Shown here: piece by piece, positions 1 through 64,000 of the stretch | Position numbering within the stretch: the first letter of the stretch is position 1 | How the letters are laid out: every line of letters starts with the position of its first letter | Sequence record: OR770614.1 | Reading direction: 5' to 3' (one strand) | DNA length: 64,000 nucleotides | DNA from: Staphylococcus phage vB_StaM_PB50 | Position numbers and translations under genes: made by a program | Notes under the pieces: generated by a model | Told to the model about the DNA's origin: nothing | The model's input: the letters and a program-made list of their open reading frames with translations, nothing else | The model's database searches: none

Positions 1-25
1 TTTTTTTTTTTTGCTGGGTCAACTT

Positions 26-253
26 TTAACTCATATTTTTTCTAACTAAATAATCCTTAATTTCTTTAACATCATATTTTTTAGCTACTTCGAAAATAAG
101 CTCTCTAAGTTCTTTTACTTCTTTTTCTAGAGAATATTCTTCTTGATCTTTCAATATATCTTTTTCTACTTGTTTAGCAGCTCTAAGTTGCATTCTTGAA
201 TATAGTTCATCCATAGATGAACCATAATCATTAAAATCAATATCTGGATTCAT
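26..253 (-). CDS. hypothetical small protein (charged, coiled-coil-like)
   Basis: Complete ORF from the six-frame track; first of six tightly packed small minus-strand ORFs (26-1794) with gaps of a few nt. No recognisable motif. Confidence 0.4.
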   Translation of the reverse strand: MNPDIDFNDYGSSMDELYSRMQLRAAKQVEKDILKDQEEYSLEKEVKELRELIFEVAKKYDVKEIKDYLVRKNMS

Positions 254-255
254 AA

Positions 256-537
256 TTATTTTCCTCCATTTTTATATAATAATCTATTATATCGAGATTT
301 TATGGTTCTGTTAATAGTTTTTTCGTTAGATAAAGCTTCTTTTAGTTCTTTAATTTTTCTTTCTTTTTCTTTATTATCTTCAACAACTTTACTAGCTAAA
401 GATACAGCTTTATCAACTCTATTATTTAAATCATAAAATTTCTCTTCTGCTTTCTTAGTTCTAGCTATAGTTCTCTTTACTGTATTAATAAATTCATCTG
501 AACCGATTATTCTTTTAATGGCATTCATACTCTTCAT
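256..537 (-). CDS. hypothetical small protein (K/E-rich coiled coil)
   Basis: ORF in a compact co-oriented cluster, 2-nt gap to the neighbouring ORF. No recognisable domain. Confidence 0.4.
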   Translation of the reverse strand: MKSMNAIKRIIGSDEFINTVKRTIARTKKAEEKFYDLNNRVDKAVSLASKVVEDNKEKERKIKELKEALSNEKTINRTIKSRYNRLLYKNGGK

Positions 538-541
538 TCCT

Positions 542-817
542 TTATTTAAGATTATCTTTGATAAAATTCTTTAGATACTTTTTAGTTACTTCAGAATGTG
601 AATTTAATTCGTTAGAAAGACGAACTAATTCTAATCTCACCTCATCCAATTTCTTTTCATTAGTTTGATTAGAATTATCTATTCTATTAATTAATGTACC
701 TATAATATCGTTTAAATAATGATAGCTATCTTTCATATTATTTAATTTAATTTCATTCATTCTAGTACGTTCTTCTATTTCATCTATACGTTTGATTAAA
801 CTTTTTTCATTATCCAA
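542..817 (-). CDS. hypothetical small protein
   Basis: ORF in a co-oriented compact cluster. No recognisable domain. Confidence 0.4.
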   Translation of the reverse strand: MDNEKSLIKRIDEIEERTRMNEIKLNNMKDSYHYLNDIIGTLINRIDNSNQTNEKKLDEVRLELVRLSNELNSHSEVTKKYLKNFIKDNLK

Positions 818-837
818 AATAAAATCACATCTCTTTA

Positions 838-1086
838 TTATTTAAAATTTTCTTTAACAATTTCGTTAGATAGTTTATTTATATAATCATTTTTAAATCC
901 TGTATGCTTAGAAATAGATACGATAGCTTCTTTGAGAAGTTTATTTTCTTTTTTTATATTTTCATTATATTCATAAAGAGTGCTTACAGCTTTATTTAAT
1001 TTTTCAATTTCAAAATTAAAATGACCTGAATTAGCTATGCTCTTAAATTCAATAGTTTTCAATTGTTCTTTAATTTCTTCATCCAT
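838..1086 (-). CDS. hypothetical small protein
   Basis: ORF in a co-oriented compact cluster. No recognisable domain. Confidence 0.4.
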   Translation of the reverse strand: MDEEIKEQLKTIEFKSIANSGHFNFEIEKLNKAVSTLYEYNENIKKENKLLKEAIVSISKHTGFKNDYINKLSNEIVKENFK

Positions 1087-1099
1087 TTTTAAATCCTCC

Positions 1100-1555
1100 T
1101 TATTTAATTAATTTAAATAGATTACGTCCAAATTCTTTATATTTTTTATTTTCAATTAAACTGAAATCAACCAGACTACTATCCACTTGTAACAAGTAAA
1201 TTGGATCATCTTTTTTGTTTTTATTATTTAAAAGAAAACTTCCAAAGTAAATATTTTCTTCTCTAGGTTTTTCTTTTTTAACTTTTAAATCTTGTTCGTT
1301 GAATTCAAACTTGTATATGAAACCCATTAACTGTATAGGACCATTTTTAAATATATGATAGTCAAAGCTATTTTCGAATTTATGATTTTCTTTATTAATT
1401 TGATCCATTAATTCATCTTTAATAACTTCATTATAAAAAGACTCATCAACTTGACTCAATGGTCTTAAATAAGATTCTTCTTGTATTTTAGGTTCTAATA
1501 ATTTAATTTTCTGATCTAAAGTTAATTCTGATGCAATTTTCTTTTCACTTGTCAT
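1100..1555 (-). CDS. hypothetical protein
   Basis: 151-aa ORF in a co-oriented compact cluster. No recognisable motif. Confidence 0.45.
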   Translation of the reverse strand: MTSEKKIASELTLDQKIKLLEPKIQEESYLRPLSQVDESFYNEVIKDELMDQINKENHKFENSFDYHIFKNGPIQLMGFIYKFEFNEQDLKVKKEKPREENIYFGSFLLNNKNKKDDPIYLLQVDSSLVDFSLIENKKYKEFGRNLFKLIK

Positions 1556-1566
1556 TGTAATTCTCC

Positions 1567-1794
1567 TTATATAAATTTACTATTAATATCTTTAAAAAGT
1601 ATCTTCTTTAATTCTTTTCTATCAACTTCATTATTCTGGTAAATTTTAAAAAGAAATTCATGAAGTTCTTTATTCTCTTGTTCCAGCTCTTCAATTTTAT
1701 CAAGTTTATCCTGACCTCTTATTGCTCTAGAAAGATTATTTAATGCAGTATTTAATTGATTTGAAACTTGAGTAATTTGATTGTTATTAGTCAT
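1567..1794 (-). CDS. hypothetical small protein (coiled coil)
   Basis: 75-aa ORF immediately upstream (in minus-strand transcription order) of the helicase gene. Confidence 0.4.
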   Translation of the reverse strand: MTNNNQITQVSNQLNTALNNLSRAIRGQDKLDKIEELEQENKELHEFLFKIYQNNEVDRKELKKILFKDINSKFI

Positions 1795-1807
1795 TGAAAG
1801 ATCTCCT

Positions 1808-3031
1808 TTACTTAACTATAATTAAATTCTTTTTAGCACGAGTAATTGCAGTATATAATGATTTGTATCTATCTTTAGAATAATTTTCATCGAATACAAT
1901 AACGTTATCAAATTCAGATCCTTGAGATTTATGAACAGTTATTCCATAAGCATAATTAAAAGGATTAACTTTCATACTAAAATTACTCATAGTAGTTACA
2001 TAACGTTTTTTAAAGATCTTATTAATTTCATTATCTGTCTTTCTTAATTCAAATAACTCCTGTTGATCTCTAATAGTTCCATTGAAAATTAAATCATCAT
2101 AATATATTCTACTAAATCTTTCATTATCAAAACCTACTGGCTTAAAATCTAATTGTGTTGAAGCAGTAAAACTATTTTTCTTACCAGATCTTGTTATTTC
2201 TCCAATTAAACCATTTGTAAGATATTGATTTATATTTCCTTCAGTAATAACTTTATTCCAGTTATTTTTCAAGCAAATAATTTTTTCTCCTGCTTTAGGA
2301 AAAGGATTTGATTCAATGTCAATTCCTTCAACTTGATTTCTATAGAAGCTATTAAATTGATTAACTGTTTTATTATAACTCATAAGAACTTGATCTGCAT
2401 TTTTATACATATCTATTGTTAATTCATTTGAATTTATTACTTGTAAATTATCTCCATAAGAACCATATTCAATATCTTCTCCTTTACGAACTTCATTAGC
2501 CATTTTAAGAATAGGGTTATCTAATGCCTGTCTAACAGGTTCATCTAAGAATATGTCTGGATTTTCTATTAATGAATTAGTACCAAAAACTGGTGTCAAT
2601 TGAGATTTGTCTCCACAAACTAATATAGGTATTTCAAATTGTTTAATCTCTTCAATCATTTTATCAGGAACCATAGATATTTCATCAATGATTATTAATT
2701 TAATTTCAGGATCAAATTCTTCTTTAGTTTTTAAAACAAATCTAACTTCACCTGTTTTTTCATCTACGAAAGGATTATAAATAGTTCTATGAATGGTAGT
2801 AGCATTTATACCTCTCTTAACTAATACTCCTGCTGCCATTCCTGTATATGCTATAAACGATACTTGAGATTCATGTAATCCTAAAGTATCTATTATTTTA
2901 GTCATCAAATAACTTTTACCACTTCCAGCAATTCCTGCTAAAACAAAAGGTCTTGATGTATCATTATTCCACCAGTGCTTAGCCTTCATTAATCCTTCTT
3001 CTTGTTTTTTATTTAATCCCATGAAATTCAT
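1808..3031 (-). CDS. RecD/Dda-like superfamily 1 DNA helicase
   Basis: Walker A 'GIAGSGKS', Walker B-like 'LIIIDEISMV', and C-terminal 'YGITVHKSQGSEFDNVIVFD' (SF1 motif V/VI, typical of RecD/Dda-type helicases) are all read directly from the translation. Confidence 0.85.
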   Translation of the reverse strand: MNFMGLNKKQEEGLMKAKHWWNNDTSRPFVLAGIAGSGKSYLMTKIIDTLGLHESQVSFIAYTGMAAGVLVKRGINATTIHRTIYNPFVDEKTGEVRFVLKTKEEFDPEIKLIIIDEISMVPDKMIEEIKQFEIPILVCGDKSQLTPVFGTNSLIENPDIFLDEPVRQALDNPILKMANEVRKGEDIEYGSYGDNLQVINSNELTIDMYKNADQVLMSYNKTVNQFNSFYRNQVEGIDIESNPFPKAGEKIICLKNNWNKVITEGNINQYLTNGLIGEITRSGKKNSFTASTQLDFKPVGFDNERFSRIYYDDLIFNGTIRDQQELFELRKTDNEINKIFKKRYVTTMSNFSMKVNPFNYAYGITVHKSQGSEFDNVIVFDENYSKDRYKSLYTAITRAKKNLIIVK

Positions 3032-3395
3032 ACACCTCGATTATTTTTGTAAATCATTTACTTTGTAATTTAATAATTATTGGTTAATTCAGTTTAATAA
3101 TTTTTTCTTTATAAAAAATTTGAAATCCACCACAATATATTATTTATATATTTGTAAATAATAGATTTTTTATTAATTAATAAATATATTATAAAAAATA
3201 ATATTAATTAAAAATGTTATTAAAAATTAAGTAATTAAAATTAAAGAAAAATACTTATAAATAAACTTAATTTGGATCATAGAAAAAATTAAAAATTACA
3301 ACTAATATTTTAAATATATATTATTTTAATGAGATTAGTATAAATACTAATTTCAAATATATAAAAATATGTAAAATATAAGGAGAGAATATGGT

Positions 3396-4295
3396 ATGGC
3401 AATTACAAGAAGAAAAGTAACTAATGAAACTAAGGATTTAAGTGTATTAGAATCAGCAGAATTAAAAGTAAGTGAAGAACAAGGTTATAAAGGTGACGTA
3501 TTAACTTTTGAAATTGAAACAATTCCAGAAAAATATGATAGAAAGAATTTAGTATTAATTCCAGAAGATGATAATGTAATCAAAATTAATTACAATAAGA
3601 ATGAAATTAATATTGCTTCTGATGAATTAAAAGATGTAATTATTAAATTAAAGGATATTCCAACAGATACAGAATATGATAATGTAACTATTACAGCTTC
3701 AGGAATTAATCCTGATAAAGAAAAAGAAATTAAAGAAGAAAAAGTAGAAGAAGTTAAGAATCCAGTTAAAAAGAAATCTAGTACAAAAACTAAAACAAGT
3801 AAAAAGGATGATAATAAAGTGGAAAAAATTAAAGTTAATCGAGTTAAAAAAGACGTTAAGAAAACTACTAAAAAGAAATACAGTGATAAATCATACACTA
3901 AAGATGAATTATTAAATGATTTATTAATGAATCTTGTAGATGAATCAGGAAATGAAGCATACAGTAAAAAAGAATTAAAAGATATTGTAACATTAGCAGA
4001 TTCATTACGTACATCAGCTTTAAAAGAGGGTAAAACAATTTCAATTAATAACATCAACTTTACACGTAAATTACAAAAAGCTCGTATTCATGCACCTAAA
4101 TTAGATACAGTTAAATCACCTTCATATGTAACTCCACATATAGTTATGCAAGCTAAAGTTGAATCTGATGATAAAGAAGTATTAAAAGGTGAGAAATTAT
4201 CTGCTGATAAATTTAGAACAAAAGATGGTGAAGAAATCGATTTAAATAAAGTTAATGAAGAGTATGAAAAAGAGTTTAAAAATAAATTTCAATAA
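3396..4295 (+). CDS. hypothetical lysine-rich protein
   Basis: 299-aa ORF preceded by the RBS 'aaggagag'. Central region is extremely K-rich ('KKSSTKTKTSKKDDNKVEKIKVNRVKKDVKKTTKKK'). Follows a 360-bp AT-rich divergent intergenic region. Confidence 0.55.
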   Translation: MAITRRKVTNETKDLSVLESAELKVSEEQGYKGDVLTFEIETIPEKYDRKNLVLIPEDDNVIKINYNKNEINIASDELKDVIIKLKDIPTDTEYDNVTITASGINPDKEKEIKEEKVEEVKNPVKKKSSTKTKTSKKDDNKVEKIKVNRVKKDVKKTTKKKYSDKSYTKDELLNDLLMNLVDESGNEAYSKKELKDIVTLADSLRTSALKEGKTISINNINFTRKLQKARIHAPKLDTVKSPSYVTPHIVMQAKVESDDKEVLKGEKLSADKFRTKDGEEIDLNKVNEEYEKEFKNKFQ

Positions 4296-4307
4296 TAAAT
4301 AGATTGG

Positions 4308-4970
4308 ATGATATTAATGAAGCATTTTTACAATAAGAAAAGAAGTATTAATATTAATATAGAGAATCTATATTTAAATCATATTGATGTAATTAAACGT
4401 TATGATTTTGGTGACGAAGAATTACATCAAATGATTGATAGATTTTTACCTCAAATAATTGAAGAATCTTATGAGTTTAATATTGAAATGTATAATTTAT
4501 TAAAGACTGATAATATTAAGGAACGCTATGAATTAACTTCATTAGCTTCTCTTGAATTATTAGATATAATTCTTTATTTTGTTTCTATAAATTCTACTTT
4601 GATTGAGAAGTATAATTTAGAATACAAATATGTAATAGAATTGAATGATTTAAATTTCAGTAAAGATTTTGTATTAAATACAGGTGAAAAAGTTAGTGAT
4701 GATAAATTCTATCAAACAATAATTGATTCTGTAAGTAAAACAGTGGTTAATAATGGTGGTCATATAAGAAGATTAACACCTAATAGAAAATATCATCAAG
4801 AAAATAAAAAAGTCAGTAAAAAAGAAATGAATCATATTATTGGTTCTATTTTCTTTATTAACCATAAAACAATAGATTTCTTATTAACTATGCTATTTGA
4901 AAAATTATCTTTAGAAAAAGATGTAGATTTAGTATTAGATAAAATTCAAGAAGTAGTTAAAAATAAATAA
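4308..4970 (+). CDS. hypothetical protein
   Basis: 220-aa ORF, 12 nt after the previous gene. Followed by a hairpin plus T-run. Confidence 0.5.
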   Translation: MILMKHFYNKKRSININIENLYLNHIDVIKRYDFGDEELHQMIDRFLPQIIEESYEFNIEMYNLLKTDNIKERYELTSLASLELLDIILYFVSINSTLIEKYNLEYKYVIELNDLNFSKDFVLNTGEKVSDDKFYQTIIDSVSKTVVNNGGHIRRLTPNRKYHQENKKVSKKEMNHIIGSIFFINHKTIDFLLTMLFEKLSLEKDVDLVLDKIQEVVKNK

Positions 4971-4976
4971 TTATTT

Positions 4977-5040
4977 TCCCTAACACTTATATTCCTTAAA
5001 TGGAGTATTTGTGTTAGGGAAATTTTTGTTTTTTTTTGTA
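4977..5040 (+). terminator. rho-independent terminator (stem 'TCCCTAACAC...GTGTTAGGGA' plus T-run)
   Basis: Inverted repeat 'tccctaacac'/'gtgttaggga' followed by 'tttttgttttttttt'. Confidence 0.6.
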
Positions 5041-5098
5041 AATTATTATCAAATCATATAACTTGATGGAACATATTTGTATTAAGAAAATATGAGCG

Positions 5099-8000
5099 GT
5101 GGTGAAATTAAAAGTAATGGATAATAATAAAAAGAATATAAAGAGGCTAGAAAAAAATAATAAATCAGAGATAATTAAAAATGCTTCTAAAAATACTAGT
5201 CGTATTCTTTTCAATGCATTTATTAAATCAAATCCAGCATTAGATAGTGTTATTGGTTCTGATGGATTAAATTTAATGAATAAAGAAGAAAGAAGAATTA
5301 AAAACGTTTCTGAAATTAAATCTTCCACTAAGAATTTAATAAAAAGTATTAAATCTAGTTCAGAAGAAAATGATATATTTTCAGAAGAAAGTGAAGAAAT
5401 ATCAAATTCTAAACCTGAGTATGAAACAGTTACTGAAATAATTGATAATGATGATGGTACAAAATCTGAAATAATAAATGTTTCAGATAAAAAGAAATCT
5501 AGTCTAGTAAATTCCCCTTTAATTGCTTTTAATAATCTCGCTACGATTAACCAAAAAGGTTTTACAGGAACTAATATAGCTTTAAGAAATTTAGCGATAT
5601 CAAATGAGGCTACAAGTACTTTAATGAATTCAGCTGTATCGAATTTAGCATCAATACAGAGTTCTATATATCAAAATACTTTACTTGAAGAAAATACTAA
5701 AAGAGGAAAACAGAGTAAACTATTTGAAATAATTAATGGTAATATAAGTTTATTAAAATATTTAGACGATAAGACAAATATTGAAAATAATTCAATGATA
5801 AGTATGTTAGGTGGTTCTGAAGGACTTAAGAATATATTAATGGGATTTGCAAAAAATCCTATTGAATTAGCATTAACTACAGGTGCTCAAATGGGCATGA
5901 AGAAATTGATGTATGGAAGTACTTCAGGATACGATCCAGATGATGTTGAAAATAAAGGTATATTTAGTAGACTTAATAGAAAATTTGATCCTAATAATTT
6001 AGGTTCTTTATTAGTAAGTGAACTGACTGATGATGAAGGAAGGTTATCAAATACCTTAGATAAACTTAAAGGTAATGATAATAAATATATTTCTAATTTA
6101 GGTGAAGCACTTAATAAAAGAATCGGAAATTTAAAAGATAACGTTTTAAGTGATGGAACAATATCAACTAAGAATAAAAGAGATAAAAATACTCCAGTTC
6201 AATTTGATAGACAAAGTCATACTTCTATTAATAAAGCTATACCAGATCTTTTATCTAGATTACAAGGTAATCTAATTGCTAGAAGAGAAGGAAAATCTAA
6301 TGGTTTAGTCAATAATAGTGAATTAGGTAGTATATATAATTATTCTGAAGGAACTTGGGATAGTAGAGAGAATACTAGAAAAAATATAAATGATAAATTA
6401 AAAGAAAAATCATTATTTAATTTTAAAGATACTAAATTAGGAAAAGATTTATCTGATAATGGTATTGAAGATGAAGAAATTAAGGATATCTTACTCTCTT
6501 TAAGTAAAATTAATAAACCAGTAAAAAATAAAGATGAATTATCTAAGCATACTAAAGATATAAATTATTCAGATATTATTGAAAATATTTTCAATAATGA
6601 TATATCTAAATTTAATATTGATCTTTTTAATATTAAGAAATCAATAGGCTCTGAGTATAACAAGATTGGTAAAGATGATTCAACATTAATGTCATTTACA
6701 GATATTAAAGGATTAAAAAGAAGAAATAATGAAACTCAATCAAGTTCTGCTAGAGTAAATAAAATTAATGAAGTTAAAGATTATTCTGATATCGAATGGA
6801 AGAATGATGATCTTGATGAACTTAAAAAATTATTCTTAGAAATAGAAAGTAAATTAGACGATATTAATCCAGAAAATATAAGCAATAATAAAGATTATGT
6901 AAATGATAAAATAGGAAAAATTAATAGTATTATAGATTCGTCTAGTAAGTTTAATTTACCTAGTTATTTATCTAATGAAAAAACAAAATCAGTTCAAGAC
7001 AAATTAGGTAAACTATCAAGTTCTGTTAATAAATTTAATGATATGCGTAAAGATCCTTCATCTATTTTAAGAGAAAACACTAATAATAATGGTAATAATG
7101 AAGATCATAATTCTGGTATCATAGATAATAACTATACAGATAATCATCCTTTAATGAATTTAATAAAGAATATTAAAGGACCTCAGAGTAATAATAAAGT
7201 TGATTTAAATAAAGAACCAACTAAAAGTATTGATGATTTATCTAGAGAAGAAAAGCAATCTAAAGCTAGAAAATATCTTGAAAATTTAATTAGCACTGCT
7301 TATCCTAAGCAAAGTAAAACTATGATAAACGACATGAATCAATCTGATGATAATAAAAAATTAGATGAAATGAAAAAAGGTTTATCAACTGCAAATGCTG
7401 CTGAGACTGGTGAAGACGTTATATCAAAATTATCAGGATCTAGTAAAACAAAGGTTGCTGAAGATTTAAGAGGAACTCTTAAATTTGGCTCTGGTGGAGC
7501 AGCTGAAAAAGAAACAGGTACTAAGAAATTAATGAACTCAATGTTAGATTTTAGTAAACCAGGAACAATTGCTTTTGCAGGACTATCTGCTACTGTTTTG
7601 GCTAAATTAATGAACGGTAAAAAGAAAAAAGATCAAGAAAAAGGTCTAATGGGTAGTGTTGGAACAGGATTGGGATTCTTAGGTAAAGCTGGATTAATGT
7701 TAGGTGGAGGTGCTATAGCAGCAAAATTCTTACCTAAGATACTAAAGAAATTCTTACCTAAAGGTGCAATGAAAATGCTTGATGTAGTTAGAGGACTACC
7801 TGGTAAAGTTAAAGGTGCTATTGGTAAAGTTGTAGATATAGGAAAAAACTTTTATGGGAAAACTAAAAATTTAATAAAAGGTATTGGAAATTTAGGTAAA
7901 AATATATTTGGAAAAACTGTTAAATTTGGTAAAGGTGCATTCAATAAAACTGTTAAATTTGGTAAAGGTGTATTCAATACAGGTGCATCTGTAGTAAAAT

Positions 8001-11000
8001 GGGGTGCTAAAAAGTTACCTAAAGTAAAATCATTTGCAGTTAAGGGATTAACTAAAACTGGTAAATTTTTAGGTAAAGGTTTTAAAAAAGCTAGTTCTAT
8101 AGGTAAAGGTATATTTAGCTCTATAAAAAATGGGGGTAAAAAAACTTTTGGATTCTTAGGTAAAGCTAAAAATAAACTATTTAGCAAAGGTGGTATGAAA
8201 GCTGCTGGAAAATTTGCTTTAAAAGCTGGTCTAAAAACAGCATTACCTTTTATACCTATTGTTGGTCCTATTATAGGTGCGGCAATGTGGGCACCAGATA
8301 TTATCAAAACTATAAAACATCCTATTGAATCTCTTAAACATCCAATTAAAACTTTAGGAAGCTTTTTCGGATTGTCTAAACACCCAGGAGATAATCTTGA
8401 GGCTAGAGAAAAAGAAGAAAAAGAAAATGAAGATGAAACAGGTTTAGGAAGATTAATATTATCTACTTCTAAAATGATGTTTAGATCATCTCCTTTATTC
8501 CCAATTTCAAAAGTTGGTGGAGATATGTTTAAAACAATAACTGATAATAAAATGAAGTCAGGTCCTAAAGCTGAAGAAGAAATACAAGAAAATATGTTCT
8601 ATGATACTCCTTTAGGTAGTTTATATCAAATTGCAAAAGGTGGAATAGATTTCTCTACTAAAGGTGGAGGAGAAATTGGTGATTGGTTTGCACGTTTCTT
8701 AGTTAAAATGGAAGAAATGGTAGTTGCCATGTCTAAAATGAAAAACTCTAGTTCAGGTGGAGATTCATCATCTTCATCAGGTAGCAGTAGTGGACAATTA
8801 CAAGGTGATGAAATTGAAATAGATAAAAATGCACCTTCTATTACATCACAATCTGTATTGAATAAAATACCTGATAATGCTGCAGGTGCTTGGATTAAGA
8901 AACACCAATTCTGGCAACCATTTGGTAATTATCAAGGACTATCATTTAACGGAAGTTCAAAACACTGGGGTATAGATATTGGTATGCCTACAGGAACAGA
9001 TATATTAGCTATTGTACCTGGTACAGTAAGTAATATAATTAAAGACGTTGGTGGAGGTAATATCGTTGAGGTCAAAAACGGTAGTATCTACACTTGGTAT
9101 ATGCATAATAGTAAAATAACTGCTAAAAAAGGTGATAAAGTAGGAGTAGGTCAAAAAATTGCCGTCTCTGGTAATACAGGGGCTCAAACTACTGCACCAC
9201 ATATGCACTTCCAGGTCATGAAAGGAAGACCTTCAAATGAAACTGCAATTGATCCAGCACCTTATGTATTTGCTAAAGTAAAAGGTAAAGGTTCAGATGA
9301 TGATGACGATAAGAGTAGTTCTAAAGGTGGAAGTAGTAAAAAAGGTGAAAAAGATAAAGGTGGAGGTCATTCACTAGTAGGTGATATGAATTCTGTATCT
9401 ATGCAAAGACAACTTAAGAAGAAAAGCATCCAAGATATGCAGAACCGAAGAAAAGAAATTGCTCAACAAAAGAGAGAGCAAGATAAAATTAATACACAAA
9501 TAAATAGAATCAATAAGCAAGATGATTATAAAGTTAAAGAAAAAGCTAAAAAAGTAAATAAAGTATTTAATGCAATTAAAGAAAGTAAAGAGAAAAAACA
9601 AACTGGAATATTAAGATCATCAAATCAATTTAATAAAATTTTGATTATAGGTGATGAAATAACTAAAGATGCTTCAAATGATCTTAGAATTAAAATTAAA
9701 GGTGCTAAAATAGAAGCTTCTGTAGGGAAACAATATTCTGGTGGATCTGAATCTGGTAGAAGAATATTACAGAATAATATTGATGAGTATAACAGAACAG
9801 GTGTAGCAATAGTCATCCAATTAGGTTTAAACGGAGGATTATCTACAGGAGAAATATCAGAAATACAGAATATGTATGATAAAGCTAATGTATATTTCGT
9901 TAATACTTATTTCAATAGTAATAAAAACGGTACTAGTTTAGATTTAACTGATTTGATGAATGCAGTCAATGAATCAATTAATGCTAGTGCAGCTAATATA
10001 ATTGACTGGTTTAGTAAAGCTAATTCTGTTTTAGTTAAAGAAGATGGTTATATGCCAACTAATAAAGGTAGAATGATATTAGTAGATTTAATAAAAATGT
10101 ATGTAAATCCTTATATTGGTGGTGGAGGTTCTTCTGATGATAAAAAAGCAGAAGAAAAAATTGATAAAGAAGTAGAAAAAGAAAAATCTAAAGCTGATAA
10201 AAAAGATAATAAAGATGAAGATGAAAAAGGATCTGAATCTAAAGTTTCTAAAGATGAAGATGGAGAATCTTCTGATAGTGATAGTTCTGATTCTTCTTCA
10301 GGTTCCGGAGCCGGAGAATACAGTTTCAAAAATGGTACTTGGTATGGTTCTATTACCGGTAGAGATGATAGAAGAATGGATGAAGAAGAACAAGAAGAGC
10401 TTAATGATCGTTTAATGAAACGTTATGCTAAAATCTATGGAATTGACTATGAAGAAGCTAAGAAAATAGATAAAGAACAACAAGAAGAGCTTAAAGCTAA
10501 AGCAGGTAAAGAAGCTACTGAGTCTGGATCTTCAAGTGGATCAAGTTCATCTAAAGATGGAGACGATAAAGATTCTGGATCTTCTGCAAGTTCTTCTAAG
10601 GATAAAGCTAAAGAAAATATTGAAAAAGCAGGTAGTCAAATTTCTAAATTAGGTAATGGTTTCCAATTACCAACATTAGAGAATAGTGGTTTTTCTAATA
10701 GTAATAAATCAACACAAAATAATCAAGGTAATACAAGTAATAATACAACAAATAATAATTATAATCAAGGTCAAGGAAGTACTGTTAATAATACCGATGT
10801 AAAACAAGAATTTGTAAAAGGTAAAAATAAAACTACAAATCATTATAATAAAATTGTAAATAATTATAAAAATTCAACTGTAACTAATGGTAATACAGAT
10901 TATATATATGATTATGAGCAATATTGGTATTCAGATGACCTCGTTAAAATGTTGTCAAATATAGATAGAAATACATTAGCTTCTACTAAAGAATTAGATA

Positions 11001-11023
11001 GACTTTTAGAAGAATTAAAATAA
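5099..11023 (+). CDS. giant virion protein (tape-measure-like or ejection protein) with glycine-rich hydrophobic segment, M23 peptidase domain and SGNH/GDSL-like hydrolase region
   Basis: 1974-aa ORF; the ATG at 5117 with upstream 'ggtggtga' is a possible alternative start. M23 signature '[22 protein letters not shown]...[41 protein letters not shown]'. '[15 protein letters not shown]...GLNGGL' resembles an SGNH hydrolase. Gly-rich hydrophobic stretch '[27 protein letters not shown]'. Shares blocks with the next gene. Confidence 0.65.
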   Translation: [1974 protein letters not shown]

Positions 11024-11044
11024 AAAGAGTGGTGAGAATAAAAA

Positions 11045-14000
11045 TTGGCTAAAGATAAATTTAATAATAAGAAATTAGAAAGAGAGTTCAATAGGAACTC
11101 CTCTTCTAATTCTTCTAGAAAATACATTGATAATGAATTCAAAAAGAATTTGAATAACATGAAATCAAACAATATGAAAAAACTTATTGATAACAATAAT
11201 CCTTTAAAAGCTATCAAAGAAGTTAAAGATAATAGAAAAGAACAATTTAAGAAGTTAACTGAAACTGGGAAAGATTTATCTAAAGAAGCTCTTAAAAGTA
11301 CTAAAAGAACTTTAAAAACTGGTGAAACGATCATAGATAAAGGAGCTTTAAATAAATCATCCAATTTAGATGGCGGAACAATGGATATGGGCGATGATTT
11401 TGATTTCAGTAGCTTTGATGATTTTGATATGAGTGATGAAAATTCAGATAATGATGAAATAGGAGATTTTTCTTTCGATGATTTTGATGAAGAAGAAAGT
11501 AATAAATCTGAAGTCATTTCATCAACAACAGTAATTAATGATAATTCATCTTCAGCTAAATCTTCTGCTCTTTTAACTTCTTCTATATCTAATTTATCTC
11601 AAATTAATGCCACAGGTTTTAATAATTTAATGGAAACTCTTCATTACATGAGAGAAACTAATGATAATGTTAGAGAGAATTTATTTGAAGGATTAACAGG
11701 TTTAATCAAAACTAGTAATGATATTAGAAATAATACATCTGTAAAAAATATAAGTGAAATTAAAAATAGTAATTCTTTAGAAGATTTGTTCTTATCTAAT
11801 ATAACTCTTTCTAATATACTAAGTGGTAGTAAAGAAGATAGTTTTAAAGATAAAGCTAAAGACTTTGCTAAAAAACAAGGTATTGAATTAGTTAAAGATA
11901 TTATTGAGAGTAGGACCAAAGGCATACAAGGTGGACTTTTAGACAGTGCTAAAGGTAAAGCTTTTGATATAATAAACAGTGATAAAATTAGTGAAAAGCT
12001 AACAAATATGTCAACGGTATTTACTAAAGATGAAAATAAAGAAGATAAGAAGAAAACTAATCGTGATTTCATAGATAAACAGAAAAGCAAACTTATAGAT
12101 AAATTATTTAATAATATCGATGGTGGAATTTCAACAGCAAATAAAAAGAATAAAAATGAAAGAGTAGCTTTTGATGTTGAAACACATAGTACTATTAATA
12201 CAGTTATTCCTGGTTATTTATCTAAAATAGTTGGTTTAACTTCTGAAGATGGTCAAGAAATTCATTATGACTATGATTCAGGATCTTTTAAAACATCTAA
12301 AACTATTAATGATGAAATTAAAAAATCTATAGATAAAACTATTGAAAATTCTGAATTCTTCAAAAGAGTTGAAAGTAAAGCTAAAGATAAAAATATAGAC
12401 TCTAAAGATTATAAATCATTAGTAAAAAATATTATTAGTGAAAATGTTAATAGTTCTAAAGATAGTGATAAAGTTAAAACTAAGTCATCTAATGTAAATA
12501 GTCTTTTAGAAGAGCTATTTGAAGATAAAGAAGTAAAAACTAGTTTAACTAAAGCTAGAATGCAATTGAATCAAAAATCTAAATCAATTAGAAAAAATCT
12601 TGGTGGAAGTACTATAAATGCAGTTAATGATAAAGGTCAAAAACCTAAGTCATATGCTTCTAAAGGTAACAATGAATTTTCTGACATTAATTTTAATATT
12701 ATCAATAGCGATATAAGTGAAATTAAAAATATTGTATCTAGAATAAATGATAAACTAGATGTAAGAAAAAATAATCAACAATCTTCACAAAATAATAATA
12801 TTGTATCTGGAGATAGTCAAAAACAAGATAGTAAATTTAATGAAATTAAAGAAAAATTGGATGACATTAAAGATACTAAGTCTTCTAATTCTTCTAATAA
12901 TGGAAATAATTTAAATAATAGAGATGAACAAAAATCTACTTTGATTCCAGATAATAATGAAGCTCATGCTTCTGAAGTAAATAAACAACAAGAAGAAAAA
13001 GAAGATAATCCATTAAAAGATGAAATTAAAGATAAAATAGAAGAAAAAGCTAAAGATAAAATTAAAGATATTGATAAAGATAAACTTAAAAGAAAAGTAT
13101 TAGATAGTAAAATAGCTAATACTAAAATTGGTAAAAAAGCTATAGGTGCTGGTGGATCAGTTGCCGGTAAAGTTGCTGCTAGTGGAGCTTTGTTTTCTGG
13201 TGCTGGAAGAGAATTACGTTCTAAACTAAGAAATAAAGCTAAAGGTAAATTTGGTGCAAGTAAAGCTGGAAGTAAATTAATGAGATCTAAAGCCGGTAAA
13301 GGTATAGTTAAAGCTGGTTTGAAAGTAGGTTCAAGAGTAGGATTGGCTGCAACTGGTGTAGGGTTACCTTTATCTATATTATTGTCTGCTCCTGAAATAA
13401 TGAGTACTATAGCACATCCGATTGAATCTCTTAAACATCCAATTAAAACTTTAGGAAGTTTTATAGGTTTTAATGATCACCCTGCAAAACAGAAAAAAGA
13501 ACAAGAAAAATTAGATTCCGAACAACCTAATGGCGAAAATGCTAAATTTGGTGTTGATCCTTTAGTTGATTCTAAATTAACTGGTGATAAAGATAGTTCT
13601 TCATTAATTGGAGGTTTTATCAAAGATAATCCTCTATTAGCTCAAGTTCCGTTAATGGGATTAGCTGGAGTTGGGCTTTATAAAGGAATTGTAAAACCTG
13701 CTTTTGGTCTAGGTATGAATATGGTACAGAAAACTACTGGAATGGCTAAAGGATTTGGTGATTCTGCTGATAGCATGATGGAAGAAAAATCTAACGGTTT
13801 TGGTGGTTTAATTAAAAAAGCTGTAGGTGGAGCTTCAATGTTATTAATGGCACCTTTAGCTATGGCTGGAAAAGGAATTAGTACTATGGTTGGAGCTACT
13901 TCTAATCTTATTCAAGTTGGATTAAGTTTAACTAAAAATTTAACAGGATTCATTTATGACAAATTCCTTTCTCATGAAGAAGAAATGTCTGAGCAAAGTC

Positions 14001-16759
14001 GTGAAATGGTGGAAGCTAGTAAAGAAGAATTAGGTTCTTATCAAGAAGGTATTGAAGATCATGCATCTGAAAGAGCTAAGAAAGAAATGGCTGAAATGCA
14101 AGGAATGTCTGATAAAGCTAGTAAGGATGCTAAAAAACAAGTAGAAGATTCAACTAATAAAACTAAAGATAATATCGAGAAAGATGTTAATGGAGTAATG
14201 AAAAATTCTCCTTTATCTATCATGGGTAAAATTAGTGAAAAAATGCATAAAATGATGCCTAATAATTTAATGAGTAAACTTAAAAAAGCTCCTAAAAAAT
14301 TGGCTGAAACTATGTTAAGATTGTCTCCTTTCTATTCTTTATTAAGTAAGAAGAAAAAGAAAAAATCTAAAAAAGATATAACTGATCCTGATGGTGAAGT
14401 AGTAAACAAAATTGGTGATTGGTTTGATAAACTTGGCGGAATGATGAATGATATTATGGCAGGATTCATGGCCGGTTCATCAGGAAGTTCTTCTTCAGAA
14501 GGATCATCTGAAGGAGGAGCAGAAAGTGTTGACGGTAAAGATGTTGCATCTAAAGTATGGAATTTCTTTGCTGAAAAAGGGTTAGAAGATCATCAGATAG
14601 CAGGTATATTAGGTAACTTTGAACGTGAATCTAAAATGGATCCTGGTGCTGAACAAAACTCTGGTTGGGTCGGAGGTAAAGGACTAGCTCAATGGGATGA
14701 CCGTAAAGATAAACTTAAAGCATTTGCTGAAAAGAAAGGTAAGAAATGGTCTGACCTTGATGCTCAATTAGACTTCATGTGGTATGAACTTCAAGGATCT
14801 GAATCTGCTGCTTGGTCTGCTATTAAGAAAGCTAAGAATGTTGATGAAGCAACAGTTGTATGGGAGAATTTGTATGAACGTGCAGGAGTTAAAGTTATTC
14901 CTGAAAGACAATCAAACGCTAAAAAATGGTTAGATAAACTAGGGGGTTCATCTAAGAAATCCACTAAAGCTAAAGGTGGAGGATCTAGCACTGTTTATAG
15001 TGATACGAACGTTAATCAATTTGCAAATATGGTATCATCTACATCTAATAAAAATAAAAAAGTTGGAAAAACTGGTTTAGTTTTAGAAAAACCTACTATT
15101 ACTGGTGGAGTTTATGGTAAAGGTGGAGGATCCGGTGGATCTGAAAAAGATAAAATTAAACAAGCAGTACAATGGGCAATAGCTCAAGATGGTGCAAAAT
15201 ACTCTCAGTCAAATAGACAAGGTAAAAATTCATTTGACTGTTCTAGTTTAATTGCTCGTTCATTCAAAAAAGCTGGTTTAGAAATGGATATCAACGCTAC
15301 CACTTTTACTTTTAGAGATGGTGGTACTAAATTTAGAAAAATAAGTAAAGGTACTAAGAAAAAAATTGGTGATATTACTTTATGTGATAACGATAACCAT
15401 GTTACTATGTATATAGGTGGAGGAAAACAAGTTGAATCATATTATGGTCATGGTGTTGCTGTAACTCCTGCAAATAAATACCAAAAAATGGGATTACAAA
15501 TTGGTATTACAATGAGATATGGCGGCGGTGGTCCTGATGATACAGGTAAACCTCTAGATGGTAGTGATAAAATAGATGGAAGCGATAATGAAGGAGGAGA
15601 CTCTAACGGTTCTTCTGCTGGAGCTTCTGAATATAGTTTCAAAAATGGTACTTGGTACGGTTCTATTACTGGTAGAGATGATAACCGTATGGATGAAGAA
15701 GAACAAGAAGCTTTAAATGATAGATTAATGAAACGTTATGCTAGAATTTATGGAATTGACTATGAAGAAGCTAAGAAAATAGATGAAGAACAACAGGCTG
15801 AACTTAAAGCTAAAGCAGGTAAGGAAGCTACTGAATCTGGAGCTTCAAGTGGATCAAGTTCATCATCTGACGGTTCAGAAGGATCATCTGGTAAAGATGG
15901 TTCTGATGGAAAAGATGGTAAAGACGGTTCATCATCTTCATATAGTTCTGGAGCTGATGGTGACAATCAATCATCTTCAGGAAGTCAAGGAAATGTTAAT
16001 AATAACCAAAATAATTCTAGTATAATTAATAATGGAGGAAACAATAGCTCTACAGTTATTAATAATAATTATAATAATGGTAGACCTACAACTAATAATA
16101 ATTCCATTACAAATCAAACTATACAAGGCAACAATAATACAGTAAGAAATATCTATAATATTACTAATAATTATAATAATTCTAAAGTAAATTATGAAAA
16201 TAAAGGACCTATGAAAGTAGATCCACAAAAACGTATGGATTTAGATAATATAATTAAACATACAAGTAATATTGATAAAAATACTGCCAAAATGTTAGAA
16301 CAACTTAAAGATATGTCCTTTAAAGGTAAAAATATTAATAAAGATGGAAATACAACAAATATTTCTAATACTATTATTAATAATAAAGGCGATTTAGTAG
16401 ATTCTAAAGGTAATGTAATTATTAAAGATATTCAAAAAGAGCTTGAAAAAATTATTAAAGAAAATCCTAATATTATTAATAATGGTCAAAATGGTTCTAA
16501 TGGATCTAATGGTTCTAATGGAAATAGTAACAATAATAATGGAAATGATAATCAATCAAATCATAATAATCCTAATGATCCAAACAATTCTAATAATCCA
16601 AATAATCCTAATGATCCAAATAATCCTTATACTCCTGATGGTTCAAGTCAAGATCCATCTACAGGTAATCAGGATTTACAAGAAGCAATTAGAGATTCTT
16701 ATGGAGATAGATTTGTTATTGATGTTAGACCAGCTATACCTGTTTTCTCAGGAAAATAA
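11045..16759 (+). CDS. giant virion protein paralogous to the upstream gene, with tail-lysozyme-like (lytic transglycosylase-like) and NlpC/P60 peptidase domains
   Basis: 1904-aa ORF with probable TTG start after the RBS 'agagtggtgag'. '[55 protein letters not shown]...LDFMWYEL' matches phage tail lysozyme-like domains. '[20 protein letters not shown]...[20 protein letters not shown]' matches NlpC/P60 (Cys...His). Gly-rich hydrophobic segment '[22 protein letters not shown]'. Confidence 0.65.
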   Translation: [1904 protein letters not shown]

Positions 16760-16799
16760 TATTTTGATGCAACATAAATTTATAGTAAATAAATTAAAT

Positions 16800-16848
16800 T
16801 GGGGATATGACATTTATTATGTGTCATATCCTCTTTATTATTTAAAAG
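16800..16848 (+). terminator. rho-independent terminator
   Basis: Hairpin 'ggatatgacatttattatgtgtcatatcc' followed by 'tctttattattt', just after the stop of the 1904-aa gene. Confidence 0.55.
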
Positions 16849-16861
16849 GAAGTGAAATAAA

Positions 16862-18337
16862 TTGGCTGAAGAAAAAGATAAAAAAGAGTCTAAAGAACAA
16901 GAACCTTTAAAAGTTGCTGACAATGATATGGCTTTAATACCTCAAGCTGATGAGAAAAAAGGTGATTATGACTATCATGAATATGATCCTACTCAAAAAG
17001 ATACTGGTGCTTTTATGGATGCTTTAGGTAATCAAAGACAAGCAACTGAATATTTAACAGATAAAAATGCTAAAGATAAAAAACAATTAAGAAATGTTAA
17101 AGGTGAACTAGATGTATTTGGAATGCCTATGTACTATTCTAGTTTAGATGATCCTAATAGAAGAATATATAAAAGAACATTTGAATTAGATTTACCTTTA
17201 GTATTTATAATGCCAGGTATGCCTAAATTAAATGGTAAATTATTTGGTAAACCAGGAGAAGGTAAATTATGGAGTTTTGGTGAAGGAATGGATAGATTAG
17301 TAAACTCTGGTTTATCTTTAGTTGGTATCGGTAATACTAAAGATGGTCGTATGATAAGCTTTGAACCTAAAATGGCCGAATATTATAAATATGTACAGAC
17401 TATGGCTTCTCAAGTTCATGCATCAATGGGATTAAAAGGGTCATTTGATCTAGGTGGATCTTTACAAGATGATAAAAACTATGGACTAGCTTACTATGCA
17501 GATAAATCAACTAGTATATCAGAATCTGCAATGCATGAATATAATCAATCTGATATTGCTTCTCAAGTTAATAATAAAAACCAAGAAATACGAGAACAAA
17601 AAGAAATGGCTCGTATTGGAGGAGCTTCTATCTTAGGTAAAATTACTAGAACTATTAAAGATAGTATTAATGATATGGTAGCAAATATGCCAGTTATTGG
17701 TGGTATTGTAGGTAACTTTATGGAACATCTAGATGGTGCATCAATGTATTATCCCGATGTTTGGATGAACTCTACATTCGATAGAACTTATAATTTAGAA
17801 TTTAAATTCTATAGTGCTTATGGAGATCCACAATCTATATTTGACAATGTATATTTACCATTTCTTTCATTATTAGTATTAGCTTTACCTTTACAAGATT
17901 CAATATTCTCTTATAAGCAACCGTTTATTATCAGAGCTAATTGTCCTGGTAGATTTGAATGTAATACAGGTATAATAACTTCAATGAATATAGTTCGTGG
18001 AGAAGAGGGTACATGGACTGCAGATGGTTTCCCAAGAGAAATTACTGTATCTATTAATATTAGAGATATGTATCCAAACTTAATGGCTTCTAAATCATTC
18101 CAAAGAATGAAATTTAATACAGGATTATTATCTTATATTGATTGCTTAGCCGGAATTAGAAGGGATCAACTATCTATTATTGATAAAGCTCAAATTAATA
18201 TGAAAACTCAATACTCTAGAAGTATGCAAGTGATTAAAGGAAGAGTATTTCAACAACAAATTGATGATGCAATCTATGGATATAAATCCCAATATAATCC
18301 TCATCCAGGTAATCCGGGATTGAATATGTTTACTTAA
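16862..18337 (+). CDS. hypothetical virion structural protein (position consistent with a distal tail or baseplate component)
   Basis: 491-aa ORF with TTG start after 'aaaggaag'. Lies directly downstream of the tape-measure-like genes. No diagnostic motif. Confidence 0.45.
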   Translation: MAEEKDKKESKEQEPLKVADNDMALIPQADEKKGDYDYHEYDPTQKDTGAFMDALGNQRQATEYLTDKNAKDKKQLRNVKGELDVFGMPMYYSSLDDPNRRIYKRTFELDLPLVFIMPGMPKLNGKLFGKPGEGKLWSFGEGMDRLVNSGLSLVGIGNTKDGRMISFEPKMAEYYKYVQTMASQVHASMGLKGSFDLGGSLQDDKNYGLAYYADKSTSISESAMHEYNQSDIASQVNNKNQEIREQKEMARIGGASILGKITRTIKDSINDMVANMPVIGGIVGNFMEHLDGASMYYPDVWMNSTFDRTYNLEFKFYSAYGDPQSIFDNVYLPFLSLLVLALPLQDSIFSYKQPFIIRANCPGRFECNTGIITSMNIVRGEEGTWTADGFPREITVSINIRDMYPNLMASKSFQRMKFNTGLLSYIDCLAGIRRDQLSIIDKAQINMKTQYSRSMQVIKGRVFQQQIDDAIYGYKSQYNPHPGNPGLNMFT

Positions 18338-18371
18338 TTTAAAATTAACATAACTGAAAGGAATTAAAATT

Positions 18372-20534
18372 ATGAAATTATATAGAATAGAAGAATTAAT
18401 TGATAAACACAATTCTGGAGATATTGTAATAACTAAAATTAAAGATAATGAAAATAAAACTTTAATCGAAACTAAAACAAAGAAAAGTGATAAATTAATA
18501 TTAAGAATTGAATCTAATTCTGAAGAATATAAAAAATTTACATTTAATGAAGATAATACACTTGATATTTCAAAATCAGAAGATTATATCAAAAGTGAAT
18601 ATGGTTTAGAGAATCCAACTTTTAGATTAGAGGATATTTCTTCAGATATTTTAGTATATGAAGAAAGACCTTATGAAATTATTGGTGAATTAAAATATGA
18701 CTTATTTACTATATTCTATAATTATTTAGGTAAAACAGAGAGAATTTATGACACAAACTTCATAGGGAATATAGAATATGAAGATTTGTCTTTTAATAGT
18801 ATAGAAAGAAAGGAAGTGAAAATCGAACCTTACCCACCAATATACCAAGATAATAGAAAGTATCCTAAAGATTATGCTTATAATCGTAAAGTATTAAAAG
18901 AATCTGAAATTATAGATGGTTTAATACATGAAGGGTTATTAGATGATGGTAGGATATTTTATGATGCATATCTAGGTGATATATATAAAACAAGGGAAAG
19001 TAACTTTGATGGAGCTTATAAAAGAAAATCAGGATATGATAGATTTCTTGGAGAAGGTTATGTAACTATTGAGGATGGAATATTGGAAATGAACATTTAT
19101 ATTCCTAATTCTTCTTATTATGAAATTAGATGTAAAAATGGAAACCATTTTAGTAATGGTACAGTGAACAAAGTATTTGTAGATAATGTAGGGTACTATT
19201 TTAGATCTCCGACAGATAGGGAATTTATATGGAATAGATCTATATTAGAATTTTATAGAGATTCAGAAAATGAATTTTATGAAGAAGTACCATTGTATTT
19301 GGAAAAAGGAAAACATACGTTTAAATTTGAATACGATAAAAAATTCTCTACTAAAAATAATGATATAGATATTCTTATACTTCAAGAGACTGAAGTTCCT
19401 GAATCCAAAAATCCTTTTTATATTAAAACTTATAATAACTTTAAGATTGGTACTCGTACTATAATTCCAATGAGTGATTTTTATGTAGATAATGATTCAT
19501 TAAATATGGGTACTGGAAATATTTTAGAAACTGTAAAGATAGATGGTAAATTAACTTCTATTGATGAAGTTAATAGAATGAACAATAAATTTACAATTTT
19601 AACAGGTACACTTAAAAATGAAATCAAATTAACTGAATCCGGAATGTACACATTCAATTTACTGTTTAGAAGAAAAAATAGGAATGAAGTTAATAATAAA
19701 AAAGAAGAAGCAATAATTAGTATAAATGGTAAAAATTACTTAGCTAAAGTATATGGAGATCATAATGATTTATGTACATTATCTTTATATAAGAGAAATA
19801 CTGATATAGGTATAGATGATCGTATTAAAGAAGTATATCTGAAAAAAGAAAATGAAATTAAAATAACAGTGTCTGATGAAAATAATTTTTTATTTGACTC
19901 ATTGATAATAAATTCAAATACCATTGAAAAACATTCAGATGTCAATCCAAAAGCATTATTATACCCTAATCTTAAAGATCACTATTTCATATTTAAGGAT
20001 TATGTAGAAACAAATAATGATGATGAATTAAATAATATTGATGGTGAAAAATCAAGATCATTTAGAAGTATTAGTGAATATATAGATACTGAAGATAATA
20101 TTGAGTTTTATATAGAAAAACCTCCTATATATTATGCTATTAATGAATTTGATTATAACACTAGAAAATTAGAATTCGATATTAGATATAAAAATCCAAT
20201 ACAGAATTTAGATATTTCTTTCCCAATAAAGTCTCATTATTTACCTAAAATTTTAATGATACATGATGATATGCAATTTGATAGATATATGATATTTAAA
20301 CCTTATGTATTTGAATCCATTAAATATCTGAGTCAGGATTATTCTTATGAGGGTTATATTAGCAAATTTAATAAGTATGACGCTAAATTAGTTCCACTAC
20401 AGAATTTTACTGAAAGTGAAATTGGTGAAACAATATACGATCTTGGAGAAAATTGGAAAGATAGATTATTGAATGAAACTGAGAATTTAGATATTATAAC
20501 ATTATGTCACATATATTCTAGAATAAATTATTAA
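18372..20534 (+). CDS. hypothetical protein (possible baseplate/tail component)
   Basis: 720-aa ORF with ATG after 'aaaggaat'. Synteny only. Confidence 0.45.
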   Translation: MKLYRIEELIDKHNSGDIVITKIKDNENKTLIETKTKKSDKLILRIESNSEEYKKFTFNEDNTLDISKSEDYIKSEYGLENPTFRLEDISSDILVYEERPYEIIGELKYDLFTIFYNYLGKTERIYDTNFIGNIEYEDLSFNSIERKEVKIEPYPPIYQDNRKYPKDYAYNRKVLKESEIIDGLIHEGLLDDGRIFYDAYLGDIYKTRESNFDGAYKRKSGYDRFLGEGYVTIEDGILEMNIYIPNSSYYEIRCKNGNHFSNGTVNKVFVDNVGYYFRSPTDREFIWNRSILEFYRDSENEFYEEVPLYLEKGKHTFKFEYDKKFSTKNNDIDILILQETEVPESKNPFYIKTYNNFKIGTRTIIPMSDFYVDNDSLNMGTGNILETVKIDGKLTSIDEVNRMNNKFTILTGTLKNEIKLTESGMYTFNLLFRRKNRNEVNNKKEEAIISINGKNYLAKVYGDHNDLCTLSLYKRNTDIGIDDRIKEVYLKKENEIKITVSDENNFLFDSLIINSNTIEKHSDVNPKALLYPNLKDHYFIFKDYVETNNDDELNNIDGEKSRSFRSISEYIDTEDNIEFYIEKPPIYYAINEFDYNTRKLEFDIRYKNPIQNLDISFPIKSHYLPKILMIHDDMQFDRYMIFKPYVFESIKYLSQDYSYEGYISKFNKYDAKLVPLQNFTESEIGETIYDLGENWKDRLLNETENLDIITLCHIYSRINY

Positions 20535-20537
20535 AAT

Positions 20538-20578
20538 ATATCCCCTAACACATTTATTTGTGTTAGGGGATTTTTATT
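20538..20578. terminator. bidirectional rho-independent terminator (stem 'CCCCTAACACA/TGTGTTAGGGG')
   Basis: Perfect inverted repeat flanked by T-runs on both strands, between convergent genes ending at 20534 (+) and 20586 (-). Confidence 0.65.
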
Positions 20579-20585
20579 GCTAAAA

Positions 20586-21392
20586 TTATTTAATATCTCC
20601 GTTACCTGAACCTGTAATTCCACCTTTGTTATAATCAAAGTCAGAAAGCTGAGCTCCTGCTTCTTTAGGTGAATTAGGATCAAACATACCTTGTTCAACG
20701 AAGCTGTATACTTCTTTAAGTTTAGACTTAGCGAAGTCATTTACACGAGCAGAGATTTCCATATTACCTGCGAAATCTTGTTCAATTTGAACTTCTTCGT
20801 GAGTTTCCATAGTATAGTTATGATGATCAATGCTAATACGAGTAGGCATAACAGCTGTATAGTAAGCAGCAAATTCAATGTTATTTTTACCAGTGTTATT
20901 AGCATCAGGACGAGTTTGGATGTATAGTAATTCTCCTGTATGGTTCTTAGCAGCATATTCTAAGTTATGAATCTTAGGATAAGTTGCAATACCAGTACGA
21001 GGATCACGAATACCAGATACCCAATATTGATACATATTTTTAATTGGACTACCAGAGAATTCTTGGTGAGTCATTTGGAAACCAGTGTTTCCTTTAGTGA
21101 TAGATGCAGCAGTACGATAGTTATTACCGTTAAACGTATGCATATAATCATTTGTAGTTAATTCAATATTTTCTAAACCTTGGAATGATTTAAAGTTCTT
21201 TTGAGTCATAGCTTTAAACCCAGGGAATTGTTTTTCAACCCATGAAGGAACTTTAGTCCATACGATAAAGCTGTAACCAGTTACGAACGGATCAAACTCA
21301 AGAGTTTGTAAGTTCATATGGCCATTGTAGAACCATTTATTTTTAGCGATGTTATTATCAAACACACGCTGATTCTTACTTGGTAAAATCAT
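20586..21392 (-). CDS. putative tail tube protein
   Basis: 268-aa ORF immediately downstream of, and co-oriented with, the tail sheath gene. Assignment is by synteny with contractile-tail modules only. Confidence 0.4.
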   Translation of the reverse strand: MILPSKNQRVFDNNIAKNKWFYNGHMNLQTLEFDPFVTGYSFIVWTKVPSWVEKQFPGFKAMTQKNFKSFQGLENIELTTNDYMHTFNGNNYRTAASITKGNTGFQMTHQEFSGSPIKNMYQYWVSGIRDPRTGIATYPKIHNLEYAAKNHTGELLYIQTRPDANNTGKNNIEFAAYYTAVMPTRISIDHHNYTMETHEEVQIEQDFAGNMEISARVNDFAKSKLKEVYSFVEQGMFDPNSPKEAGAQLSDFDYNKGGITGSGNGDIK

Positions 21393-21523
21393 AGATTATT
21401 TTCTCCTTTTCATAAATATTTATCCATAATGATATATAATAAAGAGTTTATATTAACTTCATATTAGTATAAATAATTATAAGATAATATCTTTTATATT
21501 TTAAAATTTATAAATAAAAAATA

Positions 21524-21562
21524 GGATACGACTTACATTGTCGTATCCTATAATGGGTTTAT
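21524..21562 (-). terminator. rho-independent terminator after the sheath gene
   Basis: Hairpin 'aggatacgac...gtcgtatcct' followed on the minus strand by 'tattttttat'. Confidence 0.5.
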
Positions 21563-21571
21563 ATTAAACTA

Positions 21572-24500
21572 TTATTTTTCAACATTGATATCAATGAAGA
21601 TACGTTCAATAACATTGTTGAATTTAACAGAAATACGTACACGTACGATACGTTGAGCTTTATCATATTCATCAGCACTAACTTCAGCTTGAATAGTTTC
21701 ACAACTACGGTTAGATACATAACGAGTTAAATAAGAATTCAATTCTGTATTCATGATAGAACGAGTTTCATCATCATTTAATTCAAATTGGTAATCAGAA
21801 ACTAATGTTTCAGCATCACGTTTAATTTGATTTAATGTGAAGATATTATTAAGGTTAGATAATGGACCATCTGATTTAATAGATGTCATTTGAGAACCAA
21901 ATTTAGTTCTATCAATATCTTTTTCAATGTAGTTAATCTTAGAAGTATAAAGTTTTTCTTTATAAGGTTCATTAGGAGCCCATGATAAAGCTTTATGTCC
22001 TTCTACTAGTCCACGTCTAGGTCCTGCAATAGGGAAGTGTAAACCAGAATTAACTGCTTGATAAGGAATCATTGAAGCTAAACGATAAGTTGGTGTGAAA
22101 CGAATGTCTCTACCAGTATACTCATCATAGTAAGTTAAGTCTTGAGAGTAAATAGCTGTGTACTCAGAAGATACTGCAAATTCTTCTTTTCTCCATTTAA
22201 TTGCATCTTCAGGACTAACTGGGTAACGATCAGTAATAGTATCAGCTAAGAATACAAAGTCCTTACGGTTGTTTTTAGCTAATTCGGAAATAGCGAACTT
22301 AACTTCGTTAGAATAACGAGCATCAAGAACAACATCAAACGGAACAGCTTTTGTATTTGTTAAATCTTCATCAATTAAACCTTTATAAGCTTTAATTAAT
22401 TCACGATTAACTGCATTCTTACGTTCACTATATGATAAATCATTTTCATAAGAGAAATCACCATCTGAACCGAATAAGAATTTAACCGGACTAGCTACAT
22501 CAATAAGGTTAGTATTGAAGTATTTAGAGTTAGCTTTATTCAAGTTAGCAACAGCCAATTCAATATTTTGATGAGCATTTGAAGTGATATCACGTTCAGT
22601 ATAGTTAGAACGAGTTTGGATCATTTCATCAATGTTCTTACGGAAAATAGCAATATCATAATAGATAGTGTTAGCTGCAATACGTACAGCACGAGCAACT
22701 TTATAAGTTGAAGATACTGAAACAGCTCTATTAATTAAGTCAACTAATTGATTAGCAATTTCATTACATATAGTATAAACTTCTTCACGATTAGTTGCGT
22801 TATCTTCCATTAAACCTACACGAACATCATCAATCAATAATTGACAATCTGCAATACGGTTTAACATAGATTCAGGAGAAACTATTTCACGTTCACCGTC
22901 TCCATCTTCATCAGGAACAGTGTTAATGAATTTAATAGCATCTTCTGGTAATCCTTCTTTAACAGCAGGAATTAAATTATCAGTAACATATTTAAGTTCA
23001 GTTTCAGTATCGTTTAATACTTTACTCATACCTTCAATATTAGTTACAGATTTCATTCCAATACGTAATTCAGCAATATCATTTGTAATATCTAAGATAT
23101 TAGATTTATGTTGAATACCAAAGATACGGATTTGGTCTTTTTGAGAAAGAACATCACGTAATTCTTTAACATCTGCTTGATATTTAGGATTTGAAGAAAT
23201 ACCTGAATTAGATTTATAAACTAATTCATAAGCTGCATTAAGTTTATTACCATTATCTAAGAATTCATTTAATAGTAAAGAACCAATTTCTTCAGAAGAA
23301 GCTAATACAGCTGATAAGTTTTCTTCATTAGAATCTTCGAAATAAGTTTTATAGTTTTCAACCAATTCAGAAACAACGCCTGAAGGTTTACCACCAAAGT
23401 TAATTTCAGAAGGTTTGAATTTTTCAGCTAATTCTTTTTCTACTGCTTCTTCATCTTCAATATTAGATGTAACATCTTCTTGAGTTAATTTATCAGAAAC
23501 TAAATTCTCTTTAATTGTCTTAGGAAGATCCCCTGCATCATCAACAAATAATCCACCATTAGGTACGATAATTTTGTTTAAGATTGACTTGAATTCAGAG
23601 AATTTATCAGAACGTAGAGTCTTATATTGATCTCTCATGTAAGATAAACGGTCAGAATCTGTTACAAATGATTTCTCACGAATACCATTATCTAATGAAA
23701 TTAAAGCATTTTCAACTGGATCGTTAAAATCAGGTTTATTTAATACTGGTTGTCCATTAATAGTTACTGGAATACCTTTATTATTGTAGCGTTGTAAAGA
23801 AATATGAACATCTTCTGAATCTTTAGTAACTTCAGAATAGAATGTTTCAGGAGCTCCGTCTAAACCTACTTTAGAACGTCCAGAAATAACATCAATACTA
23901 GCTGGATGAACATATGGATTAATTTGTTCAGCTAATCTTTGGAAATTTTCAAGATTAAATTTAATATTGATATATTTAGAATAACGATTAACTACTTCTT
24001 CGATAAACATTGATTCACCAGTATCAGAAATTGAATCTGTATCAAATGTTACTAAGAAAGGTCCATCTATTACATTAACGTTACCAAATTCATCGAAATC
24101 TAATACTTCTAGATTATAAACACGTTCTGTACGACCACTAGTGTCATAAGAAGTATTTAATGTTAAACGAATTCCTAAATCGTTATAAGATTCACCACGA
24201 CCATTTGGATAAGCTAATAATAAGAAATTATTATTATATCCATCTACAGTTTGTTCTGCAGTACGATCTAATGAAATTTCATTTACTAATTCTTCAATAT
24301 TTCTATTATTTTTCTTAACAAATGCAATAGTTGGACGAATTTTAACGTCATCAATTTCTACTAATTCATTTGCTTCTGTTAAAACTTTTTTGCCTTTACG
24401 TTGAACTCTACTTTGAACATTTAAAATGGCATGAGAGTAAGTTGCGTTATTAGGTAGTACACGTAATACGTAAGCTTGACCACCAGAACGTAACCAGTTT

Positions 24501-24721
24501 ACCATGTTGTAAGCAGTTTGTCCGTATTTTGCGTAATTTGGTTCACCATATTTAAAGATAAATTCTTCTTCAGTACCAACAAAGTCAATAACTCCATCTT
24601 TACCTTTTTCAAATGTGTCAGCTGCAAATAAAGTCACTGGACCTTCAGCTGTTTGGAAGTTATTTTGATAAGAGTTAACTTGAGTTTGTACAGAAGGATG
24701 GAGATACATAAAGTCTGCCAT
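21572..24721 (-). CDS. tail sheath protein (unusually large, 1049 aa)
   Basis: N-terminal 'GPVTLFAADTFEKGKDGVIDFVGTEEEFIFKYGEPNYAKYGQTAYNMVNWLRSGGQAYVLRV' parallels the T4 gp18 N-terminal pattern ('GTAALAGKFQWGP...FG.P....YFMSAMNFLQYGNDLRVVRA'). Followed by the tube-sized ORF. Confidence 0.6.
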   Translation of the reverse strand: MADFMYLHPSVQTQVNSYQNNFQTAEGPVTLFAADTFEKGKDGVIDFVGTEEEFIFKYGEPNYAKYGQTAYNMVNWLRSGGQAYVLRVLPNNATYSHAILNVQSRVQRKGKKVLTEANELVEIDDVKIRPTIAFVKKNNRNIEELVNEISLDRTAEQTVDGYNNNFLLLAYPNGRGESYNDLGIRLTLNTSYDTSGRTERVYNLEVLDFDEFGNVNVIDGPFLVTFDTDSISDTGESMFIEEVVNRYSKYINIKFNLENFQRLAEQINPYVHPASIDVISGRSKVGLDGAPETFYSEVTKDSEDVHISLQRYNNKGIPVTINGQPVLNKPDFNDPVENALISLDNGIREKSFVTDSDRLSYMRDQYKTLRSDKFSEFKSILNKIIVPNGGLFVDDAGDLPKTIKENLVSDKLTQEDVTSNIEDEEAVEKELAEKFKPSEINFGGKPSGVVSELVENYKTYFEDSNEENLSAVLASSEEIGSLLLNEFLDNGNKLNAAYELVYKSNSGISSNPKYQADVKELRDVLSQKDQIRIFGIQHKSNILDITNDIAELRIGMKSVTNIEGMSKVLNDTETELKYVTDNLIPAVKEGLPEDAIKFINTVPDEDGDGEREIVSPESMLNRIADCQLLIDDVRVGLMEDNATNREEVYTICNEIANQLVDLINRAVSVSSTYKVARAVRIAANTIYYDIAIFRKNIDEMIQTRSNYTERDITSNAHQNIELAVANLNKANSKYFNTNLIDVASPVKFLFGSDGDFSYENDLSYSERKNAVNRELIKAYKGLIDEDLTNTKAVPFDVVLDARYSNEVKFAISELAKNNRKDFVFLADTITDRYPVSPEDAIKWRKEEFAVSSEYTAIYSQDLTYYDEYTGRDIRFTPTYRLASMIPYQAVNSGLHFPIAGPRRGLVEGHKALSWAPNEPYKEKLYTSKINYIEKDIDRTKFGSQMTSIKSDGPLSNLNNIFTLNQIKRDAETLVSDYQFELNDDETRSIMNTELNSYLTRYVSNRSCETIQAEVSADEYDKAQRIVRVRISVKFNNVIERIFIDINVEK

Positions 24722-24848
24722 ATTTTTTGTAACCTTCCTTTCGATATTTACATCTATGTGATTTTATTTTTTCAATAGACATTTTTAATATAATAAATTT
24801 TATAATAGTATGTTTAAAGTACAGAAGTATATATGAAACACAATGCAA

Positions 24849-25043
24849 CTATTCCATAGAACTTTTAACTAATTTTTCTACATCAGCTTTATATTCTTCA
24901 GGTATTTGATCTATACTTATTTCATTTTGAAAAACTAAAAATGCTAAATAAGGTTTAAAATATTTTTTATTAGAATTAAATTTAGCAAATAACAGTAAAG
25001 ATTTTACCAAAGGTAATAAATTCTTTGATATTTTCCATATCAT
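24849..25043 (-). CDS. hypothetical small protein
   Basis: 64-aa ORF in an intergenic slot. Weak support. Confidence 0.25.
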   Translation of the reverse strand: MIWKISKNLLPLVKSLLLFAKFNSNKKYFKPYLAFLVFQNEISIDQIPEEYKADVEKLVKSSME

Positions 25044-25063
25044 ATTATTAACACTTCTTTCTA

Positions 25064-25837
25064 TTAATATTTCATAACATCTTCTAAAGGTGTACGTTTT
25101 TCTTCTCCACCCTTAGCAGTTCTACCTATAGAACTTACAATTGTATCATCCATTCCTTCAAATGTAAATGAAGCAAATGTTGAATTAAGATTAGGTAATT
25201 TCTTAAGATTATAATTAATATAGTCTAATGATCCTACATTATCTTTTTTATTCAAAGCTATTCTATAAGGCATTTCTACATTACCTTTATATCTACATAT
25301 TTCAGCAATAATTAATTCATAAGTTAATGAATTTGATTTAAGATTTACTTTATTACTATTTAATACATCATAATGAAGTTTAATAATATCATTATAATCT
25401 ACAAATGAAGGTAATTTTCCTGCATGGAATAAGAATAAGAAATTCTTAACAGTTTCAGCTGATTGTTCAATATGTACATTAGCCATAAACTGACAACCAT
25501 TAGTTAATCTAAATACATCATATTGAATTGAATCTAAACCTTCTGATAATTTCCCATCAAATTTAAACTGTTCTGTATAGTTGAAATCCATTCTATTAGG
25601 ATATTTAATCTTTCTAACTTCCCCAGATTTACCTTCTTCAGCTTGTTTTTCAGTTTTAATTTCAAATTGGAACATACCATAAGCATTAATATATTCTCCA
25701 CGATGTTCAGCTAAACCATTTTTAAACTGTTCTCTTGGTATATAAATATCTAATACTTCACCAGTAAAAATTATTGAATTTCCATCTCTTCTAAATTCTT
25801 TAATATTCAATTTTAAATATATCTCCCTTCTATTCAA
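25064..25837 (-). CDS. hypothetical protein
   Basis: 257-aa ORF between nrdF and the sheath gene. No motif. Confidence 0.45.
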   Translation of the reverse strand: MNRREIYLKLNIKEFRRDGNSIIFTGEVLDIYIPREQFKNGLAEHRGEYINAYGMFQFEIKTEKQAEEGKSGEVRKIKYPNRMDFNYTEQFKFDGKLSEGLDSIQYDVFRLTNGCQFMANVHIEQSAETVKNFLFLFHAGKLPSFVDYNDIIKLHYDVLNSNKVNLKSNSLTYELIIAEICRYKGNVEMPYRIALNKKDNVGSLDYINYNLKKLPNLNSTFASFTFEGMDDTIVSSIGRTAKGGEEKRTPLEDVMKY

Positions 25838-25885
25838 TATTTCATAAATATAAGAATGTTAGAGCTCAATTTTCGTGCGTAAAAA

Positions 25886-25920
25886 ATACCCTAACATCTC
25901 AATTAGAAATGTTAGGGTTG
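25886..25920 (-). terminator. rho-independent terminator after nrdF (stem 'CCCTAACAT/ATGTTAGGG')
   Basis: Inverted repeat followed on the minus strand by 'tatttttt'. Confidence 0.55.
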
Positions 25921-25945
25921 CAAATTAATCATATACACTTGTTTA

Positions 25946-27016
25946 TTAATCTATATAATAACTATGATTGAATCTATCATCTGCTTTATCTTTATATGAA
26001 TTAATAATATTTTTATTAAGTTCATTAACATCAATTACATCGTAATCTTCTTCTTTAGTATTTTCAGCTTTACCTAATAAATAACCATTACCTTCTTGAG
26101 AGAAGAAGTCATGATTTCCTGTAGAAGTTTTTAATCCTGCCATTACAATAGGATTTACATCTTCTTCAGTAGTTTCGAAAATAGGATCTAACTTAAGATT
26201 TGATAAAGCTTTATTAGCATTGTATTGAGCAAATAATTTAACATCTTCAGCCCAACCAATTTCAGTATAAACTTCTTCAATGAATTCACATTCAACTTGA
26301 TATAGTTCAAATAGCAAATTAGTTACCCACATTTTAGTTTCATTTTGTTCTTCTTCACTTAATTTTTCAAATCTCTTACTGAATTTATATCCAATATATG
26401 AACCATGAACTGATTCATCTCTTAAAATTAATTTTATGATTTCAAGAACTGATTTAAGACTATCTTTTAATCGTAATGGAGTATAGAAACCTGAATAGAA
26501 TAAGAATGATTCTAAAAATACTGAAGCTGCTTGAACCTTAAGGATATCTCCTGATTGATAAGCTTCATTAATTAATTTAATTTTCTTTTGTACATATTTA
26601 TTATTTTCTGCCCATTCAAAGTTTTCATCAACTTCTTTTGAAGTGCATAATGTAGTAAAAATAGTACTATAACTACGAGCATGAATTGATTCCATAAAAC
26701 CGATATTTCTTAATACATCTTCTTCTAATGTAGTTAATGCACTATGCATTAAAGCATCAGAACCTTCACGTGATTGAAGTGTATCTAAAATAGTCAATTC
26801 TGCAAATACTTTATTAACTACACTTTTAGTCAAATCATCAGTATTACTCCAAGCTTTAATATCATTAGAAACTGGAATACGTGTTGATGTCCAGAATTGA
26901 GATACTAAAGTATCATATGTCATAATATCTACATAATCATCCACTCTATTCCAATTGACAGGTGTATAATAACCTTTATCTTTTGTATAACTTGTTAAGA
27001 AATCTCCTCTATCCAT
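25946..27016 (-). CDS. nrdF: ribonucleotide reductase class Ib beta subunit
   Basis: 356 aa with R2-like features ('ELTILDTLQS', 'ESIHARSYS', 'FLESFLFYSGFYTPL', 'DESVHG'). Located in the operon with nrdH, nrdI and nrdE. Confidence 0.85.
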   Translation of the reverse strand: MDRGDFLTSYTKDKGYYTPVNWNRVDDYVDIMTYDTLVSQFWTSTRIPVSNDIKAWSNTDDLTKSVVNKVFAELTILDTLQSREGSDALMHSALTTLEEDVLRNIGFMESIHARSYSTIFTTLCTSKEVDENFEWAENNKYVQKKIKLINEAYQSGDILKVQAASVFLESFLFYSGFYTPLRLKDSLKSVLEIIKLILRDESVHGSYIGYKFSKRFEKLSEEEQNETKMWVTNLLFELYQVECEFIEEVYTEIGWAEDVKLFAQYNANKALSNLKLDPIFETTEEDVNPIVMAGLKTSTGNHDFFSQEGNGYLLGKAENTKEEDYDVIDVNELNKNIINSYKDKADDRFNHSYYID

Positions 27017-27042
27017 ATTAACTTAATCTCCTTCTTTTAATT

Positions 27043-27261
27043 TTAAACTAATATAAAATCAATTATCTGTACATTGCTATCTCTAACATGTCTAAATTGA
27101 TCATCATAATTTTCTAAGTAATAATGAACTTTATTATCCAAGTCAGAGCTATTAGAGATAACCTCTTTAGCTCCACTTGGTAAATCTATTACTACTATTA
27201 ATATTTCTGGTTCTTTATTTAAATTTCTATATTTACTTTCAAATTTTTCTTTTAATGTCAT
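27043..27261 (-). CDS. hypothetical small protein between nrdE and nrdF
   Basis: ORF trimmed to the ATG at 27261, preceded by 'AGGAGG', immediately after the nrdE stop. ~72 aa. Confidence 0.4.
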   Translation of the reverse strand: MTLKEKFESKYRNLNKEPEILIVVIDLPSGAKEVISNSSDLDNKVHYYLENYDDQFRHVRDSNVQIIDFILV

Positions 27262-27277
27262 ATTAAATACCTCCTGA

Positions 27278-28732
27278 TTAAATTGAACAAGATTCACATT
27301 CAACAATACCTTGAGAGTTTTCATCATGGTCTGGTGAATAAATACGAGTATAATACATAGATTTAATACCTTTACTATAAGCATAGTTACGTAATCTACT
27401 AATATCTCGTGTAGTTGTTTCTTTATCTAAAGAATCTTTTTTCCATTCATAAAGATCTGGATCAAGTTCATTCATTAAATAAATATTCATTGAAATACCT
27501 TGGTCTACATGATATTGAGCTTCTGAATATAAATCAATCATATCTCTCATATCTAATTGATAAGCATTTTTCTTAAAGTATTCAAAGTTTTCAGGATTAA
27601 TACCTGGTGCTGGATAGAAAGTAGTACCTGTTTTACCTTCAACACGTTCTTCAATTAATTCTACAATAGGATGAATAGAAGGTGACACTTCTCTAACATA
27701 ACCAATAGAACCATTAGGTGCTACAGCTAATCTATTTTGATTGTATAAACCATCCATTACAATATTATTCTTCAATTGTTCCCAATCAGAATCAGATGGA
27801 ATAAAGATATCTTCAAATAATTCTTTAACTTTTTCCGTACGTGGTTGAATATTTTTACCAATATAACGTTTATCAAAGTAAGAACCATCAGCATATTCAG
27901 TTTTTTCAAATAAATAGAATGATTCATCTTTTTCTTTAGCAATTTTATTTGATTCAAATAATGTCCAATAGTTTAATAACATGAAATAAATATTAGTGAA
28001 ATCTTTAGATTCTTCTGATCCATATTGAATATGATTTTCAGCTAAATAAGTGTGTAATCCCATTGCACCTAAACCAACTGTATGGAATAAATCATTAGCT
28101 TTTTTAACTGTAGGTACAGCTTCAATATTAGATTTTTCTGCTACTGAATTTAAACTTCTTAACATAGTCCCAACTGATTTACCAAAGTCTTCTGATTTCA
28201 TTAAACCAGGTACAATAGTTGAAGCTAAGTTACATGAAACATCTGTTCCTGTTTTAACGTATTGTTGATTATCGTCAACTAATGAAGGGTATTGTACTTG
28301 TAAAATTTCACTACATAAGTTACTCATTTTAATTGTACCATGACTAATTGGATTAGCTCTATTAGCAGTATCAATATTAATGATATAAGGATAACCAGAC
28401 TCTTGTTGTAATTTACTAATAGTAGTTTCTAAATCACGAGCATACATTTTTTCTTTACCAATACGTTTATCATCTACAAAGATATCATAGTAAGTATTAA
28501 AGTCAATACTATCGAAATCTAAATCATAATATTTTTTAATATCATATGGACTAAATGTATATAATGATTTATTTTCTTTAACTAGTTGATAATATTTATC
28601 TGGAACTGTTAAACCTAATGAAATAGTTTTTAATCTTACTTTTTCATCAGCATTTTCTTTCTTAGTATCTAAGAATTTTATTATATCTTTATGGAAAATG
28701 TTTAAGTAAAGTGCACCTGCACCATTTCTCTG
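27278..28732 (-). CDS. nrdE: ribonucleotide reductase class Ib alpha subunit, exon 2
   Basis: Begins 'QRNGAGALYLNIF', which continues the R1 motif 'NQLG|(A)RQGAGA'. Ends '...ECESCSI' (C-terminal redox cysteines). An in-frame stop lies immediately upstream of the listed Met, so translation must continue from exon 1. Confidence 0.85.
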   Translation of the reverse strand, partial: QRNGAGALYLNIFHKDIIKFLDTKKENADEKVRLKTISLGLTVPDKYYQLVKENKSLYTFSPYDIKKYYDLDFDSIDFNTYYDIFVDDKRIGKEKMYARDLETTISKLQQESGYPYIINIDTANRANPISHGTIKMSNLCSEILQVQYPSLVDDNQQYVKTGTDVSCNLASTIVPGLMKSEDFGKSVGTMLRSLNSVAEKSNIEAVPTVKKANDLFHTVGLGAMGLHTYLAENHIQYGSEESKDFTNIYFMLLNYWTLFESNKIAKEKDESFYLFEKTEYADGSYFDKRYIGKNIQPRTEKVKELFEDIFIPSDSDWEQLKNNIVMDGLYNQNRLAVAPNGSIGYVREVSPSIHPIVELIEERVEGKTGTTFYPAPGINPENFEYFKKNAYQLDMRDMIDLYSEAQYHVDQGISMNIYLMNELDPDLYEWKKDSLDKETTTRDISRLRNYAYSKGIKSMYYTRIYSPDHDENSQGIVECESCSI

Positions 28733-29446
28733 CATTTATGTTAACTGTATTAATGTAATACAGATCAGACTATGTCTTATTATTCTTCTCTAATTCATAA
28801 TGGCATTTTTTACAAACTGTAATAACATTTTCATCATAATGTGCTTCATTAGGATCATTAAATTTTATTATAGGTATAATATGATGTATTTCTAAGTTTT
28901 CTTTAGAATTACAGTTAGTACACATATAATTATCTCTTTTCATGATCTCTTTTCTACGTCTTCTATAAGTTCCACCGTATCTTGTTGGATTTTCTTTAGA
29001 ATAAGTATAATTGGCACATCTATCAGAACAAAAGTATCTCTCTTTATTATTAGCAAAAGTTAAAGAAGGTCTAGAGAATGTTTTATTACAAGTAAAACAT
29101 TTTTCTTTTCTTAATTTTCTTTTAGCTATAACAGAAGCACATTTTTTTGAACAACTGTCAGATTCTTTATGAGATGTTCTAAATTCATTATTACAAATAG
29201 TACAAATTTTTAAATAACGTCTATTTTTACAATTTTGAGAACAATATACTTTAGATTTATATTTTGTTTCAAAATTCTTACTACAAACAGGACATTTTTT
29301 ATTTTCCATTATTATCACCTCAAATCATTATTTGAGAAGAATAATTAATATATTTAGTCGTTGAACAACTTTTTTAAGTTGATGCTAATTGGTTTAATAG
29401 AAACGTCTTAGCAATTAATATTATTTTTATTGAGCCATTAAAATTA
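28733..29446 (-). mobile_element. group I intron in nrdE carrying an HNH homing endonuclease ORF
   Basis: On the minus strand: P 'aattgctaagacg', Q 'aattagcatc', R 'gttcaacgactaaa' (~29352-29366), S 'aagacatagtctgatc' (~28771-28790). Exon 1 ends with U ('...caattgggt|taattttaatggctc'). The intron ends with G immediately before 'cagagaaatgg'. ORF sits between R and S (P8). Confidence 0.75.
28770..29318 (-). CDS. intron-encoded HNH homing endonuclease with multiple CxxC zinc-finger motifs
   Basis: C-terminal HNH motif 'ENLEIHHIIPIIKFNDPNEAHYDENVITVCKKCHYELE'. N-terminal repeated 'CPVCSK', 'CSQNCKNRR', 'CTICNNEF', 'CFTCNKTF' motifs. Confidence 0.8.
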   Translation of the reverse strand: MIIMENKKCPVCSKNFETKYKSKVYCSQNCKNRRYLKICTICNNEFRTSHKESDSCSKKCASVIAKRKLRKEKCFTCNKTFSRPSLTFANNKERYFCSDRCANYTYSKENPTRYGGTYRRRRKEIMKRDNYMCTNCNSKENLEIHHIIPIIKFNDPNEAHYDENVITVCKKCHYELEKNNKT

Positions 29447-30193
29447 ACCCAATTGATTTACATATGATAAAGTATCTTCAAATACTTTCATAACTGGAAC
29501 TACTCCTGAAGCAGCACCTTCAACGCCTTTAATTGGATCATTGTCAGCACGTAAATTACTTAAAGATACTCCAATTCCTCCACCACGTTTACTTAATTGA
29601 GCAACGTTAGAAATATTTCTATAGATAGATGATAAAGAATCTTCCATAGTTAATAAGAAACAACTTACCAATTCTCCAGAACGTACTCTACCTGCATTAA
29701 GGAATGTAGGTGTAGCAGGTTGAAAAGTGCCTGTAATAATTTCATTAGCAATATTTCTAGCTAATTCTTCATCCCCATCAGCTAAATATAGAGCAACAAA
29801 TAAAATTCTATCTTCATATAATTCTAATAAAATTTCTCCTGCATCATCTTTCATTGCATACTGTTCATAGAATTTTTTAGCACCTAATAAACGAGTGAAT
29901 CTATGTTTATAAGCCATTAATTCTTTCATTAATCCTTTAATAAATTCAAAATCATAATTTTTGATCATATCTACATCAATATAATCATTATCGACTAAAT
30001 AGTTAATTTTTTCTTTATATGTTTTAAAGTATCTTACATTTTTATTTACATTATCTAAAAAGTATTTTTTAACTGAAGCTAATTCAAATTCTAAATCTAA
30101 ATTGCCATCTTTTAATTGTGAACCTCTTGAATTCAATTCATTGTATGAATAATCTTTAAACTTTTCTGAAGTTAAATCTATTTCTTTTGGCAT
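29447..30193 (-). CDS. nrdE: ribonucleotide reductase class Ib alpha subunit, exon 1
   Basis: N-terminal ATP-cone-less NrdE-type sequence ending '...TLSYVNQLG' (conserved NQLG before the GAGA loop). The stop codon directly after lies in the intron. Confidence 0.85.
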
Positions 30194-30213
30194 TTTATCC
30201 TATCTCCTTATAT

Positions 30214-30636
30214 CTATACTAATTCTAAATCTTTATTTATAATACTAGAGTTATTTAATTCTTTTAATTTTTTATTTAATTCAATATGTTCATTTTTGAT
30301 TCCGAATAATTCTATACCCATTAATAGTTCTAAATTAAAATCATTACATAATTTCTTAGGTGTAGTTAAGAATTCATAATTAAGATTTCTATTACCTGAA
30401 CCTACAATACCAATGCATCTACTTAGATTCATTCCATTACTAAAAAATTTTTTAACATGATTATAAATTGCATGTGGAGTATTATAAGATCCACATATAA
30501 GTATATAATCTTCATCCATTTCTATTTCTTCACAGTTATTTCTATTAAGTTCAATAGGTTCTCCAACTATTGTTCTGTCTAATTTATCTGCAAATTTTTT
30601 ACTATTACCTGTTAAAGTAAAATAAACTAATTTCAT
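30214..30636 (-). CDS. nrdI: NrdI flavodoxin-like protein
   Basis: 140 aa, 'MKLVYFTLTGNSKKFADKL' (FMN-binding N-terminus typical of NrdI). Position between nrdH and nrdE. Confidence 0.75.
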   Translation of the reverse strand: MKLVYFTLTGNSKKFADKLDRTIVGEPIELNRNNCEEIEMDEDYILICGSYNTPHAIYNHVKKFFSNGMNLSRCIGIVGSGNRNLNYEFLTTPKKLCNDFNLELLMGIELFGIKNEHIELNKKLKELNNSSIINKDLELV

Positions 30637-30731
30637 GAAAATCTCTCCATTTAATTATATTTTCTAAATTCGAGGTTTAAAATAGATCCATCATAAGTTA
30701 TCCTTATGATAGATCATTTTAATTCATATAT

Positions 30732-30935
30732 TTAATATCCTACTTGACGATATTCCCATTTCCAAAAACTACCATCAGATTCAAAAGTATAATTCCAACC
30801 TTCAATACTGAAATTTTCTTTATAAGGTCCTTCGTATAAAGGTTTATCATTTAATTCTTCAACTTGACCATTTTGAATCATTTCAGAGAGTTTTTTATAA
30901 TCTACTGATTCTTTATTTTCAAAGATAGTATTCAT
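30732..30935 (-). CDS. hypothetical small protein
   Basis: 67-aa ORF between nrdH and nrdI. Confidence 0.35.
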   Translation of the reverse strand: MNTIFENKESVDYKKLSEMIQNGQVEELNDKPLYEGPYKENFSIEGWNYTFESDGSFWKWEYRQVGY

Positions 30936-30953
30936 AATGATAAATCATCCTTT

Positions 30954-31187
30954 CTATAATGTAGATAATACTTGATTTAATTTAGCTGGATCGTTTCCAA
31001 CTACAACGTCAGTACCGAAATCAATTACCGGTAAAGATTGATATCCTTTAGATAAAAGCTCTTCTTTAGCTTTTTCATCTTCATCAATATTAATTTCTGT
31101 ATATTCAATTCCTTGATTACCTAAAACCATTTTACTAAACATGCATTTACTACAATTATTCTTTGTATAAAATTTAATTTCTGGCAT
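30954..31187 (-). CDS. nrdH: NrdH glutaredoxin-like redoxin
   Basis: 77 aa with 'CSKC' (CxxC) active site near the N-terminus. Typical size and operon position. Confidence 0.75.
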   Translation of the reverse strand: MPEIKFYTKNNCSKCMFSKMVLGNQGIEYTEINIDEDEKAKEELLSKGYQSLPVIDFGTDVVVGNDPAKLNQVLSTL

Positions 31188-31225
31188 AACTAACTCTAAC
31201 CTCTTTCTATTTTAATTTTTATAAT

Positions 31226-31978
31226 TTATTTTTGGTATCTAATTAAGATACTATTTATTACTTTGATAAAATTTTCGTTCTGATCTAATTTATTGCCGAA
31301 TTTTCCAATATAATCAACATTTTCAGAAAGAGATTTTATATAATAAGGAGATTTTTCATAATTTTGCAACATGTATGAACCTAATGAACACATAAATTTA
31401 TACAATGAATTTGTTTCTTTGAAACTATCACTATCTAATGCATTTTTTAGATTTTCATAGATCTCTTCTAGATCAATATAATTGTATTCATTATTTTCAT
31501 TTCCATGAATTTTATTATGATTATAAATTTTCATATTTAATTTTTCATTTACTTTTTTAAGTTTATTTTCTTTAACAGGTAATTTACTAATAGTAATATT
31601 ATCTACCATATGTTTAGCTTCTTTACTATCTTTAATTTGTTCAATGATATTTTCAATTTGTTTAGTATCATTAATCTTTAAATCTTTTAAAGGTTTTAAT
31701 CTTTCAGGAATATCTTCATCTTTTTCAAAAGTTAAATCCCCATTAATGAAATCTAATTTCTCTTGATATCTTTGAACTTTAGAATCTACAGATAGTACAT
31801 CATTGATATCAATATTATCTTTACCATAATAAGTTGATAATTCTTTATTAATATCTTTCTTTTTTTCTTCGATTTCTTTTTCTAATTCTTCATTTTCTTT
31901 ATCAAATTCTTCCATCGCATTTTGTAAATCTTTTTCTAATTCTTCAACATATTTATTCTCTTCTACCATTTTTGACAA
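31226..31978 (-). CDS. hypothetical protein (coiled-coil rich)
   Basis: 250-aa ORF. No motif. Confidence 0.45.
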   Translation of the reverse strand: MSKMVEENKYVEELEKDLQNAMEEFDKENEELEKEIEEKKKDINKELSTYYGKDNIDINDVLSVDSKVQRYQEKLDFINGDLTFEKDEDIPERLKPLKDLKINDTKQIENIIEQIKDSKEAKHMVDNITISKLPVKENKLKKVNEKLNMKIYNHNKIHGNENNEYNYIDLEEIYENLKNALDSDSFKETNSLYKFMCSLGSYMLQNYEKSPYYIKSLSENVDYIGKFGNKLDQNENFIKVINSILIRYQK

Positions 31979-31984
31979 ATCTCC

Positions 31985-32785
31985 TTATTTATATTTATTA
32001 ATGAAATAGTACTGTATTTCTCTAAATAATACATTATTATCTTCAAATGTTTCTCTTAATACATTAATAAGATTATTATCAAATCTAACATCAGTAATTG
32101 ATTGTTCTACTAACATTTTATCAATTTGATAATTATTCAATTCAGATTCTTCATCTAAAATTATAGTTTCAATAATATCTTCATTATCTCCAATATAAAT
32201 TCCTTCAATAATATCTGGAATAGAATAAATCATAGCTGTGTATTCGTTATCAATAGTTTTCTTTAAATTGTTATACGATAATGAAGTATTAATATCATCA
32301 TTTAAATTATCTTCATAAGTTTTAGATAAATGCACAATATTTCTTTCAATATAATTAATAAATAGATTATTAATCATTTCTTTTTTATTTAATACAAAGA
32401 AATAGTATAATGATTTAATATACTGAGCTTTATCTTCAACTAAAATATCTTCTGAGAACTCAATAGATAATTGATAAGTATCTTGAATTGATTCTAATAT
32501 TTCATTTAAAATATCATTATAAACTTCTTTAGTTCTATTTAAAATATCATTATCTTCTTTATATCTTTCTAATACAAAATTAAATCGGATTTCAAAGTAT
32601 TCAAAGAAATTCTTATGATGTTGATCAGTATAAAATTGCTTTGTATTAGATTCATGAATTTGATCTTTAATATTATCCACCATAATATCTTCAGAAATAT
32701 TCATAATAATTTCATCGTATTCTTCTTTAACCATTTCTAAATCATCTTTGTCATCAATTAAGTATGTCTTAGTCAAAATTTTCAC
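31985..32785 (-). CDS. hypothetical protein
   Basis: 266-aa ORF. No motif. Confidence 0.45.
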   Translation of the reverse strand: MKILTKTYLIDDKDDLEMVKEEYDEIIMNISEDIMVDNIKDQIHESNTKQFYTDQHHKNFFEYFEIRFNFVLERYKEDNDILNRTKEVYNDILNEILESIQDTYQLSIEFSEDILVEDKAQYIKSLYYFFVLNKKEMINNLFINYIERNIVHLSKTYEDNLNDDINTSLSYNNLKKTIDNEYTAMIYSIPDIIEGIYIGDNEDIIETIILDEESELNNYQIDKMLVEQSITDVRFDNNLINVLRETFEDNNVLFREIQYYFINKYK

Positions 32786-32914
32786 TTCCCATTTATCTTT
32801 TTATTTTTATATAATATATTATTCTGACGAATAACTAAAATTTTCTTTTATCTTTTCTAAAATCAACTCTACTATACAACTTAGTTAATAACATTTTATA
32901 AAAATTTCCAATAA

Positions 32915-32952
32915 AATAGAGTAATGACGAAGTTAATCATCATTACTCTTAT
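32915..32952 (-). terminator. rho-independent terminator after the terminase gene
   Basis: Hairpin 'agagtaatga...tcattactct' followed on the minus strand by 'tattttatt'. Confidence 0.5.
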
Positions 32953-32957
32953 ATATT

Positions 32958-34269
32958 TTATTTGAATAAATCCATAATACGTTTATTATTGTTATCTATT
33001 GGTTTTTGTTGTTGACCAAATATAGAATTACTCATATCATTTCCTTCAATAACACTATTGATACGTTTAATTGAAGCAATATCTTTTCTTCTAGCTTCCT
33101 GTTCTTTTTTCATTCCTTCTGCATTTTCACTGTTAGGTGAGAGTTTAGAACCATATTTAACTTTTACAAATTTATTAATATCCTTTTCATAATAATATGC
33201 ATATAAACAGAATAAATAAGACATCATTAAGTCGTCATGGCCACCTGGTGGATGGTCAATACGTCCTTTAATCATTTGTAACGATTTAATTTCTTGGAAA
33301 AGTGGTTTATTATTAATTAAATGTGGTTTTTCTTCAACAAGCATAGATAATATTTCATTTAACATTATATCACGAGATTTTTTAGTTGTATCAATACCAT
33401 ATCTACGAGTTTCTTTTTTAACTTTTTCAGTTTTACTATATCTAGACATTTCATTAAATAAACTTTTATTTTCTACTTGCTTTTCAGCTACACGAGTTTT
33501 AAGCGTATAGAATAAATTAGATTCTAAACCATCATAAGTTATCATATGATCAATTACTGTTAAACCTGCATAGTTACGTTCAGGTATTAATATAGCGTTA
33601 GGTATATAGAAACCAACCAATTCTTTAATTAATTTTCTGAATGTAGGTCCATTAATTACATTATTTTTAAAAGTCATTACTGGTTCCAAAGTAGCTGGAT
33701 CCACTACAGTAAACGCTGTATTATCTCGTCCTAAACCACCAGACATATCAATACCAATAAGCCAATTTTTCTCTGTAATATTATCCATATATTTAATCAT
33801 ATTTACATAATAAGTTCTACCATCAATATTAAATTCAAGAGTATTATATATTTCTTTATTAGCATACATAGATATTTCAGTCATTTGTTCTTCAGAGAAT
33901 AATGAATCATCAGAACTATAAGCCCATTCCAATAATATCTCACGTTTAACTGCTTCTAAAGAACCAATTTGTCTTTTTTGTTTTTCTAACCAATCTTCAT
34001 CTTTACCTAATTCTTTATATGAATATTCTATATACATGAATTCATTATTTGAATTATCTTCCATGTATTTTTCTAATTTAGAATTTCCTTCTTCTTCACT
34101 ATCAATAAAATAATCATATATTTTTTCATTCCATTGAGCTGCTTCATTCATTTGTTGAAAGAAAAATTGCCCTTGAGATGTGTCGAGAGTTGAAGGGGTT
34201 GTGGTGATAAGGAGTCCATAGGGAGAACCGTTTTCTTTTGCAATTCTAGAAGCTGTACTTATTGCTGGT
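32958..34269 (-). CDS. terminase large subunit, exon 4 (ATPase motif III plus nuclease domain)
   Basis: In-frame extension upstream of the listed Met reads 'PAISTASRIAKENGSPYGLLITTTPS...' (TTTP coupling motif, compare T4 gp17 '[11 protein letters not shown]'). Nuclease 'WLIGIDMSGGLGRDNTAFTVVDP' and C-terminal 'HDDLMMSYLFCLYA'. An in-frame stop immediately upstream means the exon must be spliced. Confidence 0.8.
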
Positions 34270-34443
34270 CATTTATGTTAGCTGCATGGATTATCATGCA
34301 GATCAGACTATATCATAATCTTTTTAAGATTTAATAAATTTAGTCGTTGAACATTATTTAATGATGCTGATTGGTTTTTAAACTTTTCAGCAGTTAATAT
34401 TATTCATCATCTATATTTCTATAAAGATGGAGCCTTTTTACTC
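34270..34443 (-). mobile_element. mini group I intron (ORF-less, ~174 nt) in terminase gene
   Basis: Minus-strand P 'aactgctgaaaag', Q 'aatcagcatc', R 'gttcaacgactaaa', P8 'aatctt aaaa agatt', S 'atgatatagtctgatc', P9 hairpin 'tgcatgataatccatgca', then 'gctaacataaatg|'. The 5' exon ends in U ('gaagcaat|gagtaaaaagg'). Confidence 0.7.
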
Positions 34444-34506
34444 ATTGCTTCAAACATTACTTGATTATGTGGTATAAACGCCCACTCATCAAGCCAAACC
34501 ATAGGT
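34444..34506 (-). CDS. terminase large subunit, exon 3 (Walker B)
   Basis: Translates (with 1 nt from the previous exon) to 'PMVWLDEWAFIPHNQVMFEAI', matching T4 gp17 '[20 protein letters not shown]'. Bounded by in-frame stops in flanking intron sequence. Confidence 0.7.
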
Positions 34507-35724
34507 CATTTACGTTAAACTGCATGGATTATCATGCAGATCAGACTATATCATAATTTTAATAATTTTTTCATAGGGATAATTAATTCTTCATTTATTC
34601 TATTCTGATAAGGGAGACGTATCATATTTATTCCTTTACTTCTTATAAATTTATCTTTTTCATTATCTAATTTTTTTATATCTTCAAGAGTTCTTGTGCG
34701 TTTATTTCTTTTATCATTAATAAAAGTTCCATAACCTTTTATATGTCCTTTTCCATCTACTTCAACTACAGTATTTATTTTTTTAAAATAAAAATCAAAT
34801 CTAAAACTAGATCCTTCAAAAGTAACTTCATTCTCATATTCTATATTATTCTCTTGAAGAAATTCAATAATGGCAATTTCTCCTATACTTTTAGAGCATA
34901 CACTACATCTTTTTCTTTTAAGTATATCATCTGGTCTTGTTTTAAATTTGTGTCCACAATCATTACTCTTCAAATAGATATAATCTTTGCTTCTAGTATA
35001 TTCAGTTAACACATTAAATTTATTATATCCAAATATCATATCTAATTCACCTTGAAACTCTTCTGTTGTCTTTTTAGATAATTCTTGACTATCTAATATG
35101 ATATAATTTTCATCATTTATACATCTATTACAGTTTACTGAATTATACTTCTTTCTTTTATCCATTAGAGTAGAAGGCTTTGCAAAATATCTTATATTTC
35201 CACATTTTCCACAACGGAATCTACACTTTTTATTCATTCCATTGAATCCTTCAATATAAGTATAATTAAATCCGAACTTATCTTTTAATTCTATTAAAAA
35301 AGTTTCTTTACCTTTAGAATTCTTGGGTTTTTCTGAATATCTACAATCTTTTCTATTACAGAATTTTCTCTTTAATCTTAATTTTTCAGTAGGTAAGAAA
35401 AAATCTCTATCACATATATTACAATGACATTTAATTGGTTCTTTAGAATTTTTATACTCTCCCAGTATTTCAAATTTATCTCCATTAATATCTTTTATTT
35501 CTTTAAAAGTTTTATTTCTCTGTTCTATGAATTTTTCTTTACTTTTAACACCTTTAGGCATTTTATCCCTCCGTTATCGTACTGATAAAAGAATGTTAAC
35601 AGTAAAAATTATTAAAATTGATTTTATTTAGTCGTTGAACACTAATTAAAGTGATGCTGATTAACTTCATTATTAGTCTTCCAGCAATTAAAAATCTTTA
35701 TGCACTGCATCTACATACGGTGCT
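34507..35724 (-). mobile_element. group I intron carrying a Zn-finger/PD-(D/E)XK endonuclease ORF in terminase gene
   Basis: Minus-strand P 'aattgctgg', Q 'aatcagcatc', R 'gttcaacgactaaa' (~35625-35640), S 'tgatatagtctgatc' (~34535-34550), P9 'tgcatgataatccatgca', end '...gtttaacgtaaatg|'. ORF 34551-35561 lies between R and S. Confidence 0.7.
34551..35561 (-). CDS. intron-encoded putative homing endonuclease: N-terminal CxxC zinc fingers plus C-terminal PD-(D/E)XK (DUF559/Vsr-like) nuclease
   Basis: 'VVEVDGKGHIKGYG...DKRNKRTRTLEDIKKLDNEKDKFIRSKGINMIRLPY' fits the DUF559 pattern (xEVDGxxH ... R..D..K...L...G..vlR). Several 'CHCNIC', 'CNRKDC', 'CRFRCGKCG', 'CNRC' motifs. Confidence 0.55.
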   Translation of the reverse strand: MPKGVKSKEKFIEQRNKTFKEIKDINGDKFEILGEYKNSKEPIKCHCNICDRDFFLPTEKLRLKRKFCNRKDCRYSEKPKNSKGKETFLIELKDKFGFNYTYIEGFNGMNKKCRFRCGKCGNIRYFAKPSTLMDKRKKYNSVNCNRCINDENYIILDSQELSKKTTEEFQGELDMIFGYNKFNVLTEYTRSKDYIYLKSNDCGHKFKTRPDDILKRKRCSVCSKSIGEIAIIEFLQENNIEYENEVTFEGSSFRFDFYFKKINTVVEVDGKGHIKGYGTFINDKRNKRTRTLEDIKKLDNEKDKFIRSKGINMIRLPYQNRINEELIIPMKKLLKL

Positions 35725-35744
35725 ACCTCTTCCTGCTTTGTTTG
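35725..35744 (-). CDS. terminase large subunit, exon 2 (micro-exon ~20 nt)
   Basis: Sequence between the 3' end of intron 1 ('...atacaatgtattacgg|') and the 5' end of intron 2 ('gaggt|agcaccg'). A 20-nt length keeps exon 1 (phase 0) and exon 3 in frame. Encodes ~'QTKQEEV' (or 'ANKAGRG' if shifted by 1 nt), filling the 7-residue gap seen in the T4 gp17 alignment. Confidence 0.45.
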
Positions 35745-35904
35745 CCGTAATACATTGTATGATATTCATACACACTAGACTATATCTTATAATATTAATT
35801 ATCTCTATATTTAGTCGTTGAACAATCAATTTGATTGATGCTGATTGGTTTAGTATCTTTTTCAGCAGTTAATAGAGTTTAATGAGAGCACGTATTTTAC
35901 TCTC
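35745..35904 (-). mobile_element. mini group I intron (ORF-less, ~160 nt) in terminase gene
   Basis: Minus-strand 5' end '|gagagtaaaatacgtgctc', P 'aactgctgaaaaag', Q 'aatcagcatc', R 'gttcaacgactaaa', S 'aagatatagtctag', P9 'tgtatgaatatcataca'. The 5' exon ends in U ('acaaatgct|'). Confidence 0.65.
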
Positions 35905-36531
35905 AGCATTTGTTGGAGGTGATACTGTTTTTATTGTGTTGTTATTACTTGCTAAAGAAAATTCATTAATTTTGTCTCTATCATTTTTATCACCAAAGTT
36001 AGCTAATACATAATCCGGTAAACATTTCTCTTTGAATAGATTTTTTAATCGTTTAAGGTTTTCAGTAGTGTCCGAGTACGATTTATGTGTAAATAACATT
36101 GTATAGTTATTACCTACCAATAACATAATCCATGAATAATAACATACTGCAGAATATGTTTTATAGTGCTGACGAGGTAACATTATTGCAGTATCTAAAT
36201 TATGCAACATACAAAAAGTCATAGCTAAATTACCTCTATGAAGTTCATACATTACTTTTCCACCCGGAACCGGAACTCTGATAACTTCTCTTAAATAAAA
36301 CCATATATTAAGTTTAGCTTCCCTAATAACACGTGTTTTCATTTCATTATCTAGATCTTCATCCCAAGGATCAACACCAATTAATTTCTTATCATATAGA
36401 GTTAATGGCAATCCATAATTTTGTATATTATTATCTTTAAGTTCTTTAGCAACTTTTAAAAAGCTTACATTATTAGTTTTATAATCGTAATAAATTTTTT
36501 TCTTTAATTTTGTTATAGCCATAGTCTTCAT
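35905..36531 (-). CDS. terminase large subunit, exon 1 (Walker A ATPase)
   Basis: 'AIMLPRQHYKTYSAVCYYSWIML' is a Walker A of the T4 gp17 type ('SRQLGKTT'). The ORF continues 12 codons ('LIKLY*') into the intron. Confidence 0.8.
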
Positions 36532-36545
36532 TCACTTCTTTCTTA

Positions 36546-37715
36546 CTATCTTGTCTTAGTATTAAGCCTATTAGAATATTTTATTATTCTTTGAATTTCA
36601 TCTAATTGTTTCTTGAGTTCTTTTTTAACTTCATTAGAATTATTATTGTTACTAATTTCAAATTTTAATGTCTTAATAACTGCATCAATTGAATCTGTTG
36701 GATAATCTTTATAACTTTTAATAAAACCACTCATAGGATATAAAAGTCCTCTCATAGCTTTAGCTATTAAGTTATTAGGTCTTTTTTCAGATTTCATTCT
36801 AAATGCTTTATACACTAAATCATAAAATTTAACCATTTCTACAGAATATCCATAAAGAGCAGGTAATTGGTTGGCAGATCTTTCTGAAAGATTATAATCC
36901 ATAGTAGTTTTTCTATTGAAACTTGCACTTGTTAGTAACATTCCTGTTCCCATAAATGAACCCATTGATATGCTAGCACCTATAAATACAGCAGTTAAAC
37001 ACATTACTAATGTTGACATTGCAAGAATCATAGGAGCCGCTAATACTCTATTTCTTCTAGTGTCAGCTTCTATTTCTTTAGTGTACTTAAACTGTACTGG
37101 TTTATTATCTTTATATTTGAGTTCGAATGTAGGAGTTTTACCACCAGAGAGTACATTAATTTCTACAGGGAAAAATAAATTATGACCTATTTCATGTAAT
37201 AATAAAAAAGTATACATTCTACCATTAAGAGTAGTAAATTCTTTTTGACCTGATTCTTTCTTTTCTATAAAATATCTCAATGAAGATAATTCAATATTCA
37301 CTTCAATTTCTCTAGGTTTAGAATAGTAAATACCATTCTTTTCTTCAATAACAATTTTAGTGATTCCATCTGTAATATTTCTAATTTCTTCAGGTTTAAT
37401 TAATGTGTGTGCTACTGAACCTACCCTAAATTTATCTCTTCCACGCTTATCCGCTTCAATAAATTTTAATTTCATATTAGTGTTAAATAATTTCTTAGCA
37501 ATATCTGATATTCTTTTTGCAATATCATTGTATTCATTCTTATTAATTACATCAAAATCAGATTTTTCAAAATTATACTTACTAATTAATGAATCAAATT
37601 CATCATCTATCTCTCTTAGTAATGAAGTATTTTTACCAAAGTTAAATGCATCTTCATTGATGTTCATTATTTTATTTATTTTATTTAATTGTATTTCTTC
37701 TTTTAAAGATACCAT
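36546..37715 (-). CDS. putative membrane-anchored zinc metallopeptidase (HExxH), paralogue 1
   Basis: 389 aa. 'FLLLHEIGHNLFFP' HExxH motif, followed by hydrophobic helices 'VLAAPMILAMSTLVMCLTAVFIGASISMGSFMGTGMLL'. Clear paralogue of the adjacent gene. Confidence 0.5.
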   Translation of the reverse strand: MVSLKEEIQLNKINKIMNINEDAFNFGKNTSLLREIDDEFDSLISKYNFEKSDFDVINKNEYNDIAKRISDIAKKLFNTNMKLKFIEADKRGRDKFRVGSVAHTLIKPEEIRNITDGITKIVIEEKNGIYYSKPREIEVNIELSSLRYFIEKKESGQKEFTTLNGRMYTFLLLHEIGHNLFFPVEINVLSGGKTPTFELKYKDNKPVQFKYTKEIEADTRRNRVLAAPMILAMSTLVMCLTAVFIGASISMGSFMGTGMLLTSASFNRKTTMDYNLSERSANQLPALYGYSVEMVKFYDLVYKAFRMKSEKRPNNLIAKAMRGLLYPMSGFIKSYKDYPTDSIDAVIKTLKFEISNNNNSNEVKKELKKQLDEIQRIIKYSNRLNTKTR

Positions 37716-37730
37716 ATAATTTTCCTTTCT

Positions 37731-38846
37731 TTATATATCAGGATTGAAATTATCGGACAATTTCACTAATAATTTTATGTCATTTATAGTTTTTTTAATT
37801 TCTTTTTTGGTTTCGTTATCATTATTGTTATTACTTAATTCTTTTTCTAATATTCTTATATCACTTTCAACTATATCAGTTTCCCAATCTTTATAATCTC
37901 TTATAAAAAGCTTAATAGGATATAATATTTTATTTTTAATAGCATTAAACTTATTGTTCTTATAAGTAGGAGGTTTAAAACCATGAATTTTATCTATTTC
38001 TCTTACAATTATGGTTGTTTTAACTAATTCTCTAGAATATCCATAGAGTGTAGGTAAATAATCTGCAGTTCTCTCAACTAAATTATAATCTTTCTTGTCT
38101 TTATTATTTTTTACACTTCTATTTAAAAAGACAGAAGAAACTAATCCGGTTCCAATACCTATTGGAGCATTTACAATACTTAAAGATAAAAAGAAAATTG
38201 TCATCGCAGATACCATAGGAATTGCATACTTTTTATTTCTTCTTTCATCATCCTCAATATCTTTAGAATAAGAAAATATTTGAGGTGGGTTATTTTTATA
38301 TTTTAATTCAAATTTAGGAGTTTCTCCTTTATTTAATACATTCAATTCTAAAGGTAAGATTAAATTATGACCTATTTCATGTAATAAGACAGATGTTAAT
38401 AAACTACCATCAAATAAATTTTCAATTTTATTATTACTTTTTCTCAATAAAATACAGTATCTTATAAAATTCAATTCCATTTCAACTTTTATTTCAGTAG
38501 GTTTAGCATAATATATTCCATTTTTTTCTTCTGAAACTATTTTCAATAGACCTAAAGCTATATCTTTAGCTTGCTTTTCATTCCATTTAGTTTGTCCTAT
38601 AAAATTAGATGAATAAAACATTACATCATCTAAATCTAAGAAACTAAATTTTAATTTAGTGTTAAATAACTTATTACATAAATTCTCAATTTCTTTTTCT
38701 TTTTTGGTAAAATTAAAATTGACAAATTCTTCTTTATCTAAATCATATGAATCTATTAATTCATTAAATATTTTGTCAACATCTTTTAATGTATTTTTGT
38801 TTCTGCTATTTATAAACATGTCTTCTTTTAATAATATTTTAGTCAC
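37731..38846 (-). CDS. putative membrane-anchored zinc metallopeptidase (HExxH), paralogue 2
   Basis: 371 aa. 'SVLLHEIGHNLILP', then 'YAIPMVSAMTIFFLSLSIVNAPIGIGTGLV'. Shares 'NGIYY(A/S)KP.EI.V..EL' and 'KGETPKFELKYK' blocks with paralogue 1. Confidence 0.5.
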   Translation of the reverse strand: MTKILLKEDMFINSRNKNTLKDVDKIFNELIDSYDLDKEEFVNFNFTKKEKEIENLCNKLFNTKLKFSFLDLDDVMFYSSNFIGQTKWNEKQAKDIALGLLKIVSEEKNGIYYAKPTEIKVEMELNFIRYCILLRKSNNKIENLFDGSLLTSVLLHEIGHNLILPLELNVLNKGETPKFELKYKNNPPQIFSYSKDIEDDERRNKKYAIPMVSAMTIFFLSLSIVNAPIGIGTGLVSSVFLNRSVKNNKDKKDYNLVERTADYLPTLYGYSRELVKTTIIVREIDKIHGFKPPTYKNNKFNAIKNKILYPIKLFIRDYKDWETDIVESDIRILEKELSNNNNDNETKKEIKKTINDIKLLVKLSDNFNPDI

Positions 38847-38852
38847 CTACTT

Positions 38853-38893
38853 TTTATAAAATAAACCCATACACCTCAGAGAGATGTATGGGT
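38853..38893 (-). terminator. rho-independent terminator after the major capsid gene
   Basis: Hairpin 'cccatacacctcagagagatgtatggg' followed on the minus strand by 'tttatttt'. Confidence 0.6.
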
Positions 38894-38920
38894 ATATAAA
38901 TAACAAAAGTAAAGTTACTC

Positions 38921-40516
38921 TTAACGAGCGTATACTGAACCGTTGTTGTTTTTGATTGTAATACGACCAATGATCGGAACAAATGATTCAACTGTATATC
39001 TACGAGTCATCATCATGTTAGGAACATTAGGGTTACGAGTATTCAAGTATCCTCCACCATTTACAACGTTGAATGTGTAAGGGTAGAACATGAATGTTTT
39101 ATAGTTGTCTTGTTGAGGAATTGCAATAATAGTCAATTCACCTTGACGAACTAAGTCAGAACCGATAATACGGTAGTTAGCAGTACCTGAAGCAGCACCT
39201 AATGAATAGTTAATTTTGATTCCGTTAGAGTAAGAATCTTCAGTACCACCATTAAATGTCCAAGAAACGTTAGGGATTAAACGAACGTCAACTGGGTTAC
39301 CTACGATAACAAATTGTACATCGTAAAGTTTGTAATCATTTTTCATTGATTGTGTAGTATGGTCAATTACTTCACGTAGACCTTCTAACCAATCTTTAGG
39401 GTGAGCACTGTAATCACTATGTGGATAAACATCGAAGCTGAAGTGATATTTAGCATCAGTTTCTTCGTATTCGTGATCTAAGAATTCAATGATATCTAAG
39501 TCAACTTTTTGACTAGATAATTGAGACATTGTTTCAGATAAACGAGCAACTCCATCGATATCATAAGTAGCTTTCATATCTTGAATTACTTCAAGAGGTA
39601 CTGTAGCCTCGATGTGTTGAGCTGTATCGATAGTGATATCTTTACGATCTAATCCAAGCTCAATGTTAGTAGCTGAAGTATGTTGTTCAGAAGCTACATA
39701 ACCTTTAATTTTAATTGCTTCTAATTTACCAGAAGTTGAAGCTAAAGCTAAAGTACCGTTAGAAACATCAACTTTACCTAATACTGTATCAACAGCAACT
39801 TCACCGTCACCATTTGTAGGGTATTTAACTTCTGCCATTAGAGAGTCATTTTCCATTTTAATAACTTGAGAACCTAATTCAACAAATCCTTTTTCGTTTG
39901 TACGTACATCAAAAGAATCGCTCCATTTAGCTTCTACAACTTTGAATTTACGGTCAACACGATCAATGCCTTTACGAACTTCTTTACCTTCTTTTAAGCC
40001 ATCGAATAAATCGTAAGCTTCAACTTTACCACCAGAAATTGTAACTTCTTCTTTAAGAGGAACTAATCCTACTAAAGTTTCAGGTGTGTTATTAATTGAT
40101 TCAGGTAATGCATGTTTGTTTCCATCAGCATCTACAACGTAAGGTGTTAAGATTGGCACTGTGAATTGTGGTTTATTAGCAACTTGAGTTGGTAAAGCTT
40201 CAGTTAAAGCTAAACGAGCCCAAAGTTTAACTAAGATAGGCATAGATAATGAAGCATAAGGTTGGATAGGTCCCATTGAAGACTCTAATAAGATTTCTTC
40301 ACGAGTATTATCTAACATACTTTCTAAAGAAAGCTGCTCCTCTTCATCAAAACCTTCTAATAATTGATCTTTATAACTTTCAAATACTACGTCATCAGTA
40401 GCAATTGAAGCGAAGTCATTACCAACTGTACTTAATTTGTACTGTTCGTTGATATTTTGTTCGATATCCTCTAAGAGTTTAGAGAATTCATCTTTAATTC
40501 TATTTGCACTCAACAT
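38921..40516 (-). CDS. major capsid protein (T4 gp23-like)
   Basis: 531 aa. 'MGPIQPYASLSMPILVKLWARLALTEALPTQVANKPQFTVPIL' parallels the T4 gp23 'IGPAVMGMVRRAIPNLIAFDICGVQPMNSPTGQVFALRAV' region. Lies downstream of acidic scaffold and prohead-protease-like genes, and is followed by a strong terminator. Confidence 0.6.
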   Translation of the reverse strand: MLSANRIKDEFSKLLEDIEQNINEQYKLSTVGNDFASIATDDVVFESYKDQLLEGFDEEEQLSLESMLDNTREEILLESSMGPIQPYASLSMPILVKLWARLALTEALPTQVANKPQFTVPILTPYVVDADGNKHALPESINNTPETLVGLVPLKEEVTISGGKVEAYDLFDGLKEGKEVRKGIDRVDRKFKVVEAKWSDSFDVRTNEKGFVELGSQVIKMENDSLMAEVKYPTNGDGEVAVDTVLGKVDVSNGTLALASTSGKLEAIKIKGYVASEQHTSATNIELGLDRKDITIDTAQHIEATVPLEVIQDMKATYDIDGVARLSETMSQLSSQKVDLDIIEFLDHEYEETDAKYHFSFDVYPHSDYSAHPKDWLEGLREVIDHTTQSMKNDYKLYDVQFVIVGNPVDVRLIPNVSWTFNGGTEDSYSNGIKINYSLGAASGTANYRIIGSDLVRQGELTIIAIPQQDNYKTFMFYPYTFNVVNGGGYLNTRNPNVPNMMMTRRYTVESFVPIIGRITIKNNNGSVYAR

Positions 40517-40700
40517 AATTTTTTCTGCTCCTTTTCAAATATATTAGCGTGTAGTTTTATATTATTAATTTTATTATATAAATTTGTTAAGAAATAAAAT
40601 AACCATTATATTCAAGGGTATTTTTACTTTCATATGTTATTGTTATTAAATTTAAAAAGAATAATAAAACTATTATTAAAAGTAATTAAATTCATTTATT

Positions 40701-41390
40701 TTACTTTTTACTACGCTTTTTTGTACTTTCTAACTTATTGTATTCTTTTAAATAATTGTCAAATATTTCTTTGTAAGTATTTTCAAATTTTTTATATAAC
40801 TTCTCAGATTTATCTACATCGACAATATTTATAAATTTATTGTTAAATAAATTTATATTATCTTTAAGTTGATCAAGAGATTTTGTAGTTAATTCAGTTA
40901 TATCAAACATATCTTTTCTCTCTGAATCTGAAAAATTATCCATATTTCTATCATTGATAATGTAATTAAATTTGTCCATTACATCTTTTAATTCAATTAA
41001 TTTATTAAATATTTGTAATTTTAAAAACTTATCTGAATTACTTTCTTTGGGTTCTTCAGGTGTTTCTTCTGGAGTTTCTTCAGGTGTTTCTTCTGGATTA
41101 TCTGTGTCAGTTTCTTCAGCTTCAGGTTGTTCAGGATCACTATCTAATTCATCTTCATTTTCTTCTTGATCTTCTGTAGAATCATCACTAGAATCATCAT
41201 TAGAATTATCTTCTTCAGTTTCTTCGTTATTCTCTTCTTCTGATGAAGTTGATTCAGTATCATCTAATGAATTCTGATCTTGATTATCTTCATCACCTTC
41301 AGCTTCATTAAGAATATTTTGTTTCATTAGTTTATTTATTGATTCAGTTAGTAAATCTCTATTAATATCCATAGTCATTACCACTGTCAT
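40701..41390 (-). CDS. putative scaffolding/prohead core protein (highly acidic, 'EETPEETPEETPEE' repeats)
   Basis: 229 aa, extreme D/E content with short tandem peptide repeats. Immediately upstream of the capsid gene. Confidence 0.45.
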   Translation of the reverse strand: MTVVMTMDINRDLLTESINKLMKQNILNEAEGDEDNQDQNSLDDTESTSSEEENNEETEEDNSNDDSSDDSTEDQEENEDELDSDPEQPEAEETDTDNPEETPEETPEETPEEPKESNSDKFLKLQIFNKLIELKDVMDKFNYIINDRNMDNFSDSERKDMFDITELTTKSLDQLKDNINLFNNKFINIVDVDKSEKLYKKFENTYKEIFDNYLKEYNKLESTKKRSKK

Positions 41391-42399
41391 TTACATCTCC
41401 ACGAGAGATAGCATTTTTAGTTTTATCTATAGCTTTCTTTTGGAAATTTGCTTTTTTCAATTGACCTTCTAAGTCTGATTTTAATATTCTTAATTCTTTT
41501 CTCTTTTGTTCATTATCAGTTGAATCGATTTTATTTTCTAATGATTGAATTCTTTCTTCTAGTACAATAATTAATCTATTAAGTTCACTATTTTTAGTAC
41601 TATTATACACAATAGCAACCAATAATCCTAATAAAGCAGTTTTAGCTTTACCAATAACACCAGCACTTACTTCTAATCCAATACAGAAGATTATTGCTGT
41701 TAAAATAGCTCTTACAAAACGAATTCTATTTGCTTTAGCTAATTGTTTGTCATCCATATTTTTAGATGAAGCAGTAGCTTTCTTAACAGAACCAATTAAT
41801 TTATTTAAATTCTTTTCAGCAACTTTAGGTTCTTTAGAGGTTTCAAAGCTACTATCAAGACCATCAAGATAATCTTCATCATCGTCATCATCATAAGCTT
41901 CATTAAGATAATTCATACTACCTTCCATTAAGAAGTTAATAACAGCTTTTCTTTCTAATTTAGAACCAGCAGGACTTTCAGCTAAAGCTACAGTTAATTG
42001 TTTAAAATTAAATTCTACACTTTTATTTGAACTAAAATCTTCTTTATATAAACTATCAATATAACCATTATTAGGAATACGATTATTAATATAAAGTGTA
42101 TTATATCTATCTTTAAGAGTTTCTATTTTATGAAGAACCATATTTATTGCCATTTCAGATTGTTCATTTTCAATTTCGTATCTTTCTAATGAATCTTTAA
42201 TACCTACTAGATATTTTACAATTTTTCTAATTTGATCATTCGTAAAACTATCAATATTAGCATACTTCTCAATATCAACTAAATAATCATAAGCTTCATT
42301 AGGAAAAGAATTTTCATCCGTTTGTTCTTTAATATTAAGTAATATATCTTTTACTTCTTCAAAACTTTTCAAAGATTTTCCTCCTATCATATATTTCAT
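41362..42399 (-). CDS. hypothetical protein with hydrophobic segment and coiled coil (possible prohead core/membrane protein)
   Basis: 345 aa. 'RFVRAILTAIIFCIGLEVSAGVIGKAKTALLGLLVAIVY' hydrophobic region. Acidic 'DDDDDEDYLDGLD'. Confidence 0.4.
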   Translation of the reverse strand: MKYMIGGKSLKSFEEVKDILLNIKEQTDENSFPNEAYDYLVDIEKYANIDSFTNDQIRKIVKYLVGIKDSLERYEIENEQSEMAINMVLHKIETLKDRYNTLYINNRIPNNGYIDSLYKEDFSSNKSVEFNFKQLTVALAESPAGSKLERKAVINFLMEGSMNYLNEAYDDDDDEDYLDGLDSSFETSKEPKVAEKNLNKLIGSVKKATASSKNMDDKQLAKANRIRFVRAILTAIIFCIGLEVSAGVIGKAKTALLGLLVAIVYNSTKNSELNRLIIVLEERIQSLENKIDSTDNEQKRKELRILKSDLEGQLKKANFQKKAIDKTKNAISRGDVNDSGNDYGY

Positions 42400-42486
42400 T
42401 AATCTAATAAAAGATTGTTAAATTCAGAAGAATAACATAGAAATATTCTTAATTTACAATCAAAATTTGAAAGGAAGTATAAATAG

Positions 42487-42712
42487 ATGTCTAAAGATAT
42501 TAAAGCTTACATTATTAATGAATCTAATACAACTTCTCAACCAGAAGTAGTTCAAGATAATAACAAATCAGTTAGATTCATTGCTGAATTACAAGAAGCT
42601 GATAGACAAAACCGTAATGGTCGTGTTTATCGTAAAGATGTTATACAAAGTGGATTAGATAGTCCAGTAGTACAAGAAAAATTAGCAAGAAGAACTTTTT
42701 ATGGTGAGTTTT
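42487..42712 (+). CDS. putative prohead protease (T4 gp21-like), exon 1
   Basis: '...NRNGRVYRKDVIQSGLDSPVVQEKLARRTFYGEF' then the ORF stops. Exon ends in U before the intron start 'aggttaaaatggctcacg'. The family assignment is tentative. Confidence 0.5.
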
Positions 42713-42873
42713 AGGTTAAAATGGCTCACGTTAAATTATATTAATTGCTGAAATCTTATTTAAAGTAATCAGCATCAACTTAATACAAGTTGTTCAACGA
42801 CTAAATATATAACTTAATTTAATTAAGAAGATATAGTCTAATCTATATAAAATATAAATATAGATAATATAAG
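42713..42873 (+). mobile_element. mini group I intron (ORF-less, ~161 nt)
   Basis: Plus-strand P 'aattgctgaaatc' (42742-42755), Q 'aatcagcatc' (42767-42776), R 'gttcaacgactaaa' (42792-42805), S 'agatatagtctaatc', P9 'ctatataaaatataaatatag', end 'ataatataag|'. Confidence 0.7.
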
Positions 42874-43139
42874 CAGGTCATCCTTTAAGTGATGAACCTA
42901 AACGTCAAATGTATATTGATCAACGTAATATTTCTCATATTATCACTAGAACTTGGTGGAATGGTAATAAATTAATGGGAGAAGTAGAAACAGCTCAAAC
43001 AGCAGCTGGTAAAGATATGAAAGGTTTAATTGGACAAAAGTCTGATGTATCCTTCTCAATGCGTGGTTTTAGTAAAATAGAAAGAAAACCTAATGGTGAA
43101 GTAGAAGTTACTAAACCTTTAAGATTAATCTGTTACGAT
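42874..43139 (+). CDS. putative prohead protease, exon 2
   Basis: Reads 'S|GHPLSDEPKRQMYIDQRNISHIITRTWWNGNKLMGEVETAQTAAGKDMKGLIGQKSDVSFSMRGFSKIERKPNGEVEVTKPLRLICYD'. An in-frame stop 3 nt upstream of 'AGHP' requires splicing. Confidence 0.5.
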
Positions 43140-43319
43140 AAATAACTCTGTCGCTTCTTAAAGCAATTTAAGTCGAATAATATTATTAATTGCTGAAAAG
43201 AATTCATTAAATTAATCAGCATCCTCAAAAAGAGGTTCAACGACTAAATATAATATACTTAATTTATTAAGTAATGATATAGTCTAGTCTATATGAAATT
43301 CATATAGTTAATATAAACG
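43140..43319 (+). mobile_element. mini group I intron (ORF-less, ~180 nt)
   Basis: P 'attaattgctgaaaag' (43185-43200), Q 'aatcagcatc' (43214-43223), R 'gttcaacgactaaa' (43236-43249), S 'gatatagtctag' (43276-43287), P9 'ctatatgaaattcatatag', end 'ttaatataaacg|tggg'. Confidence 0.7.
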
Positions 43320-43673
43320 TGGGTAGTAATTCCATCACATCAAGATTCTTATATCCAAAATATAATTTCAGAGAATCATAATAATTACAATACTAGTGAT
43401 TTACAAATGGTTAATGAATCAATTGATATGTTTTCTAACGGTAAAGTTACAGAATTTTCTCCTAGAGAAGTTTTAACTTATATTAAAGAAAATTCAGACA
43501 ATATCAAATATATCGCTGAAGATATGGGATTTGATAAAGCTGATGAATCTAATATCATTTACGATAAAGGATCTCAATTAGCTTCAATTAAAGAAAGTAA
43601 TAAAACTATTAAAGTTTTCTTAGAAGAATCTGTTCTTAATGGACTTGATGATTTCTATAGAAACTTTAAATAA
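43320..43673 (+). CDS. putative prohead protease, exon 3
   Basis: In-frame extension upstream of the listed Met ('WVVIPSHQDSYIQNIISENHNNYNTSDLQ|MVNESIDMF...'). A stop codon sits at 43314-43316 inside the intron. Confidence 0.5.
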   Translation, partial: WVVIPSHQDSYIQNIISENHNNYNTSDLQMVNESIDMFSNGKVTEFSPREVLTYIKENSDNIKYIAEDMGFDKADESNIIYDKGSQLASIKESNKTIKVFLEESVLNGLDDFYRNFK

Positions 43674-43696
43674 TATGTATGGAAGTGATATAGTTT

Positions 43697-44410
43697 ATGA
43701 TAACTAATACAGAAGTACTTAATTATATAGAACGTGATACAGGATTTCTGTTTAATGAGTTAGAACTAAATCCTGATGAGATTATTAAAACAGTAGAAAG
43801 ATTTACAATTCCTACTTTTAGTAAATTTCATCCTAAACAAGAAAGAATAATAGTAAAGCCTGAAGATAAAGTAGAAGGAACTCAGAATGTTTATTATATT
43901 GATTCACCAAATCCAATAGTTAATATTAATAGAGTGATTGGTGCTAATAACAATATTTCTAATTTAACTGGGTATGCTGGTAGTATGAGTCCTTATGCAG
44001 GTTTTATGATGGGCTCACCTATTGACTCTCAAATGATGGCAGATTTAATGGCTATTAATTTAAATCCATCTACATTTAGATATCTTCATCCTAATAAAAT
44101 AGAGATAATGAATGGATCTGTTATGAGTACAACTAATCTATTAATAATTGCAAATACTTATCATGATAAACATTTTGGTTCAATACCAAATAATATGCAT
44201 GATTACTTTTTAGAATTAGCTTCATATGATGTTCAAATGTCATTATACTCTATGAGAGGTAGATTTCAAAATTTACAAACTACTTTTGGTGAATTAAATC
44301 TAAATATGGATGATTTAAGAGATGCTAGAGAAAAAAGAAGAGAATTAGTTGAAAAAATGGAAAATAACTCTATTTATAATTCTAATAGAAAAAAATTATT
44401 TTTCGGATAA
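43697..44410 (+). CDS. hypothetical protein
   Basis: 237-aa ORF, 23 nt after the previous gene. Followed by a terminator hairpin. Confidence 0.5.
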   Translation: MITNTEVLNYIERDTGFLFNELELNPDEIIKTVERFTIPTFSKFHPKQERIIVKPEDKVEGTQNVYYIDSPNPIVNINRVIGANNNISNLTGYAGSMSPYAGFMMGSPIDSQMMADLMAINLNPSTFRYLHPNKIEIMNGSVMSTTNLLIIANTYHDKHFGSIPNNMHDYFLELASYDVQMSLYSMRGRFQNLQTTFGELNLNMDDLRDAREKRRELVEKMENNSIYNSNRKKLFFG

Positions 44411-44411
44411 T

Positions 44412-44456
44412 AAAATCCCAATACCTATTAATTTAGGTATTGGGATATATTTTTAG
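44412..44456 (+). terminator. rho-independent terminator
   Basis: Hairpin 'cccaatacctattaatttaggtattggg' followed by 'atatattttt'. Confidence 0.55.
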
Positions 44457-44608
44457 GATAAGGGAGTAATGGATATGGATAAAATTAAAGAACTTTGTAT
44501 AAGTAATTTCATTATAACTATACGCTAATTTATTACTTAAAAAGGAATAAATTATAGAAAAATAAATTTCTATAAAAATTTGTTACAATACTAATTTATA
44601 TCATAAAT

Positions 44609-45193
44609 TTATTTCATTACATTATACATATTAAATTGATTTTTTAATCTTTGCTTATCAAATTTAATCATTGATTTAGTTTCAAAACGGTTTGTATTAA
44701 GTTTATCAATATAATCATCTGAATATATTTCATCTATTAATTTTATTTCATGAAAACTAAGTCTATGTCTTTTAGCTAAAGGAATTAATAATTTATCAGA
44801 TAAATGTTTAAACATTCTAGTTTCAGGATTATATAAACTAAAATCATCAGATATAGCTATTAGAATACTATTTCTATATTTTTGAGGTATGATACCTTTA
44901 TCTGCTAATTCTTGTAAATAATAACTAGGTTTATAATCTGATAGTGCTTCTATAACTACATAATCCTTGTCTATCAATTCAACGAAATAATGCATAGGTA
45001 AAGCTCTTATATTAGCATGTCTGATTAAATAATTCTGAACTTTACCCCAAGAATATTTGTAAGATCCCTTTAATATATTTCTGTCATCAAATTTATTTTC
45101 TTTAAGTATTAAATTATTCATATGTGTAATAACTACATGGGTTTGAAATGTATTACTTCTTCTACGTCTATCTTGTTTTATATCATAATACAA
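44609..45193 (-). CDS. hypothetical protein, weak amidase_2/PGRP-like resemblance
   Basis: 194 aa, TTG start. 'THVVITHMNN', 'MHYFVE...DYVVIEA', 'NSILIAISD' loosely parallel T7-lysozyme-type amidase blocks. Not convincing without a profile search. Confidence 0.35.
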   Translation of the reverse strand: MYYDIKQDRRRRSNTFQTHVVITHMNNLILKENKFDDRNILKGSYKYSWGKVQNYLIRHANIRALPMHYFVELIDKDYVVIEALSDYKPSYYLQELADKGIIPQKYRNSILIAISDDFSLYNPETRMFKHLSDKLLIPLAKRHRLSFHEIKLIDEIYSDDYIDKLNTNRFETKSMIKFDKQRLKNQFNMYNVMK

Positions 45194-45217
45194 TCTTTAT
45201 TTCACTTCTTTCTAAAA

Positions 45218-45886
45218 TTAGCAATAACTAATTGAATTATATTTCTCTATCAATTTATTAAATGTAATAGGACCAACGTCTCCATCTTGTTTAAGATTAT
45301 TATCACTCTGAAACTGTAATAAAGAACTTAACATAGTTCTATCAAATACATAGTTTTCACTATCGTATTTATTAGCAGAATACCCCAAACCTGTCAGTGC
45401 GATACCTACTGTATTAACATCATTACCTTTCATGTTATCTTCTCTATACATTAATAATCTGTAATAACTTCCTTTAAGATTTCTATTATTTGAAATAATT
45501 GGTTCTTCAGGTTTATATTTTCTAGGTAAATGCATATCATAGTAATAAGGAAATTTAGGATTACCATTATGGAATTTAAGTATAACTTTATCATAAAGGT
45601 TAGGTTTTCTTAAAGGTTTATCTAAATCATTATCCATTAATGGTTGACAAATTAAATAATTACCTATGTCTACTTGACTTCTTATATCTAAATCTTCTAC
45701 GTTTATTATATTATTAATATTTAGGTTTCTTTTGATATTTCTTGGGGAATCCTGCAATTCAGTCATAATAAGTTCATACACAAATAGCTTTACTTCATAC
45801 TTTTTATCAAAATCTGCATTATCTATAACTACAGCTTCGAAGTCTCGACCAAAATCGAATTCTTTAAACGATTCTTTATATTGCAT
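45218..45886 (-). CDS. protein with C-terminal peptidoglycan-binding domain (PG_binding_1-like)
   Basis: C-terminal 'TMLSSLLQFQSDNNLKQDGDVGPITFNKLIEKY' fits the PG_binding_1 repeat (L..LQ..L...DG.FG..T..AL). Function of the N-terminal 150 aa is unknown. Confidence 0.5.
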   Translation of the reverse strand: MQYKESFKEFDFGRDFEAVVIDNADFDKKYEVKLFVYELIMTELQDSPRNIKRNLNINNIINVEDLDIRSQVDIGNYLICQPLMDNDLDKPLRKPNLYDKVILKFHNGNPKFPYYYDMHLPRKYKPEEPIISNNRNLKGSYYRLLMYREDNMKGNDVNTVGIALTGLGYSANKYDSENYVFDRTMLSSLLQFQSDNNLKQDGDVGPITFNKLIEKYNSISYC

Positions 45887-45905
45887 GTGCTTTATGAGCT
45901 CCTTT

Positions 45906-46160
45906 CTATTTATAATGCATCGAGGGGGAAATGTCTTGTTACAGTTAGTCTTACTATGCCTCTTTATTTATTTTTTGATTTTTAGTTTTCCACTGATTTT
46001 AGGTTATTTTAGAATTACTAAACAGTTGAATTCTTTAAGAGAAAAATTAACAAAAATAGAAAAGGAAACAAATAATCAAAGAAATTTAATTTTCAGATTA
46101 TCTAAGTTTAATGAAGCTCTTTTAGAAGAAATAAAAGAACAAGAAAAAGATAGGCAATAA
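45906..46160 (+). CDS. hypothetical small membrane/coiled-coil protein
   Basis: ORF trimmed to the internal ATG at 45906. 'LLQLVLLCLFIYFLIFSFPLILGYF' TM helix then coiled coil. Embedded between two minus-strand genes. Weak. Confidence 0.3.
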   Translation, partial: LFIMHRGGNVLLQLVLLCLFIYFLIFSFPLILGYFRITKQLNSLREKLTKIEKETNNQRNLIFRLSKFNEALLEEIKEQEKDRQ

Positions 46161-46162
46161 AA

Positions 46163-46197
46163 ATCCACAACGATAATAAAATATCGTTGTGGGAATT
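46163..46197 (-). terminator. rho-independent terminator for the minus-strand gene ending at 46204
   Basis: Hairpin 'ccacaacgata...tatcgttgtgg' followed on the minus strand by 'ggattttt'. Confidence 0.45.
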
Positions 46198-46203
46198 ATT
46201 GCA

Positions 46204-47040
46204 CTAAATATAAATAATATATTCTATATCTAAACCATCAGATAGATTCTTTAATGAACGACTATCAAATGTTAAACGTGTAGCTAATTCAGTTCCATCA
46301 AATTTATTAGTATCTTCATTATATTTAGCTAACCAAAGACCTAACTCATTAATAATACTTCCTCTACATTCATCTGGTTCTACAGACATTTTTAATGAAA
46401 ATGCAACTGAACCATCTTCATTATCAATAATAAATCCTTTTGATTCACCTAAAGGTTTATCTTTTGTAGCATTAGTAAATCTTTTACCGTAAAAACTAGT
46501 AGTGCCATCTTGTTTATCTTCTGATAAATAATATTTTTTCTTTTGTTGTTCTGATAATTCTTCTACCATACTAGGATTATTTGCAGTTAAATCCGAATTC
46601 TCTTTATCGGGATTTTCTACTACAAAAGGAACAGGACGGTTTAATTTTTGATCTGAGAATTTTACAGTGTATGGAGTAAATGCAGAGTTATTTACATCAG
46701 CTCCACCTGAACCTACTGAAAATAAGCATATTGTTCTTCCTTCAGTTTCATCACCATTATAATTAGACGGTATACCTTGACCGAATAGTTTTTCTAAAAT
46801 CCAAACTCTAGTTCTCATTAAAACTAAATTTTCTTCTTGATGAATTAACTCACCTGTTTTAGGATTTGTAAATTTAACAATACCCTTAATATAATTATTT
46901 AAATTTTCTTTAAAACCAGATTTTACATTTATAGAATTTGAATCTCTTGTTTCAACTCTAGAACTTATATCATCTATTTGATCTTGTTCCATAGCTCCAT
47001 TTTCAACTAATTTACGTGAAAAACGTTCAAAATTGAACAT
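46204..47040 (-). CDS. hypothetical protein (probable virion/morphogenesis)
   Basis: 278-aa ORF. Its start overlaps the stop of the upstream 854-aa gene at 47040 (translational coupling). Confidence 0.5.
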   Translation of the reverse strand: MFNFERFSRKLVENGAMEQDQIDDISSRVETRDSNSINVKSGFKENLNNYIKGIVKFTNPKTGELIHQEENLVLMRTRVWILEKLFGQGIPSNYNGDETEGRTICLFSVGSGGADVNNSAFTPYTVKFSDQKLNRPVPFVVENPDKENSDLTANNPSMVEELSEQQKKKYYLSEDKQDGTTSFYGKRFTNATKDKPLGESKGFIIDNEDGSVAFSLKMSVEPDECRGSIINELGLWLAKYNEDTNKFDGTELATRLTFDSRSLKNLSDGLDIEYIIYI

Positions 47041-49604
47041 TAATTTTCCTCCCTTTTGATTATTGAAATGTTAACATTGTCTTTCATTTCAATATTTTCT
47101 TTTCTGATGATCTTATCAGTTATATTTCTATTATCTAATGTATTAATCTTATCTACATATTTTGTAGTTCCAGTATATTTAATATTTCCTTCATCAATTA
47201 AATGAATACTATTTTCAAATTTATCATCCAATTTAAATAATAGACTTGTATAAATTAAATCAGTTGTATATGATTTGAATAGAGTTATCAATATAGTAAT
47301 ATAATCTCTAATAAAATTAACAACACCTACAAAATTACTATTTGTGAAGTATTGTTCTTTAAGATTAAGATGATTATCAATACTACTTACTAATTCAAAT
47401 ATTCTTTCTCTAAAAATATTTTCTCTATCAAAAACATCTTCATCATAAATTTCACTTTCAACAACTGTATAATAATACAAATCAGGTTCTTTAAATTTAA
47501 GATAATCTGAATAAGTTTTAAAACCTTTAAAAATATCATTACTAGAATTAGTTATAAATAGCTGTTTATGGAGATTAGTAAATTTTTTTCGTAAATGAGG
47601 ATCATTTGAATTATATATTAACTCTTCTAATTCTTTACGAAATTCTTCATTATATTTATACATTTCAATAATATCATAAATGTTAATAAGATCTTTATCA
47701 GAATCACTGTAAGCTAATATATCACTGATGTAAGAATTTAAAGCTGGATATCTAGTTATTTTCTTTTTAGGAGTGTATAATTTATTCTTAATTGAATAAT
47801 CTATTGATCTTCTTATAGATGTTACTAAATTATCTATATTTTCTTCATTTTTATTTTGTTTATAATCTTGATAAGATTTATCTAAAAACTTAACATTCAT
47901 AACTTTAACAAATTCATCAATATCTTTATCAATAGAATTATCTTCTATCATAATTAAATATACATCTTCTTTATTTATACGACCATCACGAATCATTACA
48001 TTTAAAAATTTTTTGTATATTTCCATAAAGTTCTTATAGTAAGATATATTTTTAAAATCAAATTCTCTTTCAGGTTTAGATATCTGTGTCCACAAATATC
48101 TCATACCATCTATAATTAAATCATTTTCAATATAGTATTCTAATTGCGTAGAACCATTTATACCGGTCATTATTTCTGAAATAAATTTAAATTGTCTTTG
48201 AGCTAAATCAGACATTTCATATTCTTTAACAATATCTTCATAGCTTAGCGTATTTCTATTTTTAAATTTCTTAATATTAAGGAAATTTAGTTCTCTAGCA
48301 AAATCAGTGTAATCTGATTTATCAAATTGTCTGGAATAAATATAACTACGAATATCATCTACGGTATCTTTAATATCTGCATTAAAATTATAACCATAAA
48401 TATTCATATTCTTATCATTCTTGATTCTATCATTCCATTTAATATAATTTATGACAAGTGTATTAAGTGTAACAATTCCATCAAAAACATTAAACTTTCT
48501 AGAACTGATTCTTGAGTTAGTCATATTAAAGCTATCATCTTCAATAATATCTTTATCTTCTTTCATTAAGTTAATTAAACTGTATAAGAATGATAAAGAT
48601 TTACTATTATTAATTATATCTATAACAGCATCGGTAGAAAGATATTTAGTTTGTATTACATTAAATGCTTTATTCATAACTTCTTCTTTAGTATTTCTCC
48701 AGTATGGATCAAGATCAATGATTTCATTATAACCGTATTGATTATCATTGTATACATCAAGATTATCATTTACATTTGTTTTATAAAACTTTAGATCATC
48801 TTCATGTTTAGCCAAATAATATTTATTAATGTCTATGGAGTTAATGGAGAATATATCTTCTATAATTGGAAATATCTCATTTGTACCTTTATTACGAATT
48901 AAATCATTTATGCGTTTGTATGTTCTTCTTTGATATTCTAAAGGGAAATCATCAAAGTAATCAAGTCCATTAGAAATGAAAGCATTCTTTAAATCTCTTT
49001 TAGTATATCTATCAACATCAAATACTCTATACATTGTTTTGTTTATATATCTATGTATAGTTGCATTAATTAAATACATATAATACATTTCTCTATAATA
49101 AACTTGATTATTAAAAGCTCTAGTATGTGTTACTTTTTTAAAATAATTAAGAGCTTCAGAATAACTTTCTAATAATAATGATTCTTCTTTTTTATCCAAT
49201 GTATGGTTACTTATTTTAATGATATCAAAATCATTTGCTGTACGTGATACATATGGATCAATATCATATATATTTTGTAATTTTCCATAGTATGGATTAC
49301 GTTCTTTATAGTTTCTTAAAATACTATCTTTATCAAATACTGAATAGTAATCATCTAAAGTGTTTTCTTTAGCTCTAATATATAAATCTGACTTCATCAT
49401 AGAATCATTTGATTCTAATCTATCTGCAAATTCTTGATCTTTTATTATTAAACCTTGACAGAATTTAACTATATCATCTAAATTTTCTATATCTTCTTCA
49501 GTAAAGGCTTTATAAAAATAAAGAGGATTGTATTTTCTTAAATCATCTTTACTGAAGTTCTTATAATCAGTGTATTCTATGGCCATTGAAATCCTCTCTT
49601 TCAT
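47040..49604 (-). CDS. large hypothetical protein (854 aa)
   Basis: Long uninterrupted ORF, N/K/Y/D-rich. Begins after a 490-bp AT-rich divergent intergenic region. No diagnostic motif. Confidence 0.55.
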   Translation of the reverse strand: MKERISMAIEYTDYKNFSKDDLRKYNPLYFYKAFTEEDIENLDDIVKFCQGLIIKDQEFADRLESNDSMMKSDLYIRAKENTLDDYYSVFDKDSILRNYKERNPYYGKLQNIYDIDPYVSRTANDFDIIKISNHTLDKKEESLLLESYSEALNYFKKVTHTRAFNNQVYYREMYYMYLINATIHRYINKTMYRVFDVDRYTKRDLKNAFISNGLDYFDDFPLEYQRRTYKRINDLIRNKGTNEIFPIIEDIFSINSIDINKYYLAKHEDDLKFYKTNVNDNLDVYNDNQYGYNEIIDLDPYWRNTKEEVMNKAFNVIQTKYLSTDAVIDIINNSKSLSFLYSLINLMKEDKDIIEDDSFNMTNSRISSRKFNVFDGIVTLNTLVINYIKWNDRIKNDKNMNIYGYNFNADIKDTVDDIRSYIYSRQFDKSDYTDFARELNFLNIKKFKNRNTLSYEDIVKEYEMSDLAQRQFKFISEIMTGINGSTQLEYYIENDLIIDGMRYLWTQISKPEREFDFKNISYYKNFMEIYKKFLNVMIRDGRINKEDVYLIMIEDNSIDKDIDEFVKVMNVKFLDKSYQDYKQNKNEENIDNLVTSIRRSIDYSIKNKLYTPKKKITRYPALNSYISDILAYSDSDKDLINIYDIIEMYKYNEEFRKELEELIYNSNDPHLRKKFTNLHKQLFITNSSNDIFKGFKTYSDYLKFKEPDLYYYTVVESEIYDEDVFDRENIFRERIFELVSSIDNHLNLKEQYFTNSNFVGVVNFIRDYITILITLFKSYTTDLIYTSLLFKLDDKFENSIHLIDEGNIKYTGTTKYVDKINTLDNRNITDKIIRKENIEMKDNVNISIIKREEN

Positions 49605-50096
49605 TTATTTTTCTTAATATTTAGTTGTTACTTGAGAATTTATATTTTTATCAAATAAAAAATAATATATTATTATATTTCTATCAAAATATAATAATAT
49701 ATTTATTATGATTTTTAATTTTTTATATTAAAATTGGTATTAATAAATATATTAAATTAAAAATTATAATGAAATTCATACAAATAAAATTAACTTAATA
49801 ATATATTAATGAAGATTATTAAAATTAAAGAAATGAAATATTTATACAAATTTTTTTAGAAAATCTCCAGAATATATTATTATATTTTTAATATAAAATT
49901 ATATAAATAATAAATAAATATTTTTTAGGGGAATAATTTTTAAAATTTTCTTTAATTTTAATTAATATTATAAAAAATAATAGTAATTAAAAATATTATT
50001 AAAAATAAATTAATATATTAAATTTAATAAAAGAAAATTTCAAAGAAAAAGTAATAATGAATTTGATATTAATTAATAAAAAGGAATTGAATAAAA

Positions 50097-50732
50097 ATGG
50101 ATAATAAAAATATTGATATAAAATTCAATAACTTAAATAATAAAAAAGTAAAGTTAAATAAAAATAATAAGATCAATAATGTATTAATAAAAAAAGATTC
50201 TAATAATAATACAATATTAGTAAATAAACAAAGTAAGTTTCAAATATCAAGTTTATACTTTGAAATAGAATCAGAAAATAGTTTAAAGAAATTCATCAAG
50301 AATGTAGAAGGATTAGTAAGAAGATCAAATGAATATAAGAAATATTTATCAATATTAAAAGAAGGATACAATTTGAAAAATGATATAATAATGTCAAATA
50401 TTACAGAAGATATGGCAACTACAGAATATCATCACTTTCCTTTTACTCTTTATGAAATTGTTGAAATTGTTACAAATAAAGCTATCATGGAAGATGAACA
50501 GTTTACATCAATAGATATAGCTGAAAGAGTTTTAAAATTACATTTTGAGAATAAAGTAGGATTAGTATTATTAACAAAAACAAATCATCAATTAGCTCAT
50601 GCAGGTAAGATTATAATACCATTATCATCAATATTTGGTAAAGTAAATGAATTTGTAAGTTATTATAAAGACTATATACTTGATCATCAAATAGAACAGT
50701 ATAATGAACTTATAGAAGCTTCAGATATATAA
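50097..50732 (+). CDS. hypothetical protein
   Basis: 211-aa ORF, first gene transcribed rightward from the AT-rich divergent region. Confidence 0.45.
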   Translation: MDNKNIDIKFNNLNNKKVKLNKNNKINNVLIKKDSNNNTILVNKQSKFQISSLYFEIESENSLKKFIKNVEGLVRRSNEYKKYLSILKEGYNLKNDIIMSNITEDMATTEYHHFPFTLYEIVEIVTNKAIMEDEQFTSIDIAERVLKLHFENKVGLVLLTKTNHQLAHAGKIIIPLSSIFGKVNEFVSYYKDYILDHQIEQYNELIEASDI

Positions 50733-50815
50733 ATTTTTAATATTTATTTTAAATATATATTATATAAATGTAAATCATTAAAGATTTATATATTATATAA
50801 AAATTAGGAGATGAA

Positions 50816-51607
50816 ATGGATATGACAGAAGAAGCTTTAATCAAGGCTATATATTTATTTAAGGAAGATAAGAAAGATATTGAAATTGATATAGCTAAAA
50901 ATATTATGGATGAACTTAAAGAAGAGGATAATCGAAAAGAATTTGATGATTTAGAAAGAAGATTAATCAATATTGAAGATACAAAAACATTTAGAGATTT
51001 TTATAGTTTTAAAATGATTAGAAGAAAATCAGATTTTATTAAAGGAATTGCTTTTGATAATTTTAATGATTTCTTTTTAGATAGTTTAGAACTTAATAAA
51101 GATTATAACTTTGCTAAAAATATATTTGAATTTTTAACAATCTTAAGAAAACAAGATAAATCAGAAATGTTTCCAGATGGAAAAGAAAATATTGAAGATA
51201 GATTAATTGCATTAATGTCTAGTTATATTACAGAAGAATATAATAAGAAATATAATTTAAATTATTATAATATATACAATATTATGGTAGCTACTTATAT
51301 TGATATGTATATTTTCTTCTATAAAGAAGAATTAATGAACGGTAATAATATTTTAGAATTAAAAGAAGAATCTAATGAAATTAAATTATTCTCTGAAAGT
51401 TATATTAATGATTTCTTAAATGAATCTATAAAAGCTACAGAAATATTTGATGAAATTAATAGTAGTATATTAAAGAATTTTCCACCACAAGTTAAACCTG
51501 ATATTAATAGTTTACTACATGAAATTAAGAAACAAGCAAGTAAAATTGCTAATGAAAATAATGTAGACATGTCACTAGTAAATACTCTAATTGAATATAA
51601 AAAATAA
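50816..51607 (+). CDS. hypothetical protein
   Basis: 263-aa ORF with RBS 'aggagatgaaatgg'. Confidence 0.45.
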   Translation: MDMTEEALIKAIYLFKEDKKDIEIDIAKNIMDELKEEDNRKEFDDLERRLINIEDTKTFRDFYSFKMIRRKSDFIKGIAFDNFNDFFLDSLELNKDYNFAKNIFEFLTILRKQDKSEMFPDGKENIEDRLIALMSSYITEEYNKKYNLNYYNIYNIMVATYIDMYIFFYKEELMNGNNILELKEESNEIKLFSESYINDFLNESIKATEIFDEINSSILKNFPPQVKPDINSLLHEIKKQASKIANENNVDMSLVNTLIEYKK

Positions 51608-51665
51608 TTAATAAAATTGAGGTAATGATCATTAATTTGATCATTACCTCTAATATTTTTTTTTT

Positions 51666-52928
51666 CTAAAAAATATCCATTTTGTGAATATCTTTTTTTC
51701 TTCCTTGATTAATTAATTCGTTAATCATATTAATCTTTCTCATATCTGCATATAATACAAGTGTATGAACTACATTAGACTGTGGTTCTTTAACAATCAA
51801 TTCGAAATTATCATAGTCAATATAAAATTCACTTTTATCCATAGGTTTATTATTTCTGAATAATTTGAATTCAATAATTTTTTCTATATTTCCACCAATT
51901 TTATTAATTTCTTTAATAGATTTTATTATGTCTTTATCCATTATAGACTCTATTGGAGTACTATCAAATTTAACATTCATTTCAGTATTGAAATTTCTTT
52001 CAAGTAATAATTTCATTCCTCTATCATTTTCTTTAGGAATCATATCTTGTAAAATAGCAATATCAAATTGTAATATATCTTCACCAGGATTTTCTATCTC
52101 TCTTTGAATATTAAAGTCTTCTTCAATTTCTAATATATAACTACCAGGTACCCATAATTCAGCAGATATTGCATATTTAACTGCACTCTGTTTATTTATT
52201 AAGTTACTTATTTCATTTTCATAATTAACTAAATCTGGATAATTTAAAAGTATATTAGTTGTAAAATCGTAAGTATATTTCTCTTTACCATTGGCTAAAT
52301 TTTTTTTGTTAGTTATTGGACCTAATCCATTAGACATCATATAATCATTTAACTTAAGTCTATCTTCATTGTTATTAATATCTAAATTTAATTTCTTACA
52401 TATATTTACAATAAATATTTCTGGTAATTGTGTTGGTATTCTTATTTCATTTGCAAAATTATATCCACCAGATTCAAAAGTTTGATTAATATGATTAAGA
52501 GTATTCCAAGCACCCATTTGTGTTTGCAATAATATACCATAATTAAATACTATTTTATATCTTTGAGGTACCATGAATATTCTTATACCTCTTGTATCAT
52601 CTTCAAATATCATTCTATAATTTCTTTTTAAATTCTTCATTACAAATCTATCTGTTTTATGCCACATCGGTAAACTAGACATAAAACCATCGCCTAATTC
52701 AAATTGTGTAGTCATAGCTAAATGAGGATATCCCTTTTTTAAATTCTTCATATCTTTTAAAGAATTTGAATTCAAAGCTGTACTTACATAAGTTGAAGCA
52801 AAAAAATTGCTAGGGAACATTGATTTAAAATAATTCCACATAAATGACTGTACACCACTTATGACACTTGATAATGAAGGCGATGCAGTACACATTGAAT
52901 AATTACTATTTTCTCCTAATTGAGGCAT
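51666..52928 (-). CDS. hypothetical protein (420 aa)
   Basis: Long ORF convergent with the upstream plus-strand genes. No motif. Confidence 0.5.
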   Translation of the reverse strand: MPQLGENSNYSMCTASPSLSSVISGVQSFMWNYFKSMFPSNFFASTYVSTALNSNSLKDMKNLKKGYPHLAMTTQFELGDGFMSSLPMWHKTDRFVMKNLKRNYRMIFEDDTRGIRIFMVPQRYKIVFNYGILLQTQMGAWNTLNHINQTFESGGYNFANEIRIPTQLPEIFIVNICKKLNLDINNNEDRLKLNDYMMSNGLGPITNKKNLANGKEKYTYDFTTNILLNYPDLVNYENEISNLINKQSAVKYAISAELWVPGSYILEIEEDFNIQREIENPGEDILQFDIAILQDMIPKENDRGMKLLLERNFNTEMNVKFDSTPIESIMDKDIIKSIKEINKIGGNIEKIIEFKLFRNNKPMDKSEFYIDYDNFELIVKEPQSNVVHTLVLYADMRKINMINELINQGRKKDIHKMDIF

Positions 52929-53039
52929 ATATTTACCTACTTTCTATTATCATTATAATAATAAAAATGTTGAGTAATTTTTTAAAGTGCATTATTAACT
53001 TTTATTATATATTATTAAAAATGAAGGAGAAATTTAAAA

Positions 53040-53459
53040 ATGACTGAAACAATTGAAAGAGTAAAAATTAAAAATAAAGATCTTAATAAAGTACATGAAA
53101 TTCTTTTCAATATCCCATTAAATGGTAATAAATCTAGACATCGTACTAAATTTATTAATAATATTAAAGAAGCTCATGAAGAGTTTGCTAAAGATAGAGA
53201 AGAAATGATAAATGAATTTTCTAAAAAAGATAGTGAAGGAAATTCAATTCAAGATCCTAATGATCCTAATAGTATTATTCTTAATATTCAAGAATTTCCA
53301 AACGCTAAAGAAGATATACTTGCTATTGATGTTGAATATGCGTATATTCCTGTAAAAGATAGAGAAATATTATTAAATATTATCGATGGAATGGAAACTC
53401 AATTATCAGGAGAAACTGCAATTATTATTGATAGTGTAGCAGAGCAGTTAGAAGATTAA
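53040..53459 (+). CDS. hypothetical protein
   Basis: 139-aa ORF with RBS 'aaggagaaatttaaaaatg'. Confidence 0.45.
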   Translation: MTETIERVKIKNKDLNKVHEILFNIPLNGNKSRHRTKFINNIKEAHEEFAKDREEMINEFSKKDSEGNSIQDPNDPNSIILNIQEFPNAKEDILAIDVEYAYIPVKDREILLNIIDGMETQLSGETAIIIDSVAEQLED

Positions 53460-53503
53460 TAAAACACATTAATATCAATAAGACGGAAGGATGGTGAAAA
53501 AAT

Positions 53504-56500
53504 TTGATTAGTATTCTAGATAAAGAACGTAAAAGAATTGAAGGTAAATTAGTTGCAGAAACTTTTGAAAATGTAATCTCTAGTGAGAAATTAGTATATG
53601 ATTTTAGTAAGAAAACTGAAATTATTGATATTGAATTCAAAAGTAAAAACTACATTTCAGAAAATACACATATAATTATTAAAGATGAAAGTAAGAATGA
53701 TTCTGAATTTGTTTGTATCGAAGAAAATGGTTTAAAATCTTCGTTAATTCCTGCTTATGTAAAAGATTTAAATAATGTCTTTATGAATTCTAATGAAGAA
53801 TTAAATGGACAATTAAAATCAGTATTAAGCACTTTATTATTGAATACAGGATATAATATTGAGTATAATGATTTAGTCGTTGATGAAGAAATTACTTTAT
53901 CTAAAAATAATAAATCTGTATTTGAAAAATTATTGGATATTGTATTTGAAAAAGATCTGTCTATTAGACATAAGTATGATATTAATACAAATGAAAGAAC
54001 TTTAATAATTAATAAAGGTAAAGATTTAAGAAAATCTAATCCTAAAGAAGTTTCTGGTAGAATTCCTGGTTTTGAATTTAATGTAGATAAATCAAATATT
54101 AAAACTGGTTTAATCATGTATAATGATAATAATGAATCTATTACTGTTAAAGACTCATTAAACCAAGCTAGATTTATTAAAGATGAAAATTATATATTTG
54201 ACACTATGGAAGTTAAAGGGAAAACTAGAGATGAAATGGAAGAGATTGCTTCTAAATACCTTAATGACAGTTCTTTGAATGCTATAGATTTAAAAATGAC
54301 TGGTTTAGTATTAAGAAATTGGACTAACTGTCATTATAATAAATTTATATCAAGTCAAATATTCATCAATTATAAAAATATAAAACCTGAGCTAACAGCA
54401 GGTTTCCAAATATATAAATTAGAGAGAAGTTTATTCGATTATAATATAGAGAAATTTAACTTCTTTGCTAAGCATAAAGATTCTAATGAAGTTTATAAAC
54501 CTGAAATGTTAGAGAATTATACTAAATACGCTAATGATAACATCTTTATTAAAGACAATACATCTTCTAAAAGTAATGATGTTAAATTAGTTGAATCTTT
54601 AGTTAATAAACAATTAGAGTCATTTAAAAATTATATTAATGATATTAGCAATAATAAAAATAGTGGTACAGATGGATCAAGTGTATTACAATCAAATAAA
54701 GAACTTAACTTTGATGCTATTATTTCTGATTTTAATTTAATTAAATCTCAAAAAGATCAAGTTGTTAACCAATTAAAATCTATATTTGATTCAGCTTATC
54801 TTAAAGAAGATGCAATTAAAATTCAGGTTAGAGATAAAATTAAAGAAATTAATAATGACTTTGATAAAATAAAATCTGAAGTCAATAAACTTAATAGAGC
54901 TGATCAGAATGAATCATTAATGAAAGATATTAATAAATCATTTGTAGGATTTTATTCTGTAGTTAATAGCACTAAAAGTATTATTGAATTATCTAATGAA
55001 GCTATTAACTTAGAAATGAATAAACTTCAAAATGAATATTCTCATGGTATTAAAGATACTGTATTTTCTGAAATTGGAAGAGTTTTAGGATTATCATATG
55101 ATAGTAAAACTCAAAAATTAACAGGAAATATCAATGTAACTGAGGATATCAATGAAGTAAAAACTTCTTTAGAATTAATGAGAGTAAAAGTTAATAGAAT
55201 TGAAAATGATCTTAATGACTCTGATAGAGGATTGAAAGAAAATTTAATTCGATTAACAGAAAATCTATCAAATGTACTAGGCTTACCTATTAACTCTGAA
55301 TCTGGTTTAATAGATGGAGCTATAGATAATCAAGATACGTTTGATCTTATCCAAAAACAGATTCAAAAAACTAAAGATGAAATTGCTGAATCTAAAGTTA
55401 ACTTAGAAAATACTAAAACAGAATTAGAAAAACAACAAGAAGAATTAGACCAAAAATCTAAAGATATAGATAAAGCTATGGCTGAAGCTAATAGGGTTAG
55501 AGAAGATTTAGGTCAAGAATTAGAAGTTTCTCAAAAAGAGTTTAATTACTATATGGATTCTCGTGGAGATAACTTAATTTTTAATGGTAATGCAGATCAA
55601 GGAGATGAATCAAATTTCCCTGGAATGTATTACGATAATTCAGATGCCTTTCAATCAGCAGCTTCATTTAGAATAGAAGGATTTAACTCTATTGTTTCTT
55701 CTGAAAGATTAATACCGATTAATCCAGAGAAGACATACAAACTTTCTATGTTTATGAAGAATAACAATTCTCTTCCTTCTTCTATAGGTCATTTAAGTTA
55801 TGATAAAGATGGACAATTAATAGAATCTCAACATGTAATGGGTAGTGAAAAACCTGTAATTGAATTAGCTCAAGAATTAAGACAAGGAGATAAAGTTATT
55901 TATTTCAATAGTCTTGATGGTCTTGATGATACTTATAGATTCCAGTCTGCTCCGTTAGATGAAGAAGATGACACTCCTGTTTATGATTATGATAGAGATG
56001 GATCAGTTGTATTACCTAGTGATGCAGATGATATTCTTTCTATAGATGATCCTAATGCCATTCCTGATGAAGAAGAAGACACTATAATATATGCAGAGGA
56101 CACGCCTGAAGAAGATAAAACTACAGAACCTGATGTTCCTATGCCTGATTCTGATGAGCCGGTTGAAACTAATTCAACTCCAGTAGATGAAGAAGAAGCT
56201 ATTAAGAATATGACTAATAATTATAATGTGTCTAATGCTGGAATTGTTAATAGAAATATTAATCCTAATTTAACGGATTATAACGATAATCATTCATTAG
56301 TTATTTGGAATTTCAAGAGTAATGATGGATATAATTATGGTGAATCTACTTATTCTAGAAATGTATTCATGAATGGTTGGGATTATGGTGCTATTGATAG
56401 AGAAAATAATTGTATTTATCTTAATAGACCTTTTGATTTAATTAATTATGATTCTGAAGATGGAGGTTTCCCTGCTGGAACTAAAGTTTCAGGAACATTC

Positions 56501-59500
56501 ACTGATAGTAATGTTGAATGGTCTTTAATTAAAGATGAAGATATCCCTAATGAAGATCAAGATGATGATCCTGAAGAATTTAATGGATGGTATCACCGTC
56601 AATCCTTAATAACTAAAGAAAATATTAGAGGTACTAATGGCTTCTTATATGGTGCTTTCTATATGACATTATACTTTAAAGTAAACCAAATAGAAGATTC
56701 GGATGTTATTGAATTTGAAGATGGATCTAGTGAGCCTAAATTTTGGTTAACTAATATGGAAATGTATGATGTTACAGGTTTAGAATCTGTTAAGAAAACT
56801 GTTATAGATACTAATGAATTAGTAGCTACTATGATGACTAAAAAAGAAATGGATGATTATCGTAAACAGGTAGTCGAAGGTTTCTCTGAAGTTAGTCAAA
56901 CTGTAGATATGATTCGTCAAGAAGTTTCTAAGAAAATAGAAGATTTAGATGATAAAGTAATGACAGATATTACATCCAGAATAGAAACTATAGCAGGACA
57001 GATAGATTTAGTTTCTGAATCACAAAAAGTTGATAAAGAAGAATTAGAAAAACAGATTGGTCAAATAAAAATTGAAACTGACAAAATTACATCATTGGTG
57101 CAAAGAATAGACACAGCTGAAGATAATTACAGTGATTTATCAACTAAAGTAGAACAGCTTGATAGCAGCTATACGATTACAGCAGAAAAGGTTGAAAAAC
57201 AGGGAACTGACATAACAGATCTTTCTGGAAAATTAACAGTTGCGAATAATGCTATAACTCAAGAAGTTAAAGATAGAAAATCTGCAGTTGATGATGCCAT
57301 TGAATCTTCTAAAGCATTAGTTAAAGTTGAAGCTGATAGAATTACTAATTTAGTATCCAAACAAGAATCTACGGATGATACAATATCTAATTTAGAAACT
57401 AGTATTACTGCTGAAATAGGTAAAATAGAAAATAAAGTCACTAATGAAACTAGTGTAGAAGCACTGTCTAATAAGATTAAAATTGGTGGAAATAATTTAT
57501 TAGTAGGTACTGAAAAATTTGATTTGCCTTTTAATAAGACAAGCTTCAGTAGATATGGTGGAATAATCAAAGATGGAATTGGATATTCACTAGATTATAA
57601 TACTGAATCTAACCGATTAGCATGGAGTATATTCCAGAACGTAGATGTAATTCCTAATACAGATTATGTATTAAGTTATAATGCACATAATAAAGAAGGA
57701 ATTACTCAAGGAATTGCATATACTCCTATAATGAGATTAACTGATGATGGTAAAATTTTCGATTCTTTAGAGTATATTATAACTAGTGATACTTATCGAG
57801 AAACTAAAGAAGATATTGACAATCGATATGTAGTTAAATTTAATACAGGTAAAAGTAGAAAAATAAGAATTTACTTTACCTCTAAAGATGTAGATAGTTT
57901 AGCTTACATTTCTAAACCTCAATTAGAATTAGGTAATATTGCTACCGATTGGGGTTTATCTAAGGGAGATCTTGAAGACAGATTTAACAAAGCTGAAACT
58001 AGAATTACTCAGACTGAAGAAGATATTACTCTAAACGCTACTAAATTAACCGAAACTGGTAATCTAATTGAAAAAAATTATTCTGAACTTAAAGTGGAAA
58101 CAGATAAAATTAGTAGTATTGTAAGTGAACAGAAAATATTAGATGATAAAATTTCCGCTAATACTTCTAGCATTAAACAGTTACCTAATCAAATTACTAG
58201 TCAAGTTTCTGCTGTAGAAAAAAGAGTTAATGAGAATATTAATAATATTCAAATTGGTGGAAGAAACTTATTATTGGATAGTTTGAATAAAACAATCTTT
58301 AAACCTAATAATAAAGGATTAGGAATTCCAACAAAAAATAGTGATAATTCTTGGAATTTAACTCCAGACTCAGATAAATCTATTAGTTCTTATTATTTTA
58401 TAAGAGATTCCAATTCAAATGACATAACTTCTGTTGAAATGAAAACTAATGTATGGTATACTTTTTCAATTGATTTAATATTACCTAAAGATTTAAAAGT
58501 TGAAATTGGAATTAATAGTGATGGTATATCCAGACCAGAAGGTATATCTTCTAAATACGATTATCATAATATTAAAGCCAATGAAAGAACAAGAATAGGT
58601 TTTACGTTTAAATGGATTGATAAAAATATAATTGAAAATATTCCAATTATAATACGTCTTAATGAAAGTAACTCTATTGGTATACCTATAATTTATGATA
58701 AAGCTAAATTAGAATATGGTAATAAAGCCACTGATTGGTCTCCAGCACCTGAAGATATTGAAACTAGATTAGTTGCAAGTGAAACTCGTATAACTCAAAC
58801 TGAGAAGGATATAAGTTTAAATGCTTCTTCTATTACGACATTAGATAATAAAACTACTAATCAATACAGTACACTTAAAGTTGAAACTGATAAAATTAGT
58901 GGTATTGTTAGTAAACAAGAAGAAATGGATGATAAAATTGCCACTAATACTTCTAGCATTAAACAGTTACCTAATCAAATAACATCACAAGTTTCTGCAG
59001 TAGAAAAAAGAGTTAATGAGAATATCAATAATATTCAAGTAGGTGGAAGAAACTTATTAGAAAACAGTTTATCTTGGAATAAAGGTTTTGAAGATAATTC
59101 AAATGGTTCCTATAAATATTTATGGAGAATTTATATTGATGAATTATTGAATAAAGTGGATATCGGAGATGAAATTTCTATATCATTTGATTTACAAATG
59201 GAACGTGGAGATGTTTTCAGAATATATGATAGTGTAGTAGATCCAGGAATGTCTATTGGTAGTGATACAATAACTAATGTTGGTAATAAAAAATTTAAAT
59301 ATAAATATACTTCTAAAATAACTAAGACTTCTGGAGATAACACTAGATGGGCTATATATGCTTATAATAATAATAATGGAGATAAATTCTCCATTGAAAA
59401 TATTAAAATAGAAAAAGGTAATAAAGCTACTGACTGGACACCTGCTCCTGAAGATATTGAGACTTCAATATCAACTGTATCTTCTAAAATAGATCAGAAA

Positions 59501-61849
59501 GCAGATTCTATTGAACTATCTGTTAATAAAATAAATAATTATCTTAATGCAGATAATACACTTATTAACTCTGATCTTAGAAATGGATGGGAAGGATGGA
59601 CAACAGTTGATGATGAAACGTCTAAAAATTTAAACTATGCTGAAGAAATAAATAGTGGTTATTGGATATTTACTAATTCAGGAGATGAAGTTGCGATAAC
59701 TGATAAAAATCTAACAGATAAAGATTATTTAACTTTAAGTGCAAATAATGAAGGATGGAAGCAGTGGCAACTTTCTGATGTTGATTATTCTGATGGTAAT
59801 GGAAGTCCTAAAATGTCTAAGATTAGTGCTGGAACATATACAATTAGCATGCAAATAAGAAAAGACGAAGGTAGTACAGGAAATTTCAACCCTTATATAA
59901 GAATAAATGGAGATTCTACTGTAGACCCAATAAAACTAGATATTGATGTCGATTCTGAAATTGATACTGATTGGAAGGAATTTACTGTAACAGGAAATAT
60001 AAGTTCTAGTGATCTAAAAAATAAGTATCGTATAAGACTTATTTTAGTATATACAACTGGTTCGGTAGGTAAAGTTTATGTAAGAAATGTAAGATTAGAT
60101 AAATCAAATTACCCTCAAAATCCTAGATTCTCAATAGCTCCCGAAGAAGATATGACATTTAATATCGATAACAACTTAGCTCTGGGGTCAGTTTATCGTT
60201 TAAACAATGTATCCAGAGGAACTTATAAAAGAATGACTCTTTTATTAAATGGATATTTAAAAAAGAATACTAAATATAAAGTTGCATTTGATTATAATAT
60301 ACAATCTGGAAAGAATAGTGAAGGTTTAATTTCATTATATCCATATAGATATCCTTATAAAGGTTCAGGGTACTCAACTGATGTGGATACATTACCTGAA
60401 ATTAGTTCAGTTAATAGATTAGATTATCCTGTTAGTGCGAATAAAAGAAACGTAATAGAGATTACTACTCCTAATGAAGATAAAATTAATCAGCTATTAT
60501 TTTATGGTGCAAAAGCAGGAACTACAGATAATTCTGAGATTGTGACTTCCTTTGAAAATATAGTTGTTAAAGAATCTAAAGATGTTTCTAATGATAGTGA
60601 TATGTCATATAATGCAAATGAAGTGAAAAATGTATTTAAGTATAAACAGAATACATTCGGCTCTAGGTGGCCTGCAATTACTTCTAGTTATATGCCGGTA
60701 GGACAAGATGGACAGTTTAACATTGGTGACTATGTAACAGGTTCTGTTTATATATACATTCCTGCAACTGCTAGAAAATATCTTAGTTATAAAATATATT
60801 TTGAAGTCGCTACTTACGAAAATACATCACAGACAGGAAATCCTAAATTTGGAGTTGTTGAAATACCTGCCAGTGAATTTGTTTTTGGCGAGTGGAAACG
60901 TTATAGTTTTACCGCCAAAATACCTAGAACTTCTGATAACGGACAAACTAATTATTTAAGATTCTTATTGCGTTATAATAATTATGACAAAGCTGATGTA
61001 TATAATGATGGAACTGTATTCTATTATGCAATTCCAAAATTAGAAAAAGGGGATCAATTAAAACCTTGGACACCATCACCTTTAGATAAATATAGTACTC
61101 AATCAATGTCTAGTAAAATTGCAATGAATTCTGAAGCTATTAAAATGATATCTAGGAATATAGATTTAAATACGGATAAAGTTAGAATATATAATGATAA
61201 AGGTAATATGGTGTTTACTAATGATGTATTAAGAATATCAAAGACTGCTTTAGATACTGATAATTTTGTAGAGATCAATTCAAAAGGATTAAATATTAGA
61301 AAAAATGGCGTTGACCAAGCTGTAGATGGAAAGTTTAAAGGTGAGTCTAACGTTCAGCAAACTATACCTATGGGTAGAAGTTTTAATCCACCTGGTCCCA
61401 ATAAATTGGACGGTCTTTATCATGTACAAGAAATAGCAGGAGCATACTATCTTGATGCAGAAATGTATAGTTATGCTGCTAAGAAAAAGCATTTAACTGA
61501 AGGTGGAGGTGCTTATAATGCATTACTAGGTTCATTTTCATTTTATCATGATAAAAGATACTTAGTAATGAGTTTTACCTACGATACATCTAAAAATGCA
61601 AATTTATATGTTACAGTGGCTGCAGGAGTTGGATGGAAAACTGATTCAAAAACAGCTTTGTATTTTGATAAAAAATATACTTCAGAATCTAAAGGAATAA
61701 TCTCTGAATATATAGATTTAGGTACTCCTAATAACTATAATAAAACATTAGTAATACAATTAGGTATAACAGGAACCTCTAAAGAAGGCGAAGGTGGATC
61801 AATAACTATTAAACGTCTATCATTAAGTAACTTTAACTCCCCTTCATAA
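53504..61849 (+). CDS. giant fibre/adhesin-like structural protein (2781 aa) with internal tandem repeats
   Basis: TTG start after 'ggaagg'. Coiled-coil N-terminal third. Two ~260-aa near-identical repeat units (approx. 57990-58290 and 58780-59070, with '...TSSIKQLPNQITSQVSAVEKRVNENINNIQ(I/V)GGRNLL'). Thrice-repeated 'GN(I/K)ATDW(G/S/T)...PEDIET' motif. Gly-rich C-terminal end. Confidence 0.55.
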   Translation: MISILDKERKRIEGKLVAETFENVISSEKLVYDFSKKTEIIDIEFKSKNYISENTHIIIKDESKNDSEFVCIEENGLKSSLIPAYVKDLNNVFMNSNEELNGQLKSVLSTLLLNTGYNIEYNDLVVDEEITLSKNNKSVFEKLLDIVFEKDLSIRHKYDINTNERTLIINKGKDLRKSNPKEVSGRIPGFEFNVDKSNIKTGLIMYNDNNESITVKDSLNQARFIKDENYIFDTMEVKGKTRDEMEEIASKYLNDSSLNAIDLKMTGLVLRNWTNCHYNKFISSQIFINYKNIKPELTAGFQIYKLERSLFDYNIEKFNFFAKHKDSNEVYKPEMLENYTKYANDNIFIKDNTSSKSNDVKLVESLVNKQLESFKNYINDISNNKNSGTDGSSVLQSNKELNFDAIISDFNLIKSQKDQVVNQLKSIFDSAYLKEDAIKIQVRDKIKEINNDFDKIKSEVNKLNRADQNESLMKDINKSFVGFYSVVNSTKSIIELSNEAINLEMNKLQNEYSHGIKDTVFSEIGRVLGLSYDSKTQKLTGNINVTEDINEVKTSLELMRVKVNRIENDLNDSDRGLKENLIRLTENLSNVLGLPINSESGLIDGAIDNQDTFDLIQKQIQKTKDEIAESKVNLENTKTELEKQQEELDQKSKDIDKAMAEANRVREDLGQELEVSQKEFNYYMDSRGDNLIFNGNADQGDESNFPGMYYDNSDAFQSAASFRIEGFNSIVSSERLIPINPEKTYKLSMFMKNNNSLPSSIGHLSYDKDGQLIESQHVMGSEKPVIELAQELRQGDKVIYFNSLDGLDDTYRFQSAPLDEEDDTPVYDYDRDGSVVLPSDADDILSIDDPNAIPDEEEDTIIYAEDTPEEDKTTEPDVPMPDSDEPVETNSTPVDEEEAIKNMTNNYNVSNAGIVNRNINPNLTDYNDNHSLVIWNFKSNDGYNYGESTYSRNVFMNGWDYGAIDRENNCIYLNRPFDLINYDSEDGGFPAGTKVSGTFTDSNVEWSLIKDEDIPNEDQDDDPEEFNGWYHRQSLITKENIRGTNGFLYGAFYMTLYFKVNQIEDSDVIEFEDGSSEPKFWLTNMEMYDVTGLESVKKTVIDTNELVATMMTKKEMDDYRKQVVEGFSEVSQTVDMIRQEVSKKIEDLDDKVMTDITSRIETIAGQIDLVSESQKVDKEELEKQIGQIKIETDKITSLVQRIDTAEDNYSDLSTKVEQLDSSYTITAEKVEKQGTDITDLSGKLTVANNAITQEVKDRKSAVDDAIESSKALVKVEADRITNLVSKQESTDDTISNLETSITAEIGKIENKVTNETSVEALSNKIKIGGNNLLVGTEKFDLPFNKTSFSRYGGIIKDGIGYSLDYNTESNRLAWSIFQNVDVIPNTDYVLSYNAHNKEGITQGIAYTPIMRLTDDGKIFDSLEYIITSDTYRETKEDIDNRYVVKFNTGKSRKIRIYFTSKDVDSLAYISKPQLELGNIATDWGLSKGDLEDRFNKAETRITQTEEDITLNATKLTETGNLIEKNYSELKVETDKISSIVSEQKILDDKISANTSSIKQLPNQITSQVSAVEKRVNENINNIQIGGRNLLLDSLNKTIFKPNNKGLGIPTKNSDNSWNLTPDSDKSISSYYFIRDSNSNDITSVEMKTNVWYTFSIDLILPKDLKVEIGINSDGISRPEGISSKYDYHNIKANERTRIGFTFKWIDKNIIENIPIIIRLNESNSIGIPIIYDKAKLEYGNKATDWSPAPEDIETRLVASETRITQTEKDISLNASSITTLDNKTTNQYSTLKVETDKISGIVSKQEEMDDKIATNTSSIKQLPNQITSQVSAVEKRVNENINNIQVGGRNLLENSLSWNKGFEDNSNGSYKYLWRIYIDELLNKVDIGDEISISFDLQMERGDVFRIYDSVVDPGMSIGSDTITNVGNKKFKYKYTSKITKTSGDNTRWAIYAYNNNNGDKFSIENIKIEKGNKATDWTPAPEDIETSISTVSSKIDQKADSIELSVNKINNYLNADNTLINSDLRNGWEGWTTVDDETSKNLNYAEEINSGYWIFTNSGDEVAITDKNLTDKDYLTLSANNEGWKQWQLSDVDYSDGNGSPKMSKISAGTYTISMQIRKDEGSTGNFNPYIRINGDSTVDPIKLDIDVDSEIDTDWKEFTVTGNISSSDLKNKYRIRLILVYTTGSVGKVYVRNVRLDKSNYPQNPRFSIAPEEDMTFNIDNNLALGSVYRLNNVSRGTYKRMTLLLNGYLKKNTKYKVAFDYNIQSGKNSEGLISLYPYRYPYKGSGYSTDVDTLPEISSVNRLDYPVSANKRNVIEITTPNEDKINQLLFYGAKAGTTDNSEIVTSFENIVVKESKDVSNDSDMSYNANEVKNVFKYKQNTFGSRWPAITSSYMPVGQDGQFNIGDYVTGSVYIYIPATARKYLSYKIYFEVATYENTSQTGNPKFGVVEIPASEFVFGEWKRYSFTAKIPRTSDNGQTNYLRFLLRYNNYDKADVYNDGTVFYYAIPKLEKGDQLKPWTPSPLDKYSTQSMSSKIAMNSEAIKMISRNIDLNTDKVRIYNDKGNMVFTNDVLRISKTALDTDNFVEINSKGLNIRKNGVDQAVDGKFKGESNVQQTIPMGRSFNPPGPNKLDGLYHVQEIAGAYYLDAEMYSYAAKKKHLTEGGGAYNALLGSFSFYHDKRYLVMSFTYDTSKNANLYVTVAAGVGWKTDSKTALYFDKKYTSESKGIISEYIDLGTPNNYNKTLVIQLGITGTSKEGEGGSITIKRLSLSNFNSPS

Positions 61850-61895
61850 AACATATTTATATAATTTATATAAATACGAAGGGAAGTTTTATTTT

Positions 61896-62255
61896 ATGAT
61901 AAAATCAAATGGTATTGTTCCTGTTTTTGATACAAAATATGATACGACTGGAAATTTAATTTCAGGGAGAATGTCTCTTGTTATTGATACGGATCAAATA
62001 GAGACAAATGGTGAATTTAATGAATATAAGGCAGGTCAAGTATTTTCTTCTGGTCCTTCTATAGTATTTATTATAGATAAGAATACTTATAATCAAATTG
62101 AAAAATTAAAAATTGCTTTTATAGATGGATTACCTAATCTAGTTGTAAAAGACGAAGAAGAATTTGAAGAAATTGAAGATCAAGAAACTCCTGAAGAAAA
62201 AGAAATTCGTGAATTACAAGAAAAATTAGCTGCTTTAATGGCTGGTAGAAAATAA
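61896..62255 (+). CDS. hypothetical protein (possible fibre assembly/chaperone by position)
   Basis: 119-aa ORF directly after the giant fibre gene. Acidic C-terminus. Confidence 0.4.
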   Translation: MIKSNGIVPVFDTKYDTTGNLISGRMSLVIDTDQIETNGEFNEYKAGQVFSSGPSIVFIIDKNTYNQIEKLKIAFIDGLPNLVVKDEEEFEEIEDQETPEEKEIRELQEKLAALMAGRK

Positions 62256-62274
62256 TTTAGGAGGAATTTTAATT

Positions 62275-62748
62275 ATGAATTTAACTAAAAAATCTTTTAT
62301 TGTAACATTCCATGCTACTTTAGTAGCTAAAGGTGTGTTAGAATTAGAAGAAGTATCTGAAGGTAATGAATTAAAATCATTAGTTGAAGAAGTTTTAAAT
62401 GAAGTTGGTTTTGGAGAAGTAACAGAATCATCTGAATCTTATGATCCTTATGATAGCAGTGGTCCTGTTAAAATGTATGGACCGGGAAGTAATGGAGTTT
62501 GGGTAACTTCATCTACTGAACAACCTTTAGAAAAACCTAATTATGAATACTCTGATGCTGAACCGGTTCCTTCAAAACCTGAAAATACACCTGTTGAAGC
62601 TGAGATCGATCCGATTGACGAAGAACATCGTGTAGAAGGTTTTAATGAAGATTCAGAAGTTCAAGGTATTGGTAGAGCTACTGAAGTTGAACCTCAAGAA
62701 GATTCTGAAAATGCAGATTCTGCTCGTGGAGGAATTTTACCTCAATAA
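62275..62748 (+). CDS. hypothetical acidic protein
   Basis: 157-aa ORF with RBS 'aggaggaattttaattatg'. Confidence 0.45.
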   Translation: MNLTKKSFIVTFHATLVAKGVLELEEVSEGNELKSLVEEVLNEVGFGEVTESSESYDPYDSSGPVKMYGPGSNGVWVTSSTEQPLEKPNYEYSDAEPVPSKPENTPVEAEIDPIDEEHRVEGFNEDSEVQGIGRATEVEPQEDSENADSARGGILPQ

Positions 62749-62894
62749 TAGAGTTCATTAAGTTAATAAAAATAGAACAAATATATATGAAAGTTATTTA
62801 CATAGTATTTAGCTTTCATACTAACTTTTTCTTTGTTCTTTTCTGAGTTGACTCTATAAAGCTTTATTCTTTTTCTATTAATTTTTGGCAAAGT

Positions 62895-62940
62895 CTTCAA
62901 AATGTCCTAACAATCTCAATGGTTGTTAGGACTATTTATT
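62895..62940 (+). terminator. rho-independent terminator
   Basis: Hairpin 'gtcctaacaatctcaatggttgttaggac' followed by 'tatttattt'. Confidence 0.5.
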
Positions 62941-63039
62941 TGCAAGTAGATCAAATCTATCATAACTCTTGTTCATTCTATTGGAACAATGATTTATAAA
63001 TAAATTAATTAAATAGAAGAAAGGAAGGTAATTTATAAA

Positions 63040-63546
63040 ATGGAAAATAGTAAAAATAAAAATATTGTAGAAGATAAAAATGAAATTGACATTAATAATG
63101 ATACTAATGAAAATCTAATTGTAAAAATATACTACTATATTAAGCAATTTAAATTTTATTTAACGCCAATTTTCCTTTCTATTTACGCAATAATTTACGG
63201 TATCCAATTTGTTTTTAGAACTAGAGAAGCGTATAGGACATCTGAAATATATATTGCGTTATCAAAATTTATGGATTTGCAAATATACGGTGTATTTTTA
63301 TTAGTTTCGGGTTTTTGTATAGGTATTTCATTATTTTTAAATAAATATATAGGAAGACCTTTTTTAATTGTTGGTTCATTTATATCTTTTGTATTATTCT
63401 TCATATACGCATTTATATCTTTAGATACTGCAGGAATGCAATCTACTATGATTATTCGAATTGTATTTTCTTTTGTTAACTTATTCTTAGCAATATTTAC
63501 ATTTTTAGAAATGAAAGTTGAGAATATTATAGATGACCGAAAATAA
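63040..63546 (+). CDS. putative integral membrane protein (4 predicted TM helices)
   Basis: 168 aa with hydrophobic stretches 'LTPIFLSIYAIIYGIQFVF', 'IYGVFLLVSGFCIGISLFL', 'FLIVGSFISFVLFFIYAFISL', 'IIRIVFSFVNLFLAIFTFL'. Confidence 0.5.
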   Translation: MENSKNKNIVEDKNEIDINNDTNENLIVKIYYYIKQFKFYLTPIFLSIYAIIYGIQFVFRTREAYRTSEIYIALSKFMDLQIYGVFLLVSGFCIGISLFLNKYIGRPFLIVGSFISFVLFFIYAFISLDTAGMQSTMIIRIVFSFVNLFLAIFTFLEMKVENIIDDRK

Positions 63547-64000
63547 ACATTTCCAAAATAACAAAAATATAACAGAATTAGACTTATATAAAGTTAATAA
63601 TTCTTTAAAAGAGGAAATAGAAGAAAAATTCGATAAAAAAATTGAAGATATAAAAACAGACAATGTTAAAACTAATAGTACTTTAGTGAGAGTTGAAGTA
63701 TTATTAGAAAATATGGGAAAAAATACAGAAGAGATTAGAAAAGAAATGAAAGAAGATCGTGCAGTCAGAAAATTAGAAGAAGAAGATAGAATTAGAAGGC
63801 ACAATGATTTAGAAAAACAAATAATGTCTGTCAAAGATGAATTGAATGATAATGTAGAGACTGTAGAGAGAAAACTTAGTGATGAAATCAAAGAAGTTAA
63901 ATTAGGATTAGATACAAAACTTAATATTGATGATTTCGAGACTAAATTTGATGATATAGAAAAAGCTGAAAATGATAGTGACAAAGAGACCAAAGCTTTT
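63534..64000 (+). CDS. hypothetical coiled-coil protein (5' partial in window; runs off the end)
   Basis: ATG at 63534 overlaps the end of the previous gene. Open to the window end. 'MTENKHFQNNKNITELDLYKV...' with K/E-rich heptad-like sequence. Confidence 0.4.

Follow-up and report, generated by a model that had tools for sequence, protein, structure and literature searches.

Genetic organization of the locus

The sequence under study stems from a lytic Staphylococcus jumbo myophage, and the window, i.e. the whole 64-kb stretch of DNA that was analyzed, carries sheath, tube, RNR, and helicase genes. Two giant open reading frames, referred to here as A and B, follow each other on the same strand and have the extents and lengths given for them in an earlier note on this DNA (Table 1). 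Across the whole A-B region, Machias and the window are 98.1% identical at the nucleotide level, and the encoded proteins are 97-98% identical. The pair was found in nine of nine Staphylococcus jumbo phages of our collection (Machias, AH12, MarsHill, Madawaska, S6, PALS2, DC4, LY01, and SA1), always in the same gene order. Between clades, the A and B orthologues are only ~50-61% identical; the sheath is ~88-89% identical. Lengths were similar in all seven genomes compared, i.e. 1973-2020 aa for A and 1900-1960 aa for B.

Translation of A probably begins at ATG 5117, yielding 1968 aa, rather than at GTG 5099 because the latter codon sits within the Shine-Dalgarno-like sequence GAGCGGTGGTGA. A fusion of A and B by read-through was considered, as both lie in the same frame, and was rejected: three in-frame stops (TAA, TGA, TAA) occur in the 21-nt spacer region. 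No terminator is present in this spacer. Terminator prediction showed A and B to form one bicistronic unit bounded by two intrinsic terminators. The consensus AACA-N6-TA of AR9 late promoters (PMC5312081) matched once in the 147-nt leader of A and 47 times on the + strand of the 64-kb window. A scan of the window for sigma-70 promoters gave no enrichment (66 matches versus 78 expected); such a scan is irrelevant to a phage with its own RNA polymerases.

On the 3' side, A and B are followed by a virion gene related to gp182 of phiKZ and gp204 of AR9, then by a gene for a 720-aa protein, and then by the tail tube and sheath genes on the opposite strand. The gp182-like gene is labelled baseplate or tail-tube in some phages. 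The upstream open reading frames 3396-4295 and 4308-4970, which share a frame and lie 12 nt apart, had no Pfam or PHROG match. Going by family matches, no canonical frameshifted pair of tail-assembly-chaperone genes is located directly upstream of A. Frameshifted genes of this kind are not a feature of all myophages.

Table 1. Features of the A-B locus (positions are those of the window)
Feature	Position	Strand	Remarks
Intrinsic terminator ending upstream operon	4975..5038	+	Hairpin 4978-5019 and T-run; terminator annotated at equivalent position in Machias
Match to AR9 late-promoter consensus AACA-N6-TA	5070..5081	+	36 nt upstream of ATG 5117; weak evidence for a promoter
Gene A, tape-measure paralogue 1	5099..11023	+	1974 aa from GTG 5099; orthologue Machias gp092
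A, conserved N-terminal motif V.FD...H..IN..IP..LS(K/R)...Y.Y..G	6194..6388	+	Common to B, AR9 gp203, and LPJP1 protein
A, Gly/Lys-rich region, hydrophobic helix, and block HPIESLKHPIKTLGSF	7496..8383	+	Helix aa 1045-1069; hydropathy scan, alignment
A, M23 peptidase	8960..9256	+	Peptidase_M23, aa 1288-1386, E = 1.4e-22
A, OatA-C-terminal-like SGNH domain	9635..10102	+	aa ~1513-1668; block I GDE, block V D1649-G-Y-M1652
A, conserved C block EYSFKNGTWYGSITGRDD...AGKEATESG	10316..10522	+	93% (aa) and 89% (nt) identical to B copy
A, C-terminal helix motif (..MLSNIDRNT..LLEELK)	10910..11020	+	Common to B; resembles end of AR9 gp203
A-B spacer	11024..11044	+	21 nt, ribosome-binding site GAGTGGTGA
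Gene B, tape-measure paralogue 2	11045..16759	+	1904 aa, TTG start; orthologue Machias gp091
B, conserved N-terminal motif	12161..12301	+	Nearer than that of A to AR9 and LPJP1; lacks 12-aa insertion of A
B, hydrophobic helix and block HPIESLKHPIKTLGSF	13337..13483	+	Helix aa 765-783; hydropathy scan, alignment
B, Phage_lysozyme2	14543..14941	+	aa 1167-1299, E = 2.8e-40
B, NlpC/P60 endopeptidase	15224..15475	+	aa 1394-1477, E = 2.4e-7
B, conserved C block	15629..15841	+	AlphaFold2, single sequence: beta-hairpin and two helices, mean pLDDT 72
B, C-terminal helix motif (..HTSNIDKNTAKMLEQLKDM)	16220..16315	+	Followed by B-specific Asn/Pro-rich tail to 16756
Intrinsic terminator ending A-B operon	16801..16843	+	13-bp stem and T-run
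Downstream virion gene	16862..18337	+	491 aa, phrog_20401; homologue of AR9 gp204, BpSp gp264, phiR1-37 g085, phiKZ gp182; marks tape-measure position

A and B are collinear paralogues

Comparison of A with B by BLASTP yielded three collinear blocks in seven of seven genomes. The middle block is 42% identical over 114 aa (E = 1e-17). The C-terminal block, correctly recognized before as common to both proteins, is 50% identical over 266 aa (E = 8e-43), and identity rises to 93% in a core of 69 aa. The N-terminal third had been described as low-complexity, a label that does not suffice, as it is homologous between A and B with ~25% identity over 260-520 aa (E = 1e-7 to 3e-13 in seven genomes, SEG off). 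When the profiles of the A and B families were compared, 1444 columns were aligned with a probability of 100% and an E-value of 2.7e-69. The similarity thus extends past the two conserved blocks quoted in the earlier note, and the alignments confirmed that A and B are collinear, tandemly arranged paralogues of the tape-measure type which differ in their enzyme cassettes. At the DNA level, positions 10307-10551 and 15620-15864 are 89% identical over 245 nt, and positions 8286-8385 and 13383-13482 are 79% identical over 100 nt. The description of the middle block as near-identical DNA is therefore apt for its 44-nt core, which contains one mismatch, and not for the full 100 nt.

The common scaffold begins with a helical part that bears the conserved N-terminal motif (nine invariant columns in the motif alignment). 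Next come a hydrophobic region rich in Gly and Lys, in which the transmembrane-grade helix is located, and the HPIESLKHPIKTLGSF block. The IGDWF motif precedes the enzyme cassette, after which the EYSFKNG block and finally the C-terminal helix follow. The enzyme cassette is the only part that differs between the two scaffolds. A hydropathy scan detected Gly-rich hydrophobic stretches and one transmembrane-grade helix per protein, adjoining the middle block, in agreement with the Gly-rich hydrophobic segment that had been pointed out in both. A HMMER search with the C block against 1.84 billion representatives returned just the A-type protein and one weak coiled-coil match. Thus, the block is family-specific and provides no functional lead.

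In the two near-identical blocks, synonymous codons co-vary between A and B by lineage. Quartet site patterns of the C block from distinct clades were concerted in 7-10 cases versus 1-3 for the control pattern. Within this genome, the synonymous difference (pS) between A and B amounted to 0.31, and between orthologues to 0.48-0.62. The lineage-specific synonymous co-variation points to gene conversion. Together, the codon data indicate that strong purifying selection and gene conversion between the copies keep the two blocks alike; the conversion signal comes from a small number of independent lineages and from tracts as short as 90 and 186 nt.

Enzyme cassettes of A and B

Profile searches of the single domains, which the earlier note had proposed, led to solved relatives in the Protein Data Bank (PDB), namely LytU, LytM, and lysostaphin for M23, OatA for SGNH, phi29 gp13 for the lysozyme, and CwlO and RipC-type DL-endopeptidases for NlpC/P60. 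The M23 peptidase that had been assigned to A matched PF01551 with 80.1 bits (gathering cutoff 28.7), and its zinc motifs HxxxD (H1289, D1293) and HxH (H1368, H1370) are intact. E-values to its best PDB relatives ranged from 1e-27 to 1e-19. From these matches, the domain is predicted to be of the LytM/lysostaphin type, a Gly-Gly-type endopeptidase. It is 46-54% identical to M23 domains embedded in tape measures, both of siphophages of Staphylococcus (phi12, 3A, 47, phiSa2-type; phiIPLA35) and of Twort-like myophages.

The SGNH-like region seen before in A proved to be a real SGNH domain. Its profile matched the extracytoplasmic O-acetyltransferase domain of Staphylococcus aureus OatA with an E-value of 6.5e-15, and the window sequence alone gave 2e-9 in the PDB profile search. 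Homology to OatA (PDB entries 6VJP and 6WN9, the former being SaOatA-C; PMC9487903) extends over the whole domain, and by this profile evidence the region is homologous to the OatA O-acetyltransferase domain, which is new. The phage protein differs from OatA in lacking the AT3 membrane domain and, in this phage, in the replacement of the catalytic Ser by E1520 and of the catalytic His by M1652, which leaves N1578, the Asn of block III, as the sole residue retained. The orthologues of the MarsHill/S6 clade have the GDS Ser and the His. In the phage studied here, the domain is probably catalytically dead and a family member by descent. Because Ser and His are missing, it is no demonstrable peptidoglycan hydrolase. 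The pair of peptidoglycan hydrolases ascribed to each protein is accordingly present in B and not in A of this phage.

Among phage records, the OatA-like domain was found only in the nine Staphylococcus jumbo phages. Pfam gave sub-threshold GDSL and DUF459 matches for the MarsHill/S6 type and no match for the window version. A search for homologous proteins with the A SGNH region returned nothing at E <= 0.001, and a deep alignment was not possible. The AlphaFold2 model of this region from the single sequence had a mean pLDDT of 36 and was unusable for a fold search.

Both domains that had been attributed to B, a tail-lysozyme-like domain and NlpC/P60, were recovered. The lysozyme matched PF18013 with 138.2 bits (cutoff 28.2). 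Its residue E1195, part of a GN..ES motif, aligns with the Glu of the SES motif of phi29 gp13, which we take to be the catalytic residue in gp13. The N-terminal domain of gp13 is its best PDB relative and is homologous to it (3CSQ, E = 1.4e-6), and the B lysozyme is 54% identical to the domain in the Twort tape measure/tail-associated lysin. In gp13, a tail-knob morphogenesis protein of 365 aa, glycosidase and M23 peptidase are found on the same chain, whereas here lysozyme and M23 are divided between two paralogues of ~1900 aa. The NlpC/P60 domain matched PF00877 with 31.1 bits (cutoff 23) and contains Cys1399 (FDCSS) and His1452 (NHVTMY).

Single-copy relatives and exchange of cassettes

AR9, PBS1, BpSp, LPJP1, and the metagenomic contigs L014 and L015 each possess one giant gene of this kind. 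AR9 gp203 (1925 aa), BpSp gp263, and one LPJP1 gene are each located directly upstream of a homologue of the gene at 16862-18337; in phiKZ, gp181 precedes gp182 in the same manner. The junction of the A-B pair with the gp182-like gene, and with it the location in the tail module, is thus the same in AR9, BpSp, LPJP1, and phiKZ. Judging by gene order, phiR1-37 probably has this junction too, with g083 and g085 a few kb apart. All relatives examined were single-copy, in line with the earlier view of the duplication as unusual. Because they carry the single copy at a fixed position, the duplication is specific to the Staphylococcus clade. On this comparison, which is new, the tandem duplication is fixed among the Staphylococcus jumbo phages.

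In BLASTP, AR9 gp203 matched B with E-values of ~1e-6 to 3e-7 and A with E-values down to 9e-6, at the same position. The LPJP1 protein also matches the N-terminal motif and the collinear scaffold. A search for related loci with a single protein, in which low-complexity peptides were picked, found nothing; when the motif alignment was used, only AR9 and three metagenomic contigs were retrieved. AR9 gp203, PBS1 gp95, and BpSp gp263, which go by the names of giant tail tape measure or "lysis domain" protein, resemble A and B in length (1797-1925 aa), in their position upstream of the gp204/gp264 gene, and in the N-terminal motif, the Gly-rich hydrophobic region, the IGNWF/IGDWF motif preceding the enzyme, the Ser-rich C-terminal part, and the terminal helix. 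Unlike A and B, they are single-copy, bear one VgrG3-like_C glycosidase, and lack the EYSFKNG block. AR9 gp203 is annotated as tail tape measure protein; its ruler role is known from this annotation only. The cassettes vary throughout: VgrG3-like_C in AR9 and BpSp, VgrG3-like_C plus NlpC/P60 in LPJP1, an M15/VanY-like domain in L014, M23 plus SGNH in Staphylococcus A, and lysozyme plus NlpC/P60 in Staphylococcus B.

Like A and B, phiKZ gp181 (2237 aa) is a giant protein with an embedded muralytic domain, encoded directly upstream of gp182. It differs in being single-copy, in its domain of the lytic transglycosylase/lysozyme type, and in the Gram-negative host, and tblastn revealed no direct similarity of A or B to it. 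According to Briers et al. (2008), summarized in PMC5380687, gp181 is by experiment a virion-associated lysin.

Discussion

A pair of such proteins is not new as such: it is already annotated and mentioned for near-identical phages. GenBank names gp092 of Machias (QQO92481) "tape measure protein" and gp091 (QQO92480) "tail lysin", and likewise in MarsHill. Korn et al. wrote of "two potential tape measure proteins", both with significant helical content and several predicted transmembrane domains, and the DC4 paper remarked on the M23 and lysozyme domains. Of the earlier proposal of a duplicated tape measure with diversified wall-degrading domains, the paralogy and the difference in cassettes stand; the SGNH domain of A does not complete a hydrolase pair, and novelty cannot be claimed. 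A literature search on two tape measures returned only tape-measure chaperone pairs and no duplicated tape measures. The muralytic tape measure is an established concept, with Staphylococcus siphophages, Twort-like myophages, and T5 Pb2 as examples. These phages have one tape measure of ~1000-2000 aa, with scaffolds unrelated to those of A and B.

The helical and transmembrane character of tape measures is predicted for both A and B. MarsHill and S6 have tails of 233-237 nm, which at 1.5 Å per residue equal ~1550-1580 helical residues. A and B comprise 1900-2020 aa including ~300-450 aa of globular domains plus linkers, and the length fit hinges on subtracting these; a fully helical ruler of 1974 aa would reach ~296 nm versus a tail of ~235 nm. 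In phiCbK, the length rule holds for a tape measure protein of 1964 aa. The LC-MS proteome of DC4, the only one published for a relative, lists 15 proteins and neither A nor B; it missed the tail sheath too and is too shallow to tell.

We consider it likely that A and B arose by tandem duplication from the one giant gene for a tape-measure/tail-lumen lysin that jumbo myophages of the AR9/PBS1-like (phiKZ-related) kind possess. Both proteins would be made late and loaded into the lumen of the tail tube, probably via their shared N- and C-terminal docking motifs and possibly as mixed trimers, and together they would set or fill the ~235-nm tail. A lumen of three-fold symmetry would then have to take up two different proteins of ~210 kDa. 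Upon sheath contraction, A and B would be expelled through the tube. Their enzyme domains may then cut complementary bonds of the thick staphylococcal wall, i.e. pentaglycine bridges, glycan strands, and stem peptides, and the hydrophobic segments may insert in the membrane to form a DNA conduit. A more far-reaching version is offered tentatively. In it, every tail would have one heteromeric tape measure built from A and B. The terminal motifs and the blocks subject to gene conversion, HPIESLKHPIKTLGSF and EYSFKNG..., would be the contact surfaces through which either copy can still work with the same hub, chaperone, or terminator partners. The SGNH domain of the MarsHill/S6 clade would be a peptidoglycan de-O-acetylase, and that of the present phage would have lost catalysis by decay and perhaps serve in binding.

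The GenBank names for Machias and MarsHill imply a division of labor in which only A measures tail length and B, no longer a ruler, acts as a tail-associated lysin or ejection protein. The additional Asn/Pro-rich tail of B past the shared terminal helix would fit such subfunctionalization. We hold it to be possible and rather doubtful, since it is B, not A, that has stayed nearer to the ancestral single-copy protein. The 12-aa insertion in the N-terminal motif is absent from B, its E-values to AR9 gp203 and LPJP1 are better, and its NlpC/P60 domain is at the position found in LPJP1. Moreover, lytic domains exist in A too, and A and B have similar lengths in all genomes and the same terminal motifs. 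The complementary enzyme sets, with docking motifs that would let either protein fill the same site, could also be explained if each virion contained A only or B only, giving two particle types for different wall chemotypes as a form of bet-hedging. This appears improbable because the two genes are transcribed together and their 21-nt spacer contains nothing regulatory, and because A-B showed no sign of a switch, an invertible element, or an alternative promoter.

Jumbo phages eject many proteins, and the M23 search with A also matched solved phage "Internal protein" and "Gp16" chains, which would fit head-internal ejection proteins like T7 gp16 or other internal virion proteins with M23 or transglycosylase domains. 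Such a role for A and B is very improbable in view of their conserved position directly upstream of the gp182-like gene and near the tube and sheath genes, their size, which would match tail length once the non-helical parts are subtracted, and their enzyme domains, which are most like those in Staphylococcus siphophage and Twort-like tape measures. The combination of lysozyme and NlpC/P60 in B, which presumably resembles that of CwlT-type conjugation hydrolases, is the one point for non-virion proteins, i.e. secreted or membrane hydrolases of a conjugative or mobile element, or extra endolysins. This is hardly conceivable: genes for sheath, tube, RNR, and helicase mark the window as that of a lytic jumbo phage, dedicated endolysins are encoded at other sites of these genomes, and the ~1100-aa non-enzymatic scaffold is homologous to AR9 gp203. 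The conjugative-element (CwlT-like) variant was dismissed in light of the genomic context.

The practical significance of the pair is limited, as the genes are annotated in near-identical published phages and the functional statements are inferred. As phages usually have a single tape measure gene, two tandem copies that are fixed in a clade, if A and B are such as we favor, make a natural experiment on how a tail lumen is filled. It could reveal which parts are docking interfaces (the gene-converted blocks), and the enzyme cassettes would be the payload that can be exchanged. With a view to applications, A and B bring together three or four modules directed at the staphylococcal wall, putatively virion-associated, among them an OatA-related module not otherwise seen in phage records. 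Should the heteromeric assembly hold true, one tail would deliver four different wall-targeting modules at once, and the SGNH domain of the MarsHill/S6 clade could unmask glycan strands for the partner lysozyme, countering the OatA-based lysozyme resistance of S. aureus.

Origin of the Window and Organization of the A-B Locus

The 11.7-kb region formed by ORFs A and B was 98.1% identical to Machias DNA and 95.7% identical to AH12 DNA. The 1049-aa tail sheath encoded in the window was 88-89% identical to those of S6, MarsHill, Madawaska, PALS2, DC4, and LY01, 87% to that of SA1, 48% to that of Listeria phage LPJP1, and 35-43% to those of the Bacillus phages BpSp, AR9, and PBS1. Window G+C is ~25%, and the pair is adjoined by genes for a phage tail tube, the sheath, a ribonucleotide reductase, and a Dda/RecD-like helicase. 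DNA identity, sheath identities, and gene content together place the window among the Staphylococcus jumbo myophages, in the AR9/PBS1-like group related to phiKZ. The gene for the large subunit of ribonucleotide reductase is split by an HNH endonuclease ORF, an arrangement suggestive of an intron that carries a homing endonuclease. The virion gene downstream of B, a relative of phiKZ gp182 and AR9 gp204, is uninterrupted in the window; its Machias orthologue (locus L001, 17793-20910) is annotated as two exons with a TnpB/CasX-like "transposase" ORF between them. A third giant ORF matched tail protein, PblB-type receptor-binding, and host-range PHROGs and probably encodes a tail fibre; it is unrelated to A and B.

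Features of the A-B locus and of other genes in the window
Feature	Position	Strand	Remarks
Two ORFs directly upstream of A	3396-4970	+	299 and 220 aa; ahead of the terminator
Hairpin and T-run	~4975-5038		upstream of A
Match to AACA-N6-TA	5070-5081
ORF A	5099-11023	+	1974 aa
Peptidase_M23	A, aa 1288-1386		Pfam, above gathering score
ORF B	11045-16759	+	1904 aa
Phage_lysozyme2	B, aa 1167-1299		Pfam, above gathering score
NlpC/P60	B, aa 1394-1477		Pfam, above gathering score
Terminator	16801-16833		13-bp stem; after B
Downstream virion gene	16862-18337	+	491 aa
Split ribonucleotide reductase gene	27278-30193	-
C-terminal piece	27278-28735		barrel positions 75-523
HNH endonuclease ORF	28770-29318		between the two pieces
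N-terminal piece	29444-30193		RNR_N, lgN, barrel positions 1-74
Third giant ORF	53504-61849	+	2781 aa

No terminator was found between A and B, and terminators are annotated in Machias at the same two places, before A and after B. The spacer measures 21 nt; its ribosome-binding site, GAGTGGTGA, lies 9 nt upstream of the TTG start codon of B. The similar GAGCGGTGGTGA overlaps GTG 5099 and lies 11 nt before ATG 5117, which points to the latter as the more likely start of A. A read-through A-B fusion was judged implausible since, although the ORFs share a frame, three stop codons intervene. The single match to the AR9 late-promoter consensus AACA-N6-TA (PMC5312081) is weak evidence because this pattern occurs 47 times per strand in the window. 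The two ORFs directly upstream of A are conserved in all Staphylococcus jumbo phages. Neither has a Pfam or PHROG family, a sub-threshold histone-fold match being obtained for the first only. They lie where tail-assembly chaperones might be expected, but such a role has no other support, and no recognizable frameshifted chaperone pair was seen upstream of A.

A and B Are Full-length Paralogues

The earlier note had described both ORFs, the M23 domain of A, the tail-lysozyme-like and NlpC/P60 domains of B, and two conserved blocks common to the proteins, all of which were recovered. In BLASTP, 114 aa of the middle block aligned at 42% identity (E 1e-17) and 266 aa of the C-terminal region at 50% (E 8e-43); no further copy of either block occurs in the window outside A and B. 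At the DNA level, 10307-10551 and 15620-15864 were 89% identical. The middle block had been called near-identical in DNA, which holds for a 44-nt core with a single mismatch but not for 8286-8385 and 13383-13482, where identity was only 79%.

Turning off the low-complexity filter brought out a third alignment, collinear with the others, between the N-terminal parts in seven of the seven genomes examined (~25% identity, 260-520 aa, E 1e-7 to 3e-13). When profiles of seven orthologues each were compared, 1444 columns aligned A 113-1969 with B 145-1757 (probability 100%, E 2.7e-69). Reading of the sequences also revealed an IGDWF motif in both proteins, just before the Ser/Gly linker preceding the first enzyme domain, and a common terminal helix motif (..SNID.NT..). 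Similarity therefore extends beyond the two short blocks; its confinement to them, which the earlier note had named as a refutation, was not observed. These comparisons identify A and B as full-length paralogues differing mainly in their enzyme cassette.

Enzyme Cassettes and the OatA-like Domain of A

On the one scaffold, the cassette differs by lineage: VgrG3-like_C in AR9 and BpSp, VgrG3-like_C plus NlpC/P60 in LPJP1, an M15/VanY-like peptidase in a metagenomic contig (L014), M23 plus SGNH in Staphylococcus A, and Phage_lysozyme2 plus NlpC/P60 in Staphylococcus B. The M23 domain of A has intact HxxxD and HxH motifs, is nearest to the staphylococcal Gly-Gly endopeptidases LytU, LytM, and lysostaphin, and is 46-54% identical to M23 domains inside tape measures of Staphylococcus siphophages. 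The lysozyme domain of B is a homologue of the phi29 gp13 N-terminal domain, and its counterpart in the Twort tape measure/tail lysin is 54% identical to it. The NlpC/P60 domain of B retains Cys and His and resembles CwlO-type DL-endopeptidases.

Pfam made no call for the SGNH region, at 9635-10102, in the window's protein and gave only sub-threshold GDSL and DUF459 matches for the MarsHill/S6 version. A four-orthologue profile matched PDB entries 6WN9 (E 6.5e-15) and 6VJP (E 6.7e-14) over the whole domain, and the window sequence alone matched OatA structures with E 2e-9. Entry 6VJP represents the SGNH O-acetyltransferase domain at the C terminus of Staphylococcus aureus OatA, which O-acetylates MurNAc and renders staphylococci lysozyme-resistant (PMC9487903). 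The MarsHill/S6 clade keeps GDS of block I, GxNG of block III, and His of block V; in the window, Machias, AH12, LY01, and SA1, Ser is replaced by Glu or Asp, and His by Met, Leu, or Thr. The SGNH-like character claimed earlier was thus borne out as homology to OatA, without the catalytic Ser and His in the window. The second domain of A is probably a degenerate, non-catalytic OatA-like module and not the peptidoglycan hydrolase that had been proposed. The domain is 100% identical in protein sequence among MarsHill, Madawaska, PALS2, DC4, and S6, and the other four copies (Machias, AH12, SA1, and LY01), like that of the window, are only 36-41% identical to these five. Among 50,697 phage records, the OatA-like SGNH domain was found only in these nine Staphylococcus jumbo phages, apart from weak matches (E 1e-3 to 2e-3) in four short Listeria contigs.

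Single-copy Relatives

The A-B pair is present in all nine Staphylococcus jumbo phages of the collection, and phages outside this clade have one such gene. AR9 gp203 (1925 aa, annotated as tail tape measure protein) lies directly upstream of gp204, the homologue of the gene downstream of B, and BpSp gp263 (1797 aa) likewise directly precedes gp264. LPJP1 has one tape-measure-sized region, broken by ambiguous bases, upstream of the same homologue; this region (L010, 10789-15375) is annotated as three hypothetical proteins and is probably a single gene disrupted by assembly problems. In phiKZ the homologue, gp182, directly follows gp181, a virion peptidoglycan hydrolase of 2237 aa; PMC5380687 summarizes what is known of gp181 from experiment. 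By these arrangements, the A-B position is conserved across phiKZ-related jumbo phages. tblastn located one place each in PBS1, Goe21, Internexus, and phiR1-37. The motif V.FD...H..IN..IP..LS(K/R)...Y.Y..G lies equally far from the start in A, B, AR9 gp203, and the LPJP1 protein, and two IMG/VR contigs each contain one giant ORF with this motif. AR9 gp203 and the LPJP1 protein match B better than A, a 12-aa insertion in A is absent from B, and NlpC/P60 occupies the same position in B and LPJP1. On these grounds B is the more ancestral-looking copy.

Divergence and Probable Gene Conversion

Between clades, orthologues of A and of B are ~50-61% identical, compared with ~88-89% for the sheath and ~87% for the gene downstream of B; the pair evolves much faster than neighbouring structural genes (e.g. 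21572-24721). The C block is an exception: A and B are 92-96% identical there in protein sequence in MarsHill, S6, and SA1 (67-71 aa) and 93% identical in the window (69 aa), and pN, the non-synonymous difference, is 0.04-0.07. Synonymous codons of the middle block vary in concert in A and B, lineage by lineage. Both copies have ATT, TCT, CTT, ACT, and GGA in the window clade and ATA, TCA (TCG in LY01 B), TTA, ACA, and GGT (GGC in LY01 A) in S6, MarsHill, and LY01; both SA1 copies have CCT, which is CCA elsewhere. In quartets of two genomes and two paralogues, sites at which A and B from one genome group together clearly outnumbered those of a control pattern. Counts for window versus S6 were 7 versus 1 (middle block) and 8 versus 2 (C block), and for S6 versus SA1 4 versus 0 and 10 versus 1. 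The synonymous difference pS in the C block was 0.31 between A and B of the window genome and higher, 0.48-0.62, between orthologues of different clades. Codon co-variation, quartet counts, and low A-B pS together indicate repeated short-tract gene conversion atop strong purifying selection, a reading supported but not proven because only short tracts and few lineages are involved. The C block had no relatives outside the family among 1.84 billion representative proteins; AlphaFold2 on a single sequence predicted a beta-hairpin and two helices (mean pLDDT 72).

Relation to Known Features and Proposed Function

In GenBank the pair is named "tape measure protein" and "tail lysin" in Machias, MarsHill, and Madawaska, and both are "tail tape measure protein" in SA1. 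The DC4 paper names a tail lysozyme as well as a tape measure that contains an M23 domain, and Korn et al. reported helical content and transmembrane segments in both proteins. In these papers no mention was found that A and B are paralogous over their full length, that all outgroups have a single copy, that the SGNH domain is related to OatA and has decayed catalytically, or that there is a gene-conversion signal. These points refine a known feature and do not make it a new kind of system.

The conserved place of A and B in the tail module and their homology to the AR9 protein annotated as tape measure speak for putative tape-measure paralogues, as do the helical content and transmembrane segments described by Korn et al. 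LC-MS of DC4 detected 15 proteins; neither A nor B was among them, and the tail sheath escaped detection as well. The cassettes are of lytic kinds that tape measures of Staphylococcus phages commonly contain, and each protein has one transmembrane-grade helix adjoining the conserved middle block. Tails of 233-237 nm correspond to ~1550-1580 helical residues, which roughly fits proteins of 1900-2020 aa in which globular domains and linkers take up several hundred residues. Less likely readings considered were that only one copy measures, that either A or B, not both, is loaded per virion, that the two are head-internal ejection proteins, and that they are non-virion enzymes.

A and B form a bicistronic unit of tape-measure paralogues that carry different wall-targeting cassettes and share homogenised blocks of docking-like character. 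Both proteins would be expressed late and loaded, perhaps as mixed trimers, into the lumen of the tube, and tail contraction would expel them. The M23 domain would then act on pentaglycine bridges, the lysozyme on glycan strands, and NlpC/P60 on stem peptides, and the hydrophobic segments of both proteins would insert into the membrane.

Follow-up and report, generated by a model that had tools for sequence, protein, structure and literature searches.

The terL gene of an AR9/PBS1-like Staphylococcus jumbo phage most probably constitutes one essential gene that is divided into four exons by three small group I introns, a reading to which we assign a probability of roughly 0.87. The window, by which we mean the whole 64,000-nucleotide stretch of DNA analysed, belongs to a Machias/AH12-like Staphylococcus jumbo phage. 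All terL exons and introns lie on its minus strand (exon 1 to exon 4, 36531-32958), and the three introns fall inside a 34-codon stretch of the catalytic centre of the TerL ATPase. The predicted organization of the locus, in the order of transcription, is as follows.

35899-36531, minus strand: terL exon 1, 633 nt (211 codons, taking the ATG at 36531 as start)
35746-35898, minus strand: predicted group I intron A, 153 nt, ORF-less, with ωG at 35746
35717-35745, minus strand: terL micro-exon 2, 29 nt, GCAAACAAAGCAGGAAGAGGTAGCACCGT, aligned base for base to SA1 GCAAACAAGGCAGGAAGAGGTAGTACCGT
34507-35716, minus strand: predicted group I intron B, 1210 nt, P8 position occupied by an ORF, ωG at 34507
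34551-35561, minus strand: intron-B ORF, 336 aa, putative homing endonuclease (PHROG 559, E 1.7e-37)
34441-34506, minus strand: terL exon 3, 66 nt, located by tblastn against SA1
34270-34440, minus strand: predicted group I intron C, 171 nt, ORF-less, TAAAAAGG…CATAAATG, bounds taken from intact alleles, with ωG at 34270
32958-34269, minus strand: terL exon 4, 1312 nt including the stop codon, from ORF and translation

Conceptual splicing at the predicted junctions AGT|GCA (A), CGT|ACC (B) and GAG|ACC (C) yields an in-frame ORF of 2040 nt encoding a TerL of 679 aa. Exon 1, which ends in …AAT GCT GAG AGT|, encodes the N-terminal part of the ATPase with the P-loop-like motif PRQHYKT; the annotated start of Machias terL is the ATG at the position equivalent to 36522. 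This exon matches the PHROG terminase large subunit (PHROG 32359, E 3.9e-55; also PHROG 2, E 3.1e-21) and is colinear with residues 1-209 of SA1 TerL, up to …SPPTNAES. The micro-exon codes for ANKAGRGST and the first two bases of a Val codon, and carries the near-invariant A..GRG motif. Exon 3, reading A CCT ATG GTT TGG CTT GAT GAG … GCA ATG AG, codes for (V)PMVWLDEWAFIPHNQVMFEAM(R), that is, Walker B and the catalytic Glu. Exon 4 begins with A CCA GCA ATA AGT …, contains motif III (TTTP) and the C-terminal nuclease domain, and shares 99% identity with the fragment annotated 'terminase large subunit' in Machias. The homologs of TerL are annotated as terminase large subunit, and the spliced protein scored 18.6 bits against Pfam Terminase_6N (cut-off 22).

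The junctions were compared with alleles in which the gene is intact. An uninterrupted TerL of 677 aa is present in SA1, S6 and UFV_DC4, and the spliced TerL is colinear with those of SA1 and S6 at 80% identity, S204-A245 being invariant in the three-way alignment with the sole exception of position 237. Across 98 sequences (97 homologs and the TerL described here, 27-80% identity), the segment TVSPP…TTTPS is gap-free; the micro-exon residues A212, R217 and G218 are conserved in 95, 97 and 98 of them, respectively, and D227 and E228 of exon 3 are invariant (98/98). At the DNA level, the spliced terL genes of nine phages with differing intron sets (the window and eight relatives) fall into a single register.

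A sequence-only reading of the same DNA had drawn a different splice map, in which exon 1 extends to …AATGCT (35905), a 20-nt micro-exon CAAACAAAGCAGGAAGAGGT encodes QTKQEEV, and exon 3 ends in …GCAAT, giving the product …SPPTNA-QTKQEEV-PMVW…FEAI-PAIS…. All six boundaries of that map fit the simple U|…G| rule and its product is in frame, but it is refuted by the intact SA1 and S6 alleles, which read …NAESANKAGRGSTVPMVW…FEAMRPAV…. Its product is without the GRG motif found in 97-98 of the 98 aligned sequences and is shorter than every homolog in an otherwise gap-free region; at the end of exon 3, where …ATGAG (M-R-P) is required, I-P leaves it one residue shorter than all 97 aligned homologs. 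The guide of intron A, moreover, pairs with TGAGAGT and not with AATGCT, and the P1 region holds no guide for …GCAAT, the best ungapped match being 5 of 7 and located inside P4. We regard this map as very improbable. The exon 4 start at 34269 and the 3' sites of introns B and C were retained from it, whereas three of its six junctions were wrong, the corrections concerning the 5' site of intron A (exon 1 ends at 35899, …GAG AGT|), the micro-exon in both frame and length (35745-35717, 29 nt, ANKAGRGST(V)) and the 5' site of intron C.

The fragments could also be taken as separate polypeptides of a split gene or as a decaying pseudogene, with the intron-like repeats as inert relics. Such an explanation agrees with the GenBank records of the relatives, which annotate only two separate 'terminase large subunit' CDSs (in the Machias clade, the two large fragments, without the micro-exon, exon 3 or the precise junctions), and with the Rfam scores, which are below threshold. 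It would leave Walker B with its catalytic Glu in a piece of 22 codons and GRG in one of 9 codons, neither with a start codon. These exon pieces are as strictly conserved as the intact alleles. In addition, the ribozyme helices are kept by compensatory changes, and Machias, which carries the same three introns, is a plaque-forming isolate. We give this explanation practically no credence.

The group I identity of the three introns is supported by Rfam hits below threshold, strong covariation in P3, P6 and P9, the IGS/U·G and ωG rules at introns A and B, and the intron-free intact alleles. The three minus-strand cores noticed earlier, located between the large terL ORFs, were found again, an R and an S element being present at all three. 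The R element, GTTCAACGACTAAA, occurs as an exact match in each intron and in six exact copies in the whole 64-kb window, against 0.52 expected even with two mismatches allowed; the S element, GATATAGTCT, is present in the form (A/T)GATATAGTCT in all three introns. Both align to the RF00028 consensus (J6/7-P7 'GUUCAaAGACUAAA' and J8/7-P7' 'AAGAUAUAGUC'). The element order P3-P4-P5-P4'-P6-P7-P3'-P8-P7'-P9 was mapped in all three introns, with the following predicted positions.

Intron A, minus strand: P3 35877-35872 / 35808-35803; P4 35868-35862 / 35844-35839; P6 35837-35823; R 35823-35810; P8 35802-35789; S 35786-35777; P9 35773-35757
Intron B, minus strand: P4 35687-35681 / 35660-35655; P6 35653-35640; R 35640-35627; P3 3' strand 35625-35620; S 34552-34543; P9 34539-34520
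Intron C, minus strand: P1 partner GGCTC 34434-34430; P2 34429-34408; P3 34402-34397 / 34337-34332; P4 34393-34387 / 34370-34365; P6 34363-34352; R 34352-34339; P8 34331-34317; S 34314-34305; P9 34301-34282

The Rfam covariance-model search that the sequence-only reading had called for gave a mixed outcome. In a scan restricted to 1.9 kb, RF00028 matched at all three places with E-values from 1e-6 to 8e-3: intron A at 25.3 bits (E 7.5e-4), intron B at 21.8 bits for its 5' half and 14.6 bits for its 3' half, and intron C at 34.8 bits (E 1.1e-6), all of them below the gathering score of 50 bits. No RF00028 match was obtained in the gathering-threshold scan or in the whole-window E-value scan, the default filters losing these introns, which are without most of the variable regions expected by the model. 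A custom covariance model, built partly from the window's own intron sequences, detected exactly six copies in the 64-kb window, scoring 115 bits for intron A, 75.9 and 34.6 bits for intron B and 130 bits for intron C, and gave no match in intron-less terL loci.

RNAalifold recovered P4, P6, P7 and P9, with compensatory changes at 8 pairs. For P3, which crosses P7, 65 of 66 cells were paired with 11 different helix sequences, a result equalled by none of 5000 shuffles. Among 22 related junction sets examined, the U at -1 is paired to a G-headed guide sequence in 19, the exceptions being the two copies of intron C and the Madawaska intron A'; the guide lies within about 15 nt of the intron start in the conforming sets and at 57 nt in AH12 A'. 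It covaries with the exon (AGCAGGT/GCTTGCT versus AGCGGGT/GCTCGCT). The 3' terminal nucleotide is G in all 22 intron ends, including those of the window, …TATTACG| (A), …GTAAATG| (B) and …ATAAATG| (C), and when the same U…G rule is applied to the window's nrdE intron and its two prohead-protease introns, the products stay in frame. The proposal of four exons and three group I introns with a very short internal exon was thus upheld by colinearity with intact SA1 and S6, by covariation, and by the lack of intron-model hits in the intron-less alleles; splicing itself is predicted from the DNA sequence.

The IGS of intron A, GCTCTCA (35889-35883), pairs with the exon end TGAGAGT in a predicted P1 of 7 contiguous pairs with U·G at -1. 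Intron A is also present in Machias, and is absent at the same site from SA1, S6, PALS_2 and LY01. The micro-exon that follows, only 29 nt and thus below about 35 nt, has a group I intron on either side; its equivalent is 14 nt in MarsHill, Madawaska and LY01, and exons of 23 nt (Twort orf142) and 34 nt (Coxiella 23S rRNA) between group I introns have been published (PMC10136302), so that the earlier description of its size as exceptional does not hold. Nor does the obligate interdependence once proposed for the flanking introns follow from the pairings. P1 of intron B takes only the last 6 nt of the exon, and the only P10 candidate found for intron A is a 2-bp helix on its first 2 nt; the two therefore do not overlap. 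Skipping of the micro-exon would shift the reading frame of the product.

In intron B, the IGS is GCAGTG (35708-35703); its pairing to the exon end CACCGT includes U·G at -1 and one C/A mismatch, and a predicted P10 (ACCUAUG with UGUAGAU) forms a 6-of-7 helix at the start of exon 3. MarsHill, Madawaska and LY01 have an ORF-less intron B at this site, and its IGS covaries (GCAGTAG / CTACTGT). The intron-B ORF of the window is preceded by the Shine-Dalgarno sequence GGAGGG (35572-35567) and overlaps the S element with its stop codon, and its product is 100% identical to 'homing endonuclease [Staphylococcus phage vB_StaM_PB50]'. The protein, which scored 20.4 bits against the Pfam DUF4379 treble-clef (below cut-off), has N-terminal CxxC zinc-finger repeats and a putative C-terminal Vsr-like nuclease domain (FDFY…EVDGxxH); D256, E267, D269 and H273 are invariant in 6 homologs. 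The AlphaFold model has a mean pLDDT of 66 over the whole protein, with mostly 72-90 per 10-residue block in the C-terminal domain and a disordered loop at residues 274-289. By Foldseek, the best nuclease matches were E. coli Vsr (1vsr/1cw0, probability 0.97-0.99) with E of only 0.06-0.15 and a target TM of 0.42; this fold search points weakly to a Vsr-like nuclease fold. Neither single-sequence and profile searches of PDB sequences nor NCBIfam yielded a nuclease match, and members of PHROG 559 carry the Gene3D label 'VSR endonuclease' (PMC11878797).

The 5' boundary of intron C is anomalous: the intron begins with the wobble U and is preceded by a G at -1. The only in-frame junction that restores the conserved ATG-AGA-CCA, with its Arg codon, has G at -1, and in the predicted P1 (AUGAGU / GGCUC-CAU) the wobble lies one base downstream of that 5' splice site. 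Cleavage at the wobble U combined with ωG would lead to a frameshift in the mRNA. The junctions are identical in Machias, and the metagenome scan provided no third example, its two short contigs being without intron C. For the Anabaena intron, exchanging this U·G for G·U eliminated activity, and -1 has to be a pyrimidine (PMC12355055). For the G(-1) site, a different P1 pairing, CAAUGAG/UUUAUAG (6 of 7 pairs, with the G·U reversed), was tried and rejected; it is AU-rich and competes with P2, and a P1 of this G·U-reversed type was reported to be inactive in Anabaena (PMC12355055). Also rejected was an origin of intron C as a chimera of 5' A and 3' B sequences: only its 3' end is B-like (94%), and its 5' half shows about 75% identity to several introns.

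A different reading puts the 5' cut of intron C at the wobble U (…ATGAGT|) and moves the 3' cut downstream by one base (…AAATGA|CCA). Residue 243 would then be Ser in place of Arg and the terminal nucleotide A, and the excised RNA would keep its length of 171 nt, so that the product stays in frame. P1 of intron C (GAGU/GGCUC) is of the same form as P1 of intron A and has its wobble on the U of GAGU, and Ser is found in 8 of the 98 sequences at residue 243, which is variable in distant homologs. Against such a cut, intron C has the same P7 guanosine-binding helix as the other introns, and all 22 of the 3' ends examined are G; intron B shares the same 3' tail (…AAATG|ACC), where G must be last to keep the frame; and Arg is present in all seven close relatives, the exon flanks ATGAG and ACCAGCA rebuilding exactly the Madawaska/SA1 sequence ATGAGACCAGCA. 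We consider the shifted pair of cuts unlikely. For the Arg-restoring junction, we tentatively place the productive 5' site after the G of a G-C pair, 1 nt upstream of the U·G, either as non-wobble cleavage or as a minority outcome in competition with the frameshifting canonical cut, a proposal that is possible rather than probable. In the case of a minority outcome, TerL output would depend on the choice of splice site. Introns B and C are both in phase 2, with identical 3' halves and the common exon start ACC; judging from these phases, joining of the B 5' site to the C 3' site, with exon 3 skipped, would give an in-frame TerL without Walker B.

Taken together, we propose that a single pre-mRNA is transcribed from terL, in which each intron would fold into a minimal group I core (P1, an optional P2, and P3-P9, without peripheral domains) and be removed by two guanosine-dependent transesterifications, joining exon 1, the 29-nt micro-exon, the 66-nt exon 3 and exon 4 into the 2040-nt ORF. 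Introns A and B would be defined canonically, the last exon U wobbling with the G that heads an IGS about 10 nt into the intron and the last intron base being G, and the P10 helix of intron B would additionally pair with the start of exon 3. Excision of intron C would have to restore ATG-AGA-CCA and hence to use the 5' site after G, one base upstream of the predicted P1 wobble. Intron B, with its free-standing homing-endonuclease gene, is presumably the mobile element, spreading through cleavage of terL alleles that are free of introns; the ORF-less introns A and C may be passengers or derivatives, and the 3' ends of B and C may be kept identical within the genome by gene conversion.

The TerL genes of MarsHill, Madawaska and Machias were reported to be intron-disrupted (bioRxiv 10.1101/2020.12.14.422802). 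Machias, of the same clade, shares introns A, B and C and their positions in the gene, with about 97% identity from exon 1 to part of intron C; it differs in a fourth intron (site D, TTTP|S) that is absent from the window. In MarsHill and LY01, exon 3 is 71 nt and intron C' lies four bases downstream. The two short metagenome contigs carry introns A' (L013 only), B (with the ORF), C' and D. In total, six insertion sites are located within 58 codons around the ATPase catalytic motifs, and the phages carry from zero to five introns in varied combinations, so that this hot-spot offers a natural series for studies of homing, intron loss and gene conversion. Searches of IMG/VR with the exon-4 protein and the TerL alignment gave nothing close, only terminases of 20-22% identity, and an exon-3 DNA pattern gave 0 matches; the protein database contained exon-sized fragments and no annotation of a spliced TerL. 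Our literature searches returned no paper on vB_StaM_PB50 and nothing usable on the smallest known group I intron.

The predicted splice map completes the annotation of a gene whose mature product, the large terminase, the describers of the clade could not reconstruct, the missing exons being invisible to gene callers, and with the same splice logic the entries of at least five phages in GenBank can be put right. The map also reveals a detection gap. The group I introns of this set that are 127-171 nt long all scored below the Rfam threshold and were lost by default filters, and hence the statement that no introns were found by Rfam in such genomes is not evidence of absence. The known workings of group I introns and of terminases are unchanged by the finding.

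T4 gene 17 is not known to contain introns. The order of motifs in T4 gp17 (PDB 3cpe, 3ezk) is the same as in the TerL described here, even though the overall match is very weak (phmmer E 0.011). The residue-for-residue match to gp17 that had been claimed holds only with the corrected junctions, and only as far as …RPAIS: gp17 matches SANKAGRGSTVPMVWLDEWAFIPHNQVMFEAMRPAIS of the window without gaps, VWLDE aligning to IYIDE, and then TTTP to TTTP, with the nuclease HDDL also aligned. It fails just after …RPAIS, where an 8-residue insertion precedes TTTP in the TerL of the window.

Intron-split TerL in this clade, multi-intron TerL in phages and the 23-nt exon of Twort are all already published. 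Staphylococcus phage Twort orf142, as summarized in papers that cite Landthaler & Shub 1999 (PMC10136302, PMC11878797), is interrupted by three group I introns, has an internal exon of 23 nt and undergoes exon skipping. As far as those summaries go, the two systems share three group I introns in a structural or late gene of a Staphylococcus phage and a very short exon between related introns; they differ in that orf142 is a tail tube gene of an unrelated phage lineage, that its exon is 23 nt compared with 29 nt here, and that splicing was shown experimentally in Twort, whereas that of terL is read from sequence. In Bastillevirinae, TerL is interrupted by two or three group I introns, splicing was shown by cDNA, exon skipping was seen in SIOphi TerL, and the introns of TerL are the specific location of PHROG-559 ('HNH'/Vsr-fold) endonucleases (PMC11878797). 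The terL described here is likewise split by multiple introns, and its intron-B ORF also matches PHROG 559. The Bastillevirinae, however, represent another family with another host, and their introns average about 800 nt and were found by Rfam/GISSD models (PMC11878797), whereas two of the three terL introns of the window are 153-171 nt and all three are below the Rfam threshold.

DNA similarity places 32958-36531 with AR9/PBS1-like Staphylococcus jumbo phages. Identity to Machias is 97% across the initial 2.3 kb; for SA1, S6, UFV_DC4, PALS_2, MarsHill, Madawaska and LY01 it is about 80%. A 20-kb query from the window is 94-96% identical to AH12 and Machias, a full-length match being absent from the collection searched, and a literature search found no paper on vB_StaM_PB50. 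An uninterrupted terL ORF in close relatives, lacking homologous flanking exons, had been named as something that would refute the sequence-only reading, in which the gene for the large terminase (TerL) is split into four exons by three group I introns. SA1 and S6 do have an uninterrupted ORF of 677 codons, and it is colinear with the exons of the window. The SA1 gene reads …TVSPPTNAESANKAGRGSTVPMVWLDEWAFIPHNQTMFEAMRPAVSTAS… across the intron region and …GGTAGTACCGTTCCAATGGTTTGG… at the site of intron B. DNA alignment of SA1 terL against the window set the following exon borders.

Exons and introns of terL in the window
36531-35899, minus strand: exon 1, 633 nt, ending …GCT GAG AGT
Between exon 1 and the micro-exon, minus strand: intron A, 153 nt, P2 absent
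35745-35717, minus strand: exon 2 (micro-exon), 29 nt, GCAAACAAAGCAGGAAGAGGTAGCACCGT
Between the micro-exon and exon 3, minus strand: intron B, 1210 nt, interrupted by a 336-codon ORF
34506-34441, minus strand: exon 3, 66 nt
Between exons 3 and 4, minus strand: intron C, 171 nt, P2 hairpin present
34269-32958, minus strand: exon 4, 1312 nt including the stop codon

Conceptual splicing gives an in-frame coding sequence of 2040 nt (679 aa), 80% identical in protein to SA1 and S6; the junctions predicted at introns A and B are GAGAGT|GCAAAC and CACCGT|ACCTAT. All residues from S204 to A245 are invariant in the window/SA1/S6 alignment except position 237, and the segment from TVSPP to TTTPS is free of gaps in the window protein and 97 homologs, with identity down to 27%. 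Residues from the micro-exon are strongly conserved in the same alignment (A212 in 95/98, R217 in 97/98, G218 in 98/98). With the corrected junctions this stretch aligns to T4 gp17 without gaps, but the claimed residue-for-residue match is then broken by an 8-residue insertion before TTTP. The protein database holds exon-sized fragments only, and no spliced TerL, for these phages. The sequence-only observation is partly confirmed and its interpretation partly supported: the four-exon architecture and the 3' splice sites of introns B and C stand, while several junctions do not. By the SA1 alignment exon 1 ends at 35899, so that the proposed 5' site of intron A is wrong, and the proposed 20-nt micro-exon 'QTKQEEV' has the wrong frame and length.

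The three group I cores described on the minus strand are real, as indicated by a repeated motif and by matches to RF00028, the Rfam group I intron model. The 14-mer GTTCAACGACTAAA (minus strand) occurs exactly at three places within the interrupted part of terL and six in the whole window, against an expectation of 0.52 that already tolerates two mismatches, and every copy is followed by GATATAGTCT. The proposed Rfam covariance check gave a divided answer. No match was obtained over the window at the gathering threshold (50 bits for RF00028), and in an E-value scan of the whole 64 kb the introns were lost by the filters. A scan confined to 34150-36050 recovered RF00028 at intron A (35908-35755, 25.3 bits, E 7.5e-4), at intron B in two parts (35698-35620 and 34622-34520, 21.8 and 14.6 bits) and at intron C (34433-34282, 34.8 bits, E 1.1e-6). 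A match to NsiR1, a cyanobacterial sRNA family, at 20528-20577 (plus strand; 27.2 bits, where the gathering score is 39; E 0.32) is most likely due to chance in AT-rich sequence.

The comparative analysis drew on 22 introns, taken from the window and from seven relatives with their terL loci, and 15 non-redundant cores were aligned. RNAalifold recovered P4, P6, P7 and P9, with double compensatory changes at eight pairs. P3 and P7 cross each other in the way required for a group I pseudoknot; in register, 65/66 cells are paired over 11 different helix sequences (CTCTAT/ATAGAG, GATTTT/AAAATC and TCTATT/AATGGA among them), and none of 5000 shuffles was as good. In 19 of the 22 junction sets the exon-final U pairs with the G heading a complementary guide sequence, the exceptions being both copies of intron C and A' of Madawaska, while G is the last intron base in all 22. 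The guide lies no more than about 15 nt into the intron, except in AH12 A' (57 nt), and covaries with the exon, as in AGCAGGT/GCTTGCT of MarsHill versus AGCGGGT/GCTCGCT of AH12. The alignment was turned into a covariance model, which detects six introns in the window: the three of terL, a single one in nrdE and a pair in the prohead protease gene. It detects none in the intron-less terL loci of SA1, S6 and PALS_2. Since the window copies belong to the training set, the scores they obtain carry no independent weight; absence from the intact alleles does.

Other introns in the window
28733-29446, minus strand: fourth group I intron, 714 nt, splitting the ribonucleotide reductase large-subunit gene nrdE
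30193-29447 and 28732-27278, minus strand: nrdE exons
29318-28770, minus strand: HNH endonuclease ORF within the nrdE intron, 182 aa
42487-43673, plus strand: prohead protease/scaffold gene, three exons
42710-42873 (164 nt) and 43140-43319 (180 nt), plus strand: its ORF-less group I introns

The same splice rule yields in-frame products for both genes. In nrdE, P1 pairs ATTGGGT with GCTCAAT and splicing restores …NQLG|QRNGAGALYL…; U·G/ωG splicing of the protease gene gives a continuous 278-aa ORF with junctions …FYGE|SGHP… and …ICYD|WVVIPSH…. In the UFV_DC4 paper, introns were sought with Rfam and none was found. Because none of the six introns in the window is detected by the standard Rfam procedure, such published statements for this phage group are not reliable.

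The ORF of intron B lies between the 3' strands of P3 and P7, the P8 position, with the Shine-Dalgarno sequence GGAGGG upstream and its stop codon overlapping the S element. Its product matches PHROG 559 (E 1.7e-37), is 100% identical to a vB_StaM_PB50 protein annotated as 'homing endonuclease', and carries invariant CxxC pairs and the motif FDFY…EVDGxxH. The AlphaFold model is weak as a whole (mean pLDDT 66); in the C-terminal domain most 10-residue blocks reach 72-90, and residues 274-289 form a disordered loop. Its best nuclease match is the Vsr endonuclease, with weak E-values. Intron B also has a P10 (6/7), between ACCUAUG, with which exon 3 begins, and UGUAGAU directly 5' of the guide; as read from the sequence, MarsHill keeps it with a covarying pair.

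The 5' splice site of intron C departs from the rule. All seven relatives with continuous sequence at this point read FEAMRPA. Madawaska and SA1 carry ATGAGACCAGCA where the window and Machias carry ATGAG[171 nt]ACCAGCA, so that the insertion begins with U, ends with G and is preceded by G. P1 (AUGAGU / GGCUC-CAU) puts the wobble on the first intron U, the same as in intron A. Cutting at this wobble U and after the terminal G (ATGAGT|ACCAGC) would, however, frameshift, reading AGU ACC AGC … UAG, and moving the 3' cut one base further (ATGAGT|CCAGC) would need a terminal A, against G in 22/22 introns. The site proposed earlier (…GCAAU|, giving 'EAI-PAI') was rejected, as it has no guide sequence and leaves the gap-free region one residue short. 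The best inference for the productive junction is ATGAG|ACC, based on nucleotide identity with the intact alleles, the clade-invariant Arg and the 3' tail common to intron B.

Six insertion sites fall within SA1 codons 209-267 (terL loci L002-L008, L012 and L013 versus L001/L006), forming an intron hot-spot.

Insertion sites in terL (SA1 codons) and intron content
Site A: 209|210
Site A': 214|215
Site B: inside codon 219
Site C: inside codon 241
Site C': 242|243
Site D: 266|267
Window: A, B, C
Machias: A, B, C, D
MarsHill: A', B, C'
Madawaska: A', B
AH12: A', D
PALS_2: D
LY01: A', B, C', D, and an extra insertion at site E (540|541)
SA1, S6, UFV_DC4: no introns

The site-E insertion of LY01 carries a 'mobile element protein' and is unmatched by the covariance model of these introns. 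In the window, introns B and C agree over their whole last 33 nt, within 3' ends that were compared from the S element through P9 and found identical (34552-34507 vs 34314-34270), and in Machias the two ends differ by one base (L002 4980-5025 vs 5217-5262). Between the two genomes, in contrast, the 3' ends differ, with the P9 hairpin loop inverted (GATAATCC vs GGATTATC). Likeness within and difference between genomes points to concerted evolution of introns B and C of the same gene, by ongoing gene conversion. PALS_2 (L003), without intron at A' or B, reads GCAGGTCGTGGTTCTACTGTACCTATGG at codons 210-222, the same as intron-bearing MarsHill and LY01 and unlike SA1 and S6, which is consistent with precise intron loss or co-converted exon flanks.

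Small features of terL in relatives
L004 2365-2491 (MarsHill) and L008 3250-3376 (LY01): intron A', only 127 nt
L004 2492-2505 (MarsHill), L007 2469-2482 (Madawaska), L008 3377-3390 (LY01) and L013 43-56 (metagenome contig): 14-nt micro-exon

At 127 nt, A' is very small for a group I intron: it stops seven bases past the S element (…GATATAGTCTAAAATAG|) and has neither P9 nor P2; no figure for the smallest known was found in the literature. The 14-nt exon lies between A', inserted at a different site after GCAGGT, and B, and reads CGTGGTTCTACTGT in MarsHill, LY01 and the metagenome contig and AGAGGTAGTACTGT in Madawaska. In MarsHill, four of its bases are predicted to be able to form P10 with A' and seven P1 of B, engaging 11/14. 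On the 29-nt exon of the window, P1 of intron B takes the last six bases and the only P10 candidate found for intron A is 2 bp on the first two, so that no overlap of the ribozymes is forced and the interdependent splicing proposed for the flanking introns loses its ground. Nor is the micro-exon exceptional in size: exons of 23 nt in Twort orf142 and 34 nt in Coxiella 23S rRNA, each flanked by group I introns (two in Twort), are published (PMC10136302), and the 14-nt exon of the relatives is shorter than that of Twort.

The features seen here are of a known kind: phage TerL genes with group I introns, more than one to a gene, short exons and intron-borne endonucleases. Among Bastillevirinae, TerL introns are the only place where endonucleases of PHROG 559, which have a Vsr-type domain, occur (PMC11878797). 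Korn et al. (bioRxiv 10.1101/2020.12.14.422802) described TerL as intron-disrupted in MarsHill, Madawaska and Machias, with a mature peptide that could not be reconstructed, probably owing to the 14-nt exon. New here are the correct terL exon map, the hot-spot of sites A, A', B, C, C' and D together with E in LY01, and the unusual 5' splice site in intron C. In the Anabaena intron, activity is lost when the -1 position is reversed or is not a pyrimidine (PMC12355055); intron C has G at -1.

Follow-up and report, generated by a model that had tools for sequence, protein, structure and literature searches.

Introduction

The prohead protease gene of Staphylococcus phage vB_StaM_PB50 lies at positions 42487-43673 (+) of the 64-kb stretch of DNA analysed here, which we call the window. 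In the window it is spread over three open reading frame (ORF) fragments, whereas its homologue in phage PALS_2 is uninterrupted (843 nt). What interrupts this gene, and how could a complete protease be made from it? A first-pass annotation of the window had read the two gaps as miniature group I introns, members of a family that also occupies terL and nrdE. Here, we assess that reading with intron-less alleles, covariance models and related phage genomes.

The window is colinear, in reverse orientation, with the genome of Staphylococcus jumbo phage Machias (MW349128); over some 57 kb the two are 96.6-98.1% identical. Madawaska, MarsHill, AH12, LY01, PALS_2, S6, SA1 and DC4 are more distantly related. 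Korn et al. (2021) inferred intron-split genes in this clade from protein alignments only, without saying of what type, size, structure or family the introns were, and stated that TerL resisted reconstruction.

Two insertions in the prohead protease gene

A three-way DNA alignment including PALS_2 places two clean insertions, prot-1 and prot-2, in the window protease gene, and both are missing from the PALS_2 allele. The gene is laid out as follows.

42487-42709 (+): prohead protease exon 1, 223 nt; last base U42709, paired with G in P1; placed by tblastn with the intron-less PALS_2 protein (residues 1-74) and by DNA alignment
42710-42873 (+): group I intron prot-1, 164 nt, without ORF and without P2; internal guide sequence (IGS) 42723-42729; P3 42736-42741/42807-42812; P4 42746-42750/42770-42774; P5 42755-42765; P6 42776-42792; R/P7 42792-42805; P8 42813-42827; S/P7' 42830-42838; P9 42843-42863; terminal G42873
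42874-43139 (+): prohead protease exon 2, 266 nt; tblastn with PALS_2 residues 75-163
43140-43319 (+): group I intron prot-2, 180 nt, without ORF; P1 CGAU/GUCG with IGS 43150-43153; P2 43157-43172 with a GCAA cap; P3 43180-43186/43250-43256; P4 43191-43195/43217-43221; P5 43201-43213; P6 43223-43235; R 43235-43248; P8 43257-43272; S 43276-43284; P9 43289-43307; terminal G43319
43320-43673 (+): prohead protease exon 3, 354 nt with stop; tblastn with PALS_2 residues 164-281

With exons ending at U42709 and U43139 and introns ending at G42873 and G43319, the PALS_2 frame is restored residue for residue (Y-G-E-S-G-H-P; C-Y-D-W-V-V). The spliced product, of 280 aa, matches Pfam Peptidase_S77 (PF03420, 36.1 bits) over residues 37-179, across both junctions. 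The spliced gene is 843 nt long, like the intron-less one of PALS_2. Both findings bear out the earlier description of a protease-like gene split into three exons by two introns. The boundaries originally given for the second intron, 43140-43319, are exact according to the intron-less allele. For the first intron, the 3' end at 42873 was right and the start, placed at 42713, has to be moved to 42710. The U.G pair of P1 sits at 42709-42710, not at 42712, and the intron-less allele likewise points to U42709 as the last exon base. An alternative junction, 42712/42874, is also in frame, but it inserts a residue that is missing from the intron-less allele. As had been noted, in-frame stops lie right after both intron starts (TAG 42712-42714; TAA 43143-43145); a stop is expected by chance about every 11 codons at the base composition of the window.

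The window and Machias protease genes together hold three distinct intron sites within 11 nt, TGT/TAC GAT/TGG GT/A, with slashes marking the sites (window 43130-43330; Machias locus L002, about 2240-2640). Hence, the Machias gene has an 11-nt micro-exon (TATGACTGGGT) and four exons, where its annotation has three. We considered prot-2 as a recombinant of the two Machias introns at this locus and rejected the idea, as it has splice sites located between those of the Machias pair and an unrelated 5' part.

Introns in terL and nrdE

Intron boundaries in terL were set by the intron-less allele of SA1, and those in nrdE, as in the protease gene, by that of PALS_2. Aligned to SA1 TerL, the minus-strand gene runs through exon 1 (36531-35899), intron T1, a micro-exon, intron T2, exon 3 (34506-3444x), intron T3 and exon 4 (to 32958).

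35746-35898 (-): group I intron T1 in terL, 153 nt, without ORF and without P2; P1 UGAGAGU/GCUCUCA
35717-35745 (-): terL micro-exon, 29 nt, A N K A G R G S T V; from alignment to SA1 terL
34507-35716 (-): group I intron T2 in terL, 1210 nt; ORF of 336 aa (34551-35561) in the loop of a 16-bp P8
34270-34439 (-): group I intron T3 in terL, about 170 nt by the U(-1)/terminal-G rule; P2 with a GAAA cap
28733-29446 (-): group I intron in nrdE, 714 nt, after codon 249; HNH ORF (28770-29318) in the loop of a 10-bp P8

Four of the six introns are ORF-less, as originally described (153, 164, about 170 and 180 nt), T1 being the smallest in the window. In Pfam, the T2 ORF yields no more than a weak DUF4379 zinc-finger match; in Machias it is annotated as a 'homing endonuclease'. 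The nrdE ORF matches Pfam HNH (29.7 bits), and its stop codon overlaps the S element. Once spliced, nrdE measures 2202 nt, the length of the intron-less PALS_2 gene.

Excision also restores the frame of terL relative to the intron-less SA1 allele, save for a one-base ambiguity at T3. At this intron, the cut expected from P1 falls behind U34440, and the conserved tail AACAUAAAUG would make G34270 the final base; excision between these points takes out 170 nt and puts the exons out of frame. Compared with intron-less alleles, terL has gained 171 nt here, and there is no canonical in-frame junction (34270-34441, minus strand). The in-frame alternatives are a G at -1, restoring an Arg conserved in five phages, or an A as the final intron base. 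The junction is identical in Machias (locus L005 4655-4835). With this one base set aside, the layout above gives this group of phages its first complete exon map of terL. No such reconstruction had been possible in the original genome paper.

In their 3' halves, which run from P7' over P9 into the tail, T2 and T3 are almost identical. The P9 hairpins of both have the same stem in the window and in Machias, but the loops are reverse complements of each other (ATAATC in the window, GATTAT in Machias), which looks like an inversion of the hairpin (positions 34285-34305 and 34525-34545 of the window, minus strand; Machias locus L005 4562-4582 and 4802-4822). In nrdE, the place of the window's 714-nt intron with its HNH ORF, after codon 249, is taken in Machias by an ORF-less intron of 162 nt (66684-66845). 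P1 and L1 (UAAUUUUAAUGGCUCA) are common to the two, and P3-P6 are different. We also considered a minus-strand ORF, 37731-38846, as an intron or transposon gene. This candidate was rejected, being a 40%-identical tandem paralogue of its neighbour, 36546-37715. Its 371-aa product carries a HEIGH motif, is missing from Machias and has no Pfam match.

Group I architecture and covariation

The R element GTTCAACGACTAAA is identical in the six introns, as first reported, with exact copies at 29353, 34339, 35627 and 35810 on the minus strand and at 42792 and 43235 on the plus strand. With up to two mismatches it is found 7 times in the 64-kb window, against 0.52 expected by chance. The additional site, at 53872 (2 mismatches), was rejected as a seventh intron after no family-model match was found there. 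This family covariance model, R1, was built from the six window cores and covers P3 through the terminal G. Run over the window with filters off, it returns the six introns in three genes that had been proposed (two in the protease gene, three in terL, one in nrdE) and no seventh.

The ORF-less introns score 112 (prot-1), 123.8 (prot-2), 112.6 (T1) and 136 bits (T3) with R1, and the two ORF-containing ones are matched in halves (78.6 and 53.7 bits for T2; 79.6 and 49.8 bits for nrdE). Local searches with Rfam RF00028 give end-to-end matches to five of the six at 21.8-37.3 bits (E 1e-7 to 8e-3), all below the gathering score of 50 bits: prot-2 at 37.3 bits (E 1.3e-7), T3 at 34.8 bits (E 1e-6), prot-1 at 30.9 bits (E 1.1e-5), T1 at 25.3 bits (E 7e-4) and the 5' half of T2 at 21.8 bits. 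The nrdE intron is matched by the family model only. Over the whole window, Rfam gives no match, either at the gathering score or by E-value, and the MarsHill copies reach 47.0 and 45.1 bits. In this sense, introns of this family are missed at the standard Rfam thresholds.

The elements have the parts of a group I intron. P1 places a U.G pair at the cleavage site (GGUGAGU/GGCUCAC in prot-1, UUGGGU/GCUCAA in nrdE, GCACCGU/GCAGUGC in T2) and is only 4 bp long in prot-2. The U at -1 is paired with G in five of the six introns, and T3 forms the pair too, but out of frame. All six have a G at the predicted 3' end, although in T3 this choice leaves the one-base frame problem. P4 is UGCUG/CAGCA, with a compensatory A-U in the nrdE copy. 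J3/4 (UAA), J4/5 (AAA), J6/7, J8/7 and the G-site of P7 are intact and conserved. Of the six, only prot-2 and T3 have a P2, with a GCAA and a GAAA loop, respectively; T1, prot-1, nrdE and T2 pass from P1 directly to P3. The helix maps bear out the first-pass description of P5, P6, P8 and P9 as short hairpins. All helices can be drawn by hand, including the P3/P7 pseudoknot, and minimum-free-energy folding recovers most of them; the nested-fold z-scores are modest (-2.75 and -2.41).

R1 finds 28 copies in the Machias genome (26 of them full-length, at a strict cut-off), nine in the terL loci of AH12, MarsHill and LY01, and one weak match only in PALS_2. We measured covariation in 39 full-length copies (4 from the window, 26 from Machias, 9 from the three sister-phage terL loci). 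Standard pairs fill 94.4% of pair cells, compared with 72.4% after shuffling. Cells with double changes number 272 against 80 in the shuffled set, and 26 of the 37 pairs show double changes. P3, P6, P8 and P9 covary, most of their positions showing at least four pair types; there is essentially no variation in P4 and P7, and P5 pairs poorly (70.8% in the family alignment). The covariation score is 0.513, and sliding the register by 1-3 columns brings it down to 0.094 or less. Having been fitted to R1, the alignment favours this model, but the slid registers keep the relatedness of the copies and the score nonetheless collapses, which argues that the architecture is well supported. The covariance-model check suggested with the original proposal thus came out in its favour, as a P1-P9 architecture with P-Q and R-S pairing is found in the six copies. 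Altogether, these data show the six elements to be group I introns, and make it very probable that they are excised from the protease, terL and nrdE mRNAs by guanosine-initiated splicing.

Size classes and extreme relatives

Copies from the window and Machias fall into two size classes, one of 142-164 nt without P2 and one of 170-183 nt with a GNRA-capped P2. Their G+C content is 18-30% across the family, and there is no P5abc, P7.1/7.2 or P9 extension. Automated calls of 5' splice sites from P1 pairing and an open frame proved too noisy in this AT-rich DNA, and mapping onto PALS_2 was used. With the PALS_2 genome as the intron-less reference, ten Machias copies measure 142, 150, 154, 162, 174, 174, 179, 180, 180 and 183 nt.

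Some relatives are further reduced. The first terL intron of MarsHill and LY01 is 127 nt long, has neither P2 nor P9 and scores 47 bits with RF00028; it is followed by a 14-nt micro-exon, CGTGGTTCTACTGT (MarsHill locus L127 1365-1491; LY01 locus L128). Three Machias copies lack P8 and have about 6-7 nt between P3' and J8/7 (51882-52035, 115342-115491 and locus L133 47465-47591). In the P8-less Machias copies the distance from R to S is 37-38 nt, against a minimum of 45 nt among the 127 R-sharing IMG/VR introns listed. In the copy at 115342-115491, the frame is restored only with a C at -1 opposite an A. Such an apparent C opposite A at the splice site suggests that non-canonical sites may be tolerated in the family.

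The window introns had been described as lying at or below the size of the smallest known group I introns. This holds against the Azoarcus pre-tRNA-Ile intron, reportedly 205 nt long, than which all the ORF-less copies are shorter. It is tempered by the jumbo-phage introns of about 206 nt that have since been published (PMC12880540). No statement of a record size for group I introns was found in the literature searched.

Proposed splicing mechanism and alternative readings

The mechanism that we propose is the standard two-step, guanosine-initiated transesterification, which would remove the introns from the protease, terL and nrdE mRNAs. P1, formed by the 5' exon and the internal guide sequence with a U.G pair at the cleavage point, would select the 5' splice site. 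P4-P6 and the P3-P7-P8 core would form the G-binding and catalytic site, and the terminal G would mark the 3' splice site. Exon ligation in the protease mRNA would then yield the 280-aa Peptidase_S77 protease. The introns form a single miniature family, AT-rich, restricted to Staphylococcus jumbo phages of the MarsHill/Machias clade and trimmed of peripheral extensions, with two window members (T2 and nrdE) carrying a putative homing-endonuclease ORF in L8. TerL and the prohead protease are presumably essential, as judged from T4-type phages. Since sister phages with the same or sister introns are plaque-forming isolates, we infer that splicing takes place in vivo.

It could be argued that the interrupted genes are simply split or decayed, and that the repeats are intergenic elements which are never spliced, in keeping with the in-frame stop found soon after each exon. 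This would leave internal exons that have no start codon or ribosome-binding site, one of them, in terL, only 29 nt long. It would also leave to coincidence that excision gives exactly the intron-less frames and a Pfam protease domain spanning both junctions. The sister phages that share these gene structures have, moreover, been isolated as viable phages. We consider this reading extremely improbable. A far more serious matter is whether the RNAs act unaided. The very low G+C content and the missing stabilising periphery (no P5abc, P7.1/7.2 or P9 extension) make autonomous self-splicing doubtful. The introns may instead be group I derivatives that no longer self-splice and depend on a maturase, a chaperone or other help in trans from phage or host. 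Such dependence would also suit the sister-phage members that lack P8 or P9 in presumably essential genes, and it has a parallel in Bastillevirinae phages, in which four of the eight genes with experimentally confirmed splicing were spliced only in infected bacteria. On the other hand, the catalytic junctions J3/4, J4/5, J6/7 and J8/7 and the P7 G-site are all intact, several members keep a GNRA-capped P2 and no candidate maturase was identified. GNRA-capped P2 hairpins typically make stabilising tertiary contacts. Weighing these points, we give protein dependence a substantial chance, somewhat short of even. More tentatively, and with the odds rather against it, the family may include the smallest self-splicing group I ribozymes in nature, the candidates measuring 153 nt in the window, 142-154 nt in Machias and 127 nt in MarsHill and LY01. 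Members that lack P2, P8 or P9, or that have C.A (possibly G-C) in place of U.G, would then be catalytically competent without protein. Were this true, the minimal group I core would have to be redefined. RNAs that splice unaided would be natural, compact starting points for defining the minimal catalytic core, for making small circular-RNA or trans-splicing tools and for work on AT-rich ribozyme folding.

A further question is whether the copies stem from a recent burst of duplication within this genome. The original proposal had relied on near-identical cores for this purpose, and the R element and the P4 strands are indeed identical in all six copies, as the 3' halves of T2 and T3 nearly are. 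However, the identical segments are conserved across the class. The R 14-mer itself is generic, occurring in at least 120 IMG/VR contigs. Elsewhere the cores are not near-identical; P9, which had been counted among the nearly identical segments, covaries. From P3 to the terminal G, identity among the four ORF-less window copies is only 59-68%, and the 28 Machias copies have a median identity of 62% over the same segment (range 46-87%), as opposed to 82-100% between window and Machias orthologues (T1 100%, T3 96%). With this level of identity between paralogues, and with compensatory changes in every variable helix, the family appears old enough that recent intragenomic spread does not follow, and the claim is not sustained. 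A recent burst is accordingly very improbable, and we favour an older family whose variable helices have been rewritten.

Turnover, insertion sites and IStron-like arrangements

An old family can nonetheless be mobile. Breaks in the colinearity of the window and Machias are almost all mobile elements: an intron-TnpB insertion, a fourth terL intron, different nrdE introns and a different protease intron. Because intron content differs between two sequences that are 96.6-98.1% identical, these elements turn over and their mobility appears to be current.

The same guide can follow the same exon bases in different genes. The GUCG guide of the P2-bearing subfamily follows CGAU in the window protease gene, and GUCG-guide introns are also found after CGAU in the Machias gyrB, virion RNA polymerase beta' and DNA polymerase genes. 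Likewise, T1 and one Machias polymerase intron share the exon bases GAGAGU with the guide GCUCUCA. This choice of sites fits guide-directed insertion by reverse splicing, and would fit equally well with selection for sites able to form P1; we regard it as a lead, not a demonstration. The ORF-less copies might move with the help of endonucleases supplied in trans, through recombination during mixed infection, or by reverse splicing into guide-matching sites.

IStrons combine a group I intron with an element of the IS605 family. A likeness to them exists in Machias only, where three family cores lie directly 5' of TnpB (OrfB_IS605) genes. One is a 1642-nt insertion in a virion-protein gene, consisting of a mini-family core followed by a TnpB gene (OrfB_IS605/Cas12f-like; Machias 77816-79457, L130 28816-30457). 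The two others are at locus L133, 9561-10987 and 31934-33355. The 64-kb window contains no TnpB and has an empty site at 17758/17759, and the fusion of a group I core to an IS200/IS605 gene that defines an IStron is found only in the three Machias copies.

PALS_2 lacks the mini family, yet according to its annotation tables gyrB, terL and the DNA polymerase gene seem to be split by insertions that contain ORFs (loci L135 34385-37933, L137 36742-40286 and L139 9359-12105). The DC4 genome is of a sister type to PALS_2, with its split-looking gyrB, terL and DNA polymerase genes. A blastn search found no copies of the family in DC4. We also asked whether thermolabile mini-ribozymes could be the cause of the absence of plaques of these phages at 37 C, and found no evidence to connect growth at low temperature with the mini-introns. 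According to its genome paper, which reports no Rfam introns, all phage work on DC4 was done at 30 C.

Comparison with known compact introns

The Machias elements are the same as those of the window, and the Machias record gives its protease and nrdE genes as joined CDS. The two phages differ in that the site-2 protease intron of Machias lies elsewhere, in its extra fourth terL intron and intron-TnpB element, and in their nrdE introns. The strict signature of the family was found in one IMG/VR contig and in five contigs of one metagenome, and in none of about 185,000 bacterial and archaeal genomes.

Among classical introns, that of Azoarcus has a similar minimal P1-P9 structure without large peripheral domains, and a GNRA-capped P2 as in prot-2 and T3. 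It is G+C-rich, thermostable and located in a tRNA anticodon loop, whereas the window introns have 18-30% G+C, are 25-50 nt shorter, interrupt protein-coding genes and mostly lack P2. Phage Twort reportedly has a three-intron gene, orf142, and nrdE introns, said to be of about 250 nt and of subgroup IA2, with P7.1/P7.2. The likeness lies in several small ORF-less introns in one structural gene of a Staphylococcus phage, together with an nrdE intron. In contrast to Twort, there is a single hairpin or none here between P3' and P7', and P7.1/P7.2, the mark of IA2, is absent: R-start to S-end is 46-50 nt in the ORF-less window copies, with room for one short hairpin.

In Bastillevirinae phages, the non-coding part of the introns measures 350 +/- 108 nt. 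A close published parallel comes from jumbo gut phages, called 'Jug' phages, in which 2513 group I introns have been reported (Sci Adv 2026; PMC12880540), with a mean size of about 206 nt, 18.5 introns per genome on average, many of them ORF-less, and metatranscriptome read support for splicing in 37 of the 76 tested. R1 also finds related compact AT-rich introns in 233-384 kb contigs from IMG/VR, several of them at a locus, with full-length matches of 40-79 bits. Dense arrays of compact AT-rich introns, with up to eight R1 matches in 12.6 kb, are seen in IMG/VR contigs L110, L051, L052, L018 and L062 (68-378 kb), which may be Jug-type phages of that study. The Jug introns resemble those of the window in being ORF-less and compact and in occupying terL, ribonucleotide reductase and polymerase genes. 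They differ in host and phage lineage, and the window members are shorter (153-180 nt, with sister extremes of 127-154 nt). Given that swarms of introns of about 200 nt in essential genes of jumbo phages are already published, the value of our findings is incremental. The window introns are a new, unusually short family within this recently recognised class, and not a new kind of element.
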